Assembly: GCA_050273025.1 (NCBI GenBank)
Contig: CP158635.1
Location: 6,944,001-7,008,000 of the forward strand
Reading direction: 5' to 3'
Source: Cenococcum geophilum
Lineage: Eukaryota
Length of the DNA: 64,000 nucleotides
The notes under the pieces: generated by a model
What the model was told of the DNA's origin: nothing
The model's database searches: none
Seen by the model: the letters and a program-made list of their open reading frames with translations, nothing else
In this document: piece after piece, positions 1-64,000 of the stretch
How the letters are laid out: each line of letters opens with the position of its first letter
How positions within the stretch are numbered: position 1 is the stretch's first letter
Made by a program: the position numbers and the translations under genes

Positions 1-1199
1 TTGGCGATGGATCTGGTGATTTGGTTGGTGGCGTGGTGTGGATGAGGCTTTGGAGCTCCTAGAGCGCCAGTTATATATCCAATTAGAAGAAGGTAGCTAT
101 GGAGGAAGGATTAATAAGGTGTTAAAGCGTGGTATTAAGCCGATTAGTAGAGCTATATAATGACTTGGTTTTCTAAAATGCGAGCGTCGCCTATATAATC
201 TATAAGGCCTACTTTCCTTTCTTAAGTATATAACTAACTAGGTGGTTTAACTATATATAAAAGGAGACGTGTATATAACTATGCCTTACCTTTCTTATAG
301 AGCAAAAGGACCTTTAACTAGGACCTAGCAAACAATACTACTATAATTTGTTAGCATTTAAGACAATTATAATAACCTTAAGGTTATAGAAGGAGGGACC
401 TAGGAAGAGCTAGTAGATACTTACTAAGACTTAAAAGCACCGCCCTATACGCCATTTAGATATACTAATCTTTACGGCGCAATCCTATATTGCTTCCCTA
501 CTATAGTTAAGCTTATAGCTGCCAGCGCCTTATTTAATGCCCTTTTAGGTAAATAACAGTGGGATTCTTTAGCGGTAATTTAAGATTATAATCTTCTTCT
601 TAATAGTAATAGAAACGAAGTTAGGAGATAGATATATTCCTACCGCCTTAGGGCTGTTAAGAACTATAAGAATGCGTTTTAGTTAATATATATACCTAAA
701 ATAGAGCGCTTTAATAGCCGCTTATACTTCTACTGTGTTAATAATGGGATTAATCCTTTAACTATTACAGTAGATCTAAGTAGGGCGCCTCCTATTATTA
801 TAGAAAGGCAGAGTTATATAGAGTTACCTAAAGAATTATAGGATAGAATTAAGTAAATAGAAAAATGTAAAAGAGCTATATTATCTAGGAGCCGTTAGTC
901 TAATACCTTTTATGCTGCCTCGCTAGGCGGACAAGAGTAGTTTTATTCAGCGTGGTTTTCAATATCAATATTGCCAATTAGATTGATCAATATTGTTACT
1001 AATCAATATTAGCGAATATTGGCGAGTATTGGCAAGATTTGTAATATTTGCAGATCTTCTTAGCACCCCTTTAAAATTTTAACTTTAATATTGTACGGAT
1101 AAATTATTAAATATTATGGCTTCTAAAGCAGACTTATTACTTTTTAATATAGAGGAGTTATTTAACTGCTAGTAAAAAAAGACTTTTAACCTATAGATA

Positions 1200-2073
1200 C
1201 TAGTTAGTAGGGATTTGCGAAGCAAATCCTATCCCTCCATTGTACTGCGTAGCCCCCCGCCCCGCGGGGGCTGCTTCGCAGCGGGTGGTAAGCTTTAGGC
1301 AGAGCCTTGTGTAGAGCTTTAGTAGAGCTTTGTGTAGAGGTTCGCGCAGAGCCTTATATAGAACCACGTGCGGCGTGCAGATGTTCGTACGGGCGTTTAT
1401 ATGGACGTTCGTATAGGCGTTCGTATATGCAATTAATTGATAAATCAATTAATTGTAGAGCCGTTTGTATAGACGATTATAGAGTCTTCCTAGTATATCA
1501 GTGCTGCGTGTTAGTAGAGCTTAGAGTGGAGTGTTGTGTAGAGCTTCGAGCAGAGCTTCGAGCAGAGCTTCAAGTGGAGCTTTAATAGGGCTTTGAGTAG
1601 AGCCTCGTGCAGAGCTTTGAGCAGAGCTTCGATAGAGCTTCGAGCAGAGCTTGGTTAGAGCTTTGAGTAGAGCTTTAATAGAGCTCTCTCTATATAGACC
1701 TTGTATTTAGGCTTGTTTTTAAAGGCCTTGTAAAGAGCTTTATATAGAGCTTTAAGCAGAGCTTTGTATAGGCGTTCGTGCAGGCGTTCGTGCAGACATT
1801 TATAGAGACGTTTGTAGAGACGTTTGTATAGACGATTATATAGGCGCTCGTACGGGGCGTTTATATAGGTAATTAATTAATCGATCGATTAATTGTATAG
1901 GCGTTCATACGGCCGATTGTAGAACCTTCCTAGTATATTAGTGCTGCGTGTTAGTAGAGCATTAGAGCTCTATATAGGGCTTTAAGCAGAGTTTGGAGTA
2001 AAGCTTTGAGTAGAGCTCCGAGTAGAGCTTTAAGTAGAGCTTCATGCAGAGCTTTTGCAGAGCTTTGGTAGGA
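1200..2073 (-). mobile_element. Non-autonomous Helitron-like element nested in the hAT element, filled with ~12-bp (AGAGCT-core) tandem repeats
   Basis: Minus-strand 3' end is hairpin GGATTTGC-TTC-GCAAATCC followed by CTACTAACTAG|T; the putative 5' end is A|TC at 2073; inserted between A and T with no TSD. Confidence 0.7.
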
Positions 2074-2096
2074 TACGTAGGGTCGCAAAAAATCTA

Positions 2097-2232
2097 ACTA
2101 CCCTTCTACTGCGCCACTATAAAGCTATTATATAACTAGCTACTTATAGATAATGTATATAGCAGAGTAAAGAGGCTATATTAGAGATATAGAGCTTTAA
2201 TTGCGTATAGTTGTGGTGCAGTTAGGGGTAGT
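2097..2232. mobile_element. Small MITE with TA flanks
   Basis: Imperfect terminal inverted repeat ACTACCC(T/C)..ACTGC(G/A)CCAC at both ends, with TA on both sides. Confidence 0.45.
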
Positions 2233-2931
2233 TAATATTTATTTCTAAAATAGTATATTTCCATTATAATAGTTTTGTCCAATTATTGCCAATATATTAA
2301 TATTGACACTGCAAATATTGACAAATGCCAATATTTTATTGGCCGGATTTTCGCTTATTGAAAACCACGCTGGTTTTATTTAACTAGAACGGAGTCTCCT
2401 TATTTACTATCTTAGGTTTATAGTAAGGGTAAAGAACGTATACAGTCGCTAGTTATACCGTTATTTTAAAAATAGGGAGGAGTAAGGAGTTTTAGAGGTT
2501 GTTAGGGGACAATGACTTAAGTAGAGGAGATATGTAGTGGTGTAATTTAGCCCCCTATATTTAATATTTAGATTAGGTATGGCTTTAAGAGAGCCTAGGC
2601 CTTCTATAGTTATATAGATCGGTTTAGGGCCCTAAAGTCTTTAAAAACTTATATAGGACCGATAGACTAATAATTTTCCTTTAATACACTCTTTTCTTTC
2701 CTTTTTACTAATTGCTTTTTTGCTAGCTAATTACGACTAACTAATTAACTAACCACATTGTAACTTCCTATTTGAGAGAGATTGTACCCTCCTATAGTAG
2801 TATTTCTATTAGAGTAGTTCTAGGGTTTTTCCTTAGCCTAGGTAGCTGGCTACTAGTAGATTATATATATATTTAAGGAGCTTAAGCTTAAGTTCGTTAT
2901 AGTTAGGTATAACTAGGCGGTTTTAGTAGTA

Positions 2932-3340
2932 ATGTAGTTTATAAGCGAGCTGGCAATACAAGCGAGCTGACAATCTCAAAACTCACCAAAAATTGGAAAA
3001 ATCGCACTTTAATATCTCAACAACCACTAGGTAATAATTAATGCAAATTTAATAGCGGCCTATCAATGCAATAACTAACTTATATAGGAAGTATTGGAAA
3101 TCTTATATAAGCGGAAGTAGGTTAAATAGGAAAGTGGGGGCGGAATTGCCTTACTTTTTCTATTTAACCTACTTCCGCTTATATAAAATTTCCAATACTT
3201 CCTATATAAGTTAGTTATTGCATTGATAGGCCGCTATTAAATTTGCATTAATTATTACCTAGTGGTTGTTGAGATATTAAAGTGCGATTTTTCCAATTTT
3301 TGGTAAGTTTTGAGATTATTAGCTCGCTTATAAACTACGT
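2932..3340. mobile_element. Fold-back MITE, pogo/Fot1-Pot2-like
   Basis: Termini A(C/T)GTAGTTTATAAGCGAGCT, TA TSD (2930-31, 3341-42); almost the whole element is a near-perfect palindrome centred near 3143. Confidence 0.85.
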
Positions 3341-5225
3341 TATAAGCAGTCTCTATAAGCTTTATATTTACTTAAAGAGATCCTTTTAAAGCGTCTAACG
3401 CTATCTTAAATTAGCTTAAGCGTCTCTTAGATAAACTTATTATTTAAGTATTTATTAATTATAATTTATTTAATTTATTAATCTATTATTTTAAAGACGT
3501 GTATTATAAGATCTTTAGTAAAAGGGTAAAATAGTTTCGGGTAAAATAGGATCTAATTTTAGTAAAAGCGCACTTTTTTTAGTGCTAGTATCTCTTATAA
3601 GCGTTAGGTTAGGATATTAGGCTTCTAACCTTAGATACTTAGGCGGTATATAATTAAGAATTAGAAATAAGATAGATATTTTAATTAGTGGGCCTAATAA
3701 TAACTTAGCTGTTTTATAGTTATTAAGGACCTTAATTATAAATCTAGCGTCTTCTAGTTTGGGTCGCTATTATTTAAAATATTTAATAATAGCTAGTAGT
3801 TCCTTATTATAGATTTTATAGTTATATTTAGCTAGGCTTAATTATTTTAAGAAGTATACTATAGGGTATAATACTCTATTCTTATTATATTAAGACAGAA
3901 TACCTTTAATAATATAGTTGGATAAATTAGCTTTTATAATACTTATTTAGTTTAGGTTATAGTATTAGAGTATAAGTATAGTAGTAAATATAACTTTTAG
4001 ATAAGTAAAGGCCTTTTTATATTCCTTATTAAACATTAAGGCTTTATTCTTTAGGTTAAAGCTATAAGGGTTAAAACTAAGGCGGAGAAGTTATTAATAA
4101 ACTATTAGTAGAAATTAGTAAATCCTATAAAGGCTTTTACGTCTTTTACGTTCTTAGGTTCTTACTAGTTTATAATTACTTTAACCTTTTTAGGGATATT
4201 TATATACTATTTATAGAAATAAGAAGTCTAAGGTATAGGACTTCTATTTTATAAAACTTATATTTATTTATATTTAATTATAGACTAGCTTTATATAGGG
4301 CTTATAAAATAAGGTTAATATATTTCTAATATTTAGTTAGGTTATTACTATATATTAATATATTATTAATATAAGCAGTATAAAGGATATCTAGATAGGG
4401 ATATATAGTACTATTTACGTAATATTACAACGAGCTTAAGTATTTATAAGGCCGAATAGTATTACTAAGTATTTAAATAATCTATCCTAGGTATAGAATA
4501 TAGTAAGCTATTTATCTCCTTTAATAATATAAAGGTAGTTAAATATAAAGATAATATTAAGCTTTATGTAGTAGCGGGCCTTACTTAATTAGTTTAGCGT
4601 CTCTTATATTAATAGGATCGGATATTAGTCCTTGATAGTAATAGCGTTAAAAGCTTAGTAGTTTATATAGAAGTATAGACTGCCACTAGGTTTTTTAATA
4701 AAGATTACTAATATAGCTATAGGTAAAGAGCTTGCTCTAATAAATCCTTTACTTAGGTTCTTATCTAAATACTTTTATAGTACTTAGAGTTTATTTTAGG
4801 ATATTCTATATAAGGGTCTAAATCTAGGCTACTTTCCTTCTTTAAGTATAATTTTATAGTTATATAGTTATATAGTTAGTGTTTTAGTAGCTTATTAGCT
4901 TCCTTTTATAAGAATATATTTAGGCTTTTATAATACTCTACTAGTACTTTTATAGTAGGGTTAGTATACTTATTTAGTGCTAAGGCTTTTTTAATATCGG
5001 CTATTATAATAGTAAAGATTATATATTTAGGTTTTTAGCAAGTTAAGCTAGCGAAGTAGCTCTAATTATATAGATATTTTGGGTGTTAAGCTTACTTAAG
5101 TTATTTATAGTTCTTATATAGTTTTTTATTTGGCTTTAGGTCTAGTGTTAGGTATAAAGTTAGTATTAGATATAGGTTTAGGTTCTTTAAGTATCCTTTT
5201 TATAATAGAATACTAGTTCTTTTTA

Positions 5226-5328
5226 AGAGTACATATACTAGATCCCGCCGCGCTTGCGAACAAGTTCGCAAGCACTCCGTGTCTTTTTGGCCAAATAGCG
5301 ATGTTGGGGCGGGAAACGTTACATTCTT
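5226..5328. other. ~100-bp GC-rich structured insertion in Gypsy A1
   Basis: Absent from the paralogous site in copy A2 (~53290); contains hairpin GCTTGCGAAC-AA-GTTCGCAAGC and inverted repeat TCCCGCC/GGCGGGA; ends approximate. Confidence 0.6.
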
Positions 5329-6099
5329 CTAGTACTTTTATATATTAAGCTTAAGCTTCTGCTTAGTTTAGGGCGGTATAGTAGTTAGAATTAGTTTATA
5401 TAGTTTAGTATAATTTCTAAGTCCTTAATAAACGTTAGCAAAAATCCTATACTAGTGGAATTTAATAGAATTTCCGAGTTAGTAGAATTAAGTAGATTCC
5501 TTAAATACGGGGTAGGCAGTTATAGAAGTCTTATATTAGTAGAATTTAGTAGTGTTCCTAAGTTAGTGGAATTAGGTAGACTTCTTAGGTATAAGGTAGA
5601 CGTTAATAGAATTTTTAAACTAGTGGATCCTAGTAAATTTCTTAGATTTTAGATTTAGGTTTAAGTAATAAATTATAAGGCACTTCTACTTATAATAGGA
5701 GGCGGTAAATAGAAGCTTAAGGTTATTTTAATTAATGGTTACCTTATATAGCTTTATCTAGGGTTATTTAAGGATTATTAAGTAACCTAAGCATTGGCAA
5801 AATATGGTACCCTCTTAATAGCTTCAATGGTTGGTGGTTAACGCAATTAGCGCGTAGTTGAGGGCATTTAGCAACTCGACCGACTTACCTATGTCGTGTT
5901 TTTTTAACACGCAGCCTGCGTGTAATCTGCGCATTTAGTAACTATAGAGCTATTTACCTCTTTTATACTAATAGTATATTTTAGATAATAAATAATAAAT
6001 AAAGGCTATTTTAAAGCCATTTATAAAGCTAGTGGGGTAAATTATATATACTTTTTTATATAATATATATAAAGTAGCTACTAAGAGTAGTAGATATAG

Positions 6100-6620
6100 A
6101 CCTATTTATATCTATTTACCTATCTATATTACCTACCCATCTATATCTACCTACCTATCTATATCTACTTACCTATCTATATCTACTTACCTATCTATAT
6201 CTACTCACCTATTTATACCTACCTATCTATACTACCTTAATTTAATCAATTAATTAAATCGTTTATAGTGTTTGCTAGCTAGTTGTTATTATCTAGTTCT
6301 AGTAACGGTTATCTAGTTCTAGTAACGGTCGTCTAGTTTTAGCAATAGTTCTCTACTAGCTGTCGTTCTGGTACCTCCCTAGGTAGGGAGGATATAGAGA
6401 AAAAGGGGGGGTGAGAGATAGAGCGGTAGAGGTATATATAGAGCTTTATATAAAGCCTCTATACGCAGAGCTTTGTGCAAAGCCTTTATACGTAGAGCTT
6501 TATATAAAGCTTCGTATAGAGCCTTATATAGAGCCTTATATAGAGCCTTATATAGAGCCTTATACAGAGCCTTGTATAAAGCTTTGTATAAAGCCTTATA
6601 TAAAGCCTTATATAGAGCCT
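6100..6620. repeat. Simple and tandem repeats: (ATCT/ACCT)n, an 18-bp TCTAGTTCTAGTAACGGT repeat and a 12-bp TATAGAGCCTTA array
   Basis: Directly visible periodicity at 6100-6235, 6290-6350 and 6430-6620. Confidence 0.9.
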
Positions 6621-6643
6621 CTAAGTAATAAGACTATATAAAA

Positions 6644-6878
6644 TGTAACCGACTACCGACACTGTGCTGAGACCGCTTGGAAGGCTCCAAGACAGCGTTA
6701 ACGCCACCCTATATATTGATTGCAGATCAATATTGCTTGCAGATCACTGTTCCCATTTCAGTTACCTATTACCCCATTATGTCTTATTACCTCCACCTTC
6801 TTCGTGTATATATAGAGGCTTTAGAGCTACATTCACAATCAAGTCGTTTATGCAATTCCTCACACTGCAAAGCTCACA
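6644..6878 (+). repeat. Copia 5' LTR (235 bp)
   Basis: TG...CA ends; its 3' part recurs at 9581-9629; TATATATAGA TATA-like motif near 6807. Confidence 0.9.
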
Positions 6879-7231
6879 GTTATGAGCCCGGATCGCACTA
6901 CCTGCTGAGCAATCACCTGGATCGCACTACCTATTGCACCATCAATCTACTACCTCATCTAAGAAGTCACTACTTCTACCACCTTTGCAGTGTTTCGAGC
7001 TTCTTCCAGGTACCGCTCTTGTACTCGTGATTATCTTTATTTACCAAACGGACGGACGATCGAACATCGAATACATCGAACATCGACCGAACCGAACCCG
7101 ACCGACCGTACGACCGACCGACGGACGAACTGACGAATCAAATTAAAAGTTCGGAACGTCCAAATAAGGTTACGCCAAGACGCTAACTAGACCCTAACCT
7201 AGACCCTTATTAACCTGTCAAAATTCAAAAA

Positions 7232-8962
7232 ATGACGACCTCTACCGAATCAAAAATCAACCTCATCCTTGACAAGCCATCCGATTGGATTCAATGGTTC
7301 TTTATCATCCAAGACACAGCCAAAACCAACGAGGTATGGCAGTATATCGACCCATCCAAAAAGAAAGACAAGCTTCTAAAGCTGGAACCACCGAATCGGC
7401 CCACACCAAGGGACATACTACCCACGGCTGCATCGATAGCAAAGCTAGACCCTACCCGGCTCACCGCCTACAACCAGCTCTACGCTGAATACAAAGACGA
7501 TCTGCGCATATACGAGAAGCAAAAACAGGCTATAAACGGTATCAGCAACTACATCGTTCGCTCGACATCGGTAGCCTACCTTCCACTCATCGACGGCCTC
7601 GAAACGGTACACGCACGGCTTCAAGCATTGAAGACTGCACTTGCCCCTACCACCTCAGGTCGAAAACACGACGTCCTCAATCAATACACGGCTCTGAAGA
7701 CCTACAATCAAAACCAAAGCATCGATAAATGGTTGAACAGCTGGCGGAACATCTACAAACTTGCGGAGCAGTTGGACCTACTAGACGTACAAGGATTCAG
7801 ACCATACTATGATTTTATTCGAGCAATCAAACCTATCTCTTCTAGCTTCGCAGGGGCACTAGAAGTAGACCTTATTCGCAAGGAACAAAAGGACGAAGCA
7901 GCCCCATCTATCATTGATCTAATTGAAGAATTCAAAGAACATTACCGCATGCAGCAAGCATTTCCTACCACTACTACAAATCACTCTGCCTTTGCAACTC
8001 TTCAAAACAATACCAATTCCAATTCCAATTCGATATGGCATAAGAAATGCATATGCGGCCTCACACATCGATACGACGACTGCCACTACATTGTCGAGCA
8101 GAAGCGCCCTCAAGGATGGAAACCAGATCCACACATCCAGCAGAAAGTAGATGAAATGATCTCATTTATACCTTGGGTTAAACGTATGGTCGATCGAATC
8201 CGAAAAAACACAGAAGAACAGGAAGCAAAGAGCACAGAATCTACAATTGATTTTGATTCCAAAACACCACCTTCTAAAACACCGACTAGCCATGCTGCTG
8301 TGTTTAGTACTGGTCAATTTCCATTCGAACTCCAGAACACCTGGATACTCGACCCTGGTGCAGATACCCACGTCTGCAACAACCAAGAAGACTTTACCTT
8401 CTCCTACCCAGCAGCAGAAGACGACTACCTAATTGCTGGCAGAAATTTCGAGAAGATTCAAGCCTACGGAACAGTAACTATTACTGTTGATACACCTACT
8501 GGGAAGTCAAAAATGAAGCTATCCCATGTAGCACTAGTACCTACTATGTTTACAAATATCGTAGCACTATCAAGGGCTACAGATAACGATATCCATTTCG
8601 ACTCAGGACGAAACTTGCTCTACCGTCTAGCAACTGGCAAAACGGTATGCTATGCGAAACGACTAGGGGGCCATTGGGCGCTGATTCACAGACAGCCTAA
8701 GCCTACGAATACCCTAGATTCGACAACTCAATCGACCTTCTCAATAAGAAGACATCAACCAAGCAGAATGGCCCGTAAACCAGTCGGAGCCACAGCTACA
8801 AAATGGCACAAAATTCTGGGCCATGCAGGACCTAACGCTATTGAGCAGCTTCCTAAGCACGTCAATGGCGTAGAGCTCGAAGAGGTAATCGACGAACGAG
8901 CACCACTCAAAATCGAATGCGGCTGCTATAGCCATGAGAGCACGGAATATTCGAGCAGCTAG
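7232..8962 (+). CDS. gag-pol: Copia Gag-protease-GAG-pre-integrase polyprotein, truncated (576 aa)
   Basis: Open ORF; Gag knuckle-like CICGLTHRYDDC, protease WILDPGADTHV, pre-integrase WHKILGHAG; the last ~15 codons come from antisense RT. Confidence 0.92.
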   Translation: MTTSTESKINLILDKPSDWIQWFFIIQDTAKTNEVWQYIDPSKKKDKLLKLEPPNRPTPRDILPTAASIAKLDPTRLTAYNQLYAEYKDDLRIYEKQKQAINGISNYIVRSTSVAYLPLIDGLETVHARLQALKTALAPTTSGRKHDVLNQYTALKTYNQNQSIDKWLNSWRNIYKLAEQLDLLDVQGFRPYYDFIRAIKPISSSFAGALEVDLIRKEQKDEAAPSIIDLIEEFKEHYRMQQAFPTTTTNHSAFATLQNNTNSNSNSIWHKKCICGLTHRYDDCHYIVEQKRPQGWKPDPHIQQKVDEMISFIPWVKRMVDRIRKNTEEQEAKSTESTIDFDSKTPPSKTPTSHAAVFSTGQFPFELQNTWILDPGADTHVCNNQEDFTFSYPAAEDDYLIAGRNFEKIQAYGTVTITVDTPTGKSKMKLSHVALVPTMFTNIVALSRATDNDIHFDSGRNLLYRLATGKTVCYAKRLGGHWALIHRQPKPTNTLDSTTQSTFSIRRHQPSRMARKPVGATATKWHKILGHAGPNAIEQLPKHVNGVELEEVIDERAPLKIECGCYSHESTEYSSS

Positions 8963-9585
8963 GGTTGCTGCATAGGTCTCTTCTTCGGTGATCTGCAGGT
9001 CTCCGCGGACACATAGTCGAGCTTTAAGCTTCTGTAGGTAGCCGTCGCTGTCGAGCTTATATTTGAAGACCCATTTCAGTGGAAGGATCTGCTCATTGCT
9101 TGCCTCTTCCTTTGGTACGATTTTGAATGTCCCTCGACGTTTTAGGTCATTGCATTCTTTTTCCATGGCCTTTTGAAAGCCAGTAGTCAAAGGATACAAT
9201 GACCTAAAACGTCGAGGGACATTCAAAATCGTACCAAAGGAAGAGGCAAGCAATGAGCAGATCCTTCCACTGAAATGGGTCTTCAAATATAAGCTCGACA
9301 GCGACGGCTACCTACAGAAGCTTAAAGCTCGACTATGTGTCCGCGGAGACCTGCAGATCACCGAAGAAGAGACCTATGCAGCAACCCTAGCTGCTCGAAT
9401 ATTCCGTGCTCTCATGGCTATCCCTTAGCACGGTAGCGTCCTACGATTAAGTGGTCTATGCGCGAACACCAGAATCAAAAGTACGCGTATGGCCACGGAG
9501 CCTTGATCCTATTGATTTTATTGGCTAGCTCTTATCGATACCGGTAGGACGCGAAGTACCGTGCTAAGGGATAGCAGCCGCATTC
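8915..9585. repeat. Long inverted repeat of Copia reverse-transcriptase sequence
   Basis: 8928-9152 and 9197-9421 are reverse complements with no mismatch seen (225 bp, 44-nt loop); the arm continues 8915-8929 / 9571-9585 beyond a MITE; it encodes LPLKWVFKYK...KLKARLCVRGDLQ. Confidence 0.95.
9422..9570. mobile_element. 149-bp MITE, CCCTT termini, AT TSD
   Basis: TIR CCCTTAGCACGGTA, inner IR GCGTCCTAC/GTAGGACGC; the empty site is the other hairpin arm (GGCT-AT-AGCAGCC). Confidence 0.9.
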
Positions 9586-10962
9586 ACAATCAAGTCGTTT
9601 ATATAATTCCTCACACTGCAAAGCTTATATAAAATTATATAAGATTATATTAGATTATATATAATAGTTAAATATATAGTATATAACTTTACCTTAATTA
9701 TATATTAAGAAATGTGCGGTTAGCTTTTAGAGTTATTAAGTAGGTTAACTGCGTATTAAGGAATATGCAGTTAGCTTTTAAAGTTATTAAGTAGATTAAC
9801 TAGGTATTATTTAACTTTTAAATATATTAAGTTAGTTAATTGCGTGTCGAGTTAGTTAAATTGTATATTAATTACGCGAAACGCGCTAAACAAAGTCTAC
9901 TTAAATCTTATCTTACGAATATTTTCCCAATAAGGTAGTAACAAAAAGTCTAATTAATTCTTTATAGTTTAGGTATTAGAGTTTTAGGAACACTATATAG
10001 GTAATATAACCTAAAATAGTGTGTTTGCTATTAAATCCAAATATATTAATATGCTAGTTAAGGGGGTTAAGGTAAAACTATTATCTTATATAAAGATTTT
10101 ATTAATAAATCCTATACTACTAGCTCCTATCTTAATTAAGACTTAGTATTAACCTATTAACCATTATACTAAAGATAGTAGTTAATGGTTATACTGTAAT
10201 TCTAAAAGTTAAAGTTTATAATATCTAAAGTATTTAACAAGATCCTAAGGTAGCGCTATTTTAAAGAGCGACTTAGCTCTAGGACCTTTTTTTAAAGGCA
10301 ATTAGGGCGGAGTTTTTATAGCGTATTAATTATAGCTTTATCCTTATAAATAGTGTTTACTAGATAATAACTTAGAGCTAAATAATAATTAGGGTTAGTA
10401 GATAGGGCCTACTTAAGATAATTGGTTGCTTATATTAGTTGTCCATTTATATATTTAGGACAGCGATATACCGCCTATAGTAGTTATTTATATATATATT
10501 TAGGGTAGCGAGATAGGGTAGTAGCTTAAGATATAGGTATTACTTCCGCACTTAAAACAAAAGCTATATTTAATGCGTTATTTATATTTAGGAAATCCTT
10601 TTAGGGCGTAAGAGAGGGTTTTAGCATTAATATTTATAATATCTAGATCCTTATAGGTCCTAGATAACTAAGAGGCAAAGTATAATAGGAAGTTCTTAGA
10701 GCCCTATATTATTTTATTTAGTTTCCTTTATACTATAGCGGTTTAGTTAGGGTCGCTATAAAAGGCTTCTTTTCTTAGAGATCTAATTATCTCTTAATAT
10801 TAGGCCTTTTATTAAGTAAGGGCGTCTATAAAGGCCTTTCTTAGGCTTTTCTTAGTAAATACATTATATAAGTTAGTTATAGATATAAGGGCTTTTAGAT
10901 TATTTTATATATTAAATAGAGTGAAGTAAGGTAGTATAAGGTATAGATTTAATATAATATAG

Positions 10963-11332
10963 TATTACGGAATAAGTATAAAGCGGCAATAATATATAAC
11001 AAAGTAGATACTATTAAGCTATATATATAAACTGCATAATAAAGTTAAAACGTTATATAAGAAAAGAAGACAAGAAAACGGGAAAAAAAGGTATATATTA
11101 TTAACTTAATTATTTAGTTAATATATATATAGAGTAGAATAGAATTTAGGTAATAGTCCTAGTAAAACTTAGTAGGATTTAGTAAAACTTAGCGAAATAT
11201 AATAAAATAAGGTAGATTGCCGTTAGATTATTATAGGTCGTAGCAAATTATAGTCTTATAGTCGGTTTCTAATTACTAAGTTAGTAAAAATAAGTAGGCG
11301 TGTATAAGGTGTTATAGGGGTGTCCTATAATA
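10963..11332 (-). repeat. Family A 5' LTR
   Basis: Reverse complement of 35607-35965 and of 12124-12435. Confidence 0.9.
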
Positions 11333-11379
11333 GTAACCTATAACCTACGCGTAAAGTATATACGCGCTACGCTAGTATA

Positions 11380-11809
11380 ACGTATCAGCCACCTAGTCGA
11401 GCTAGCTAGCTACCTAAGCCACCCTAAAACCCACCAAAAAGTCGCATTTTTAAAGGTTGATAATTCCACAACAATAAAGCCAAAATTGCTAAAATTTTAG
11501 ATATAGTTATTCTAAGACGGCCTAATACTATTTTACTTACCTATAACGTGTATAATTAGGGCGTTATGTTAATCTTAAGAAATGGGGGAAAAGGTGAAGA
11601 AATTTATATAGAGAAAATGCGTTTTCCCTTTCCATTTTAAGCACGATTAAGAAAAGATATAAAGAGTATTATATTCTTAATTTTTATATCTTAAAGACGT
11701 AGTGTTTAAATTTTTATAAAATTTAACTAAATGGTTGTTTAGATGTAAGGCTTTAAAAATGCGACTTTTTAGTAGGTTTTAAGGTAGCTTAGGTAGCTAG
11801 CTAATACGT
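11380..11809. mobile_element. pogo/Pot2-like MITE
   Basis: Termini ACGTAT(C/T)AGC, ~55-bp subterminal inverted repeat (..AAAAAGTCGCATTTTTAAAG), flanks TA/TG. Confidence 0.8.
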
Positions 11810-12123
11810 TGCTATAAGGCTAAAGTATAGGGTTAGCGGCGGTTAATAGGTATACTACCTTACTGTCTATAAGTCTAGCTATATATAAATAACTTTTAAC
11901 CTACTCGTAAAGTATTAGTAACCTACTTATATAAGCGAGCCTTTAGAATATATCTTATAGTCTACTAAATTTAGATAAGCCCTAAATAGAATAATTAGGA
12001 TTTTTTATACCAGGTATAGAAAATCACTATTAGCTTAGTTAAATGCGGGGAAGTCTTAGTAAGGCAAATCTAACTAATTAGATAACTTTAACTAATAGTT
12101 AAAGTTTTTTAATATCTTTGCAC

Positions 12124-12435
12124 TGTTATGGAATACCCCTATAATGCCTTATATACGTCTACCTATTTCTACCAACTTAATAACTAAAAACCGACCATAA
12201 GATAGCAATCTAATGGCAATCTGCGGCAATCTAACGGCAATCTACTATATTCTGCTATATTCCGCCAAGTTCTACCAAATCCTACTAAATTTAGCTAATA
12301 ATATATACCCTTTCTTTCTATTTTCCTACTCTCTTTCTTTATATAACGTTTTACTTTTATTATACAGTTTATATATATAGTTTAATAATATTTACTTCGC
12401 TATGTATTATTGTCGCTTATACTTACTTCGTAACA
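12124..12435 (+). mobile_element. Solo LTR, family A
   Basis: TG...CA, homologous to 35607-35965; RIP-compatible TSD TGCAC/CGCGC. Confidence 0.85.
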
Positions 12436-12802
12436 CGCGCTATGGATATATATAAATAACCTATAACTTACTAGCGAAGTATATATACCTATCTTTTTAT
12501 ATATAAAATTAGGGCACTCTTTCCCTTCTAATTTTCCCTTATTAAGGTTTTTATAGGGGTTTATTAAGGCTTAAGTACGTAAAGAATTGGGGACAACCCT
12601 TTTTAAAAGGGGGGGGGGTATTATTAAGTAAAGCCTAAGCAGATGGTTATATAGCCGCGAGGTATATACGCTATATATACCTAGGGAAAACCCTTTCTTA
12701 CCTTGTATATAGACTCCTCCTTTCTCTTAAGGATTTGTCTATCTATATAATATACCCTATTATTCTATTAATTAGACTCTTTATCTATATCCTTACCTTA
12801 TA

Positions 12803-13130
12803 TACCTAACGTACTAAGTATATTCTTAGAAGTTAGGTTATCTATTTAAAGGATTACAATCCCTACCTAGATAGTTCTCTCTCTTTATAGTAAATCTTAG
12901 AATAAAACTAAAGTTAATCTATTAGGTATATACTCTATAGGTATTAAGCGTCTTCTCTTTTTTATCTATTTATATACCTAGCCTACTATGGTTGTGGTAG
13001 GTAATAGCGAAAATACTACTAAAAGTAGCGACAGCAATAATGCTGTTAAGGGCAACGACTTTAGGATCTAAAGGAGATACTAGTATATAGGATAACAACT
13101 CTTAGCTAATTATTATAGTATAGGTAAATA
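12803..13130 (+). mobile_element. Fragment of a family C-like LTR and gag start
   Basis: Matches 37170-37480 (GATAGTTC...GTTAATCTATTAGG; ATGCTACCAAAAGCAG-like start). Confidence 0.65.
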
Positions 13131-13428
13131 AAGATTAACTAAGTAGCTTTTATTGAGAAACTTAATAATTTAGGAATATAAGATATTAAAATACCATTTA
13201 GAACCTTTATAATTATTAATTAATTTTTTAGTTAAGAAATCCTTCTAATTAGGGGACCTAAAAATTTCTAAGGTAGGAATTAAACGTATAAACCCTTTAT
13301 TAGTTAGTATACTAGAAGTAAATACTACTAAAAGTTAAGAGGTAAAGTAGGTTATTTTATTATTACTATCTTTCTAAAATAGGCCTAGGCGTTAAAAGTA
13401 AGGAAATACTATTTAATTATTATATACT

Positions 13429-13540
13429 AGGCTCTATAAAATCGGCCTCTATACCTCTACGTAGTAGAGCCCAGAAACCTAGCAGTACTATTAGTGTTTT
13501 ATTAAAATCGTGTTAATAGACTATTAGAGTCGACGCAGAG
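13429..13540 (+). ncRNA. HDV-like ribozyme (RIP-damaged)
   Basis: P1 AGGCTCT/AGAGCCC, P2 CTCTAT/GCAGAG, P3 ACC/AGT, L3 TCTACGT, P1.1 partner AG, long P4, J4/2 GTCGAC (catalytic C>T). Confidence 0.75.
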
Positions 13541-14383
13541 ACGTATATACGGTAGCGCATCGCGGGCGCTACGACGTAGTAGCGATAGGAAAAAATTTCT
13601 TACTAGGAGGGTAAGCCCTAGTAAAGACTTAAAATATAGCTACTACGTCTCTTAATATATAATTTCGAGCTATTAAACTACGGTAATCTACCTCTAATAA
13701 ATCCCTTCTTTCTATATAGTATAACTATATACGCGTAATTAAACAATATACCTTATAGGTAGAAGACCTATAATAAGCCTCTTAACTACCTGCCTTATAT
13801 ACTACTTTATCTATTTAGCCTAAATTTACTAAACGCACGGCATTTAGTATTTCGTCTTCCTCTATATATTAATCTACCTAGCTTTATTCTAATATTGTTA
13901 ATAGTATAGGTACTTAGCTAGGAGTATAATACTAGATTAAGTATATTATTAGATATAGAAGATAGGGACCTAGGATAAGATACCTAGTTTATTCCACTAT
14001 TCCTTTAGGGTAGAAGGTTATATAAAACTAGATTTATACTATAAGTAGGAGAACTATAGATAATGTATATATATATATATAGGGAAGGAAGGGTAGGTAT
14101 ATAGAAATCTTATAGCAATCTATAAAGTTATAAAAGTGTAATATAAGTGGTAGATAGAGTAAGATAGGAAATTAGGATACTCCCTTATAAGAGTCTTAGA
14201 ATAGCGACCTAGTAGTATTTTCCCTCCTATTGATATAGTACGGGTATATTACCTAGTAAGGTATATACTATATTACCTCTTACGTCTCCCTTAGAGGTTT
14301 TTTATACCTATCTTACGGTATTAGTCTATATAGACCTAGATAGTAACCGTATTAGATATTAAATAGAATTAATAATAATAATA
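13429..14383 (+). mobile_element. Ribozyme-headed SINE-like non-LTR retroelement, family X copy 1
   Basis: HDV-like fold at the 5' end, 3' end homologous to family Y, (AAT)n tail, 7-bp TSD ATATACT (13422-28, 14384-90); homologous to 28583-29295. Confidence 0.8.
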
Positions 14384-14911
14384 ATATACTTATTTAGCTA
14401 TTTAACTAGATAACCTCTCTTTAACCTATCTATATAAAACTTATTAGTAAGAATCCTACTATTAATACAATAAGGATTACTATCTCTATAGAGATTGGAT
14501 ATAGTCTTATATTATTTTTAAGCGGTTTAGGTTATTATATAAGTTTATAAAGTTATAATTATAAAATACAAAGCTAATCTTAAGTCTCTTTTCTATTAGA
14601 CCTCTTTACTTTCTCTTTTATATCTTATTGATTTAAGAATATCTTTATCTTTATCTTTATCTATAAAACTATACTTCTTTATACTAGACTTAATAAAAGC
14701 TATATAGCGTACGCGAACTTATAGTCTACTTTTAGAAATAAAATTATTTTATTTTAAGGTCTTAAGCTATAATTTAATGTCTTTAACTATATAGGATAGC
14801 AGATTCTATTTAGTAATATATATACTTAGTCTTACTAGCTGGTTAAGAAATTTTCTAGTAATACTTCCCTTAATATAATAATACTATAGTATATTATCTA
14901 TTTAACTTAGG

Positions 14912-15119
14912 CGTTACGGGAGTCACCCGCGTACGTTCGTTCCGTAACACCTACGCACGTCCTATAACTACCTCTATTTCTTTAACCACGTTAACTTAAC
15001 CTACTGTTCTCTCATCCAAATATCTTTATATCAACCACGCATAGTTACGCGTACGTAGCCTTCTTAATTACTACCCCGTTTAGTATATTGTATTCTAGTT
15101 TATGCCTACTTTCATAACA
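14912..15119. mobile_element. Solo LTR (208 bp)
   Basis: CGTTACG...CATAACA ends; TSD TTAGG/TCAGG; higher GC than the flanks. Confidence 0.75.
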
Positions 15120-17177
15120 TCAGGTATTAGATATTAAGTGGCTATAGGCGTTTATTTATACTAGGGGTAAAGTAAAGGCTTTTATCTCTACCTTTTTAAT
15201 TTTTCTAATTAAGCGGGTTAAGGTTAATCTTAGTTATTAATACGCTAGTATACTAGATTAAAAGCATTTAAAGTGTCTTATCTAAACTTATTATATCTAT
15301 AAAAAAGGTTTTACCTAGGGCTATATAATTACAAAGAGTATAGGTAATACTAAGCAACTAATATATCTATATAGCTTTACCCTTTTTTATATTATATAAG
15401 TAGAAGGTTACGTTTTAAAGGGTGTTATAAATAGTTAACGGAAATAAGAGGACTGTGGCGCCTCTACCTATAATATTAGGTTAATATATACTTCTTGTAC
15501 GTTCTTTAGGCAATTAACTTTCTAATTAACCTTCTTAATTTTATTTTTATACTCATCTTTTAGTTCCTTATTAGTTACAATAGAGTTTATTAAAGTATTA
15601 AAGTGGCGGCGCTCCTATATACTATTAAGATTAATTTTCTTAATATATATTAGGTTAGGGTTATTATTTATATCCTTAAATAATATATTAATAAATATTT
15701 CGCGATTAGATATTAGCTATTTATTATACTTCCTGTTATCTTATCCTATAGCATTATATTAAATATTTACACTTTATCCAAATTTACGCCTTTTAAGAGC
15801 TTTAATTTATCTAGTAGAGACTAGTATTTACTACTATAGGTCTAGCTATAAGTAGTTTTAATTATAGCTAGCTATATAGCTAAACATAGAGATCGTTGGT
15901 ACCCCTTAACGAAAAATTTAACCCGAGTTTATAAGTAATAAGCCAATTAATTAACCCAAAGCTTTGATTTAGAGTTTTATTATATGCACTTTAATTAATA
16001 TATATAGAGATAAGGTTTTCTAAGGGGAGACCCCCTAGGACCCCCTATATAGAGCTTTTACTTAATTTAGAAGTAGTAATAAGATTACGGCGCCTTAGTT
16101 ACTACTAGGTAAGGATTTACTATAATAACCAAGACGCCCTACTTAAGCTAGGCTTAAAGATTATATTGGTTACGGATCTAGTATATATTTAGACTATAGA
16201 GCTTTAATATAGAGCTCTTTACGTAGGATCTAATATAGTAGATTGTAATTCTAATTTAAAGCTTTATATACTAAATATTTTTAATTCCTAATAACTAAAT
16301 CGTCGTATAGCTAGAATTAAAGTAAGTCTATTACCCTAACTCGGTTAAATACGCGTATAAGAATATATATTCTAAAATATATTATATAGCTAAACGGAGT
16401 ACTTGTAGATTTAGAACGAGTTAGGTATACAATCTTAGGCGTAAAGTCTTATTTTTACAAAGATAGGATTATAGTGATTAGTTACCGCTATAATAAAAAG
16501 GGACAATATCCGGAAGAGTTAAAGGTCGTAAAGATTATTTACTAAAAAGACTATAAAGATATAATATCCGCCTAAGTATTCCTAGGAGTTATTATATATT
16601 ACTAAATATAGATAAAAGACTTTGCAATTAAGGTAGAGCTAATCTTCTAACTACTAAAAGTAAATATTTTATATATATAGGATATAGAGTAGATAATTGC
16701 TATAAAGACTCTATAGTATACAATTACTACTATACCTATATTAATTTAGCTGAATTATAGTAAGGGGGCTAAGCTAATTATTCTTACCGTTAATAGATAT
16801 AAAAATTAATAGGGGTGCGGCCTTATATAACTAAACGTATAAGGTTGTTATTACCTATATTAATATAAAAGTAGTATCTAGTTTTAGATAGAACTGAAAT
16901 ATAATTTAAGAAAGTTTAAATATTAGGTATTACTATATATATTAAAGAAGTGGTATATATACCTATACGGCGTTTACTTTATAGTAGAGATAAAATATAA
17001 ATACTTTAGTTATATAACTAAATTGTACTATTACTAACTTACCTAGAGCCTTAATAATAAGATAGCTAGTATAGATTTAGCTATAGGACTTTAATATTAT
17101 ATATATACTGGGAAAGAAAAATAGCCTAGCTAATAGACTTTTATAACAGCTACCTAATAATAAATAACCTAATAAGG

Positions 17178-20100
17178 TGTTACGGCTTGTATAAATACCT
17201 CTAAACCGAAGCTTATAGAATACTGTATTACAAAGATACTAAGCTAAGGAGAAGGAAAAGGGGGTTACTAAAACTAATGTAAACAAATATATAGGGTAAG
17301 CCGCTAAGGCGCTAGCTTTAGGCGAGCTAATTATAGGTCGGCAAAATATAGCAGAATTTAGCAGGTAACGTACGATAGCGCCGTTATATCACCCCCCTTT
17401 TTAAAAGAAAGCCTGCCCTTAGGCTTAGTTAGAAATAGGACAGCACTAGGCTTATAAAACGTAAGATTATAAAATATATAATAAGGTGGAAAAAAGGGGG
17501 TATATATGTGTTCGAACAAAGTATAAAAGGCGACTATAGGTTAGATGGAAGTACTAGGCTAAAAAGAATAGCCATTAAATAGTCTTAGTAAGGATTTAAC
17601 TAATTAGATAACCTTAACTAGCGGTTAAAGTTCCTAGATATCTAAAATTTTATAGTACTAGCAGAAAACAGCTGAATTTAGCAGAATTTAGCAGATAGCT
17701 ATATTAGTGCTTTAGGATGTTCTTGTCCCTATACTTCTCCGGTAACTTATCGCCTTTATTATATTAGCATTTTATCTACTTATCTAGGTATTTTAGGGGT
17801 TTAGGTATGTTAGGGTATTAGTTATAAAACTCTTTAAGCTTCTAGGGGTAGCCTATAAAGTTCTATATAGGATACTAGGTTAGGTCTAGGTTATAGCCCT
17901 TTTATTAGACACGGTATTTTAATATTCCCTATACTATCTTATAGGCTAGTATTTTAGTAACTTCCTATTTATTATTACCGTTTACTTAAATTAGTAGGGG
18001 AGACTTATTTTTTTGTCCGGGTAATAGGTTATTTATAGCTTTCTATAGCTTATTTAGTAAGAAGATAGGGTACACCCTAATTAAATCTAGGAGCTTTACC
18101 TTATATAAGTTGCCTATCTTTTTAAGAACCTTATACGGCCCTACTATCTAGTAGTTTAGCTTATAGCTAGGTCGTTTAGTTTTCTAATTCCTTATTATAA
18201 CCTAAACTATATTACTAAGGGCAAAGTTAGGCTCTTAACGGTATTTATTCGCCTACTATTTTGTTAATCTCTAGGCTTTTTTTAGGTTCTTATAGGCTAC
18301 TATCTAGGCTTCCTCTAAGCGTTTAGTGTACTATTAGGCCTCGCTATAGAATAGCTTTTCTGTAAGCTTTGCAGTGTGTGGAATTAAACGAGCAACTTAA
18401 TTGTAAATCTATGGAAATCAAGTGATATAAATACATGAAAGTAGACCCCTAACTCCGGATCCCATGAGTCATTTGAACCATATCCGAGACATGCAAGGGT
18501 AGTGCTGACGCAGGTGAAACAGGGTAATATGCAAGGTCCGGTAGTCGGTTACATTTTTTTATATAGTTTAGGGTTCTTTTAGCCTTTTCTAGTTAAAGCT
18601 TATATAGGGTAAGTATTCCATTTCTAGCTAAATTGGGGTAAACCCTATAAAGTTATAAAGTAGGGTTACTTAGGCGTAGTTTATTAAGGGTAGTAGTTTA
18701 GACTAGTTATTTTAGAAGTAGTTAATAAAGGGCCTAAGCCTCTAGTCTAGGTACTAATTTATAATCTCTATCTAACCGTCTATTTAGGGATAGTAGGCTA
18801 TAAAAAGCTTTAGCTTGATGCCTAAGATCTAGGTAAACTTATTCTAGAAGGCTAATATAAACTATGGCCTATAATTAGACATAATAGTATCTAGTAGTCT
18901 ATAAATTTAGTAGATGTAGTAGATATATAACTAGGCTACCTCTTTAGCATTAATATTTTTATAACAGGGAATTAAGAATAGGCGTTTGCTAAAGCGGTTA
19001 ACTATAACTATAACTATATCATATCCGTTACGGTCTATAGGTGGTTTATAAAGGTTTATAAAGATATACTGCTAAGGGCGCTCTAGTATTAGGAGTGGCT
19101 TAAGTAATCCTAGGGTTTTATTTTATAGGGTTATAGCTCTTTAGCAGTCCTTATAGTTCCATATATATTAATTAATATCTATAATTATTCTTGGTTAGTA
19201 GTAGCGGCAGTTAATAATTTTATAGGTTTTATTTTTACTAGGGTATACTATAGAGACTTAGGAATAAGCTTCGCGGATTAGTTCCGTCTATAGATTATTA
19301 ATATTAGGGACTATAAGCCGCTTCTAGTATAGGAGCAATCCCTCATCTATTTTAAAATTGGTGTTTTTTTTTACGGCTTAATTATAGAGGGCCCTTAAGG
19401 TGTTAACTATGCAGTTTACAGTTAAAAGGCAGTTAATTAGCCCTATTAGTTCGTCTAAGGACTTCTATATTAGTACTATCTTATTTTACTAAGAGTTTAG
19501 CTCCTTAAGGATTTATAGGTTAAGCTATTCTAAATAAAAAAGGGTGCGCGTCTAATATTAGGTCTTTAGCTTATCCTAGGGTCCTATATCTTATTCTCTT
19601 CGGGTTAGAGTATTAGCCTTAGAGTTTTACTTACTAGAATAATATATAATTATATAATAAAAAATTAGGAGAATATTTTGGCCTACTAGGCTTATTATCT
19701 AGTAAGCTACTTTATAGTTATAAAGTACTTTAGGGCGTTATAATCCGTATATATCTTAATTTAGGAGTTTATTTCTTTAAGCTCTATATACTATTAGGAG
19801 AGTAATTAAATAATAACTAGCATTTCTTTATTATATACTTTATAGTTATACTTAGCTAGGTCTATTATTTTTAAGAAAAAAGTAATAGAGTACTATTTAT
19901 TATCTAGATATAACTATAATAGGATTCCCGCTATAACCCTATTAGAAGCGTCCGTTTCTAGCATTAATTTAAGGTCTAGGTTATAGTAATAAAGGATTAA
20001 GGAGGAGAGAAGCTAATCCTTTATCTCTTTAAAGGCTTTTATATAGTTATTATTAAAAATAAAAGGTATATCCTTTCTAGTTAGTTGTATAAGAGGTTTT

Positions 20101-23100
20101 GCTATAATTTTATAGTTATAGATAAACTGGTAGTAGAAGTTATAAAAGCTAAAGAAAGATTAAATCCTTTTTACTATATAGGGGGGCTTCTAGTTATAAA
20201 TTGCCTCTACCTTCTTAGGGTTAACCTTAATTCCTTCTATAGTTATAATAAACCTAAGGTATTTTATACGTTTTACCCTAAACTTATATTTCTTAATATT
20301 AACTTATAAGCCTATATTCTGTAGTTTCTCTAAGACCTTCTTAATATAAACTTAATATTCTAGTTTATTATCCGAGTATATAAGAATATCATCTAGATAT
20401 ATCGTGCAGAATTTATTAAGATAATTAAAAAGAACGTTATTTATATACCTTTAGTATATAGCCGGTCCGTTTATTAGTCTAAAAAAAACATTATATTTAT
20501 AGAAACTATAATGGGTATAGAACGTTATTAAATCTTTAAATATAGGGTCTATTTTAATTTAGTGGAAAGCTTAATAGATATTAAGTTTAGTAAAGATCTG
20601 TACCCAACTTAGACGTATAAGGGTTTTATTAATTAAAGAAATAGGGTACTAATCCCTTTAAGTAATAGTATTTAGCTTTTAATAGTTAATATAAAAATTA
20701 AGGCCTTTATTAGGCTTTTTATTAAATAAAATAGGGGAAGTAAAAGGGGCTTAACTTAGCTCAATAAACCCTTTACCTAGGTTATTAATTAAGTACTACT
20801 TTATTACTTTTAGCTTATCCGTTAATTATTAGTAGAGAGGGCTATAGCCTAGTAAGTTATTAGCTTTTAATTAAATTTTATAATTATATATCTAGTAAGG
20901 GGGTAACTTATCTAAAGCCGCTTTTAAAAATACGTCCTTATAGTTTGTATAAATAGTAGGGAGAAGGCATTTAACTAGTTTCTTATTAGTTCCCTTAGCT
21001 AGCTCTTCTTCTCTATTATTAATAATTTAGTTAATCTTATATAAGCTTATTATAAAGACCTTATTGTCCTTCTAGTATATATTAAAGTAGAACACCATAG
21101 TACTAATTACAGCGATATCTACTATAGGGGGGTTATATAATAATAGGGGCGTATATAACCTTAGGGGCTTCTAGGGTACTGGTGTTATTATAACTTCTTT
21201 TAGCTCCTATTATATCTTTAAGAGGTTACCCCTTATATCCTATTAATACGTTCTTTTCCATACTAGTTAAATCTACGCGACTTAGACGTCGTCTATATTA
21301 CTACCTATCCTACTATTATATATAGAGTTCTCTTTAAATATAGCACTTTAAGAGAGTATTTTTATTAGTATGGAGTTCTTTCTAGCTTTATAGCGGGCGT
21401 CTTTTTAGGTAAAGGCTAGGTTACGGGCTTGGACATTTTACTAGTAGGTAGGGTTAGCCTTTATAGCTAGTGTCTTATAGTTAGTCTAGATTTCCCTAAT
21501 AAAGGAGGGCACTTTTAGTCTATTCTCTAGCTATATAAATTGTCTTTATTATATATTTAGCCAAATATTAAAATAGGATATCTATTTTTAGTTAAGGATT
21601 ATATTATAAGATTCTAGGTCTAGGATATAAAAGGGGATACTATATTAGCGTCGTCCGTTAAGAGCGATATATACTTTTAAAATATAGGTAACCAGCTAAC
21701 CGGCTTAGATATTATAGCCTTTTACCTAAATAGGCTTCTCTAGTTAGGTGGCTTTTATATTTAGAAACTTAGCAATATTATTTATATAGGCAGTATTTAT
21801 AAAGGCAAAGCTATTTACTCTAGTATTAATAAGGGTGGTTATATTAACTCTATATCCATTTTAAGATACTATATATAGAACTATAAAATACTTTCTACCT
21901 ATTAATTAACTAAGATTAATAGGATACCCTAGGGGAGAGTCTTTCTCTAGAGTTCTTCTTTTCCTAACTTATTAGACGTTTCTCCTTCCTTTATTTCCTT
22001 AATATTGCCTATATCCTTTAGCTCTAGGCAAGATAAGGTAAAGTAACCCTTCTTATTATAGTTATAGCATATAGCTAAGGTAGGGTTAATTAGGGTATTA
22101 TAATAAGTATTGGTTAATAGTGTAGTATATAGCTAGTCGGGCAAGGCTTGCCGGTATATAGATATAACCGCTTTTAGTATAAAAGCCGTTATAGCTTATC
22201 TTCCTACTCTAGCTTTAGTAAGTATAGTTAACAAGTTTTAACTACTATAAGCCTTTTTTTATTAATTAAAACGGGTATTAATTTGCTTTAGTTGTAAGTC
22301 TAATAATAGATATTAGGCTGTAAGTCTTTAGTAGGTCGGTAGGTCGTCTAAGGCTACTACGATTTTCTCTTATAGTTAAACCATTAGCTTATTATATAGG
22401 TCCAAACGGTAGTTCTTAAGGGGAACCTAGCCTTCGCTTGCTAGGTATAAGAATTAAATTTAGAACTTAGTAAAGAATTAGTTTAACTTTATTATTAAGC
22501 TATTATAGTTATAACGCATATCTTGTACTTTATTTAGGTTTATATATATAGCGGCTAAATACTATAGTATTTTACTAATAGATATAAAGTAGATAAGGGA
22601 GTCGTTCTTAAATTTAGCTTAAAGGTAACGTTAGGCATCTCCTATAGTTTAACTAAAAAGGTACAGTATCTTAGCTTCTTTAGAGGGGAAATGGTTATAG
22701 TTAACGTGGAGTTTTTCTTATACTAGATCCTCTAATTCTTAAAGGAAGGGTCTATCCTATTAAATAGGGGTTATAGGTCAGGGAGCTTAACGGACTTTAA
22801 TTACTTTATTATTGTATCCGTACTCCCTAGTATATTATATTTAGTAAAGTAAATAGGTTAGCTAGGGCTTTAAAAAGGGGAAGCTAGGCTATTTTATAGG
22901 GCTATAAGGCTTTCTAGAATCTCTTATTGGGTCTCTTATATATTTCTTATTTTAAAACAATTAGCTTTTTAGCTGGCCGTAAGGGCGTAAATCTGCTCGC
23001 GTATATCTACAACGTTATTATTATCTTTGATTTCTAATTCTAATTAAGTCTTAGGTTCCTTTTAGGTAAAGGCAGCTCTCTTAAATAAGCTTGCTTTAGG

Positions 23101-23445
23101 TGCCACTGTTAGCTTCTTAGGATTTACAAGTATTATACGTTTTAATTCTAGGGGTATAGGTCTAGTCCTATCTGGCTTATAAAGTAGGATATTATTAAGG
23201 CCTTCCTAGGCAGTATAGGGTAAGCTTAGTATAATATTACGGCTTATGCAAATGCCTCTAAACCAAAGCTTATAGAATGCTGTATTACGAAAATACTAAG
23301 CTAAGGAGAAGGAAAAGGGGGTTGCTAGGACCGATGTAAACAAATATATAGGGTAAGCCGCTAAGGCGCTAGCTTTGGGCGAGCCAATTATAGATTGGCA
23401 GAATATGGTAGAATTTAGTAGGTAATATGCGATTGCGCCATTATA
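17178..23445 (-). mobile_element. Full-length Gypsy (chromovirus) family B, copy 2, RIPped
   Basis: 211-bp LTRs at 17178-17388 and 23235-23445, TSD TAAGG, PPT complement near 17390; colinear with 46747-52936. Confidence 0.95.
18361..18553 (-). mobile_element. Copia-type solo LTR related to the 6644 element
   Basis: The minus strand starts TGTAACCGACTACCG and ends CACACTGCAAAGCTTACA like LTR 6644-6878; TSD TTTTC/TTTTT. Confidence 0.85.
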
Positions 23446-23699
23446 TAAGGTAACTAAGGATATTAAAGAGTTTATTAACTATAAGCCAAGTGCCTTAAAA
23501 TATACGGCTATTCCTCTTAAAATAGAAGCGGGTCTACTATTAAGAGACTTATATTTAGAGGAATCTTAAAGGATTATAAAGTGGCTAGTAACTGTATAAC
23601 GTCCAAAAGAAATAAATACTAAGGAATTTAAAAGGTTTAAATAATATACGTTAAAGTTCCTAGTGCGGAATTAATAGGTCTTTTACTAGTAGTTAAAAA

Positions 23700-25000
23700 A
23701 TATATTAATAAAATATAGTATAAAGTTAAGTAAATAGGCTATAATAAGACTACCTAAGAACTACTATAGAATCTAAAGAACACTATAGGAAAGGTATGGG
23801 AGTATTAAAAGAAAATAGATTAGATAATATTAAAAAGGAGCTAAAACTAAAAGAATTAGTTAAGGGTAATAGACGACTCGGAGTATCTAAAGGATCTACT
23901 ACTAACGTATTTTATTTCCGCCTTAACTTAATTAAAATCCTTTTTAGCCTCTTTAGCCTTAAATTTAGCTAAACCTTACTTAGTAAGCTTTAACCCCTTT
24001 AAATAGACCTTATTATAACCCTTTTTAAGACGGGTTAACCGAGTATAAGTAGCTAGTTAAGCGTTAAATATTTACAACTCTTTGTTATAAAGACGCTAAA
24101 ACTTCAGCTAGGCGTACTCTTGCTTATCGCGTAATAGCTATAGATTATTATAGGTAGCAAAAAGTTAGTCTTTTAACTTTTTAGCAGCGGATTAAATCTA
24201 AGACCTTTAGATAAATTAAATAAGGTTCTAAATATATACAGAAAACAATAAAACGTATATACTTAGCGTTAAAGACGGACTAAATATTATAGGATAATTA
24301 TATATTTGCTTACGTATACTTAGCATTAAAAAAAAGGTTAGTAACTAGATAGAGCCGTAATTATAATATATACTGATTTCTTCTCTATATAATAAGAATA
24401 GGATAGTATAACTTTACTAAGTAAAAAAATAATAGTTACTAGCTAGTTACGATAATTATATATAAAGGATTTAATAAAAGGTATTAAAATAATAAAGGTT
24501 ATTAAATTAAACATGGGAATGCTATACCTTTAATAGACGACTTAGAGATAGGAGATATCTTTAAGGATAAAAAGAAAGAGAAGGGGGATAGTATTACGGA
24601 CCTTATATTAGCAGTAGTATAAATACTAAAAAAAGATATAAATAGGTTAGTTAAGATAATATAAAAGGTACTATAACTAATTAAGCTATAAAATAAAGGG
24701 TAGCTAAGTTATACAGCTAGTTACGTTATAAGTTTAGAACGTAGGAACGTAAGGGATATACTAACGTACTAATATACCAACGTACTTAGTATATCCCCCA
24801 GGCGTAGTATTAAATACTTAAAGGATTATAGTCCCTACCTATATAGTTCTCTTCTTTATAATAAATTTTAGAATATAATTAGAGTTAATCTATTAGGTAA
24901 CCTACTCTACTAGTTATATTTATATTATTAACTATTTTATACCTATATACCCAGCCCATTATTAAGTCCACTGTGGCATTTCCTATAAGGCTTTATTATA
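23700..25000 (+). mobile_element. 3' portion of Gypsy family C (chromodomain end, antisense gene, PPT, 3' LTR 24592-25000)
   Basis: Colinear with 61490-62759. Confidence 0.88.
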
Positions 25001-27470
25001 GTATTAATAGTAAGGTAAGGGCAGAAGAATATTTATATATAACTACCTAATATTATTTACTATAAAGATATTAGTTCCGCTTACCGCCTTTACTAAACTA
25101 ATAGCAATTTTCTATTTTAGGGATAGAAAATTATAATTAGTCTATTTAATAATTAGAGCTAATAGAACTCTATACCGCTACCTAAATTTAATAGACTATT
25201 TAGATTATAAAACCCCATTTAAAATTTTACCTTTTTACTCTTAATAAACTTTAAATATAGCTATAATTAGTTTAAGTATAAAATTAAACGGAATTAATAA
25301 TAGTATATTTATGATATCTTTATTTAGTAGATATTTAGTACTATATAAAGGAGCTAAGTAATATATTAGTAACGCCCTTATAGAAGTTAAAGGCTTTATA
25401 ATTAATTATTATTAAATAGTGCTTATTTAAATCTATAACGAGATTCTACTCTCTTAAGAAAACTATATAGATATTGCTAGTGTGGTAGTTAATTTTATTA
25501 ACTAGAATAATAGGTTATAAGTATCTCTAGAAAGGATATATTCTTATTAATCTTTAAGGACATTTCAAATGTTAGAAAGATAGTAATAAATTTAATTAAT
25601 ATAATAAAGTTAGAGAAACTATTTGAAAGTACTAGAGATAAAGAGTTTTTAACGGACTACTTAAATATATAGTCTCCTACTAATTCCTTTCTGCCGCCTA
25701 AAAGCTTACTATCTACCTACTTTATAGAGTAACGGCGCGAGTTAATAAGGCCCTAATTAATAGGCTTAATTATCTAAAACGTGGCATTAAGAATACTACT
25801 TAACTATAGCTAACTAATTTTATACTCGTATCTAAGATATTAAAAAGGGTAATATTAGACTAGGTAGTAAATAAGAATAGTTTAGGAAGACATTTAACTA
25901 GCTTTTTTATTCTAAATAAAACCCTACTGTTAAAAGGTAAGAGACTAACTACCGTAGAACTAAAAGTTATTAATATTGGAATTAGATAAATAGGAGAGAG
26001 CTTAGCTTTTATACTATAAATATATTTTTAATATACTTCTAACATAATAAATATATTAGCTTTTTAGCCGTTAACACCTATTTAAGAAGAAGGCATTAGT
26101 ATTATACTAAGCCTATCTTAATAAGGATTACCTATATTAGTTAACTTATCTTTATTATTTATAAATAAAAGTATTCTTATAGCTAGAACGCCTATTAGCT
26201 CGCCCTTACCGCTACTAGTATTCTCTTTAAAAAGAAGTCTAAGAGAAGGGCTTATAGTTACTTACCTAGAAGTAGGAGGGCTAGAAATAGAATTAATATT
26301 TAATAAAAAATATTATTAAGCTAGGAGATAATAAGGAGTATATTAAGGAAGCTATAAATATTATAATAATATTCTATATAAAACGAGAATATAACTATAC
26401 GGATAACGTATTAGTATATCTTAAAGTGTCCTTAAATTAAACTATAAAAATTAAACTAATAAAGGTTATAAAGCTATTATATAGTTAGTATAGGGAAGCT
26501 AGTTCTAATTTAGAGATATATAAGGTTTACTAAACATATACGCAAGTAATAAAAGGGCGTATAGGTTTAGTTATAAAGGGTTTAAATTATACTACACTAT
26601 ATTATAGACTCTGCTTAATATATTACGCTTATAATTACCTTAATACTATAAAGATAGATCCTATTACGTACTCCTAGTTTAAAAAACCTTATAAACTTTT
26701 AGTTCTATCTAACTCCTTAAGGCTATATAAGTTTATTTATAACTTAGTACTAAGGTTTTCCTATAATAGAGAGGCTTTACTTAATTAAATACTATTACTA
26801 GAAAACTAAGATATATAGCAGTAAAAGGGATCTATAATTTTAAACATATTTATATAGTAGTAAGATTTTAGTGTTTTAGTAATAATTAATAAGGAAATAT
26901 ATATATACTATTATTATTGGCGTCTAATTATGTCAGGTGACGAAGTCACCTCGCCTATATGTATTGTTCCGCACAGCCGTGCCTGGCGTCAAGCCAGTCA
27001 CTCGCTTACCTTTTGGGGTTTGTGCCGTGGCTGAGTGGTGCGGAGCTTGTCACCTCACAAATCAATAGGCGGCTAAATTACGGCTAGTTAAGAATAATAG
27101 TTTCTAGTCTCTATCAGCAGCTAATAAAATAAGATCCTTAATACTACCGTTTTTATTACGCTCTTAGATCTAATAGCTAGTAGTAATTTATCTCCTACTC
27201 TTATTATACAAAGTTCGCCGTTAAAGGAGACTCTATATCTTTCCGCTATATTAATATTAATATTCCTTCTCTCTTAAAGAGTAAACGTAGTACTAATATA
27301 ATTTAAGGGAGCATTTCTCTAGATAATAAGACTAAGAATAATTACGCTATTCTTCTACCTAGCATATATTACCACTTAGAATTATAGTAGGCAGATTTTA
27401 AGGCGCGAGGATTAACTAAGGGTAATAGACTTATATATAAGATCTTAGACCAAAATTGGACTATTAAGGA
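25001..27470 (+). pseudogene. Heavily RIPped coding relic, possibly NACHT/WD40 (NLR-like)
   Basis: De-RIPped RDGKLQLVHLTVR near 25120-25160 and FSHDGE near 26755 resemble NACHT-associated and WD40 motifs; very weak. Confidence 0.25.
26931..27059. mobile_element. Short un-RIPped solo LTR (129 bp)
   Basis: TGTCAGGTGAC...GTCACCTCACA, TSD AATTA/AATCA, GC-rich island. Confidence 0.85.
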
Positions 27471-27477
27471 CGTAGAA

Positions 27478-28581
27478 AAGTATATAACTAACTAGGTAGC
27501 TTAGTAGTGTAAGAAAGGAGACATATATATAACTATACCTTACCTTTCTTACAGGGCGAAAGGGCCTTTAACTAGGACCTAGCAAATAATATTACTATAA
27601 TTTATTAGTATTTAGGATAATTATAATAACTTTAAAGTTATAGAAGAAGGAACTTAGGTAGAGCTAATAGATACCTACTAAGACTTAAAAGCGCCGCCCC
27701 ATACGCTATGTAGATATACTAATCTTTATAGCGTAATCCTATACCGCTTCCCTACTATAGTTAAGCTTATAACTACTAGTGCCTTACTTAACGCCTTTTT
27801 TAGTAGACAATAATAGGATTCTCTAGTAGTAATTTAAGATTATAACCTTTTCTTTAATAGCAATAGGAACAAAGTTAGGAAATAGATATATCCCCACCGC
27901 CTTAAAGCTATTAAAAGTTATAAGAATATATTTTAGCTAATATATATAACTAAAATAGAGTGCCTTAATAGCCGCTTATACTTCTACTATATTAATAATA
28001 GAATTAACCCTTTAACTATTGTAGTAGATCTTAATAAAGAGCCTCCTATTATTATAGAAGGATAGAATTAAGTAGATAGAAGGACGTAAAAGAGCTATAT
28101 TATTTAAGAGCCGTTAGTTTAATACCTCTTATGCTGCCCTACTAGGTAGATAAAAGCGGTCTTATTTAACCAAAATAGAGTTTTCTTACTTACTATTTTA
28201 GGTTTATAATAAGGGTAAGGAGCGTATATAGTTACTAGCTACGCCTTTATCTTAAAGATAGAGAGGAATAAGGAGTTTTACAAGTTATTAGGGGATAATA
28301 ACTTAGGTAGCGAAGATATATAGTAGTATAATTTGGCCCCCTAGGTTTAATATTTAGATTAGGTATAGCTTTAGGAGAGCTTAGGCCTTCTATAGTTATA
28401 TAGATCGGTCTAAAGCCCTAAAGTCTTTAATAACTTAAACCGGACTAATAGATAGACAGTTTTTTTAATACACTCTTTTCTTTTTTTCTTACTAACTATT
28501 TTTTTACTAGCTAATTACGACTAACCGTACTAACTAACTATATTATAACTCCCTATCTAAGATAGATCGTACCCTCCCACA
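27478..28581. repeat. Unclassified dispersed repeat (copy 2)
   Basis: Homologous to 226-2796 without the hAT insertion. Confidence 0.8.
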
Positions 28582-28582
28582 C

Positions 28583-29295
28583 TATAAGGGAGTGTTTTAA
28601 TTACCTATCTTATCCTATCTACCTTTTATACTATACTTCTATAATATTATAGATTGCTATTAGATATTATTGTCCATCTCTAGCTTTTTATTGCCCTATA
28701 TATATATCTACGTTACCTATAGCCCTTATACTTATAGCTAAATAATACTCCCTATTTTAATAACCCTCTCTTACCTCTATTTCCTATCTTCCTATATCTA
28801 ATAGTGCGCTTAGCCTAGTACTAGCTATAGGGGTAGACTAAGCCCCTATAGCTAAGCATCCGCGCTATACTACGTATTAAAATATATTATGTAGATTAAG
28901 GTATAGAGGAAGTAGAGGGCGGTTTAGATAAAAGGCTTATTGTAGGCCTTCTGCCTATAAGGTATATACGGTTTAGCTATATATAGGTGCTATATAGTAT
29001 TGTTATACCATATAAAAAGAAGGGTGTCACTACTATAGATAGATGCCGTAATTTAAGTGTACTAGACGTGTACGTAAAGACATAATAGCTATATTAAGTT
29101 TTCGTTAAGGCTTACCCTCCTAGTAAAAAATCTTTACAATACCACTATGTTATAGCGCTAGCGCTGCGCAGCCATATATATGTCTCTACGTTTACTCTAG
29201 TAGTTTATTAGTATAATCCTAATAAAACGCTAATTGTACTGCTAGGTTCCCGGGCTCTACCGCGTAAAGGTATAAAGGCCGATTTTATAGAGCCT
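28583..29295 (-). mobile_element. Ribozyme-headed SINE-like element, family X copy 2 (3'-truncated)
   Basis: Reverse-complement homology to 13429-14190; the tail is missing. Confidence 0.8.
29184..29295 (-). ncRNA. HDV-like ribozyme (RIP-damaged)
   Basis: P1 AGGCTCT/AGAGCCC, P3 ACC/GGT, L3 TTTACGC (from TCCACGC) with GG partner, J4/2 GTAAAC, P2' GTAGAG. Confidence 0.7.
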
Positions 29296-29383
29296 TTAGC
29301 TTTATTATAGTTCTTTATTGGCTTAAATAAGCATATTTTAGCTTTTTAATAGCCTTTTAAGCGCCTAAAGTAATTAGGGTATA

Positions 29384-29469
29384 GGCCGTCAAAAACGGAC
29401 TCTGCACCTGTACGTAGTGACGGCTACGAACCTAAGTCTTCGAAGTTCAGACTTAGAGCCAACGCAGAG
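29384..29469 (+). ncRNA. HDV-like self-cleaving ribozyme
   Basis: P1 GGCCGTC/GACGGCT with G.U at position 1, P2 CTCTGC/GCAGAG, P3 ACC/AGT (RIP of GGT), L3 TGTACGT, P1.1 GT/AC, P4 CTAAGTCT/AGACTTAG, J4/2 GCCAAC. Confidence 0.88.
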
Positions 29470-30396
29470 ACGTCGCACAGCGTGCGATATAACCTAGTGG
29501 TGGTAGTTATAGGTATTATGGGCGGTAGTAAAAAGTTTTATATAGGATGGTGAGATCTTAAAAACAACTACTAAGTGCCCCTTATAGCAATAATAATAAC
29601 ACTATTCTCCTATTAAGGCACCTGTACGATCCAATATGGATGCGCGGCATTTAATAATATCCCCTAACCCCTAGTAGAGAGCATTAATAACCTCTTATGT
29701 TAACGAACAAGCAATTATAAACGAGTAACGAGCAAATATACGGCCCCTTCTAACCCCTAGGGCAATCGCCCGCGGAGCATACGGTTACTTACTATTAACT
29801 ATTAAATACTACCTAGCAGCCTAGATAACACCATACGGTTTTCCTATCTCCTCTTAAGAAGTGGTAACCCTTGGTGAGGGCCTAGTAACTAGGGCCTAGG
29901 CATAAAAGATACTTAGGTATATACGTCCCGCTCGCCTTTTAGTATAGTGGTTTATGGATAAATCCCCCTTACGCCTTCAATAGGCCTTAAGGGGGGGGGG
30001 GTATAGCGTATATAGTAATGGTTAATAAGAGATAGTATATGGGGGGTAGTTAAAATATGGAATACAACTATAAGTATACAGTAATTGAACGGCAAGGCCT
30101 AGCTAGGACATAGTAAACCCTAGCTAGGATAAGCTAGAGAAGGAAGTAGTGGTTCTTAAGGAGTTTGAATATCTAAGGAGGATAGGACGTAGCCGTAGGC
30201 CTGTAGGGCCGCCGCTACGGACAAACATGGCAAACTGGGATTTTTTATCCTACTGAGGTGGCTTATAGGGTTTTTCCTCCCCCAAACTGCAGGGTTTTCT
30301 TCCTATAAATTATAAGTTTTCCCCCTGTAACGGAGTAGTCTGCGTGGGCCTAAATAGGATCCGTATCAGACGTTAATTAAGAATTACTACTACTAC
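29384..30396 (+). mobile_element. Ribozyme-headed SINE-like non-LTR retroelement, family Y copy 1
   Basis: 13-bp TSD TAATTAGGGTATA (29371-83, 30397-409), (TAC)n tail, no long ORF; homologous to 42506-43503. Confidence 0.92.
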
Positions 30397-30810
30397 TAAT
30401 TAGGGTATATTTTTTCTATACCTCCCCAAACTATATCCTCTTATATATCGCTCTTTATAGATATTTAAGCAGATGTATAAGGTATCTGTTTTTATATAGG
30501 GTTAGAAAACTATAATGATTTCTTCTCCCTACTAGTAGATACCGTATCTTTATTATTAATGCAATTTTAGAATAATTTAAGGTTTCTAGTAGATTAGTAA
30601 TTAGGTATATTATCTTTAGGGTAGTAGTATATAGTAATGTTTTTATAAGTACTAATTGAGGATATATAGATTATATTAGTAATATATTTAAGCTTAGTTA
30701 AGGTAATATATATAATATATAATATCTTTATAAAGACAGTAAGTGATATATAGTTAAGAGATTGGATTTAAATATAAGTCAATTTAATAGTATATAAGGA
30801 CTGGGAGTAT

Positions 30811-30947
30811 CCCTTAACACGGCAATTTGGGTCCTTAGGTTATCGATAAAAATTAACTAATTAGAAAAGCTGGGTTAATATAACTATCTAATTAAACCCA
30901 GTTATTAATATAAGCGAACTTAGCAAAGGACCCTGCCGTGTCAAGGG
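30811..30947. mobile_element. 137-bp MITE, CCCTT termini, AT TSD
   Basis: TIR CCCTT(A/G)ACACGGCA, inner IR GGGTCCT/AGGACCC; same architecture as 9422-9570. Confidence 0.85.
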
Positions 30948-32184
30948 ATAATATTAATATTCTATTTCTTTTCTAGGGCGGAGTTAGGACAGAAGGTAGA
31001 AGGAAAAGGTAGAGTATACTAGTCGCCCTTTTTTACTTTATGTCATATGTATAAAATAATATTTAGTAGCTATAATTACTTTTAGTTTATATATTATCTA
31101 TACCCAAGACTATAGAAGCCTAGAGTGATTTATAGGTAAGGTATTATTAAAAGTGGCTAGCTAAGCTATTGCTAAATTTAAATAGCTAATAATCTCTAAT
31201 GGACGCTATATACCTTAGTAGGAGTTAAAGACGTTTATATAAAGTTATAGACTAGAACTAGAAGTTAATAATAACCTCTAATAACACCTCCTTTAGTAGG
31301 AATAGTATTATATAATCTACTTCTAATGCCTATCCTTTTTAGGGCAAGATACTATCTAAGCAGTAGGCTTATCCTAACTAGTTATCTTATATATTAACCC
31401 CCCATCTATAGCAAAGTAGTTATTAGTGCCTAGGGGGTAGTTTAATTAGTATTCTAGCTAAGCTCTTTATAAGTGCTCCGCCCTATATAAGTGGTATACT
31501 AACTCCTATTAATCTACTTTACGTTAAGGGAGATCTTTTATTTAAGGCGCTAAGTAGCTAGTGCTTAGAGGTCTATAGACTTATCCTATATCTTAATAGT
31601 ATATACTATAACCCTTTAAGCAGTATCCTATAGCCCTTAAGTATTTATAAATATACTATCCCTAAATTATTAGCTAGTATAGGCATTTATAGATAGAGAA
31701 ACCGATTTTAGAGATAACGACCACAATATAGAGGCGTAAACTAGTTATAAATAGGATGCAAAGATATTATCTAATAGAGAAAATAACTTTAGTACTTAGG
31801 GTTGAGAAATAGGGACAAATATCAATAGAGAGATATTAGGCGACAATGCTATATAAGCGATAATTAAATATAGTGGCCTTAACTTTATAGTCTTAAATCT
31901 ATAAGTATAGGATATAAATATAAAAAAGAGTTATAATAAAAGCTAGTAAAAGGGTTAAAACTTTAGCCTTTTTTATAATAAAGCCTTATAGGAAATACTA
32001 CGGTAGACTTATTAATAAGCTAGGTATATAGGTAATTAATAAGTTAATAACGATAATATAACTAGTAAAGTGGTTACCTAATAGATTAACTCTAATTATA
32101 TTCTAAGATTTACTATAAAAAAGAGAACTATCTAGGTAGAAACTATAGTCCTTTAAATATATAATACTGCACTTAAGAAATATA

Positions 32185-35100
32185 CTAAGTATGTTAGTAC
32201 GTTAGTACATTAGTATATCGTGTTCCTATATTCCCATATTTCTACATTTTAAATTTATAACATAACTAGCTATATAACTTAGTTACCCCTTATTTTATAG
32301 CTTAATTAGTTCTAGTGCCTCTTATACTATTTTAACTAACCTATTTATATCTCTTCTTAGTAGTTATACTACTGCTAATATAAGATCTATAATACTATTT
32401 CTCTTCTTTTTATCTTTATTTTTAAAGATATCTTCTATTTCTAAGTTGTCTATTAGAGATATAGCATTTCCATTTTTAATTTAATAACCTTTATTATTTC
32501 TAATACCTTTTATTAGATTCTCTGCGTCTAATTATTATAATTAGCTAGTAATATTTATTCTTTCACTTAGTAAAGTTATACTATTCCATTCTTATTATAT
32601 GGAGAAAAAGTTAGTATATATTATAATTGCGGCTCCATCTAGTTGCTAACCTTTTTTTATACTAAGTGTACGTAAGCAAATATATAGTTATTTTATAACG
32701 TTTAATCTATCTCTAATGTTAAATATATATATATTATAGTTCTATATAATCTTCTTATTTCTTATCTAATTTGTCGTAGGGTTTTACATATTAATAGTAG
32801 CTAAAAGACTAAAAAGTAAGCTAGCCGAGGCTCTTATTAAGATTTAACGTTGTTTTAATAAAGCGTCTTAGGCCCTAAAAGCTTAACTAGATGCTTATAC
32901 TTAATTATCTTATCTAATAAAGGTTTATAAGAAGGTGCGCTTTAAAGAGTTATATTTTATTAAGTAAAATCTCTTTATTTTTAGTTTCTTCTTAATATTA
33001 CCTAACCTATTCTCTTTTAATACTTCTATACCTTTCCTATAGAGTTTTTTAAGTTTTATAATAGCTTCTAGGTAGTCTTATTATAGCTTATCTACTTAAC
33101 TTTATACTATATTTTATTCTCAATATCTTTATAATTAATAATCTTTAAAACCTACTATTTGTCTTTCTTTTATTCTCTATATATATCTGCTTTATAAACT
33201 AGTAGCTCTATGTCTTTATACGCTGGCTTTAATATTGCGATATACTATATAGAGTAGATCTTTATCTTTACTAGTAAGTTAAGTCTATATATAACTTTTA
33301 AATTCTTAGCTATAATTTTAAATAGTTCTAGTCTAAGGTGGTTTAACTTCTTATTTAGTTATTAAGTTATAAAATTTTTATATAATAGCTACACTTTATC
33401 CCCCTCCTTAAGATCTAGTTTCATAGATCTCTTAGCATCATAGTACTTTTTTATATTTTTTATATTATTTTTACTATAAAATAAAGGTCCTTATAAAGAT
33501 TTATTAGAGTTTCTATTCTCTACTTTACTATTTTACTAGTTTTCTTTACTTATTATAGTAATAACGATATTCTAGGCTTATACCTATAATTTGCCTAAAA
33601 TAGTAGCATCTCTATGCCTTTTTATGGTATTATATTATATGCGAATTATATAACTAGTAATAACAATACCTAATTATTTTATACGTAATTAATATAATGC
33701 TTTAGATACTGCTTTAGTGTCTAATTTAATCTTTCTATTTATCTATCTGTCTGCGGATAATATATAGTAGAAGTTACTACTTGAACCTCTTATTCCGCCA
33801 AGAATACCTTCTAAAATACTGCTATAAATCTTAGATCTTAGTCTAATATAATTTTATTTAGTGCTCTATACCTTATAAATACTTCTTTAATATAGATTCT
33901 AGCTATATTCTCTACTAAGATTTTTTTATATATGCTATAAAATAGCCCTATTTAGTTAACTTGTCTACTATTACTAAAATTATATTATACTCTTATTTAG
34001 TAATAGAATCTTTTAACTTTAGTAGCTTTATAATAAAGTTCTATAATATAACCTTCTATAGTCTTTCTAGTGTCTTAATAGGCTATAGTTTTCTAGTGTC
34101 TTAATAGGCTATAATTTTCTATATAGCTTATATCTTATTAGTTTATTTTTCTAACAATTTAAATACTTCTTTATAACTTCTCTTACGAAGCTTTAGATTC
34201 CGTTAATAATATACTTCTCTTAGAGTTTTAATACTAAGCCCATAACTCCGTTATATCCTTATATTATTCCCCTATAGAAATCTTTAATAAACTCTTTTAT
34301 AATACCCTTTAGTACATATATTGCTTCTTAGTTTTTGTACTACTCTATATCTAGATTCTTAGATTATACTTTTTAAATTTTTCTAGTTTAATCGCTTTCT
34401 AGTAGCTTATGTTTTTAGGTTACTATAATTTTTGGGTAATTATATCTAATTAATCCGTTCTTATTTCTGCGTAATATTGCCCCTAATGGCTTCTTATTAT
34501 TTTATAGTTTAGCTTTTCTGCTTAGTATATCTGCTCTTACGTTTTTAATTCCCTTAGTATACTAAATCTTAAAATAGTACTTTATAAGTATCTTTATTCA
34601 TCTAATTTATTTCCAGTTAAGTTCTTTTATTATTAAAACCCCCATTAGATTCTTATAATCCATTTTAATTATAAATAGTTTCTCTATGCCTTATAAGAAT
34701 GCTCTTTATTCTCTAAATGCTATAACTATACCTAATAACTTCTTATTATAAATGTCATAGTTTAGTTCTAGTAGTATTATTTTCTAACTATAGTATACTA
34801 CTAGATGCCATACGTTCTTATACTTCTATAGTAGGTATACTTCTAGTATAAAGTCTAATATATCTATTTCTACAACCGTTTTTAATCCTAGTTAGTAGAT
34901 CTTAAGAATTAGTTTTTAGATAAACAACTTCTTAAGTTCTTAAAATAGTTTCTTTTACTCGTCTTTTTATATCTATAGTTTCTCTTTCTTTATAAGCTTT
35001 ATAAATATTTTAATGTTCTTTAACCACTATACTATAAATCTCCTATAATAGTTATAAAACTCTAAAAATAACCTTAACTGTATTACGTTCTCTAGTTTCT

Positions 35101-35606
35101 ACTGACTTATTATAGCTTTAATCTTCTTTAGGTCTATACTAATATAACCTAGTTTAATAATATATCTAACAAAATTGGTTTTTCTTATAAAGAACTCACA
35201 CTTCTTAATTGCTATTAGCATCTATTCTTCCTATAGTCTTTTTAAGACCTATTTAACATGTTCTCTATATTCCTTCTTACTTATTAAGTAGATAATAATA
35301 TATACTATAGCAAACTTATTAAGGTGTTCTTTTGACACGCTATTAATTTGCTTCTAAAACATCACTAATGCATTTATAAGTCCAAATTATATAACTAATA
35401 GTTTATATAGTTCTTTCTTTAACCTAAAGGCTGCCTTCTATTTATCGCCTTATTTAATTCTAATCTAATAGTATACCTATCTTAGATCTATCTTTATAAA
35501 GATTTACGCGTTACCTATTCTATCTTAAATTTTGCTAATTAAGGGTAAAGAATATCTATCCTTCCTAGTGATGCTGTTTAACTATTTATAGTTAATATAC
35601 AGCCTA
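32185..35606 (-). mobile_element. Gypsy family C fragment (RT, RNase H, partial IN, chromodomain, partial 3' LTR)
   Basis: Reverse complement of parts of 59000-62540; cut at the RT motif LRLCIDY by the family A LTR. Confidence 0.9.
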
Positions 35607-38600
35607 TATTACGGGACACCCCTATAACACCTTATACACGTCCACCTGTTTCTACTAACTTAGCAACTAGAGACCGACCACAAGATAATAATTTGCGGCA
35701 ATCTAACGGCAATCTGCTATATTCTGCTATATTCCGCCAAGTTTTACTAAATCCTGCCAAGTTCTACTAGGACTACTACTTAAATCCTATCCTACTCTGT
35801 ATACGTGTTAACTAAGCAACTAAGCTAATAATATATACCCTTTCTTCTCGTTTTCCTACCTTCTCTCCTTATATAACGTTTTAACCTTATTATATAGTTT
35901 ATATATATAGCTTAATAATATCTACCTCGTTATATATTATTGTCGCTTATACTTACTCTATAACACTACGTTACGTTAACTACTTATACTACTATTAAAA
36001 TGTAGAACGTACCTAAAGTCCCTATAACGGCAGCCAATATACTTACTATACTTAAAGAGCAGATAGTAGGTTTATAGACCCTTATAGAACAAAAGGCCTA
36101 ATACTAATAATTAATTAAAGCCCTCTAAGAAGAAATCCGCATTCTTAAGATACCTACGCTAGAACTTTAAGACCAAACGCTATCCCTAAAGGCCTATATA
36201 CGGAACGCAAGCCCTAAACTAGTAGCAGTTATTTACCTTAAACCAATTACTACACCGCAACGATCCAAAAAACTACTAGACCCCCTAGTATTCACTAATA
36301 AATAACAAAAGCTTTAGTTATTCTTAAGCTGGCTTAGAAATAAGCTAACTAGTAACGCTAACTGCTACCTAACTAAAGCTAACTAACTACTATGCCCTAA
36401 GTTAGTTAGGAGAAGAGGTAGCTAACCTTATTAAACCTCTTTAGCCAAACTTAATATAAAGCCTAGTTAGACTTCTTAAAGCTATATACGGTAATCTAAA
36501 CCACTAAGCCACCGCTTAAAGGAAGATAAATTATATAGCTTAGGAAAAGAAAAGTTTCCTAATATACTTCTCTAAATTTAACCGCTACGTAAGGGAAATA
36601 GGCTGGAATAACTCCACACTAATTAATAGCCTTATTAAATCCCTAAGCCCCAAACTAAAAACTTCCCTAATAGACGTAGATCTACTAGAAGCCCTTAACG
36701 CCTATATAAACGTTATTAATAAACGGTATAATAATATACTGCGTCTAACATTAAAGCCCGCTCCTTAATACAATATAACAGCCCTATAAGTCCCTATTAA
36801 GTTATCTTCCTAGCCTAAGCACTCTAACGCTATATGCATTAACTCTAGAACTCTAAAGTATACCCTATTAGGGTCCCTTAAATAAGAACGACGCATTAAG
36901 CTAGGCCTTTACTTTAAATACGGAAGTAAGTGTTACGGACGCTTTAAGTACAATATTACAACTACTGGAAGAGGAGTCGGAAAAAGCTAGTTGGTTAATA
37001 CAAGCACAGTCTAGGATGGAACCCGTGGAACTATATAACGAGGAATAGTAACCGAGGTCACATAATAAGCTCTATAAGATCTATAAGGAACGCCTTACGT
37101 ACCTTATGTACCTCACGTACCTCACGTACAAGAAGGATTTCATAGGAGTATAGTTGTGTATTTAAGGACCCTTAGTCCCTACTTAGATAGTTCCTTCCTT
37201 ATAGTAATTCTCAGAATATAATTAGAGTTAATCTATTAGGCAACTACTCCACCAGTTATTATTACGTTGTTAACTTCCTACAGTGCCTACACACCTAGCC
37301 CATTAACAAGTCCACCGTAGTTCTTACTACAAGGCTCCGTTACACAATCACTACCTAGTTACGGTCTTAGAAGTTAAACAATATGCTACCAAAAGCAGCT
37401 ATAACAACGCTATTAACGGCAGCAACAACCTTAGGGTTAGGTAACAATACTAATATAGCAGATACTAACTCGCAACTAGTTATAGTCGGGCAGTTATAGG
37501 CAATAGTTAATTAGTTAACAGACAATAACGTAGCACTTAAAAATAGGGTTAATAGAATAGAAGCAGCAAAGGTTAAGTTACCTTTAATTAAGCAATTCTT
37601 AGGAGAGAGATCGAAGCTCAAGGGATTCCTTACGCAAATACACTTTAAAGTCACACAGAAAGGAGCAAAATTGGCAACACCTATGGATCAAGTAGCGTAC
37701 GTAGGATTATTCCTAACAGGAAGAGCGCTTAAATGGTTCAAACCCTACCTTACAGAAATATAGAAAAATAGTATAATAACTACCAATTAGAATATATGAT
37801 ATATGTTCTTAAGCTAAACTAAATTCGTAGAATAATTAACACAAATATTCGGGGACCCGGAAGCAACAACTATAGTAGAAAGAAAGCTTTAGGACCTAAT
37901 ACAGCAAACCTTAACAATTGAATATACAACGCAGTTTTAGATATTAGCTATATAAGTTAAATAGAACAATAAGGCGCTTATAGCACAGTATAAACAAGGA
38001 CTTAAGGCTAAAGTCTAGGACGTAATTATTCTAATAGAAGATGCGGACACCCTTAGGGAATTAATAGATTAAGTAATTAAGATTAATAATAGGATCTTCC
38101 AAAGGGAATAGGCTAAAAGAGGCTAGGATAGAGTTCTACAGTTATATAAGGCGTAGAGTACGCAATAACCAAAGCTAAATTAGAAACTATAGTATAGCGT
38201 AGAGCTAATAGACCTAAGCGGTACTAAAAAAACCTATAAGAGATAGAGAAAACAACTATAAAAACCTAGAAGTTAAGGATTAAGTAATTATAGGACTAAG
38301 AAGCATAGGTTAAACCAAAAATCTTAATAGCAGAAGACGTTTAAGCGGACTGTATAGCAAAAGCAATGGTTTAAAAATAGAGCTTATATAAATTGCGGAA
38401 AACAGGGTTATTTCGCTAAAGACTATAGAAGTAGTTAGAGTTATTATGTAGTAAAGGGAACCAGACTAATAGCATATAACACATACGTATAGAGGGACGA
38501 TAGTATACTATAAGAAATAAAAGAGTGTTTAATCTAAAGTTTTATATTTTATTATAACAACGCATGCCGAATTTATAAAGACGCTAAGTATGGCGCAAGC

Positions 38601-41600
38601 TATTAGCCGTAAGAGCCAAAGTTAAGAGGACTTAAAGGAACTAAAGAGTTAGATAAAGAACAAAATCGACTCTATAAGCTGGATTAAGATATTACAGCAA
38701 TATACGGACAAAAATTAGCAATAATAATAATGGAGTTGGAGTACTTATTAATTAACAGCAATAAGGAAGAAAAAGGAACTAACTAGGGGTATCTAAACCT
38801 TAATAACGCAATAAAAGTAGAGACTAAAACCGCTATAGAGCAAGGTTTAGTAACGGGTATTATAACACTATTAAATACGGCATCTATCGCTTTATAAAAC
38901 GGAAGAAGCAATATTTAAAGACGATTAAGTAAGCAGATGACTGCTAATACTAGCTTACTACTTAATAAAGGTAAAAAGCTAAAGGCTTAAGATTCTTAAA
39001 AAGAGATAAAAAAAAATAACTAAGATTTTTAAGACAAAATAAAGCATGCTTAGGGACCTATAATAAACAATAACCGATAGAGCAGAGTAACGGCTTAGTT
39101 TAGTAATATACGAATAAGCTTAGGACGAAGTTTCCTAAAGATATAAGACTCTTAAAGTAAGATAAGTAAGATTTAAGATTCTTAAAATAAGATAAGAACA
39201 CTAGTAAAGCCTAGTTAGACTAAGGCTAGAGCATAGCTTAAGAGAGAAGCAAGCTTAGGATTAAAGAATCCAAGGGACCAAGAATTTGGAGAATAAATAA
39301 GGACACCCATAAATAAGAGGCAAGAGGCTTCGCTATAGATTAGAGAATCTATAATATAAATAGCAGTTAGGCTGGGAAACAGATATATAAACCCAGAAGA
39401 CTTACTAGTAGAATATAATATTTAGACTAAAGATCAAAAAGTTAATACCAAGATTAAGAAGTAAGAAGACTTTAAAGATCCACTTATAAGGCGAGTAGTT
39501 AAAGAGACCATAGATAAGTTTAGGGCAAGAATCCTTATATAGCAAGAAAAGAAACTAGATATAAGGTCTAGCATATTAGGTCGTACATAAGATAGAGCAC
39601 TAGTACGAAGAATTACTAATAGGCTAAAAGTAGGTACGCTAAAAGCTAAGTGGCTTACTAAACTAGAGAATAAAGAGGATTTAGGGATTCCAACTAGATT
39701 CAAAAAACGGCATATAAAAGGCTATTACGACGCAGTAATAAGAAGATACTTCCTTACGGACAAGCCATATACACTCCAGTAACTATACTAAAAGTAGTAT
39801 AGATAAAGGCACAATAACGAGTAGGAAGATTTCTATATATAGTTAGACAAGAGAGTTATCCAAGACTACCTAATTACGGAAAAAGCAATAAATTATATTA
39901 AGGGAGCCTTAATTATAATATTAAAGGATCTAGAGCAACAATTAGAGGACTAAAGAAGTAAAAGATATATCTTAGTACCTATAAATAAAGTTATAACGTT
40001 TAGATTAACACGACAGAGGTTTAAACTTAAAGATAAAGATAAGTCTAGAGTTAACCCAAAGCACCTAGTATACCATACGCTATTATAGATTATATGCGTG
40101 GACGATATATATAAAATACACAAAAATTTAAAAGAGAAAAACCGGAAATACCTTATAAGGATATATTGGGCGCTAGATAAGTAATAGTATAGAAATGCTA
40201 AGTATATACATAGCTAGCATCTAGTAGAAGTATAGAGTTAAGGGGACCTAATACTTTAACTAGGAAGATTCCTTACGGAAAAATACTTAGACGGATAATA
40301 GTGGTGGGAATGCCTAGAGAATACGTGTCTATAGTATATAAAGGACAAAAAGCAAACGAAGTATTAGCTAAAAAATAAGTCAAGTGTATAAGGATCTAGC
40401 AGCTAATAGTTAGGAAAAGTAGAGGCCTATAAAACTAGAGGGAGCTAGTAGTAGAGCCTTAGACCCTTAAAGGAATTTAAGGACAACACCTAAATTTATA
40501 AGTTAAATAGTAAGATTAGCAGTTTAAAATACTAATAGATAGTAGAGTAATAAGGAACTATATCTTACTAGCAGCAGTAAAAAGGATGGGGCTACTATAC
40601 AGATAAAAGGAGCACCTTTATCTATTAGTTATAATTTTAGGAGATCTAATAGCCTATAGAGGAGGCATTATTAATCTTAAAACAGGACCTATTTAGATAA
40701 CTATTAAAGGGAGATAAATTAAGATGTCCTTTAACATATTACTATTAGGGAATAATAAGGCAGTATTAGAAATGTCTTAGTTATAGGAATACAATCTAAG
40801 GATTAATTAGGTTATAGGTTAGGTTAATATTAGAGATACTTAACGCTGTAAAATGCAATAATAAACTAAGATAGTATAGTACCAAGTAGAGGCAACCTAT
40901 GAAGAAACAGATAAAGGACTAAGTTATATACTAAAAAGATACCATAAGTACGGTAAGAAACTATAGTCACCAGAAAGTAAGAAGCTGTTAGAGTATATAG
41001 CATAGAACTATAAAATAGAATTAGAACTAGGAATAAGTCTAAAGTTCTTTCTAATCTATAAGCTAACTAAAGAAGAGTTAAGAGCTTTAAAAGAGTTTAT
41101 CTATAAAAATCTATAAAAGGGATATATCCGACTATCGCAATTATTAGCAGGATATCTAGTACTATTTATACTAAAGAAGAATAGAAAACTAAAACTATGC
41201 ATTAACTATAGATAGTTAAATAGCATTACTAGAAAGGATAGGTATCTTTTACCCTTAATTAGCAAAATCTAGAACAGGATAGGCAATACGCAAATCTTTA
41301 TAAAGATAGATCTAAGATAGGCGTACCATTAGATTAGAATTAAGGAAGGCAACAAATAAAAAGCAGCCTTTAGGTCAAAGGAAGGACTATATAAGCCATT
41401 AGTTATATAATTCGGGCTTATAAACGCATTAGCAACGTTCTAAAAGCGTATTAACAATATATTAAGAAAATACTTGGATAAATTTATTATAGTATACCTT
41501 AATAATATCATTATCTACTTAATAAGTAAGGAAGAGCACGGAGAACACGTTAAATGGGTCTTAAAGAGACTATAGAAAAAGCAGATGCTAGTAGTAATTA

Positions 41601-42505
41601 AGAAATATAAGTTCTTTACCAAGAAGACAGATTTCGTTAGATTTATTATTAAACTAGGCCAACTTAGTATAGATCCAAAGAAAATCAAGGCTATAGTAAA
41701 TTAGCAAAAACTAGAGAACGTTATACAGCTAAAATCGTTCCTAGGGTTTTACAATTACTGTAAAAGGTTTATAGCTTAATAGTTAAAGAATATTAAGCTA
41801 TTTATAAGGTTAATAAAAAAAGAAGAACCTTAGATATAGGGAGAAGAGTAAAGGAAATTATTTAAGGAGGTTAAGGAGTTGTTTACTTAAGACTTAATCC
41901 TTAAAATCTACCAACTAAAACTAGAGACAGTGGTCGAAACGGATATATTAGACTTTACACTAGGGGCGTACTTCCTATAGAAATATAAAGATAGATAGCA
42001 CTTAGTAGCATACTATAGTTAAAAGATAATACTACTAGAACTAAACTATAACATCTATAATAAGGAGTTATTAGGTATAGTTACAGCACTTTAAAAATAG
42101 AGAGCATTCTTATAAGGCACGGAAAAGCTATTTATAGTTAAGACGGATTATAAGAACCTAACGGGGTTCCTAATAACAAAAGAACTTAATTAGAGACAGG
42201 TTAAATAGGCAAAAATGCTTACAGAATACTATTTTAAGATTTAGTACACTAAGGGCACAGATAATATACGAGTAGATACTCTAAGTAGGAAGGCTAAACT
42301 ATAGAACAATAAGAAGCCATTAGGGGCTTTACTATAAAAAAATATAGATGGATTAATTAAATACAACTATCCGAAAATTATAGTAATAAAAGAAACCAGT
42401 TAAACCTATAAGGCACTAAAGAGTATATAGTTATAAAAGATCTAAGACGCATAGGCAGAGAATCTAGACTTAGAGCAGTACGAAAACCAAAAAGTAATAT
42501 ATATA

Positions 42506-43503
42506 GTAGTAATTCTTTGATTAACGTCTGATACGGATCCTACTGGCCCACGCAGACTACTCCGTCACAGGGGGGAAAACTTGTGTATTTACAGGAAGAA
42601 AACCCCTGCAGTTGGGTTGGGGGAGGAAAAACCCTATGAGCTACCTCAGTCGGATGAAAAACCCCGAATTACCATGTTTGTACGTAGCAGCGGCCCTGCG
42701 GGCCTACAGCACGTCCTCCTCCTTAGATGTTTTGAACTCCTTGGGAACCACTGCTTCCTTCTCCAGCTTATCCAAAGCTAGGGTTCACTACGTCCTAGCT
42801 AGGCCTTGCCGATCGATCGCCGTGTACTTATTGTTTTCTCCCGTATCTTAACCGTCCCCTATGTGCTATCTCTTGTTGACCATTGCCGTATACGCCTTGC
42901 CTCCTTCCCCCCTAGAGCCATTAAAGGCGTAAGGGGGATTCATCCGTTCTAACCACCGTAATACTAATAAGCGAGCGGGATATTGTGTATTTGGGTATCT
43001 TTTGTGCCTAGGCCCCAGCTAGGCCCTCTCTAAGGGTCACCACTCCGTCAAAAGGAGATAGGGAAAACCGTGGGTCGCAATCCAGGCTGCTAGGTAGCAT
43101 TCGGTAGTTGACGGCGAGTGACCGCATACTCCGCGGGCGATTGCCCTGGGGGTTAGGAGGGGCCGTATACTTGCTCGTTTGTGTTCGTTCGCGATCGTTC
43201 GTTCGTCGATGCTTTCAATTGGGGGTTAGGGGACGTTGGATTCCATCTCGTATCCGCGAGGATTACACAGGGTTGAATAAGAGCGTAGCAGTTGTCTACT
43301 ATGAAGGGGGTACCGTCAGTAGTGGTTTTCGAGATCTCACCATCCCATGTGAAAACTTTTCACTACCCCCCACAACATTTTGACCACCACCACGACCCCT
43401 ACCCGCAGCTGTGCGACGTCTCTGCGTTGGCTCTGCTGAGTCCAAAGACCAGCAGGTTCGTAGGCCTCACCACGTATAGGTGCAGAGTCCGATTTCGAGG
43501 ACT
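42506..43503 (-). mobile_element. Ribozyme-headed SINE-like element, family Y copy 2 (little RIP)
   Basis: 14-bp TSD AAGTAATATATATA (42492-505, 43504-17), TAC-repeat tail, absent from the paralogous site in C2 (~60315). Confidence 0.93.
43420..43503 (-). ncRNA. HDV-like ribozyme
   Basis: P1 AGTCCTC/GAGGCCT (one mismatch), P2 CTCTGC/GCAGAG, P3 ACC/GGT, L3 TATACGT with AC partner, P4 CTGCTG/CAGCAG, J4/2 GCCAAC. Confidence 0.82.
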
Positions 43504-44515
43504 AAGTAATATATATACTAAGAAATATCGCAAGAGAGTTTATTAAGTTATTCTATAAGGAACTAACTTAAGGACATAATAGAGCTATGGGCTTAGTGTT
43601 AAGACTCTAAAAGGAGTACATTATTAATAAAATCTAGGGACTAGTAAGGCAAGTTATAAAAGAATATCTAGATTACTAAAGAAATAAACTAGCAAGATAT
43701 AAGCTATATAAAGAGCTATAACCAGTTAAAATACCAGAAAGACCATAAGAGGTTATATTATAGGACTTTATTATAAAGTTACTAAAATTAAGAGATCCTA
43801 TTACTAAATAAGATTATAATGTAATTTTAGTAATAGTAAACAAGCTAATAAAGTGGGGATACTTTATAGCATGCACAGAAGAAATATTAGCGGAAGATAT
43901 CGCTAGAATCTATATTAAAGAAGTATTCGCAAAACATAGAGCACTAAGTAAGATTATATTAGATAGAGATCTAAGATTTATAGCAGCATTTTAGAAGGTA
44001 TTCTTGGCAGAATAAGGAGTTTAAGCAGCAACTTTTACCGCATATTATCCGCAGACAGACGGTTAAACGGAAAGATTAAATTAGACACTAAAATAGTATC
44101 TAAGGCACTATATTAATTATACACAGAATAATTAGGTATTATTATTACTAGTTACACAGTTCGTATACAATGCAATACCTTAAGAAGGAATAGGAACATT
44201 ACTATTTAAGGCGAATTACGGGTACGAACTAAGAATATCATTATCGCTATAATAAGCGAAGAAAATAAGTAGCACAGCTAAGTAAAGAATGGAGATACTA
44301 ATAAATCTTTATATAAACCTTATAAAGATAGTAAAGGTAGTATAATAGAAAATAAAAAAGTACTATAACGCTAAGAGATCTAAGGGACCAAATCTTAAGG
44401 AGGGAGATAAAGTATAGCTACTACATAAAAATTTTAAAAGTTAACAACTAAGTAAGAAGTTAGACTATGTTAAGCTAGGACCTTTTAAAATTAAGAAAAG
44501 GATTTTATTGGTTAT

Positions 44516-44724
44516 TGTCGGAATATATGGACAGAAGTTACGTGGTTACGTGTTGTTGACGTGTCGTCGTCGTGTCTTTGATTAGTTATCCTTATGGTGA
44601 CTAATCAACCCCCTACTTAGGCACCGCGATCCTTACGATCCTCTGCAAAAACAATCATATACAACCTAACAAGACTACGATTACGACATTACGTGATATT
44701 AGCCTTAGGTCATGTGTTCCGACA
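44516..44724. mobile_element. Solo LTR (209 bp)
   Basis: TGTCGGAA...TTCCGACA, TSD GTTAT, absent in C2. Confidence 0.92.
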
Positions 44725-45059
44725 GTTATATTTAAGTTAAACCTACTAGCCAAAATAAAGATCTACCCTATATAGTATATTGCAATACTAGAGCCAGCAT
44801 ATAGAAATATTAAGCCACCAGTCTATAAAGCAGATATATATAGAGGACAGGAAGAAGATAAATAGCAAGTTTTAAAAATCATTAGTTATAAAAACGTTAA
44901 TAATAAAACATAATATAAAGAAAAGTGGATAGGCTACAATAAGACTACCTAGAAACCACTAGAAAATTTAAAAAATACTATAGAAAAGGTATAGGAGTAT
45001 TAGAAGAAAAAAGGTTAGGCAGCATTAATAAAGAAAAATTACCAAAGAACAAACCACCT

Positions 45060-45659
45060 AAAGGGGACCTAGGAGGAACAATTGCCGAACTACTTAGAGT
45101 TATTTCCTTCTCTATTAAAAGAGAATCCGTTTTTTTATCGCCAAGTTCCTATAAACCTTACTCTACTAGTTTCTACTCCTTAGAACGGACCTTCTCACGA
45201 ACTTTCTTAAGACGAAGAAGACGAGCATAAGCGTTTTAACAAGCCTTAAGGGTATAACGCTCCTTATTATAAATACGAGCCAAACGGAGCTTATTATTAT
45301 ACTAAAGTTAATAAATCTCGGCCAGCGCCTCTAACAGTTTATTATTAAGCTTTATAGTAGTAGATTAAACACAAGACCCTATAACAAATTACTTAGGGAA
45401 CTTAAAGACTACTAAGAGTAATAGGACGCGTATACTTAGCATCAGAAATAGAACAAATATCATAAGAGGACCGCATATTCGCTCGCGTATACTTAGTATA
45501 AAAGGACGGTTGTCGGTTAACGGGCAACGCAATTACAACATAAACTAACCCCTTTTTCGCGCAACGAGAACAGGAAGGCATAATCTCACCTAGCGATAGT
45601 ATAACAGCTACAGTACGAGACCAACGCTTAGCTAAGGTAGAAGAAGGAGCCTTAGGCAT
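45060..45659 (-). pseudogene. Antisense accessory gene of Gypsy family C: Cys-rich Zn(II)2Cys6-like domain plus coiled coil (RIPped)
   Basis: ORF 45402-45671 reads MPKAPSS...CSRCAKKGLVY..FYTKYTRANMRSSY, with Tyr at RIP-convertible Cys positions; homologous frames at ~61660-62232(-), ~32503-32980(+) and ~23880-24484(-). End approximate. Confidence 0.65.
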
Positions 45660-46746
45660 AATAAGTAACAATATTAACTAAATTAATTAGATAGATATTA
45701 TACCTCTAGTAAACGACCTAGAGATGCTAGGTATCTTTAAGGACGAAGATAGAAAGGAGGGAGATAGTGTTACGGACGCTTTAAGTACAATGTTATAACT
45801 ACTGGGAGAGGAGTCGGAAGAAGCTAGTTAGTTAATATAAGCACGGTCCAGGATGGAACCCATAGAACTATATAATGAGGAATAGTAACTAAGGTTATAT
45901 AATAAGCTCTATAAGATCTATAAGGAACGCCTTACGTACCTTATATACCTTACGTACCTTACGTATAAAAAGGATTTCATAGGAGTATAGTTGTGTATTT
46001 AAGGACCCTTAGTCCCTACCTAGATAGTTCCTTCCTTATAGTAATTCTTAGAATACAATTGGAGTTAATCTATTAGGCAACCACTCCACTAGTTATTATT
46101 ACGTTGTTAACTTCCTGCAGCACCTATATACCTAGCCCATTAACGAGTCTACCGCAGCCCCTACTACAAGGCTCCGTTACAGTAAGGCTTATATCTTAAA
46201 ATACTACTCTGTCTTTATGCCCTAATACGATTTATAAACGGCTAATACTAGCAGCCGTTTACCGTATTAATCCGCTTACCGTCCCTAATCCTTACTTAGT
46301 TCTAGCCCCATATTTAATAAATACCACTTATAAAGATAAAGCTATAACCGACGTTCTATAGGAACCCCTTCCCGCTCGCTACTAAAAGGTGCGTCCTAGA
46401 GTTAAGTTACTTTTTAGGACAGCTATATTATAGGATCTTATTAAATGCCTTAGATATTATAAACCCTAACTCTTAGGATTGTGATATAACTATTAACTAC
46501 CGTCTTTAGTAGAAAGGTTAATAGGCTAATACTTAAGTCCTAATTAATATAGGAGCTAGCAGCATAGGATTTATTAATAAGATCTTTGCGTAAGATAATA
46601 GGTTTACCCTAATACCCCTTAACCAGCATATTAATATATTTGGATTTAATAGCAAACGTACCATTTTAGGCCGTATTACCTATGTAGTAGCCCTAAGACT
46701 CTAATACCTAAACTATAAAGAACTGATTAAGCTTTTTGTTACTACC

Positions 46747-49700
46747 TGTAACGGCGCTATCGCACGTTACCTGCCAAATTCTGCCATATTCTGCCGACCT
46801 GCGATTAGCCCGCCTAAAGCTAGCGCCTTGGCGGCTCACCCTATATATTTATTTACATCGGTCCTAGCGACCCCTTTTCCTTCTCTTTAGCTTAGTATCT
46901 TGGTAATACAGTATTCGTTCAAGCTTTGGTTTAGAGGCATTTGTTTAAGCCGTGACATTATACTAAGCTCTCCCTACCTTGCCTAAGAAGGCCTCAATAA
47001 TATCCCACCCCAAAGAAACTTCGTCTGCAACGACGCATTAACGCGCTATACTTAGACACCAAAATAACTCTACATTGCCTAGGAAGGCCTAAATAATATC
47101 CCACCTTATAAGCTAGATAGGACTGGACCTGTACCCCCGGAATTAAAACTAAAGCGTATAATACTAACGAACCTTAGGAAGCTAACAATGGCACCTAAAG
47201 CAAGCTTATCTAAGAGAGCTGCCTCTACCTAAGAGGAACCTAAGATCTAATTAGGATTAGAAATCGAAGACAATAATAATATTGTAGATATACGCGAGCA
47301 GATTCGCGCCCTCGTAGCTAGCTAGGAAGCCGATCGTCTTAAAGCGAGAAATATATAAGAGACCCTATAAAAGATCCTAAAAAGCCTTGCGGCCCTATAA
47401 AATAGCCTAGCTTCCCCTTTTTAAAGCCCTAGTCGACCTATTTACTCTACTAAATGCGATATACTAGGGAGTACGGATATAATAACGAAGCAATTAAAGT
47501 CCGTTAAGCTCCTTAACCCCCTACTACTATCTAACGGGATAGACCCTACCTTTAAGAATTAGAGGATTTAAGTATAAGGAAAGCTCCGCGTTAACTATAA
47601 CTATTTCCTTTCCAAAGAAGCTAAAATGCTCTACCTCTTTAGTTAAACCACTAGGGACGCCTAACGGCACCTTTAAGCCAAGTTTGAGGACGACTCCCCT
47701 ATCCAATTTATATCTATTAACGAGATAATACGGCACTTAGCGGCTATTTACGTTAACCTAAATAAAGTATGGGATGCCCGTTATAACTATAATCACCTAA
47801 TAATAAAACTAAACCAACCCTTTGCCGAATTCTAAACTTAATTCCTATACCTTATAGGAAAAGGCCAGGTTCCCTTTAAGAACTACTGATTAGACCTGTA
47901 TGATAAGCTAATAATCCAGCTATAAGAAAAGATCGCTGTAACCTTAAATGACCTACTAACCCACAAAAGACTCGCAGCTTGTTGCCTATTATTAGACTTA
48001 AAACTAAAGCGGATTAACGCCCGCCCTAATTAGTAGAAGCGACTCCGTAATAATCGGAACTCGCTAGCTATACCTATAGAAGCTAGAGTAGGAAGATAAG
48101 TTACGACTGCTCTTATACTAAAGGCGGTTATAACTACGTACTAGTAAGCCTTACCCAACTAGCTACGTACCACGCTATTAACTAGTATTCGCTATAATAC
48201 TTTAATTAACCCTGCCTTGGCTATGTGCTTTAATTATAATAAGTAAGGTTACTTTGCCTTATCCTGCCCGGAGCTAAAGGATATAGGTAATATTAAGGAG
48301 ATGGAGGAAGGAGAAACGTCCGATAAGTCGGGAAAAGAAGAACCCTAGGGAAAGACTCCCCCCTAGGGTACCCTATTAATCTTAAAGAGATTAATCTTAG
48401 TTAGTTAATGGGTGGAAAGTATTTTATAGTTTTATGTATAGTATCTTAAAATAGATATAGAGTTAATATAACCACCCTTATTAACACTAGAGTAAATGGC
48501 TTCGCCTTTATAAATACTACCTATATAAATAATGTTGCCAAGTTTCTAAATGTAGAAGCTATCTAACTAGAAAAGCCTGTCTAGGTAAAGGGCTATAACG
48601 GCTAAGCCGGTTGGCCCGTTACCTATATCTTAAAGTTATATATTGCTCTTAACGGACAACGCTAATACGGCATCCCCTTTTATATTTTAGACCTAGGGTC
48701 CCACGATATAATCCTTAGACGAAAATAGATGTCCTATTTTAATATTTGGTTAAATGTATAAAAAAGACGGTTTATTTGGCCGGAGGATAGACTAAGGTTA
48801 CCCTTCTTTATTAGGGAGATCTGAACTGACCGTAAGACACTAGCCGTAAGGGCTAACCCTACCTACTAGTAGGATGTCTGGGCCCGTGACCTAGCCTTTA
48901 CCTAAGAGGACGCCCGCCGCGAAGCTGGAAAGAACTTTATACTAATAAAGATACTCTCCCGAAGCGCTATATTTAAAGAGGACTCTATATACGGAAGCGG
49001 GATAGATAATAACGTAGATAACGTCTAAATTGCATAGATTTAACTATTATGGAAAAGAACGTATTAATAGGATATAAGGGATAACCTCCGAAAGATGCAA
49101 TAGGAGCTAAAAGAAGTAATAATAACGCTAGTACCCTGGAAGTCCCTAAAGTTATATACACCCCTATTATTAGTTAACCCCCCTACCGTAAACATCGCCG
49201 CAATTAGCGCTGTAGCGTTCTACTTTAATATATACTGGAAGGATAATAAGGTCTTTATAACGAGCCTATATAAGATTAACCGAATTATTAATAATAGAGA
49301 GGAAAGGCTAGATAAGGAAACTAATGAGGAACTAGTCAAACGCCTTCTTCCTACTATTTATATAGGCTATAAGGATGCATTCTTAAAGGCGGCCTTAGAT
49401 AAGTTACCCCCCTACCAGATATATAATTATAAGATTTAATTAGAGGCCTATAACTCGCTAGGCTATAGCCCCCTTTACTATTAATTAACGGATAAGCTAA
49501 AAGTAATAAAGTAGTATTTGATTAATAACCTGGATAAAGGGTTTATTAAGCCAAGTTAAGCCCCTTTTACTTCCCCTATTCTGTTTATAAAAAAGCCTAA
49601 TAGAGGCCTTCGTTTTTATATTGATTATTAAAAGCTAAACGCTATTACTTAAAAGGACTGGTATCCTATTCCTTTAATTAACGAGACCCTTATACGTCTA

Positions 49701-52700
49701 AGCTAGGTAAAGATCTTTACTAAACTTAATATCCGCCAAGCTTTCCACTGAATTAGGATAGACCCTATATCCGAAGATTTAACAACGTTCCGTACCCGCT
49801 ATGGTTCCTATAAATATAAAGTTCTTCCTTTTAGACTAATAAACGGACCGGCTACGTACCAAAGGTATATAAATAACGTTCTTTTTAATTACCTTAACGA
49901 ATTCTGCACGGTATACTTAGACGATATTCTTATATACTTAGATAACGAACTTAAGTATTAAGTTTATATTAAGAAGGTCCTAGAGAGACTATAGAACGCG
50001 GGCTTATAAGTCAATATTAAGAAATGCGAGTTTAGGGTAAAATGTATAAAATACCTTGGGTTTATTATAACTATGGAAGGAATTAAGGTTAACCCTAAGA
50101 AGGTAGAGGCAATCCGTAACTAGAAGCCCCCTTATATAGTAAAAGGAATCTAGTCCTTCCTTAGTTTTTATAATTTCTACCGCTAGTTTATCCGTAACTA
50201 TAGAATTATAGCAAAACCTCTTATATAACTAACTAGGAAGGACACGCCTTTTATCTTTAATAATAGCTATATAGAGGCCTTTAAAGAGGTAAAGGATTGG
50301 CTTATTTCTTTTCTAATCCTTTATTACTATAACCCGGACCTTAAATTAATGCTAGAAACAGACGCCTTTAATAGGGTTGTAGCGGGAATCCTATTACAGT
50401 TATATCTAGACAGCGAATGGTACCCTATAGCTTTCTTCTTAAAGATAATAGACCCGGCTAAGTGTAACTACAAAGTATATAATAAAGAAATGCTAGCTAT
50501 TATTTAATTACTCTCCTAATGGCGTGTAGAGCTTAAAGGTACGAACTCCCGGATTAAGATATATATAGATTATAAAGCCCTAGAATACTTTATAATTATA
50601 AAGTAGCTTATAGGGCGATAAGCCTAGTAGGCCGAAATACTCTCCTAATTCTTCTTTACGATTATATATTGTTCTAGCAAGTAAAACTCTAAGGCTAATG
50701 CCCTAACCCGAAGAGAACAAGATATAGGACCCTAGGATAAGCTAAAGACCCAATATCGGACGCGCGCCCTCCTTTATCTAGAACAGCTCGACCTATAGAT
50801 CCTTAAGGAGCTAGACTCCTAGTAAAACGAGCTAGCACTAATAGAGGAGTCCTTAGATAAGCTAATAGGGCTAATTAACCGCCTCCTAACTATAAACCGC
50901 ACGGCTAATGCCCTAAGGGCCCTCCGTAAACAAGCCGCGAAAGGAGACCCCGATTTTAAGATGGAGGAAGGATTGCTCCTATACCAGGAGCGGCTTATAG
51001 TCCCTAATGTTAATAATCTACAGACTAAACTAATCCGCGAAGCTTATTGCTAAGTCTCTACGGCATACCCTAGCAAGAACAAGACCCGTAAAATTATTAA
51101 CTGCCGCTACTATTAGCCGAGAATGGTTGCGGATATTAATTAATATATATAGAACTGCGAAGACTGCTGGAGAGCTATAATCCTACGGGATAAGACCCTA
51201 GGACTACTTAAGCCACTCCCGATACTAGAGCGCCCTTAGCAGTATATCTTTATAGACTTCTATAAACTACCTAGGGACCGTGACGGATACGATATAGTTA
51301 TAGTTATAGTTAACCGCTTTAGTAAACGCCCGTTTTTAATTCCATATTATAAGAATATCGATGCCAAAGAGGCAGCCTAGCTATATATCTATTACGTCTA
51401 CCGAATCTACAGACTACTAGATACTATTATATCCGATTGCGGGCCGTAGTTTATATTGGCCTTCTGGAATAAGTTTACCTAGATCCTAGGCATTAAGCTA
51501 AAGCTTTCTACGGCTTATTACCCCTAGATAGACGGTTAGACAGAGATTGTAAATTAGTACCTAGACTAGAGGCTTAGGCCCTTTATTAACTATTTCTAGG
51601 ATAACTAGTCTAAACTACTACCCTTAATAGACTACGCGCAAGCAACCCTACCCTATAACTCCACAGGGTTTGCTCTAATTTAGCTGGAAATAGGATACTT
51701 ACCCCGTATAAGCTTTAACTAAAAAAGGCTAGAAGAACCCTAAACTATATAAGAGAAGCTATCCTATGCTAAGGCCTAATAGTACGCTAAATGATTAGAG
51801 GAGGCCTAGACGGTAGCCCGCGAGAACCTAGAAAAAGCTTAGAGGTTAATGGAATAGTAGGCGAACAAACACCGTCGAGAGCCCAATTTTACCCCTGGCG
51901 ATATGGTCTAGGTTATAATAAGAAATTAGAGGACTGAACGACCTAGCTATAAGCTAGACTACTAGATAGTAGGACCGTATAAGGTTCTTAAGAAGATAGG
52001 CAACTTGTATAAGATAAAGCTCCCAGACTTAATTAGGGTTTACCCTATCTTTTCGCCAGATAAGTTACGGAAAGCTATAAACGACCTATTGCCTAGATAA
52101 AAGAACGAGCCTTCCCTACTAGTTTAAGTAAACGGTAATAACAAATAGGAGGTTAACAAAATACTGGCCTATAAGATAGTACGGGGAGTGCTAAAATACC
52201 GTGTTTAATAGAAGGGCTATAATCCTGACCTAACCTAGTACCCTATATGGAACTTTATAGGCTGCCCCTAGAAGCTTAAAGAATTCTATAACTAATACCC
52301 TAATGCGCCTAGACCCCCAAAGTACCTAGACAAATAGTTGGAATACTGGCATAATAAAGACGATAAGTTACCGAAAGAATATAGGGACAAAAACACCCTA
52401 AAGCCCTAATACAGCTGTCTGCTAAATTCTACCATATTCTGCCGTTTTCTGCTAGTACCGTAAAATTTTAGATGTCTAGGAACTTTAACCGCCGGTTAAA
52501 GTTGTCTAATTAGTTAGATCCGTGCTAAGACTTTTAGCGGCTACTCTTTTTGGCCTAGTGCTTCCACTTAGCCTACAATCGCCTTTTGTACTTAGTTAGG
52601 ACGGACTCGTGTCCCCTTTTATCTCCTTATCTTATATTTTTATAATCCTACATTTATAAGCCTAGTGCTACCCTATTTTTTTTAACTAAGCCTAAGGGCA

Positions 52701-52936
52701 GGCTTTCTTTTAAAGAGGGGGGTAATGTAACGGCGCTATCGCACGTTACCTGCCAAATTCTGCCATATTCTGCCGACCTGCGATTAGCCCGCCTAAAGCT
52801 AGCGCCTTGGCGGCTTACCCTATATATTTGTTTACATCGGTCCTGGCGACCCCTTTTCCTTCTCTTTAGCTTAGTATCTTGGTAATATAGCATTCGTTCA
52901 AGCTTCGGTTTAGAGGCATTTGTTTAAGCCGTAACA
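46747..52936 (+). mobile_element. Full-length Gypsy (chromovirus) family B, copy 1, RIPped
   Basis: 211-bp LTRs at 46747-46957 and 52726-52936, TSD CTACC, PPT AAAGAGGGGGG, YLDD at ~49914, integrase HP.TDG.TE, chromodomain at ~52140-52290. Confidence 0.96.
48330..48369 (+). promoter_or_regulatory. Putative -1 gag/pol ribosomal frameshift signal
   Basis: GGGAAAA slippery heptamer followed 5 nt later by stem ACCCTAGGG/CCCTAGGGT, at the gag-protease boundary. Confidence 0.6.
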
Positions 52937-54795
52937 CTACCCTAGGTTACCTAGTAGTTCTTAAATAGCCCTAAATAAAGCTATATAAAGTAGTTATTAA
53001 TTAAAATAACCTTAAGCTTCTATTTACTGCTCTATACTATAAGCAGGAATGCTCTATAATATACCGTCCTAACCCTAAACTAAAATCTAGGAAATCTACT
53101 AAAATCTATTAGCTTAAGATTTTTACTAATATCTACCCTACGCCTAAGGAATTTACCAGATTCCACTAACCTAGGAATTCCACTAATATCTATTAAGGAT
53201 TTAAAAATTCTACTAAACCCTATAATTTAATCCTAAGCACTATACCGCCTAAAGCTAGGTAGAAGCTTAAGCTTACTACGCGAAGATATTAAAAGGACTA
53301 GTATTCTACTATAAAAAGGATACTTAAAGAACCTAAACTTAAATCTAATACTAACTCTATACCTAACACCGAACCTAAAATTAAGTAGGGAACTATATAA
53401 GAAACTATGGACGACTAGAGCCCGCTTAACGCCCTAGACATCTATATAATTAGAGCTACCCCGCTAGCGCGACTCGCTAAAAGACCCGAATATAGGATCT
53501 TTACTGTCACTATAGCTAATATTAAAAAGGCCTTAGCACTAAAGAAGCACACTGACCCCGCTATAAAGGTACTAGTAGAGTACTATAACCGCCTAGAGGT
53601 ATTCTTATAGAAGGATGTCGATAAGCTACCGGAATACCAACTATACAATTATAAGATTGTACTTAAAGAAGGAAAGCAGCCTAGATTTAAACCCCTATAC
53701 GAAATGTTTTAAAATAAACTCTAAGTATTATAGAAGTACCTAAACAAGAACCTAAGTAAAGGATTTATTAGAGTAAGCTCTTTACCAGTAGCCATACCAG
53801 TAATCTTTATTAAGAAACTAGACGGTGGACTATGCTTCTATATAGACTACTAAGCTCTTAACGCAGTTACTGTTAAAAACTAATATCTAATCCCGTTAAT
53901 ATAAGAGACGCTAAACCGATTAAGTAAAGCTCGCTTCTATATAAAGCTTAATATTATCTCTATATTTAACCGCCTCCGTATTATAAAAGGAGATAAATAG
54001 CTTACTGCATTTTGTACCCAATATAGATTATTTAAGTACTTAGTAATACCCTTTAGCCTTATAAACGCTCCAAGCTCGTTTTAATATTATATAAATAACA
54101 CCCTACGTCCCTACCTAGATATCTTCTATACTGCTTATATTAACGACATCTTAATATATAGTAATAACCTGACCGAATACTAAAAATATATTAATCTTGT
54201 CCTATAAGCCCTATACGGAGCTAGTCTATAATTAGATATAGATAAATACAAGTTTTATAAAACGGAAGTCCTATACCTTAGACTTCTTATTTCTATAAAT
54301 AGTATATAAATAGACCTAAAGAAGGTTAAAGTAATTATAAACTAGTAAGAACCTAAGAATATTAAGGTCGTAAGAGCCTATATAGGATTTACCAACTTCT
54401 ACTAATGGTTTATTAATAACTTCTCCGCCCTAGTTTACTCCTTATAGCTTTAACCTAAAAGGATAAAGCCTTTATCTTTAATAAGGAATATAAGAAGGCC
54501 ATTACTTACCTAAAGGTTATATTTACTACCGCACCTATACTCTAACACTTTAACCTAAACTAAATAAGTGTTATAAAAGCTAATTTATTTAATTACGTTA
54601 CTAAAGGTATCCTATCTTAATATAATAAGAATAGAGTATTATACCCTATAGTATACTTCTTAAAATAACTAAGCCTAGTTAAATGTAACTATAAGATCTA
54701 TAATAAAGAATTTCTAGCTATTTTAAATAATAGTAACCTAAACTAGAAGGCGCCGGGTTTTTAATTAAGGTCCTTAGCGACTATAAGAATCTATA

Positions 54796-57700
54796 GAGAC
54801 CTTTATATTTTAATAGCCTAACTATATTAATATGCAATTACTACGTTATTAAAGGCGTCTTAATATTTGCTTCTTGGCATTTCTAAGGTAGCAGTCCTTA
54901 TAGTAAATGTTACGGACCTTATATCGGCAGTAGTGCGACTACTAAGGGCAGATATAAACGGGTTAGTTAAGATAGTATGGGAGGCGCTAGAACCAATCAA
55001 GCTATAGGACGAGGGGTAGCCGAGTTATATAGCCAGTTACGTTATAAGTTTGGAACGTAGGAATGTAGGAATATAGGAATGCGATATACTAACGTACTAA
55101 CGTACTAACGTACTAAACTCTTTACTATAGAGAGGAGTTATATATTTAAGGACACACGGTCTCTATAGATAGTTTCTCTTCCTTATAGTAAATCTTAGAA
55201 TATAATTAGAGTTAATCTGTTAGGTAACCACTCTACTAGTCATATTTATGTTATTAACTATTCTATACCTATATACCTAGCCTATTAATAAGTCTACTGT
55301 AGTATTTCCTACAAGGCTTTATTATATATTTACTACTAAGGTTACAGTAAAAGAAGTTAAATAATATGCTACTAAAAGCAGTAGCTATAACAGCGTTAAC
55401 AGCAGCGACTACCTTAGGATTAGGTAATAACACTAGTATAGCAGATACTAACTCGCAACTAGTTACTATTAGATAGCTATAGGAAATAGTTAATTAATTA
55501 ACAGACAATAATAGGATACTTAAAGAAAGAATTAATAGTATCGGAGCAGCTAAGGTTAAGTTACCCTTAATTAAGCGATTCTTAGGGGAGAAGTTAAAGC
55601 TTAAGGGATTTCTTACATAAATGCACTTTAAGGTTACGTAGGAAGGAGTTAAACTAGAAACGCCTATAGATTAAGTCGCTTACATAGGATTATTCTTAAT
55701 AGGAAGGGCACTTAAGTGGTTTAAGCCTTACCTTACGGAGGTACAGAAGTATAGCATAATAACTATTAACTAGGAGGTATAGTATATGTTCTTAAGTTAG
55801 AACGGGTTTATAGAACAATTAATGCAAATATTTAAAGACCTAAAGGCAACTACTACGGTAGAAAGGAAGCTTTAAAACCTAGTATAAAGGACTTCAGCAA
55901 TTAAGTATATAACGTAGTTTTAAATATTAGTAATATAGGTTAAATAGAATAATAAAGCGCTTATATTACAGTATAAATAAGGACTTAAGGCTAAAGTCTA
56001 GGATATAATTATCCTAATAGAAGATGCGGATACTCTTAGGGATTTAATTAATTAAGCAATTAAGATTAATAATAGGATCTACTAAAGAGAGCAGACTAAG
56101 AAGGGTTAGAATAGAGTTTTACAGTTATATAAGGCGCAGGGTATATAACGATAAAGTTAAAGTTAAAAACTATGGTATAGCGCAGAGCTAATAGACCTAA
56201 GTAGTACTAAAGAATTTAGGAAATAGAATAAAAAATTATAGAAACCTAGAGAATAAGGATTAAGTAATTAAAGGTCTAAAGAGCAAAGGCCAAACTAGGG
56301 ATCTTAGTAATAGAAGACGTTTAGGCGGACTCTATAATAAGAAAAATAGTTTAAAAAGGAGCTTATATAAATTGCGGAAAATAGGGTTACTACGTTAAAG
56401 ACTATAAGAGTAGTTAAAGTTACTATATAGTAAAAGGAATAAGACTAGTAGACGACATATATGTATAGAGGAATAATAGTATACTGCGAGAAATAAAGGA
56501 ATGTTTAATTAACAGTTTTACGTTTTATTATAATAACGTATGCTAAATTTATAAGGGCGCTAAGTATAGCGTAAGCTATTAGCTATAAGAGCTAAAATTA
56601 ATAGAGTTTAGAGGAACTAACGAACTAGTTCGCAGATCGGATATTAAGGATAATAAATTTAATATAGGTAAAATATTTAGTAACGATAAGGTAATAAAAG
56701 CAGCTTACTAGGAGTATATAGACCTTAGAGATGTTATATAAGAGGTAGAGGACAATTCCACTATAGAATAGGGAACGTCAGTAGGGATTAAGACCCCACT
56801 AGATATAATATCTATTGCTTTATAAGACGCAAGAGAAGTAGGACAGTAAACTACTTTGGCACTTAATAAAGGCAAAAGGCTAAAGGCTTAAGATTCTTAG
56901 GAAGAAATATAAGACGCTTAAGATTTCTAAGACGGGATGGGACACGCTTAAGGACCCACAATAGACGATAACCGATGGAGTAGAGTAATGGCTTAGTTCA
57001 GTAATATATAAATAAGCTTAGGACGAAGTTTCCCAAAGGCATAAGATTCTTAAGATAAGATAAGTGAGATTTAAGACTCTTAAGACGAGATAAGAACACT
57101 AAAGAAACCTAATTAGACTAAGGTAGGAGCTAAGCTTAAGATAGAAGCAAGCTTAAGATTAAGAATCCTATGGGACTAAGATTCTAACGCTAGGATAAGG
57201 ACTATTAAAGAAATTGCGAGCAAGGCTTAGCAATAGGATTAAAATGTTAATACTAAGATTAAAAAATAAGAAGACTTTAAAGATCTATCTATAAGACGCA
57301 AACCAAAAGAAACCATAGAGGAGTTTAGACAAAGAATTATTATATAGTAAAAACAGAAACTAGACTAGAGATCTAGTATACTAGGTTATATAAGGGACAG
57401 AGCACCTATATAAAGAATTACTAATAGGCCTAGGGTAGGCACACTAAGAGCCAAATGGCTTACCGAACTAGAAGATGAAGAGGATTTAAGGATCCCTACT
57501 AGGTTCAAAAAACGACATATAAAAGGCTATTATAATATAGTAATAAGAAGATACTTTCTTACGGATAAGCCGTACACACTCTAACAGCTATACTAAAAGT
57601 GGTATAGACAGCGACACAACGATAAGTAAGAAGATTTCTATATGTGGTTAAATAAATAAGTTATCCAAGACCATCTAATTATAGAGAAGGCTATAACTTA

Positions 57701-60700
57701 TATTAAAGGAGCCTTAATTATAACGTTAAAGGATCTAGAGGAATAATTAAAGGACTAAAGAAGTAAGAGACGTATCTTAGTACCCGCGAATAAAGTTATA
57801 GCGTTTAGATTAGCACAATAAAGGTTTAAACTTAAAGATAAAGATAAGTTAAGAGTTAACCTAAAGCACCTAGCATACTATACGCTATTATAAATTATAT
57901 GCGTAGATAATATATACAAAATGCATAAAAATCCAAAAAAAAAAAAAAAGAATTGGAAGTACCCTATAAGGATATATTAGGCGCTAGATAAGTAATAGTA
58001 TAGAAATGCTAAGTATATACATAGCTAGCATTTAGTAAAAGTTTAGGAGTTAGAAGACTTAATACTTTAACTAAGAAGATTCCTTACGGAAGAATGCGTA
58101 GATAGATAATAGTAGTGGGAATGCCTAGAGAATATATATCTATAGTATATTAAAGACAAAAAACGAACTAGGTATTAGCTAAAGAGTAAGCTAAGTGTAT
58201 ATAGATTAAGTAGCTAATAGTTAAGAAAAGTAGAGGCCTACGGAACTAGAGGGAGCTAGTAGTAGAGCCTTAAACCCTTAAAGGAATTTAAGAATAACAC
58301 CTAAATTTATAAGTTAAGTGGTAAGATTAGTAGTTTAAAGTATTAATAGATAGTGGAGCAACGCGGAACTATATCTTACTAGCAGCAGTTAAAAGAATGG
58401 GATTACCTTATAGATAAAAGGAGCAACTTTACCTATTAGTTATAATTTTAGGAGATCCAATAGCCTATAGAGGAGGGATTATTAACCTTAAAATAGGACT
58501 AATTTAGATAACTATTAAAGGGAGATAAATCCAGATATCTTTTAATATCCTACTATTAGAATAGGATAAAGCAGTATTAGGAATGCTTTAGTTATAGGAA
58601 TACAACCTAAAAATTAATTAGATTATAGGTTAGGTTAATATTAGAGATACTTAATACCATAAGATATAATAGCAGACTAAGTTAGTATAGTACTAAGTTA
58701 GAGTAATATATAAAGAGACTAAGCGAGGCTTAAGTTATATACTAAAAAGATACTATAAATATAGTAAGAAGCTATAGAGTCTAAAAAGTAAAAAGCTAGT
58801 AGATTATATAGCATGGAACTATAAGATAGAGTTAGAACTAGAAATAAGTCTAAGGTTCTTTCTAATCTATAAGCTTACTTAAGAGGAGTTAAGAGCACTT
58901 AAAGAGTTTATTTAAAAAAAACTTATAAAAAGGATATATTAGACTATCGCAATTATTAGTAGGTTATCTAGTATTATTTATACTAAAGAAGAACGGAAAA
59001 CTTAGGTTATATATTAACTACAAACAGTTAAATAGCATTACTTAAAAGGATAGGTATCCTTTACCCTTAATTAGCGAAATCTAAGATAGGATAGGCAACG
59101 TGTAAATCTTTATAAAGATAGATCTAAGATAGGCGTACCATTAGATTAGAATTAAGGAAGGCGATAAATAGAAGGCAGCCTTTAGGTTAAGAGAAGGACT
59201 ATATAAGCCATTAGTTATATAATTTAGGTTAATAAATATACTAGTAATATTTTAGAAACAAATTAATAGCGTATTAGAAGAACACCTTAATAAGTTTATT
59301 ATAATATACCTTAACGATATTATTATCTACTTAATAACTAAGGAAGAATATGGGGAATACGTTAAATAGGTCTTAAAGAGACTATAAGAAGAATAGATGC
59401 TAGTAGAAATTAAGAAATACGAGTTCTTTATAAGGAAGACCGATTTCGTTAGATTTATTATTAAACTAGGTTATATTAGAATGGACCTAAAGAAGATTAA
59501 AGCTATAGTAAGTTAGTAAGAACCAGAGAATGTAATATAGTTAAGGTTATTTTTAGGGTTTTGCAACTACTACAGAAGGTTTATAGTATAATAGTTAAAG
59601 AATATTAAACCGTTTACTAAGCTTATAAAGAAAGAGGAACTATAGGCATAGGGGGACAAATAAAAGAAGTTGTTTAAAAAACTTAAGGAGTTATTTACCT
59701 AAGAACTAATTCTTAAAATCTATTAACCAGGATTAAATACAGTTATGGAAACGAACGTATTAGACTTTATACTAGGAGTATACTTACTATAGAAGTATAA
59801 GGACGCATAGCATCTAGTAGCATACTATAGTTAAAAGATAATACTACTAGAGTTAAACTATAACGTCTATAACAAGGAGTTATTAGGTATAGTTATAGTA
59901 CTTAAGGAATAGAGAGCATTCTTATAAGGCGCAGAAAAACCATTTATAGTTAAGACAGATTATAAGAACCTAACGGGGTTCCTAATAACAAAAGAACTTA
60001 ATTATAGATAAGTTAAATAGGCAGAGATACTTGCAGAATACTATTTTAAGATTTAGTATATTAAAGGAACTAAAAACGTAAGAGCGGATATACTTAGTAG
60101 GAAAGCTAAACTATAAAATAACGAAAAACTATTAGAAGCAATGCTACGCAAAAATAAGGACGGATTAATTAGATACAATTACCCTAAACTAGCAGCAACT
60201 TAAGAGGATAATAAACTAAAAAGAATCTATAAAATACCAGAGAGCTTTTAGGTATAAAGAATTCTAGAAGTATAGCTAGAAGATCTATAGATAGATATAT
60301 ACAAAAATTAAGAAATAAAGTATATCCTAAAGAGCATAGCAGAGCATTTTATAGAAGACTTCTATAAGGGAATAACTTAAGGACATAATGGAGCAACAGG
60401 CTTAGTGTTAAGACTTTAAGAAGAATACATTATTAATAAAATCTAAAATATTATAAGAAAAGTAATAAGGGAGTATCTAGATTACTAAAGGAATAAATTA
60501 ATAAGGCATAAGCTATATAGAGGGCTACAACCTATTAAAATACTAGAAAGACTATAGGAAGTCATATTATAGGACTTTATTATTAAGTTACTAAAGTTAA
60601 AAGACCTTATTACCAAATAGGAGCATAACGTAATCTTAGTAATAGTAGATAAGTTAACTAAATAGGGCTACTTTATAGCATGTATAGAAGAAATCTTAGC

Positions 60701-63700
60701 AGAAGATATCGCTAGAATCTATATTAAAGAAGTATTCGCAAGATATAAAGCACTAAGCAAGATTATATTGGATAAAGATTTAAGATTCGTAACAGTATTC
60801 TAGGAGGTATTCTTAGCGGAATAAGGAGTTAGAGTAGTAACTTCTACCGTATATTACCCGCAAACGGATAGTTAAACGGAAAGACTAAATTAGACGCTAG
60901 AATAGTATCTAAGATATTATATTAATTATATACAGAATAATTAGGTATTACTATTACCAATTATATAGTTTATATATAACGCAACACCATAAAAAGGAAT
61001 AGGTATATTACTATTTAAGGCAAATTACGGGTATAAGCTAAAAACATCATTGTTACTACAATAAGTAAAGAAAATAAGTAGTACAGCTAAAGAAAGGATA
61101 AAGATACTAATAAATCTTTATATAGACCTTATAGAATTAGTAAAAAAGGTATAAAAGAAAATAAAAAGGTACTATAACGCTAAGAGATCTAAGGGACCAG
61201 ATTTTAAGGAGTGAGATATAGTATAGCTACTATATAAAAATTTTAAGAGTTAATAACTAAGCAAGAAGTTGGACCACGTTAGACTAGGACCTTTTAAAAT
61301 TATATAGAGAATTTTACTAGTTACGTTTAAGTTAACCTACTAGCTAAGATAAAGATCTACCCTATACAGCATATCGCGATGCTAGAGCTAGTATATAGGA
61401 ATATTAAGCTACCAATTTATAAAGAAGACACGTATAGAGGATAAGAAGAAGATAAATAATAAGTTTTAAGGATTATTAGTTATAAGGACGTTAACAATAA
61501 AATATAGTATAAAGTTAGGTAAATAGGCTATGATAAAACTACCTAGGAACTACTATAGAATTTAAAGAATACTATAGGAAAGGTATAGGAATATTAGAAG
61601 AAAATAGGTTAGGTAATATTAAGAAAGAGCCTAAAATAAAAGGATTAGTTAAAGGTAATAGATAAGCTAGATTATCTAAAGGATCCACCACCAGCGTATA
61701 AACTGTTTCCGCCTCTTCTTAATTAGAATCCTTTTTAGCCTCTTTAGCCTTAAGTTTGGATAGACCTTACTCTACTAAATAAAGCTCTTTTAAGCGTACC
61801 TTTTTACGCACTTTTACTAAACGGCTTAGGCGAGTATAAGTATCTAGTTAAGCTTTTAGAGCCTAAGACGCCTTATTAGAATAACGCTAAACCTTAGCAA
61901 GGGCCTTAACCAGCTTACTCTTTAGTCTTTTAGCCGCTACTAACACGCGTAACCCTAAAGGAGATTAAATAGGGAACTAGACGGTTATAGAGAATAATAA
62001 GACGTATATACTTAGCGTTAGAGATAGATTAAACGTTATAGGACAACCGCATATTCGCTCGAGTATACTTAGCATAAAAAGAAGGTTAGCAACTAAATGG
62101 AGCTGCGATTGTAATATATACTAACTTCTTCTCTATATAACAAGAATAGAACGGTATAACTTTACTAAGTAACAGAATAAACGTCACCAGCTAGTTATAA
62201 TAATTAGACGCAGAAGATTTAATAAGAGGCATTAGAAATAATAAAGGTTATTAAATTAAAGACGGGAATGCTATACCTCTAATAAACGACTTAGAGATAG
62301 GAGATATCTTTAAAGACAAAGATAAAGAGGAGGGGGATGGTGTTACGGACCTTATATTGGTAGTAGTGCGACTACTAAGGGCAGATATAAATGGGTTAGT
62401 TAAGATAGTATAGGAGGAGCTAGAACTAATTAAGCTATAAAATAAAAGGTAGCTAAGTTATATAGCTAGTTATGTTATAAGTTTAGAACGTAGGAACGTA
62501 GGAATATGGGAACGCGACGTACTAACGTACTAACGTACCGACGTACTGAACTCTTTATTATAGAGAGGAGTTATATATTTAAGGACACACGGTCTTTATA
62601 GATAGTTTCTCTTCCTTATAGTAAATCTTAGAATATAATTAGAGTTAATCTGTTAGGCAACTACTCCACTAGTTATGTTTACGTTGTTAACTATTCTATA
62701 CCTACATACCCAGCCCATTAACAAGTCCACCGTAGTATTTCCTACAAGGCTTCGTTATAGTAAAATGGCTTATCCTTAGTAACTATAATCCCCTTTATAC
62801 TTCTAGCGAGGAGACATATTTAAAAAGGAGGAAGGTGTTATAGTCTCTTATACTAAGTCTTTATAGTAGCTTTAGTAAGCACGCCTTTTTTATAAAGGCG
62901 CGATTATATAGTAGCTAGAGCTATTATAAAAGGAACCTCTATAGGGTTATCTACTAGTATAAACGTATTAAGTCCGTTAATATATAGGATATAGGCTATT
63001 TCTGCCTAATCTTTAATAAAGTTAATTATATTATAGAGACCGTTAAAGAAGGCTCCCTTCTCTTATAGAACACTAAGCGAGATAATATTTATAAAGAAGT
63101 TAGGATAGTAATATACTTTGGTAAATATAATTATATAGGCCAAGTAGTTAGTTTGGGCGACTATAAGCTTAACTAATCTAACGCCAATGGCCTTTATTAG
63201 GCCTCCTCCTGTCTAAATTTAGATAGGTTTAATTTTCTTATACTAGATAAACTTCTTAATATTATTGCCTATATAAATATTTAACTATTAGCTATCTAGG
63301 AGTTCTTAATATTTATTCCTAAAGCTATAGCTGCTAGCCCAATAACCTATATAGTAAAGATTGATCTAGTTACCAAATTAGTAGCTTAAAAGGGGCGATT
63401 AGATGTCCCCTTAGAGGCCTTATTTATATTTAAGGCTACTTTATTACCTAAGCGCGGAGGTCGTTTCTCTCTAGGTCTCCACTATTCGGGTCTTAAGTAA
63501 GCATACTTTATTTAGCAGCCTTCCTCGCCACCTAGATAGCCTAGCTTATACTATTTATATTTATTTAAAGCATCCTTAATAGGGCCCTAATTACCTAATA
63601 AGGCACCACGGCCAGCTCCCCCGCCTCCGCCGCGACTATTGCTGCGACTATAACTATTGCCACGTCCTTAACCGGGGTTACCTAGTGGCTTATTAACTAA

Positions 63701-64000
63701 GGCAAAGCTCTTAGGTAAGTCCTTCTGCCGAGTCTCGTTAGTAAGGTCAGCGATTAATTAAAGTAGTAAAATTGTATGGCTATTGCGGATCTTGTCTTAT
63801 TGGATTTAAGCCTATATAGGGAAGTGTTTATTAACGGCGTTAATAAATTAATAGTTAATAATCATGTTATCTAGGGCAAGCTTTACCTGCTTAATTCCTT
63901 AAACCGCTTCTTAGCAACGGCTTGAAAAAGTAGTAATTACTTAGTTTAATTAAAAACGGAGCTTAATAAAAGTCTCCTATATATTGGCCTTATAGATTAA
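54796..64000 (-). mobile_element. RIPped Ty1/Copia gag-protease-integrase fragment hosting element C2
   Basis: De-RIPped NSWIADS (~63290), V.Y.PDFFVNIISLS (~63100), TWHKRL.H (~62850) and C..C.LGNAKKQISR (~54880); a Gly/Arg-rich gag region near 63630. Confidence 0.75.
54908..62759 (+). mobile_element. Full-length Gypsy (chromovirus) family C, copy 2, RIPped
   Basis: 419-bp LTRs at 54908-55326 and 62341-62759, TSD GTAAA, PPT, colinear with C1. Confidence 0.96.

Follow-up and report, generated by a model that had tools for sequence, protein, structure and literature searches.

The window analysed here is a 64,000-nt stretch of Cenococcum geophilum contig CP158635.1 (positions 6,944,001 to 7,008,000), in which two repeat families, X and Y, carry different bodies behind 5' modules that can be drawn as one pseudoknotted RNA. 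The locus raises the question of what such a head is and what it does at the start of two otherwise dissimilar fungal repeats. We propose, with a probability of about 80%, that an HDV-like self-cleaving ribozyme heads two LINE-dependent non-autonomous retroposon families of a RIP-active fungus. Direct observations comprise the anatomy of the elements, the homology of their heads and tails, covariation, core bases, the coincidence of 5' ends, the spectrum of RIP mutations and strand-biased RNA.

Anatomy and relatives of the X and Y elements

X and Y are ~0.9-1.0 kb non-coding, non-LTR-type, non-autonomous retroposons lying in a RIP-mutated fungal repeat region. Each is built from a 5' head, a family-specific body, a 3' module and a microsatellite tail, the modules common to both families being the 5' ~90-115 nt and a 3' stretch of ~80 nt. 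Four copies were found in the window:

13429..14383, + strand: X1, full-length X-family retroposon, heavily RIP-mutated, with a (TAA/AAT)n tail from 14370
13422-13428 (upstream) and 14384-14390 (downstream): X1 target-site duplication ATATACT, read directly from the sequence
14304..14369, + strand: 3' module of X1, homologous to 30317-30386 in Y2 and 42513-42582 in Y1
28583..29295, - strand: X2, X-family copy without the last ~195 nt
29384..30396, + strand: Y2, full-length retroposon of the Y family, tail (TAC)n
29371-29383 and 30397-30409: 13-bp target-site duplication of Y2, TAATTAGGGTATA
42506..43503, - strand: Y1, full-length copy of the Y family, almost free of mutations (GC 0.52), tail TAC TAC
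43504-43517 and 42492-42505: 14-bp target-site duplication of Y1, TATATATATTACTT

X1 and X2 showed 75% identity across 377 nt, with a second match across 155 nt further in; under more permissive scoring, positions 1-761 of X1 and 1-713 of X2 were 67% identical. The motif pair GGCTCT...AGAGCC, spaced by 20-50 nt, occurred twice in the window, precisely at the heads of X1 and X2 (expected number 0.19; two reached in 1 of 100 shuffles). Comparison of X1 with Y2 by blastn returned 5' likeness limited to X1 10-53 with Y2 8-51 and X1 96-200 with Y2 70-182, and 3' likeness between X1 874-952 and Y2 934-1012 (70% identity, E 1.4e-7). The bodies of the two families are thus unrelated, as the preliminary description of this DNA had held. 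The 3' module contains a conserved 5-bp stem (GTCTG...CAGAC in the relatives) and is a candidate recognition site for the reverse transcriptase of a partner element. The (AAT)n tail previously assigned to X was recovered and spans 14370-14385 in X1; the 7-bp duplication described with it was also recovered, and could, being merged with the tail, reach 15 bp if 2 mismatches are allowed. No 3' module or tail of X2 was found within the window. X2 and Y2 lie head-to-head, 88 bp apart, and their reading as a single unit was rejected, since a 13-bp target-site duplication encloses Y2 by itself.

A metagenome scan yielded 121 relatives from several samples, 39 of X type and 82 of Y type. The 33-letter search pattern used for this purpose fixed the 5' strand of P2, P3 and part of L3, and was set to N at the L3 and P1.1 positions that distinguish the families; neither a collection of prokaryote genomes nor viral contigs contained a match to it (0 in each). 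Of the relatives, 41 were complete, measuring 883-1,039 nt and carrying target-site duplications of their own, and the tails of window copies and relatives alike were (TAC)n, (TTA)n or (AAT)n.

None of the X/Y relatives contained a frame of more than 148 codons. Pfam searches returned 0 families for the 8 frames submitted, chosen among the 16 that were open for 105 codons or more, and the frames of 105-148 codons were treated as chance because the frame differs between copies and the 8 submitted had no Pfam match. No autonomous partner LINE was found in the window or the 121 short loci; the search brought up only 3' ends of the elements themselves, three odd fragments lacking reading frames, and remnants of Ty3/Gypsy and Copia elements. 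Among window frames of at least 62 codons, 40 of 61 were submitted and matched Ty3/Gypsy- and Copia-type domains only.

These results bear on the reading of X and Y as fragments of a long autonomous LINE (its 5' UTR and 3' UTR), or as chimaeras of assembly or recombination, whose bodies would be decayed coding sequence. A common head and tail around differing bodies is what internal-deletion derivatives would show, and one shorter relative (L014) joins its head directly to the 3' region. However, the 41 complete units with their own duplications, the bodies without Pfam match and the exclusively LTR-type domains among the submitted window frames make such an origin very improbable, and deletion products derived from a LINE would in any case remain non-autonomous retroposons.

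With target-site duplications of variable sequence, microsatellite tails and no terminal repeats, X and Y class with non-LTR elements. The preliminary description had spoken of a ribozyme-SINE superfamily; the common ribozyme-like fold with compensatory changes was upheld, but a strict SINE has a tRNA, 7SL or 5S head and is usually <600 bp, whereas X and Y measure 883-1,039 bp and have no tRNA-like head (ARAGORN found no tRNA-like sequence in the window). "Non-autonomous non-LTR retroposon" fits them better than "SINE".

Fold, covariation and core bases of the 5' module

HDV-like ribozymes are defined by the helix order of a nested double pseudoknot (PMC3774820), and the 5' modules of X and Y can be drawn in this form with helices P1, P1.1, P2, P3 and P4. 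All five were placed in the order P1-P2-P3-L3-P3'-P1'-P1.1-P4-J4/2-P2'. The predicted elements of the fold in the window copies are as follows:

13429..13540, + strand: putative HDV-like ribozyme module of X1, covariance-model match 72.4 bits
13429-13435 / 13466-13472: X1 P1, AGGCTCT/AGAGCCC
13447-13452 / 13535-13540: X1 P2
13453-13455 / 13463-13465: X1 P3, ACC/AGT
13456-13462: X1 L3, TCTACGT, with P1.1 partner AG at 13473-13474
13478-13529: X1 P4, with J4/2 at 13530-13534
29184..29295, - strand: putative ribozyme module of X2, covariance-model match 73.6 bits
29295-29289 / 29258-29252: X2 P1 and P1', the same P1 as X1; X2 P3 reads ACC/GGT
29268-29262: X2 L3, TTTACGC, with P1.1 partner GG at 29251-29250
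29194-29190: X2 J4/2, with P2' at 29189-29184
29384..29469, + strand: putative ribozyme module of Y2, covariance-model match 105.3 bits
29384-29390 / 29419-29425: Y2 P1, with G.U at its base
29400-29405 / 29464-29469: Y2 P2, with P3 at 29406-29408 / 29416-29418
29409-29415: Y2 L3, TGTACGT, with P1.1 partner AC at 29426-29427
29431-29458: Y2 P4, with J4/2 CCAAC at 29459-29463
43420..43503, - strand: putative ribozyme module of Y1, covariance-model match 98.3 bits
43503-43497 / 43468-43462: Y1 P1, with one U.C mismatch common to its subfamily
43478-43472: Y1 L3, TATACGT, with P1.1 partner AC at 43461-43460
43456-43431: Y1 P4, with J4/2 at 43430-43426 and P2' at 43425-43420

Several motifs of the preliminary description needed amendment. 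The X P1 stem given as (A/G)GGCTCT/AGAGCCC stood, with A as the first base in both X copies. For L3 of X, given as TC(C/T)ACG, the TCT form is that of X1, X2 reads TTT, and the TCC form occurs in relatives only (TCCACGC); the partner (G/A)G was found as AG in X1 and GG in X2. The TGTACG assigned to L3 of Y is that of Y2, whereas Y1 reads TATACG, with AC following in both.

Model R2 and alignment A2 were built from 30 sequences with MAFFT-registered P1; alignment A3 was fitted with a covariance model at P1, at P3 and at the foot of P4. Among 103 copies, 95.1% of the 2,266 pair cells held standard pairs, compared with 26.6-43.0% when partners were slid (six controls). These counts lean towards the fold because P3, part of L3 and the 5' strand of P2 had been prescribed by the search pattern and because A3 was model-fitted. 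Changes on both sides were seen at 8 of the 22 pairs in 165 cells (at most 9 cells in slid controls), which reflect ~6-8 independent events because the copies are related by descent. The covariation score of 0.234 compared with at most 0.045 for slid controls and was reached by 0 of 500 shuffles, and the covariation read from the window copies was thereby found again in a larger alignment.

The 7-bp P1 was altered on both sides at four of its pairs, as illustrated by columns 9-51 (CG 54, GC 34), 11-49 (GC 51, UA 35, CG 11) and 12-48 (UA 70, CG 17), and its foot pair was G.U in 72, G-C in 20 and A-U in 5 of the 103 copies. The U.C mismatch is fixed in the subfamily of Y1: its P1, GGTCCTC/GAGGCCT, was exact in 8 of the 103 aligned copies, and one-base variants occurred in 3 more, including Y1 itself. 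In P1.1, columns 38-55 (GC 53, CG 26) and 39-54 (UA 70, CG 14) were both among the eight doubly changed pairs, confirming the double compensatory change that had been claimed for this helix; 21 and 17 of the 103 cells, respectively, were unpaired. Both pairs swap between families, P1.1 being C-G/C-G in X and U-A/G-C in Y. The type of L3 agreed with the P1.1 partner in 121 of 121 metagenome copies: T[C/T][C/T]ACG was followed by GG, AG or AA in 39, and T[G/A]TACG by AC (81) or AT (1) in 82. Adenine at one or both partner positions in 21 of the 39 X-type relatives produces C.A mismatches. P4 occurred in 84 distinct versions, 17 to 54 nt long, and in 79 of them RNAfold closed a hairpin near the ends.

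The base at the catalytic position, the first of J4/2, is T in X1 (13530) and X2 (29194), as previously read, and C in Y2 (29459) and Y1 (43430). Among relatives it is C in 98 of 99, the exception being L013 with T. Less mutated X-type relatives carry this C in 32 of 33 cases, reading CAAAC, an outcome in favour of the earlier interpretation. In RF02682 and RF00094 the counterpart of this cytosine is the C of the consensus GCUAA / GGCuAA.

Rfam gave 0 matches in the window at the gathering score, and E-value scans of X1 and X2 returned no ribozyme family. A short scan of Y1 listed RF02682 at 11.8 bits over exactly 43420-43503, second of 2 matches. The X-type relative L022 gave only 2 matches, RF01787 (17.5 bits, E 0.18) and RF00094 (12.9 bits), and the Y-type relative L026 gave RF02682 (14.3 bits) and RF01787 (11.8 bits) as first and second of 3. 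HDV-type families were thus at the top of two of the three short scans and second in the other, all below threshold: the scores of 11.8-17.5 bits compare with gathering scores of 37-50, and place X and Y outside the sequence families RF00094, RF01787 and RF02682. All HDV-type matches fell in the register drawn beforehand, in which L3 also fits the HDV consensus.

Could the drawing be a chance fold in AT-rich repeat DNA? A pairing-only HDV descriptor was rejected, as it matched thousands of places in the window and in 40 shuffles alike (~7,470 per shuffle when up to 3 mismatches were allowed), and minimum-free-energy folding gave z-scores of -0.03 to -2.5, which are not significant; its folds contain P1+P4 or P2+P4, as is expected for a pseudoknot. 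Both results count in favour of a chance fold. Because the descriptor does not discriminate, support for the fold comes from covariation, the 5' ends defined by duplications and the HDV-type Rfam matches. Covariation exceeding slid and shuffled controls, conservation across the 121 copies from several samples, ends that coincide with the predicted cut (see below) and the Rfam matches leave chance hardly credible as an explanation.

RIP, insertion ends and transcripts

X1, X2 and Y2 are RIP-degraded. X1 is 74.7% identical to its nearest relative, L027, over positions 3-935, and 96 C>T and 90 G>A changes account for 186 of the 212 differences (GC 0.32 against 0.52), a RIP-like spectrum. C>T or G>A changes made up 69 of 79 differences between X2 and L078 and 78 of 95 between Y2 and L004 (90.4% identity). 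Y1 is barely affected, with 12 of 41 differences from L070 (94.5% identity). The T at J4/2 in X1 and X2 is derived, a C>T change within CpA, since less mutated relatives keep C. Of the earlier claim that RIP inactivates individual ribozymes, the RIP spectrum was confirmed, whereas "inactivating" and "ribozyme" are terms based on fold and homology.

Among the two-ended relatives, direct repeats of 6 bp or more were present in 40 of 41, and 38 had one of 10 bp or more. The target-site duplications were mostly 13-15 bp, differed in sequence and marked many different sites. In 32 of the 41 complete insertions the upstream repeat copy ended exactly at the base preceding P1, at the predicted cut; at a control position 100 nt upstream this happened in 2 of 41, and 24 lacked a repeat. 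In Y1, Y2 and X1 the duplication likewise abuts the first base of P1. The cDNA copies thus start at base 1 of P1, a result which does not in itself show how the RNA end arises.

Transcripts were sought in a raw RNA-seq run, where 11,987 reads were found at 85% likeness or more, 10,379 of them fitting only in part. Depth with the first mate on the + strand exceeded depth with the first mate on the - strand in 29 of 29 covered bins (e.g. 2,917.6 against 59.0), a strand reading which rests on an assumed library convention. A pile-up of 287 molecules ended at 43491, 12 nt inside the predicted Y1 end, where the adjacent depth was 775. At this point the window copy differs from most of the family, and the pile-up may be an artefact of alignment clipping; it was rejected as proof of cleavage, as the reads cannot place an RNA 5' end. 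The element is also present in contigs from metatranscriptome runs, in which DNA carry-over is possible.

The head might instead be conserved and structured but non-catalytic, serving for instance as an internal promoter, as a site for packaging or for binding reverse transcriptase, or as an element acting on translation or stability, with transcription initiation at base 1 setting the 5' end. An internal promoter fixing that end would yield the same duplication result, and such a reading would also accommodate the sub-threshold Rfam scores and the P1.1 weakened in many X-type copies. However, the compensatory changes hit P1 and P1.1, helices for which we know of no role other than building an HDV-type active site and setting the cut. 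Retention of the J4/2 C in nearly all relatives, an L3 in register with the HDV consensus and HDV-type families at or near the top in all three scans also argue against a non-catalytic head, which we regard as unlikely.

For the preferred reading, a self-cleaving head, we infer the following course of events, in which self-cleavage, co-transcription and the partner LINE are deduced and the ribozyme is identified by fold and homology. The element would be transcribed within a longer read-through RNA, and its HDV-like head would cut immediately 5' of the first P1 nucleotide, so that the retroposon RNA would start exactly at its own first base. The reverse transcriptase of a partner LINE would then use target-primed reverse transcription to copy this RNA, starting from the 3' module and tail, an insertion that would leave the 13-15-bp duplications. 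X and Y retain one fold through compensatory changes; in the window, the two putative X ribozymes have lost the J4/2 cytosine and Y1 is nearly intact.

Significance and comparison with known systems

A broader formulation, to which we give even odds, is that X and Y represent the first described fungal ribozyme-terminated retroposon system: a superfamily of modular build, with a single HDV-like head and a single tail that reverse transcriptase recognises joined to several unrelated bodies, with catalytically active masters, a lineage with U-A + G-C in P1.1, and an unseen LINE with the same head and tail that mobilises them all. If so, the strategy of ribozyme-processed retrotransposition would extend from animals and trypanosomes to filamentous fungi, and self-excision from read-through transcripts would explain the expression of short, promoter-less fungal retroposons. 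The >120 copies in at least two families also amount to a series of natural mutants of the HDV fold to which few HDV-like groups are comparable, covering the P1.1 swap, the tolerated U.C mismatch in P1 and the range of P4 lengths. Model R2 provides a structural annotation marker for a class of repeats missed by standard Rfam cut-offs, even after RIP.

The HDV class (RF00094, RF01787, RF02682) shares with X and Y the helix order, the 7-bp P1 (G at +1, foot pair mostly G.U), a 3-bp P3, a 7-nt L3, a 2-bp P1.1, a variable P4 and a C at the start of J4/2. X and Y differ in a J4/2 of 5 nt (C-C/A-A-A-C), and Y in the replacement of both G-C pairs of P1.1.

Retrozymes have LTR ends and pass through a circular RNA stage. 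Together with the hammerhead-bearing SINEs of schistosomes, they are described as short non-autonomous retroelements with a small self-cleaving ribozyme (PMC6765202). Their ribozymes are of the hammerhead class, whereas X and Y have HDV-like heads and are linear, tail-ended and flanked by duplications.

NARTc is the non-autonomous partner of L1Tc. In L1Tc of Trypanosoma cruzi, an HDV-like ribozyme at the first nucleotides of the element is described as freeing it from read-through transcripts (PMC3185411), and RTE and baggins elements are likewise reported to carry HDV-like ribozymes (PMC6765202). As described in these sources, L1Tc/NARTc, RTE and baggins resemble X and Y in having an HDV-like head on a dispersed non-LTR element. 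Their hosts are trypanosomes and animals and their heads are part of known autonomous LINEs or derived from them, whereas X and Y are seen as non-autonomous elements only, and one of the two families has a U-A + G-C P1.1.

The SIDEs of R2 are described as non-autonomous elements that keep only two parts (PMC3774820): a 5' HDV-like ribozyme, which cuts the element out of its co-transcript, and a 3' region that the machinery of the partner recognises. The head-plus-tail logic given there is that of X and Y. R2 SIDEs occupy a single site in 28S rDNA and derive from a known partner, whereas X and Y are dispersed with variable 13-15-bp duplications; X and Y also differ in their fungal host, their microsatellite tails and bodies that are unrelated between families. 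With many insertion sites and differing duplications, they are not SIDEs of the R2 type.

HDV-like ribozymes have previously been reported from a fungus, in a passage that names no retroposon family (PMC3774820). No description of HDV-like ribozymes in fungal retroposons was found in the literature searched, and an earlier description is possible. X and Y are a new fungal instance of the ribozyme-headed non-autonomous retroposon, a kind known from animals and trypanosomes.

Anatomy and setting of the X and Y elements

X and Y are families of non-coding retroposons of about 0.9-1.0 kb with an HDV-like module at the 5' head. The two X copies of the window proved homologous: they are 75% identical across 377 nt and across a further 155 nt, and permissive scoring extends the match to about 760 nt at 67%. 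Y2 showed 76% identity to Y1 across about 1,030 nt. X and Y were alike at their ends only: X1 10-53 corresponds to Y2 8-51, X1 96-200 to Y2 70-182 and, at the 3' end, X1 874-952 to Y2 934-1012 (70% identity, E 1.4e-7). The preliminary description of homologous X copies, with bodies unrelated to those of Y, was therefore right. All three complete copies (Y2, Y1 and X1) have the anatomy of target-primed retroposons.

Element copies in the window, by first base, with 3' tail and target-site duplication
13429, + strand: X1; tail (TAA/AAT)n; ATATACT at 13422-13428 and 14384-14390, the duplication possibly being longer and merging into the tail
29295, - strand: X2; without its last ~195 nt
29384, + strand: Y2; tail (TAC)n; 13 bp at 29371-29383 and 30397-30409
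43503, - strand: Y1; tail TACTAC; 14 bp at 43504-43517 and 42492-42505

Only 88 bp (29296-29383) separate the first bases of X2 and Y2, which are arranged head to head; because Y2 has its own 13-bp duplication, the two look like clustered insertions rather than a single unit.

The window is AT-rich (GC 0.24-0.42 in 2-kb steps) and crowded with diverged repeats. Only two frames exceed 120 codons, with Pfam matches to Copia-type Pol_BBD and RVT_2, and the matches among 40 shorter frames, submitted out of 61 open frames of at least 62 codons, were to Ty3/Gypsy-type RVT_1, RT_RNaseH and capsid domains and one further RVT_2.

Other repeats observed in the window
1301-2075 and 6404-6644: two arrays built on a 12-nt repeat similar to AGAGCTTTRTRT, for which the listed families count 25 and 12 copies; the second is directly upstream of the Copia-like frame
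8928-9173 and 9176-9421: near-perfect inverted duplication within the Copia-like region (246-nt arms, 97% complementary, 2 nt apart), with RVT_2-like frames running outward on both strands at 8741-9307 (-) and 9177-9425 (+)
37515-37760 and 49752-50504: Ty3/Gypsy-type remains (capsid-like, RVT_1, RT_RNaseH_2) in the large diverged repeats occupying the right half of the window

Fold and covariation of the head

Each element could be drawn in HDV order from its first base: P1 (7 bp), J1/2, P2 (6 bp), P3 (ACC/GGT), a 7-nt L3, P1', two bases pairing with L3 positions 2-3 (P1.1), GAA, a P4 hairpin, a 5-nt J4/2 beginning with C, and P2'. Pairing by itself proves nothing about the fold here. A pairing-only descriptor did not discriminate, since a shuffled window gave about 7,470 matches when up to 3 mismatches were allowed, and the minimum-free-energy z-scores of the heads ranged from -0.03 to -2.5. 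In the minimum-free-energy fold of Y-type heads, part of the P1 5' strand (CCGU) pairs with J1/2 (ACGG; window 29386-29398 and Y-type locus L026, 1487-1499), a possible competing helix that would need opening before P1 forms.

Relatives were sought with a degenerate 33-letter pattern in which the P2 5' strand, P3, part of L3 and GAACC were fixed and L3 positions 2-3, P1' and P1.1 were free. At least 121 stretches matched in metagenome contigs, with none in the prokaryote genome collection or in viral contigs. Among the matches listed, 39 were X-type, with L3 mostly TCCACGC, P1 GGGCT(C/T)C/GGAGCCC and GG (18), AG (14) or AA (7) after P1'; the 82 Y-type carried L3 TGTACGT or TATACGT, P1 GGCCGTC/GACGGCT or GGTCCTC/GAGGCCT, and AC (81) or AT (1). 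L3 type and partner bases agreed in 121 of the 121 matches listed, at positions unconstrained in the search. The letters first given for X needed amending: P1 starts with A in both window copies and not with A or G, and for L3, read as TC(C/T)ACG, these copies have TCTACGT and TTTACGC, TCCACGC being commonest among the X-type relatives.

A first MAFFT alignment and its covariance model (A1, R1), with X-type P1 out of register, were replaced. The second (A2/R2), for which 30 sequences with correctly registered P1 were used, found and aligned 103 copies in the window and 99 loci (A3). The full pseudoknot was paired in 95.1% of A3 cells, against 26.6-43.0% with partners slid by 1-3 columns, the search pattern having fixed some strands and A3 having been fitted to P1, P3 and the P4 base. 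Both sides had changed in 8 of 22 pairs, perhaps 6-8 independent events given the kinship of the copies, with 165 such cells (at most 9 in slid controls) and a covariation score of 0.234 (at most 0.045 slid); in paired share, cell count and score alike, none of 500 shuffles reached the observed value. Four P1 pairs showed double changes, including transversion swaps (CG 54/GC 34; GC 51/UA 35/CG 11), and both P1.1 pairs swap (GC 53/CG 26; UA 70/CG 14), with 21/103 and 17/103 cells unpaired. The compensatory change proposed for P1 and P1.1 was thus borne out in the larger alignment. U-A and G-C are present in Y copies free of RIP (C>T and G>A scarring of fungal repeats), so RIP did not create the Y-type P1.1, which is original. 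P4 occurred in 84 distinct versions of 17-54 nt, 79 of which gave an RNAfold hairpin near the ends.

In the Y subfamily with P1 GGTCCTC/GAGGCCT (Y1 and loci L005, L042, L061, L070, L074, L079, L091, L097, L099 and L105), the third P1 pair is a fixed U.C mismatch; the subfamily also has a P4 of its own and, in spite of the mismatch, is inserted many times at different sites.

The first J4/2 base was C in 32/33 X-type and 66/66 Y-type relatives and T in X1, X2 and L013. The X family therefore has the cytosine (J4/2 CAAAC) on which the preliminary description had hung its reading, the T of the window copies being a CpA-to-TpA loss. Rfam gave nothing at gathering score in the window. Short scans gave RF02682 over exactly 43420-43503 for Y1 (11.8 bits, second of 2 matches), RF01787 (17.5 bits, E 0.18) and RF00094 (12.9 bits) as sole matches for the X-type locus L022, and RF02682 (14.3 bits) and RF01787 (11.8 bits) as first and second of 3 for L026. 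All are sub-threshold, with HDV-type families ranking first or second each time. Each match fell in the register of the hand-drawn fold, with L3 and the J4/2 C aligned to the models' conserved UCCuCGc-like loop and GCUAA-like junction. The heads are not members of these families by score, but the scores do point to the HDV class. Overall the head feature is real and its first reading essentially right, the natural P1.1 swap between families being its most interesting detail.

Insertion ends, RIP and transcription

Both ends lay within the fetched DNA for 41 relatives (X-type 883-955 nt, Y-type 974-1,039 nt). Flanking direct repeats of at least 6 bp were found in 40/41 and of at least 10 bp in 38/41, mostly 13-15 bp; in 32/41 the upstream repeat ended exactly at the base before P1, while a control 100 nt upstream gave 2/41 at that offset and 24 without a repeat. 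Integrated copies therefore begin at the predicted cleavage site, as ribozyme-processed RNA predicts. The same 5' ends are expected from an internal promoter that starts transcription at base 1.

X1 differs from its nearest relative at 212 positions, comprising 96 C>T and 90 G>A, mainly in CpA/TpG and CpG contexts, with 9 reverse transitions and 17 transversions, and its GC is 0.32 against 0.52. C>T and G>A made up 69/79 differences in X2 and 78/95 in Y2, but 12/41 in Y1, which is essentially unmutated (GC 0.52). Of 119 head positions compared with the X-type majority, X1 departs at 33 and X2 at 37, including the J4/2 C, L3 and P2. This spectrum and the lost cytosine fit the earlier suggestion that RIP has disabled individual putative ribozymes in the window.

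At least half of the words sampled from the Y1 stretch occur in 20 public runs from 11 studies, 6 of the runs being recorded as RNA. One raw RNA-seq run yielded 11,987 reads of at least 85% likeness, and first-mate-on-plus depth exceeded first-mate-on-minus depth in 29/29 covered bins (e.g. 2,917.6 vs 59.0), a bias that corresponds to sense-strand RNA of the element if the library follows the usual convention. The RNA pile-up is used solely as evidence for transcription of the family: the 287 molecules ending at 43491 (adjacent depth 775) stop 12 nt short of the predicted 5' end, at the very point of divergence between the window copy and the family majority, and may reflect clipping and not a true end.

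Coding capacity, partner and known systems

The longest frame in the elements has 148 codons, and frames differ from copy to copy; 8 frames, chosen from 16 of at least 105 codons, matched no Pfam family, and no tRNA-like head was found in the window. The shared 3' module carries a conserved 5-bp stem (GTCTG...CAGAC), with little covariation, directly before the tail, and is likely what the reverse transcriptase of a partner element recognises. The window and metagenome loci searched contained no LINE with such a head or tail. At L014 (~299-790) a Y-type head is joined straight to the 3' region, an internal-deletion form showing that head and tail can occur without the usual body. Extra 60-nt copies of the 3' module lie beside full elements at L032 465-526 (tail to tail) and L076 2528-2589 (upstream), preceded by DNA that is not Y body and has no reading frames.

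Our literature search found no description of such elements in fungi. Drosophila SIDEs are described as retaining nothing of R2 but its ribozyme and its 3' end (PMC3774820). X and Y would share this way of working but differ in being dispersed and fungal, in comprising at least two families whose bodies are unrelated, and in having no known parent.

Follow-up and report, generated by a model that had tools for sequence, protein, structure and literature searches.

Background

HDV-like ribozymes head the non-LTR retrotransposons R2, RTE, Baggins and L1Tc as well as the non-autonomous NARTc elements and R2 SIDEs (available parts of PMC6765202, PMC3383444, PMC3414825 and PMC4035085), and in R2, L1Tc and NARTc they are described as fixing the RNA's 5' end (available parts of PMC6765202, PMC3383444 and PMC3414825). 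For the R2 SIDEs, the available text reports that the 3' end is recognised by the protein of the parent element and that the 5' end results from self-cleavage of a co-transcript (PMC3414825). Non-autonomous elements with an HDV-like head are thus not a new idea, being represented by NARTc in trypanosomes and by the R2 SIDEs in Drosophila.

Fungi also possess HDV-class ribozymes. In the accessible portion of their report, Li and Breaker (2017) present 230 variant HDV representatives in 26 fungal species, mention 11 earlier canonical ones, and show in vitro cleavage by two of the fungal variants; this text speaks of "widely variable gene associations", and the words transposon and retrotransposon are absent from it (PMC5640933). 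[quoted passage not shown] A full-text literature search, with Repbase and Dfam outside its scope, found no fungal HDV-type ribozyme tied to a retroelement and no fungal SINE class like the elements described here, in agreement with the initial annotation, which had known of none.

Here we describe, in a RIP-affected fungus, a family of non-coding, non-autonomous non-LTR elements of about 1 kb, the RNA of which in all likelihood starts with an HDV-like self-cleaving ribozyme.

Two copies of a non-coding element in an AT-rich window

The window, a stretch of 64,000 nucleotides from Cenococcum geophilum, is AT-rich, and its dinucleotide ratios (TpA/ApT 1.1-2.0; (CpA+TpG)/(ApC+GpT) mostly 0.2-0.5) bear the mark of repeat-induced point mutation (RIP), which is known to occur in fungi. 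On its plus strand lies a 1013-nt non-coding element (copy A, Table 1) that is bracketed by a 13-bp TSD and ends in (TAC)4. The initial annotation had delimited copy A by this TSD and tail and had reported neither a long ORF nor a tRNA or 5S head; the repeat and the tail are present at those places, ORF analysis agrees, ARAGORN finds no tRNA in the window and Rfam gives no match. The further claim that nucleotide 1 of P1 adjoins the TSD proved exact, with the upstream repeat ending one nucleotide before P1 begins. Relative to the family majority, copy A differs at 172 of 1018 aligned positions, 91 of the differences being C>T or G>A, and these changes occur mostly in CpA, TpG or CpG context.

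A BLAST search of the window with the element detected another copy, on the minus strand (copy B), 76% identical to copy A over 1032 columns and 94.6% identical to one of the metagenome loci described below (L056). The first nucleotide of copy B has undergone G>A in TpG context, pair 5 of its P1 is C-G rather than the G-C of copy A, and pair 3 is a U-C mismatch. Both window copies are proposed to be dead insertions that were mutated by RIP afterwards.

The 5' end of copy B is fixed independently by public sequencing runs aligned to 42200-43800. In run X1, two DNA contigs connect 42491 with 43504 and leave out 1012 nt, 13 letters at the joint fitting either side. The summed depth over the flanks of copy B is about 10 times that over the element, so the flanks are part of a more abundant repeat and the joint represents an empty site, paralogous copies of this repeat lacking the element; it gives both boundaries of copy B to the base and sets its 5' end at 43503, P1 nucleotide 1.

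Table 1. Coordinates of the two element copies and of their features in the window; secondary structure elements are given for copy A.
Feature	Position	Strand	Remarks
Upstream TSD, copy A	29371-29383	+	TAATTAGGGTATA; exact 13-nt repeat of 30397-30409
Copy A element	29384-30396	+	1013 nt, non-coding, heavily RIP-mutated
HDV-like ribozyme fold, copy A	29384-29469	+	Nested double pseudoknot read from sequence
P1	29384-29390 / 29419-29425	+	GGCCGTC / GACGGCT; wobble pair G29384.T29425 at closing position
J1/2	29391-29399	+	
P2	29400-29405 / 29464-29469	+	
P3	29406-29408 / 29416-29418	+	One C.A mismatch, at A29416
L3	29409-29415	+	7 nt
P1.1	29410-29411 / 29426-29427	+	Two pairs
P4	29432-29439 / 29449-29456	+	
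J4/2	29457-29463	+	AGCCAAC
Conserved 3' module	30332-30384	+	Predicted stem GTCTG 30338-42 / CAGAC 30367-71
(TAC)4 tail, copy A	30385-30396	+	Read from sequence
Downstream TSD, copy A	30397-30409	+	TAATTAGGGTATA
Downstream TSD, copy B	42492-42505	-	14 nt, TATATATATTACTT; agrees with the 13 shared letters at the empty-site joint
Copy B element	42506-43503	-	998 nt, subfamily 2, less mutated than copy A, ends TACTAC
HDV-like fold, copy B	43420-43503	-	P1 AGTCCTC / GAGGCCT; P3 intact (ACC/GGT)
Upstream TSD, copy B	43504-43517	-	14 nt, TATATATATTACTT

A dispersed family with a common 5' end

Public metagenome contigs were scanned for a gapped pair of motifs, the two that vary least, and yielded further copies at 122 loci or more. 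The pattern fixed P2, the 5' strand of P3 and J4/2, the invariance of which in these loci is therefore uninformative, and it would miss copies truncated at the 5' end. For comparison of the 5' ends, 122 distinct 60-mers centred on the element start were taken from 120 of the loci listed and from the two window copies, two loci that are cut at a contig end (L053 and L082) being excluded. Among these 122 heads, positions -8 to -1 carry 0.03-0.23 bits of information, a value that rises to 1.72 bits at +1 and 2.0 bits at +2; the upstream flanks are unrelated, all of them AT-rich and all different. Nucleotide 1 of the listed heads is G in 117, A in four and T in one, and the P1 heptamer is GGCCGTC in 92, GGTCCTC in 14 and a variant in the other 16, mostly by transitions from one of the two common forms.

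An exact TSD of at least 8 nt ending at -1 is found in 48 of the 61 listed copies with enough flank, one of which (L069) has no adjoining tail and is probably a chance match; five of the 13 copies lacking a TSD are broken by other insertions. The initial annotation had asked whether 5' ends pile up at P1 nucleotide 1, and the sharp jump in information together with these TSDs shows that, among the matches listed, they do. TSD lengths in the listed copies are most often 15 nt (17 copies) or 14 nt (16 copies), with 13 nt in five, 16 nt in three and other lengths in the rest; the first base is T in 37 of 46 and the second A in 36 of 46, followed by four almost pure A/T positions.

Full copies among the matches listed measure about 990-1050 nt. 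Most of their tails are (TAC)1-5; some are (TAT)n, and two are TC-rich. The last 70 nt or so, which hold the stem GTCTG/CAGAC, are almost invariant across subfamilies in 46 aligned 3' ends; the corresponding module of copy A (30332-30384) is presumed to be where the reverse transcriptase recognises the RNA. Two loci (L030 and L096) represent a shorter family, about 816 nt in length, that has the head and the 3' end in common with the 1-kb elements and differs in the body. No ORF is conserved in the family copies listed, in which the longest ATG-initiated ORF has 112 aa and the majority of copies lack any that reaches 60 aa.

TSDs of variable sequence, a simple-repeat tail at the 3' end and dispersed copies are features of non-LTR retroelements, and the family shows all of them. 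ARAGORN finds no tRNA-like head in six of the loci, as in the window, and together with the negative Rfam result this indicates that the Pol III head of a strict SINE (derived from tRNA, 7SL or 5S) is absent, on which account "SINE-like" or "SIDE-like" would be a safer name than SINE.

An HDV-like fold at the 5' terminus

HDV-like ribozymes have a catalytic C in J4/2 that is followed by N-R-A, and a P3 of 3 bp capped by a 7-nt L3. In copy A, every helix that the initial annotation had named in the first 86 nt was found at its place: P1, P1.1, P2, P3 and P4 follow the canonical order of the HDV-like double pseudoknot, G1 lies in a G.U wobble that closes a 7-bp P1, and the sequence provides a 3-bp P3 position, a 7-nt L3 and a candidate catalytic C. 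Both window copies carry CCAA(C) in J4/2 (29459-29463 in copy A), with C29459 as the residue that we take to be the catalytic C under the C-N-R-A rule; the J4/2 motif of the metagenome loci was fixed by the search pattern, so that only the two window copies count independently in this respect.

By itself, the fold in copy A is not above chance, whereas the TSD and the family are. A thermodynamic fold without pseudoknots recovers P2 and P4, with a small hairpin between the P1 5' strand and J1/2 replacing P1, and has a z-score of -2.55, with 4 of 200 shuffles folding at least as stably. The covariance-model search that the initial annotation had suggested gave no support: Rfam, in which the HDV-type families include HDV_ribozyme, CPEB3 and the drz- models, has no match in the whole window at the gathering threshold, only an unrelated snoRNA (E = 5.6) in 29330-29520 at E ≤ 10, and no match at E ≤ 1 in six unmutated loci of the family.

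An HDV-like descriptor of our own accepts copy A in its relaxed form, which allows one P3 mismatch, and does so along with 15 other start sites in the window (16 in total). In its strict form, it accepts neither window copy and finds three chance sites in the window; it passes 65 of 121 heads among the matches listed, against eight other sites in 475,846 scanned bases of the loci. With the descriptor alone, the chance rate in the AT-rich DNA considered here is about 1 per 40-60 kb, and its use as a stand-alone test of significance was rejected because this rate is too high. What makes the case for a ribozyme head is therefore that the fold falls at the exact terminus of the element throughout the family, and not the fold of copy A.

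Conservation of pairing was evaluated in 104 distinct ribozyme sequences among the matches listed, with 25 pairs in seven helices and 2497 pair cells. Standard pairs occupy 96.4% of these cells, compared with 26.7-42.0% in slid controls, which shift the partners along by 1-3 columns. In the same 104 listed sequences, the P1 pair at nucleotide 1 is G.U in 99, A-U in four and another combination in one; pair 5 of P1 is G-C in 81 and C-G in 13; and pair 3 is unpaired in 15. The third pair of P3 is C-G in 95 of the 104 and broken in nine, copy A included, which confirms the earlier guess that A29416 was once G; copy B has G at the equivalent position, leaving its P3 intact. P1.1 consists mostly of G-C and U-A, the G-C pair having been lost in 27 of the listed sequences, mostly by G>A, and L3 is 7 nt long, with UGUACGU in the majority of the matches listed. 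P4 is freely altered in sequence and still a hairpin: the 123 copies listed contain it in 76 different sequences, some of them shortened or rebuilt, and 117 of the 123 retain at least 5 bp. Subfamily 2, with at least 17 copies, has either a U-C mismatch in the 7-bp register of P1 or a bulged U with a G-C closing pair, and none of its listed copies passes the strict descriptor.

Covariation is modest, since the sequences are close relatives; the differences between subfamilies, in turn, reflect changes in active master copies and were thus exposed to selection. Among the matches listed, the HDV-like fold stands at the exact 5' end of every copy examined.

Proposed cycle of retrotransposition

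From the fold and the analogy with R2 and L1Tc, we infer that cleavage takes place directly 5' of G1. A master copy would be transcribed, most likely within a longer transcript, and the ribozyme would cut the element RNA out of it, leaving an RNA that starts at P1 nucleotide 1. As in the analogous systems, an endonuclease and reverse transcriptase encoded by a LINE would then copy this RNA: the protein would recognise the 3' stem and the (UAC)n tail, AT-rich DNA would be nicked at TA(W)4, and target-primed reverse transcription would proceed to the very 5' end. The product would be a new copy with a whole ribozyme, a (TAC)n tail and a TSD of 13-16 bp adjoining G1, and these three features are what the copies display among the matches listed. 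Because the RNA would be copied to its 5' end, each new copy would regain a complete ribozyme.

Search for a partner LINE and possible origin

The only long ORF that survives in the window is Copia-like, with a Pol_BBD domain, and ESM Atlas gives Copia-like gag-pol clusters, uninformative as to taxonomy, for a 582-aa ORF. A Pfam scan of 85 of the 98 stop-free ORFs of at least 55 aa (the other 13 lie in the region of the Copia ORF, whose two long ORFs were scanned separately) found no LINE domain in the window, only RVT_2, a Ty3 capsid, and RVT_1 with RT_RNaseH_2; what else can be recognised is the remains of Copia and Gypsy elements. In the listed loci, Pfam likewise found no LINE among 21 of 41 ORFs of at least 110 aa, the 20 omitted ones overlapping element copies, and returned only DUF3716 and two sub-threshold matches. 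A BLAST search of the window and of 3-kb contig pieces with the 3' 150 nt found no LINE with the same 3' end; it matched element ends only, apart from an additional inverted copy in L011. In no case among the 122 ribozyme heads listed does a reverse-transcriptase ORF follow within 1.5 kb downstream, and a literature search on (TAC)n-tailed fungal LINEs yielded nothing usable. Of the initial interpretation as a fungal non-autonomous retroelement with a borrowed LINE reverse transcriptase, the first part is supported, the family being multi-copy, non-coding and TSD-flanked, with a microsatellite tail and a RIP-like mutation spectrum; the second is a proposal, and no partner LINE was found in these searches.

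These results also bear on the origin of the family. Rather than forming a SINE-like lineage of its own, it might, like the R2 SIDEs and NARTc, have arisen by internal deletion of a ribozyme-headed LINE, of which the 5' UTR and 3' UTR were kept. Such a derivation would be compatible with the ribozyme mechanism, concerning as it does only where the element came from. The 816-nt family, with the same head and 3' end around another body, is what repeated deletion or recombination of a longer parent would produce, and the available text of PMC3414825 supplies a precedent; the 3' module is, however, found only at the ends of the 1-kb elements in the window and the 3-kb contig pieces, and no reverse-transcriptase ORF follows the heads listed. 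On balance we regard descent from such a LINE as a tentative, somewhat doubtful account of the origin.

Transcription and the nature of the 5' end

About 12% of RNA run X21 was read, giving 14,660 reads on 42200-43800, and all of these raw reads fall within the bins that span the element, the bins of the flanks being empty. The majority of the reads have 80-95% similarity to copy B and hence derive from other copies. First mates on the plus strand exceed those on the minus strand about 10-50-fold in most bins (4-50-fold overall), which for the usual stranded library means RNA of the minus strand, the sense of copy B; the family is transcribed in sense. Contigs of run X22, which we guess to be RNA, are likewise confined to the element. 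The ends of 491 molecules of X21 coincide at 43491, 12 nt inside copy B, and the first 12 nt of copy B differ at five positions from the commoner subfamily; these ends may be due to alignment clipping, and the reads do not place the RNA 5' end to the base.

The 5' end could alternatively mark the start of transcription driven by a promoter inside the element, within its first 80-200 nt; the fold would then be inert or serve another role, such as RNA stability or protein binding. RNA coverage limited to the element, with no read-through seen, would accord with such a promoter, although it is uninformative in this case, because reads of other copies cannot map to the flanks of copy B. The identical start base in all copies among the matches listed would equally fit a fixed transcription start, and in L1Tc and NARTc the first 77 nt constitute an internal promoter as well as a ribozyme, according to the available parts of PMC3383444. 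A promoter alone, however, leaves unexplained why four helices in HDV topology have been kept, why G-C has been swapped for C-G in P1 and why P4 has been rebuilt, and the head is without any tRNA-like Pol III promoter; we therefore judge this explanation unlikely. Promoter and ribozyme might also act together in the same stretch, as in the 77 nt of trypanosome Pr77/L1TcRz.

It is highly improbable that AT-rich, G.U-permissive sequence has come to resemble the fold by chance, as might be supposed from the chance sites of both descriptors and the silence of Rfam, given that the resemblance begins precisely at the first nucleotide of the element in a family of more than 120 copies, that pairing far exceeds that of the slid controls among the matches listed, that P1 shows a compensatory change and that P4 keeps its structure while its sequence varies.

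Relation to known elements and ribozymes

Among the systems nearest to the family are NARTc and other non-autonomous members of the L1Tc/ingi clade in trypanosomatids (Pr77/L1TcRz), likewise dispersed non-LTR elements with an HDV-like ribozyme in the first 77-86 nt or so at the RNA 5' end (available parts of PMC3383444, PMC4035085 and PMC6765202). NARTc differs in having a kinetoplastid rather than a fungal host and shares no sequence similarity with the family; the element described here has a (TAC)n tail, and, unlike NARTc, which derives from L1Tc by truncation, it showed no LINE parent in the window or the listed loci. The R2 SIDEs of Drosophila are also short non-coding derivatives that have kept a 5' HDV-like ribozyme, as the available text relates (PMC3414825), but occupy a single site in the 28S rDNA, in contrast to the 122 different AT-rich flanks and the 13-16-bp TSDs starting with TA(W)4 found among the matches listed here.

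The variants of Li and Breaker resemble the family in being HDV-class and in having many copies in genomes of Pezizomycotina, according to the accessible portion of the report. As described there, they come from Eurotiomycetes; a C-G pair stands at their cleavage site, P4 contains an E-loop, and an additional nucleotide separates P2 from P3 (PMC5640933). On this description, the present family is set apart by its G.U in 99 of 104 sequences and its plain P4 hairpin among the matches listed; the extra P2/P3 nucleotide is ambiguous, as C29405 allows two readings, one as part of the last P2 pair and one as an insertion.

Classical fungal SINEs, such as Mg-SINE and Foxy among others, have tRNA-related Pol III heads and are thought to be mobilised by LINEs. 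The family described here is similarly made up of short non-coding retroelements, and differs in having a ribozyme fold as its head, with no tRNA head detected by ARAGORN or Rfam.

Conclusions

The fungal family is well supported as a family, and, with cleavage proposed by analogy, it would extend to fungi a kind of ribozyme-headed element known from animals and trypanosomes. In it, an abundant, transcribed fungal retroelement has a 5' end that coincides with an HDV-like ribozyme fold. For annotation, it is a repeat family that is missed both by SINE finders that rely on tRNA heads and by Rfam. The more than 120 natural variants of one putative ribozyme, with rebuilt P4 helices and a tolerated mismatch in P1, could serve in structure-function work.

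Through this family, the orphan HDV-type ribozymes that have been reported in fungi also gain an explanation that can be put to the test. Conceivably, though we would not yet expect it, ribozyme-capped, promoterless SINE-like elements form a general and unrecognised class of fungal transposable elements, the RNA of which is released from read-through transcripts of the host or of neighbouring transposable elements, and the hundreds of orphan HDV-type ribozymes catalogued in Pezizomycotina, with their "widely variable" gene associations, could be their heads. If that is true, HDV-class ribozymes would in fungi serve chiefly to form the 5' ends of retroelements.

Insertion-site preference and genomic context of the element

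Across the metagenome loci, the insertion sites share a signal from -15 to -10 upstream of the ribozyme-headed element: the target-site duplication begins with T-A and then has four A/T positions, and at position -12 neither G nor C occurs in any of the 122 copies listed. This pattern suggests a sequence-selective endonuclease. Copy B (42506-43503, minus strand) is an insertion inside a more abundant repeat: its flanks (42200-42491 and 43518-43800) have a summed contig depth approximately 10 times that of the element, and empty sites exist in paralogues of this repeat, as seen at a joint in two DNA contigs.

The window also contains remnants of LTR retrotransposons of the Copia and Gypsy/Ty3 types (see the table); its sole long ORF, of 582 aa and with a Pol_BBD domain by Pfam scan, belongs to the Copia-type remnant. 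Pfam analysis of 85 of the 98 stop-free ORFs of at least 55 aa in the window, and of two long ORFs in the Copia region, found no LINE-type domains.

Among the metagenome contigs, an ORF with a DUF3716 domain adjoins one copy of the element, and since this domain occurs mainly in fungi, the ORF is consistent with a fungal origin of these contigs. At another locus (L011), BLAST located the 3' end of the element a second time, in inverted orientation and approximately 1.3 kb downstream from the first.

Features neighbouring element copies in metagenome loci (L) and LTR retrotransposon remnants in the window
Feature	Location	Strand	Evidence
ORF with DUF3716	L025:386-748	-	Pfam, E=1.2e-18
Second, inverted copy of element 3' end	L011:2846-2997	-	BLAST of 3' end
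Copia-type remnant	window 7214-9425		Pfam domains on ORFs
Copia-type remnant, weak RVT_2 piece	window 8741-9307	-	Pfam
Copia-type remnant, weak RVT_2 piece	window 9177-9425	+	Pfam
Gypsy/Ty3 remnant, Ty3 capsid-like piece	window 37515-37760		Pfam
Gypsy/Ty3 remnant, RVT_1 then RT_RNaseH_2	window 49752-50504		Pfam

Related family and ribozyme variants

A shorter family of approximately 816 nt (metagenome loci L030:498-1564 and L096) shares the ribozyme head and the 3' end of the 1 kb element, with P1 as in subfamily 1 and P4 as in subfamily 2; its body is GC-richer and unrelated. In two other ribozymes (L098:285-371 and L121:301-377) the P1 3' strand is longer by an insertion of 3 nt (GACTTGGCCT / GACTTAGCCT). 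In these, as in subfamily 2, G1, the first nucleotide of P1, could pair with C in place of U. In the pseudoknot-free minimum free energy fold of copy A, the 5' strand of P1 pairs instead with CGG(A) in the joining strand J1/2 (window 29386-29398). Judging from the family sequences, a similar pairing is possible in both subfamilies, and it could constitute a competing 'off' fold of the ribozyme.

Follow-up and report, generated by a model that had tools for sequence, protein, structure and literature searches.

The minus strand in the interval that separates pol from the 3′ LTR of a Gypsy element in Cenococcum geophilum had been predicted to carry a frame for a Zn(II)2Cys6-like protein, most of whose cysteine codons now read TAT. 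This raises the question of whether the frame is the remnant of a real gene and, if so, what kind of protein it encoded. We addressed it in a window of 64,000 nucleotides, by which we mean the whole stretch of DNA analysed (contig CP158635.1, positions 6,944,001 to 7,008,000), and in its source genome (178 Mb on 7 contigs, designated G000). The window is almost entirely nested LTR retrotransposon DNA and bears a strong RIP signature, by which the host can be recognised as a filamentous ascomycete, with TpA/ApT at 1.3–2.25 everywhere except at 7–9 kb. It holds two stop-free frames of at least 120 aa, neither of them close to the antisense gene. Both frames (7214–8962 on the plus strand and 8741–9307 on the minus strand) fall within a 2-kb low-RIP stretch with a GC content of 0.46–0.47; the first matches Pol_BBD (E 2e-10) and the second RVT_2 weakly (E 1e-4), and by these matches the region 7214–9307 is a Copia-type remnant, possibly rearranged, that RIP has largely spared. 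Another LTR element is present in two copies of opposite orientation (46747–52939 and 17178–23446), whose short LTRs measure some 210 bp and are 96% and 88% alike, and 12-nt tandem repeats form long arrays at 1290–2070 and 6435–6620, which probably sit inside another repeat family.

Element C1 and its antisense gene

The frame lies in C1, a full-length insertion of a Gypsy chromovirus on the plus strand with two LTRs ending in TG...CA, a PPT and a 5-bp TSD, the same 5-mer being found on the left (36926–36930) and right (46182–46186) flank. The 5′ LTR (36931–37344, 414 bp) and the 3′ LTR (45768–46181) are 91% identical, and every one of the 37 of 414 positions at which they differ is a transition, which indicates that RIP struck C1 before any transversion had built up. 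On the plus strand, gag survives as a remnant of its capsid part at 37380–38300 (with X in place of stops, matches to Ty3_capsid at E 1e-6 and to Retrotrans_gag at E 4e-5). The remnants of pol comprise reverse transcriptase and RNase H at 41168–42229 (RVT_1 E 4.8e-16, RT_RNaseH E 3.4e-18), a stretch at 43542–44519 which we take to be the integrase region from its position and an integrase motif (weak SH3_Tf2-1 match, E 0.052), and the pol end at 44725–45018 with the chromodomain (about 44866–45009) and the pol stop (45016–45018). Nested insertions at about 42377–43550 and 44515–44723, their limits being self-BLAST breaks, interrupt the integrase region. In C1 itself, damage to the pol tail is too heavy for a Pfam match to a chromodomain; this domain was placed via less damaged relatives, in all four of which the corresponding stretch matches Chromo (PF00385), in three above the cut-off. 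With the integrase placed as described, the order of gag, then RT–RNase H ahead of integrase fits Ty3/Gypsy. The PPT (45751–45764) is a purine run that ends 3 nt ahead of the TG of the 3′ LTR.

In both LTRs of C1, a 9-nt unit with the core ACGT is repeated four times in tandem (45930–45965 and 37093–37129); other copies have 8-nt versions of it. TACGT/ACGTA occurs 373 times in related LTRs as compared to 94 times expected by base shuffling, and the array differs between subfamilies; judged by these motifs, the repeats are a possible factor-binding array. Ahead of the PPT, some 60 nt (45700–45767) are well conserved between subfamilies, beyond the needs of a PPT, and may represent an RNA element or a piece of the antisense leader.

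The minus strand of C1 holds a gene of two exons and 208 codons (45659–44978), which RIP has since broken. Exon 1 (45434–45659, 226 nt, with an ATG start codon at 45659) encodes a basic N-terminal helix and the six-cysteine cluster, the codons of which lie at 45572, 45563, 45542, 45500, 45491 and 45464. It is followed by a phase 1 intron of 55 nt (45379–45433), whose donor reads AT in C1, and by exon 2 (44978–45378, 401 nt), which encodes a predicted long helix of the coiled-coil type and then a Pro/Ser/aromatic tail. The original prediction had placed the frame at 45060–45659; the start at 45659 holds, but the gene continues for 80 nt to a stop at 44980–44978, and its end overlaps the final 41 nt of pol. 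This stop corresponds to the C-terminus of the natural protein P0002. Exon 1 of C1 is 66% identical to P0001 and 59% to P0002, whereas exon 2 is 60% identical to P0001 across 70 aa and, across the 137 aa that reach the C-terminus, 38% identical to P0002. Nine in-frame RIP stops lie inside exon 2; the C1 copy is dead and makes no protein. The 108 nt from the edge of the 3′ LTR to the start codon (45660–45767), with the PPT on the opposite strand, would by their position probably serve the antisense gene as its 5′ leader.

An antisense frame between chromodomain and PPT had been claimed for four copies in the window, and we found the gene in all four between pol and the 3′ LTR, opposite to pol. 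The second copy (61572–62232, minus strand) has ATG in the start codon column at 62232, the third (23783–24484, minus strand) has ATA at 24484 and, in exon 2, an insertion of 42 nt that keeps the frame, and the fourth (32503–33042, plus strand, the element being on the minus strand) has ATA at 32503 and a tail deletion. C1 belongs to a different subfamily than these three, with a transversion distance of 13% in exon 1 and a different LTR. The source genome harbours the gene at 150 places or more; both exons are present in 117 of 120 genome loci, which had been chosen for carrying the antisense gene, and the pol tail with the chromodomain is also matched by 122 of 125 gene-carrying loci.

Cysteine codons, selection and splicing

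Among the 24 cysteine codons of the window copies, three read TGY, 20 TAT and one CAT. The survivors are Cys1 (45572) and Cys2 (45563) in C1 and Cys5 (32667) in the 32.6-kb copy, as had been noted from the sequence before; the accompanying claim that all others are TAT fails at Cys1 of the 32.6-kb copy, which is CAT. The reconstructed spacing C-x2-C-x6-C-x13-C-x2-C-x8-C is present with six real cysteines in P0001 and P0002. In 30 further genome copies picked by DNA likeness, TGY is found at Cys1–6 in 6, 10, 4, 9, 16 and 7 copies, the other codons being TAY except for one TGA. The corresponding counts in the 117 copies having both exons are 57, 92, 82, 56, 95 and 72, numbers that are raised by selection because 87 of the 120 loci were chosen by protein likeness. 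This distribution of TGY and TAY is what G>A changes at TpG would be expected to leave behind. A consensus with tyrosine instead of cysteine, which had been named as speaking against the gene, did not emerge; at every one of the six columns, some copies have TGY.

RIP produces transitions and not transversions. For this reason we based the test for selection on transversions, counting changes between purine and pyrimidine as parsimony steps along a UPGMA tree. In the 117 copies, with 120 columns for each codon position, the steps per column amount to 1.38, 0.91 and 4.23 at codon positions 1, 2 and 3 (p 8e-19; all p-values of this test treat columns as independent). Third positions of fourfold-type residues show 5.14 steps versus 2.11 for twofold ones (p 1e-5). 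Since the alignments of the 117 copies lean on protein, we repeated the test on 33 copies that were selected and aligned by DNA alone. Here, exon 1 gives 0.51, 0.13 and 0.72 steps at positions 1, 2 and 3 (p 5e-6) and the helix of exon 2 gives 0.28, 0.30 and 0.95, while no third-position excess is seen for exon 2 in the unspliced phase (p 0.99), the intron (p 0.37), the leader (p 0.14) or the tail (p 0.54) of this set. The pol tail, used as a control in the same 33-copy test, yields 0.04, 0.11 and 0.24. Third-position transversions pile up in both exons and their phase switches at the intron; an absence of purifying selection, the second outcome that the original prediction had named as contradicting it, was not what we observed. 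Taken together, the effect of degeneracy, the jump in phase and the existence of natural proteins point to the antisense frame as the constrained one, and we are dealing almost certainly with a real, selected gene.

The intron had been suggested on the grounds of an AT-rich, less conserved gap between the two parts of the frame. The gap is indeed less constrained, with a transversion distance among the three closer window copies of 0.11–0.20 in the intron as compared to 0.01–0.02 in exon 1, but AT-richness does not set it apart, as its GC content of 0.33 is near that of exon 2 (0.35; exon 1, 0.43). The suggestion itself is corroborated by the 55-nt intron, the phase change at this place and the natural proteins that cross the junction. 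Across the 117 copies, the donor is GT in 22 and AT in 95, and the 3′ end is TAG in 107 and TAA in 9. With the intron ends extrapolated from the protein alignment, the length is 55 nt in 109 copies and 127–130 nt in 5 and always 1 modulo 3, the 3 odd lengths possibly being artefacts. The longer intron (about 127–130 nt) occupies the same position in a subfamily comprising loci L031, L032, L036 and L096.

The predicted junction, with the predicted Trp, is crossed by 8 of the 207 collected proteins, and 65 read on into the intron. Four of these eight, P0204–P0207, which have the spliced form and stem from contigs of 1.0–1.6 kb, share one 90% cluster with P0022 and P0203, gene calls that start inside the intron and one of which lies on a 120-kb contig. 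The simplest reading of these sequences is that they represent spliced and genomic forms of one gene, with intronless DNA copies as an alternative. P0025 is a junction-crossing natural protein with RIP-like residue changes, which hints that a partly RIPed copy may still be transcribed and spliced somewhere. Four RNA runs aligned to C1 showed no joint at the intron and almost no exon coverage.

Relatives and the nature of the six-cysteine cluster

A search among cluster representatives returned 172 proteins at E ≤ 0.001. The full-length relatives in this set comprise 156–237 aa and are 24–35% identical, and the six cysteines are retained across relatives of 24–37% identity. Members with a named source are from Circinaria calcarea, Icmadophila ericetorum and Aulographum hederae, the A. 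hederae protein being entered in UniRef under ‘Zn(2)-C6 fungal-type’; hence, intact relatives, for which the original prediction had proposed to look, are present in lichen fungi and one Dothideomycete. The Atlas neighbours are Ascomycota clusters of 62–122 members, the best of which is labelled ‘Zn(2)-C6 fungal-type’ (score 0.92). The relatives have a common build of a basic N-terminal helix, Met-Pro, the six cysteines, a long helix and an acidic aromatic tail. Their final 45 residues are net negative in 17 of 19 cases, the exceptions being P0001, which is cut short, and P0167. An AlphaFold2 model of P0001 from 35 sequences (pLDDT 91.7, pTM 0.60) contains helices at residues 13–27, 35–40, 59–63 and 77–151; two short ones lie in the cluster, and the long helix 77–151 agrees with the helical stretch predicted to follow it.

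We then asked how Gal4-like this cluster is, and compared 19 intact family members to 28 host clusters, which are 28 of the top 30 Pfam scorers in G000 and therefore lean towards the canonical form. Zn(II)2Cys6 clusters are spaced C-x2-C-x6-C-x5-12-C-x2-C-x6-8-C. Most of the 19 relatives are within this range or one residue off, the third gap being x13 in the subfamily of C1. RhaR is an example of such spacing, and K17/K18 and a proline between Cys3 and Cys4 are described as hallmarks of Zn2Cys6 proteins in the accessible text of PMC4245848. Gal4 reads CGG through one side chain, Lys18, in place of which Put3 and Pho7 have His or Asn (PMC6265462, accessible part). A proline within two residues of Cys4 is found in none of the 19 family members versus 28 of 28 host clusters, and K/R ahead of Cys3 in 2 of 19 versus 28 of 28. 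The Lys18 position is K/R in 4 of 19 members versus 25 of 28 hosts, K/H/N in 9 of 19 and Gly in 7 of 19; within the window, it is Gly in C1 and Lys in the other three copies.

The profile searches give a similarly weak resemblance. Pfam Zn_clus (PF00172) scores at best 13.6 bits on P0001, under the gathering cut-off of 21, and is matched at E ≤ 0.1 by 3 of 20 family members. Weak profile matches extend to Hap1, Put3, Leu3, Lac9, Gal4 and Rsc3 (E 0.02–9), Foldseek lists Zn2Cys6 factors in 12 of 14 rows, Hap1 and Gal4 included, none of them significant (E 1.8–9.1), and hhalign gives 53% to host Zn2Cys6 clusters. Each of these Gal4-type signals is non-significant alone, though all of them point one way. 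The description of the cluster as close to the Gal4 type thus applies to the spacing of its six cysteines, but not to the Pfam score, the conserved proline or the Lys18 position. Since hallmark residues are missing, the antisense protein is not to be counted among the canonical Zn2Cys6 factors; the six cysteines probably form a zinc-binding cluster, and the protein would at best work like a zinc-cluster regulator.

The family does not reach the cut-off for DUF3716 (PF12511) either, with 1 of 20 members matching at E 0.005 and 15.6% in hhalign. As far as the available part of PMC8232023 describes them, the REP9 genes REP9-1 and REP9-2 of Zymoseptoria share with the antisense family a transposon-borne six-cysteine domain after helix-Gly-x-Pro, but differ in their DNA transposon context and in the x8 between Cys2 and Cys3. 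DUF3716 occurs at 31 places of G000 (L156–L167 among them), most with RIP stops, and is hence repeat-borne here. Its helix-Gly-Pro-CxxC start resembles that of the antisense family, a weak likeness that hints at a broader group of cysteine domains carried by transposons.

Proposed function and comparison with known antisense genes

The best explanation of the whole, in which we place moderate confidence, is a RIP-killed two-exon antisense gene of a Ty3/Gypsy chromovirus lineage, likely encoding a small dimeric regulator of the element of about 200 residues. Whether the product regulates the transcription of its own element in particular is evenly balanced in our view. The distance of 108 nt between LTR edge and start codon makes the 3′ LTR the likely seat of an antisense promoter, from which a spliced mRNA would be made. 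Retrotransposition would leave the intron in place, as the strand that is packaged as genomic RNA is the opposite one and shows no splice sites. In the protein, the six cysteines would hold two zinc ions in a Gal4-like fold and the 75-residue helix would serve dimerisation. The basic N-terminal helix and the cluster would place the dimer on LTR DNA or chromatin, probably not via the canonical Lys18–CGG contact, and the acidic, aromatic tail would recruit the host transcription machinery and so set transcription of the element. Only tentatively do we propose that a whole ascomycete chromovirus lineage encodes a transcription factor of its own. This would be a Zn2Cys6 protein that was captured and reshaped and is translated from an antisense mRNA after splicing; it would bind the LTR in a non-CGG mode and act in activation or as an anti-silencing shield. 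No binding site of the factor itself was found. An imperfect palindrome at 45844–45861 (LTR positions 77–94) reads CGG-N12-CCG in many related LTRs and was rejected as such a site, its conservation not exceeding that of the remaining LTR.

The loss of the canonical DNA-reading residues and of the proline would also suit an adaptor or decoy in place of a sequence-specific activator. Its cluster would bind proteins or chromatin and its long helix would pair with coiled-coil factors of the host, so that silencing is damped or the element is tuned in the manner of retroviral antisense accessory proteins such as HTLV-1 HBZ. The 75-residue helix far exceeds the dimer helix in solved Zn2Cys6 chains of 57–89 residues, and the helix-Gly-Pro motif ahead of the cluster resembles that of DUF3716, which is transposon-borne as well (PMC8232023, available part). 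We consider this role the main rival, conceivable though less likely, as the hhalign likeness to host Zn2Cys6 clusters (53%) is above that to DUF3716 (16%), the order of cluster, helix and acidic tail is that of activators, and no partner was identified. The protein might instead act once transcription is over, in RNA export, in the assembly of particles, or in the nuclear import or tethering of the integration complex, its cluster binding RNA or integrase. Roles of this kind have been proposed for plant antisense aORFs (PMC7264820) and would be in line with a non-canonical cluster. This reading is nevertheless unlikely, given that we found no likeness to nucleocapsid knuckles and no BFVD viral structure match at E ≤ 0.001, and that an acidic aromatic tail probably suits transcription better.

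Two further readings dispense with a working protein. The antisense RNA itself might matter as self-limiting double-stranded RNA, for which the transcript would overlap the pol tail by 41 nt and which the plant review allows in its available part (PMC7264820), or a captured host fragment might ride along unused. Constraint at the amino-acid level in both exons, the six cysteines kept in relatives of 24–37% identity and the presence of the gene in all four window copies and at no fewer than 150 genome places make either version very improbable. Chance, finally, might have produced the frame, since TAT is common in RIPed DNA and a sense-strand frame with coinciding third positions would cast a shadow of the same periodicity. 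We regard it as hardly credible that RIP-made Tyr/Cys codons in non-coding DNA, or such a shadow, account for open natural proteins with six cysteines, for a degeneracy effect that follows the antisense residues and for a phase jump exactly at a minus-strand GT-AG intron.

For the preferred reading of a small regulator, the regulator-like build of six-cysteine cluster, long helix and acidic tail makes the question of function testable with one small natural protein. Element-borne ‘Zn(2)-C6’ entries may moreover inflate counts of host transcription factors. If the protein is indeed the element's own LTR-binding factor, it would correspond in fungi to the accessory regulators of retroviruses and supply a first function for genes of the brtn type, and transposon-borne cysteine domains of the DUF3716 type would belong to the same theme. 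The surprise is limited because the window copy is dead and the arrangement has been published for Boty.

When compared to Gal4, Hap1, Put3 and Leu3 (PF00172), the antisense family has in common the pattern C-x2-C-x6(-8)-C-x8(-13)-C-x2-C-x6(-9)-C, two predicted short helices, a predicted downstream helix of putative dimer type and an acidic tail. It differs in its longer Cys3–Cys4 loop, an extra N-terminal helix, its size of about 200 aa and its location in an element, and it has neither the conserved proline nor a middle homology region, a variable Lys18 position and a Pfam score below the cut-off. HBZ of HTLV-1 is transcribed in antisense from the 3′ LTR and spliced, and its zipper protein regulates the element. 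It serves as an analogy only, being a bZIP and not a zinc cluster protein, from a human retrovirus and without homology.

Antisense extra genes of LTR retrotransposons have long been known without an assigned function, according to the available part of PMC7264820. The plant Ty3/Gypsy aORF-3R described there (Grande gene23, RIRE2, Retand and PvRetro13) share with our family the place, the orientation, the presence in most copies and a gag-pol-like conservation, and the Grande antisense protein is nuclear and has its own promoter; they carry SMC-like or Transposase_28 domains or none, but, as far as this source goes, not a six-cysteine cluster (PMC7264820). The literature searched, which takes in few subscription papers and Repbase-type annotations and includes PMC3248453, gave no report of an antisense ORF with a zinc cluster in a fungal Gypsy element. 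The antisense gene brtn was published for Boty at the same place (mentioned in PMC7264820, PMC8365987, PMC4227169 and PMC5987419); we liken it to the present gene by place and orientation and not by sequence, BRTN not being among the named matches of the antisense family, and the cited mentions give brtn no zinc cluster or function. The original brtn paper may already describe introns or cysteines. A Monilinia transcript matches a truncated Pol plus BRTN (PMC5987419, accessible part), which fits a gene adjoining the pol tail as in the C1 element. Measured against these systems, the antisense accessory gene is of a known kind, its zinc-cluster-like, non-canonical form is moderately new, and a regulator function is plausible from its predicted build.
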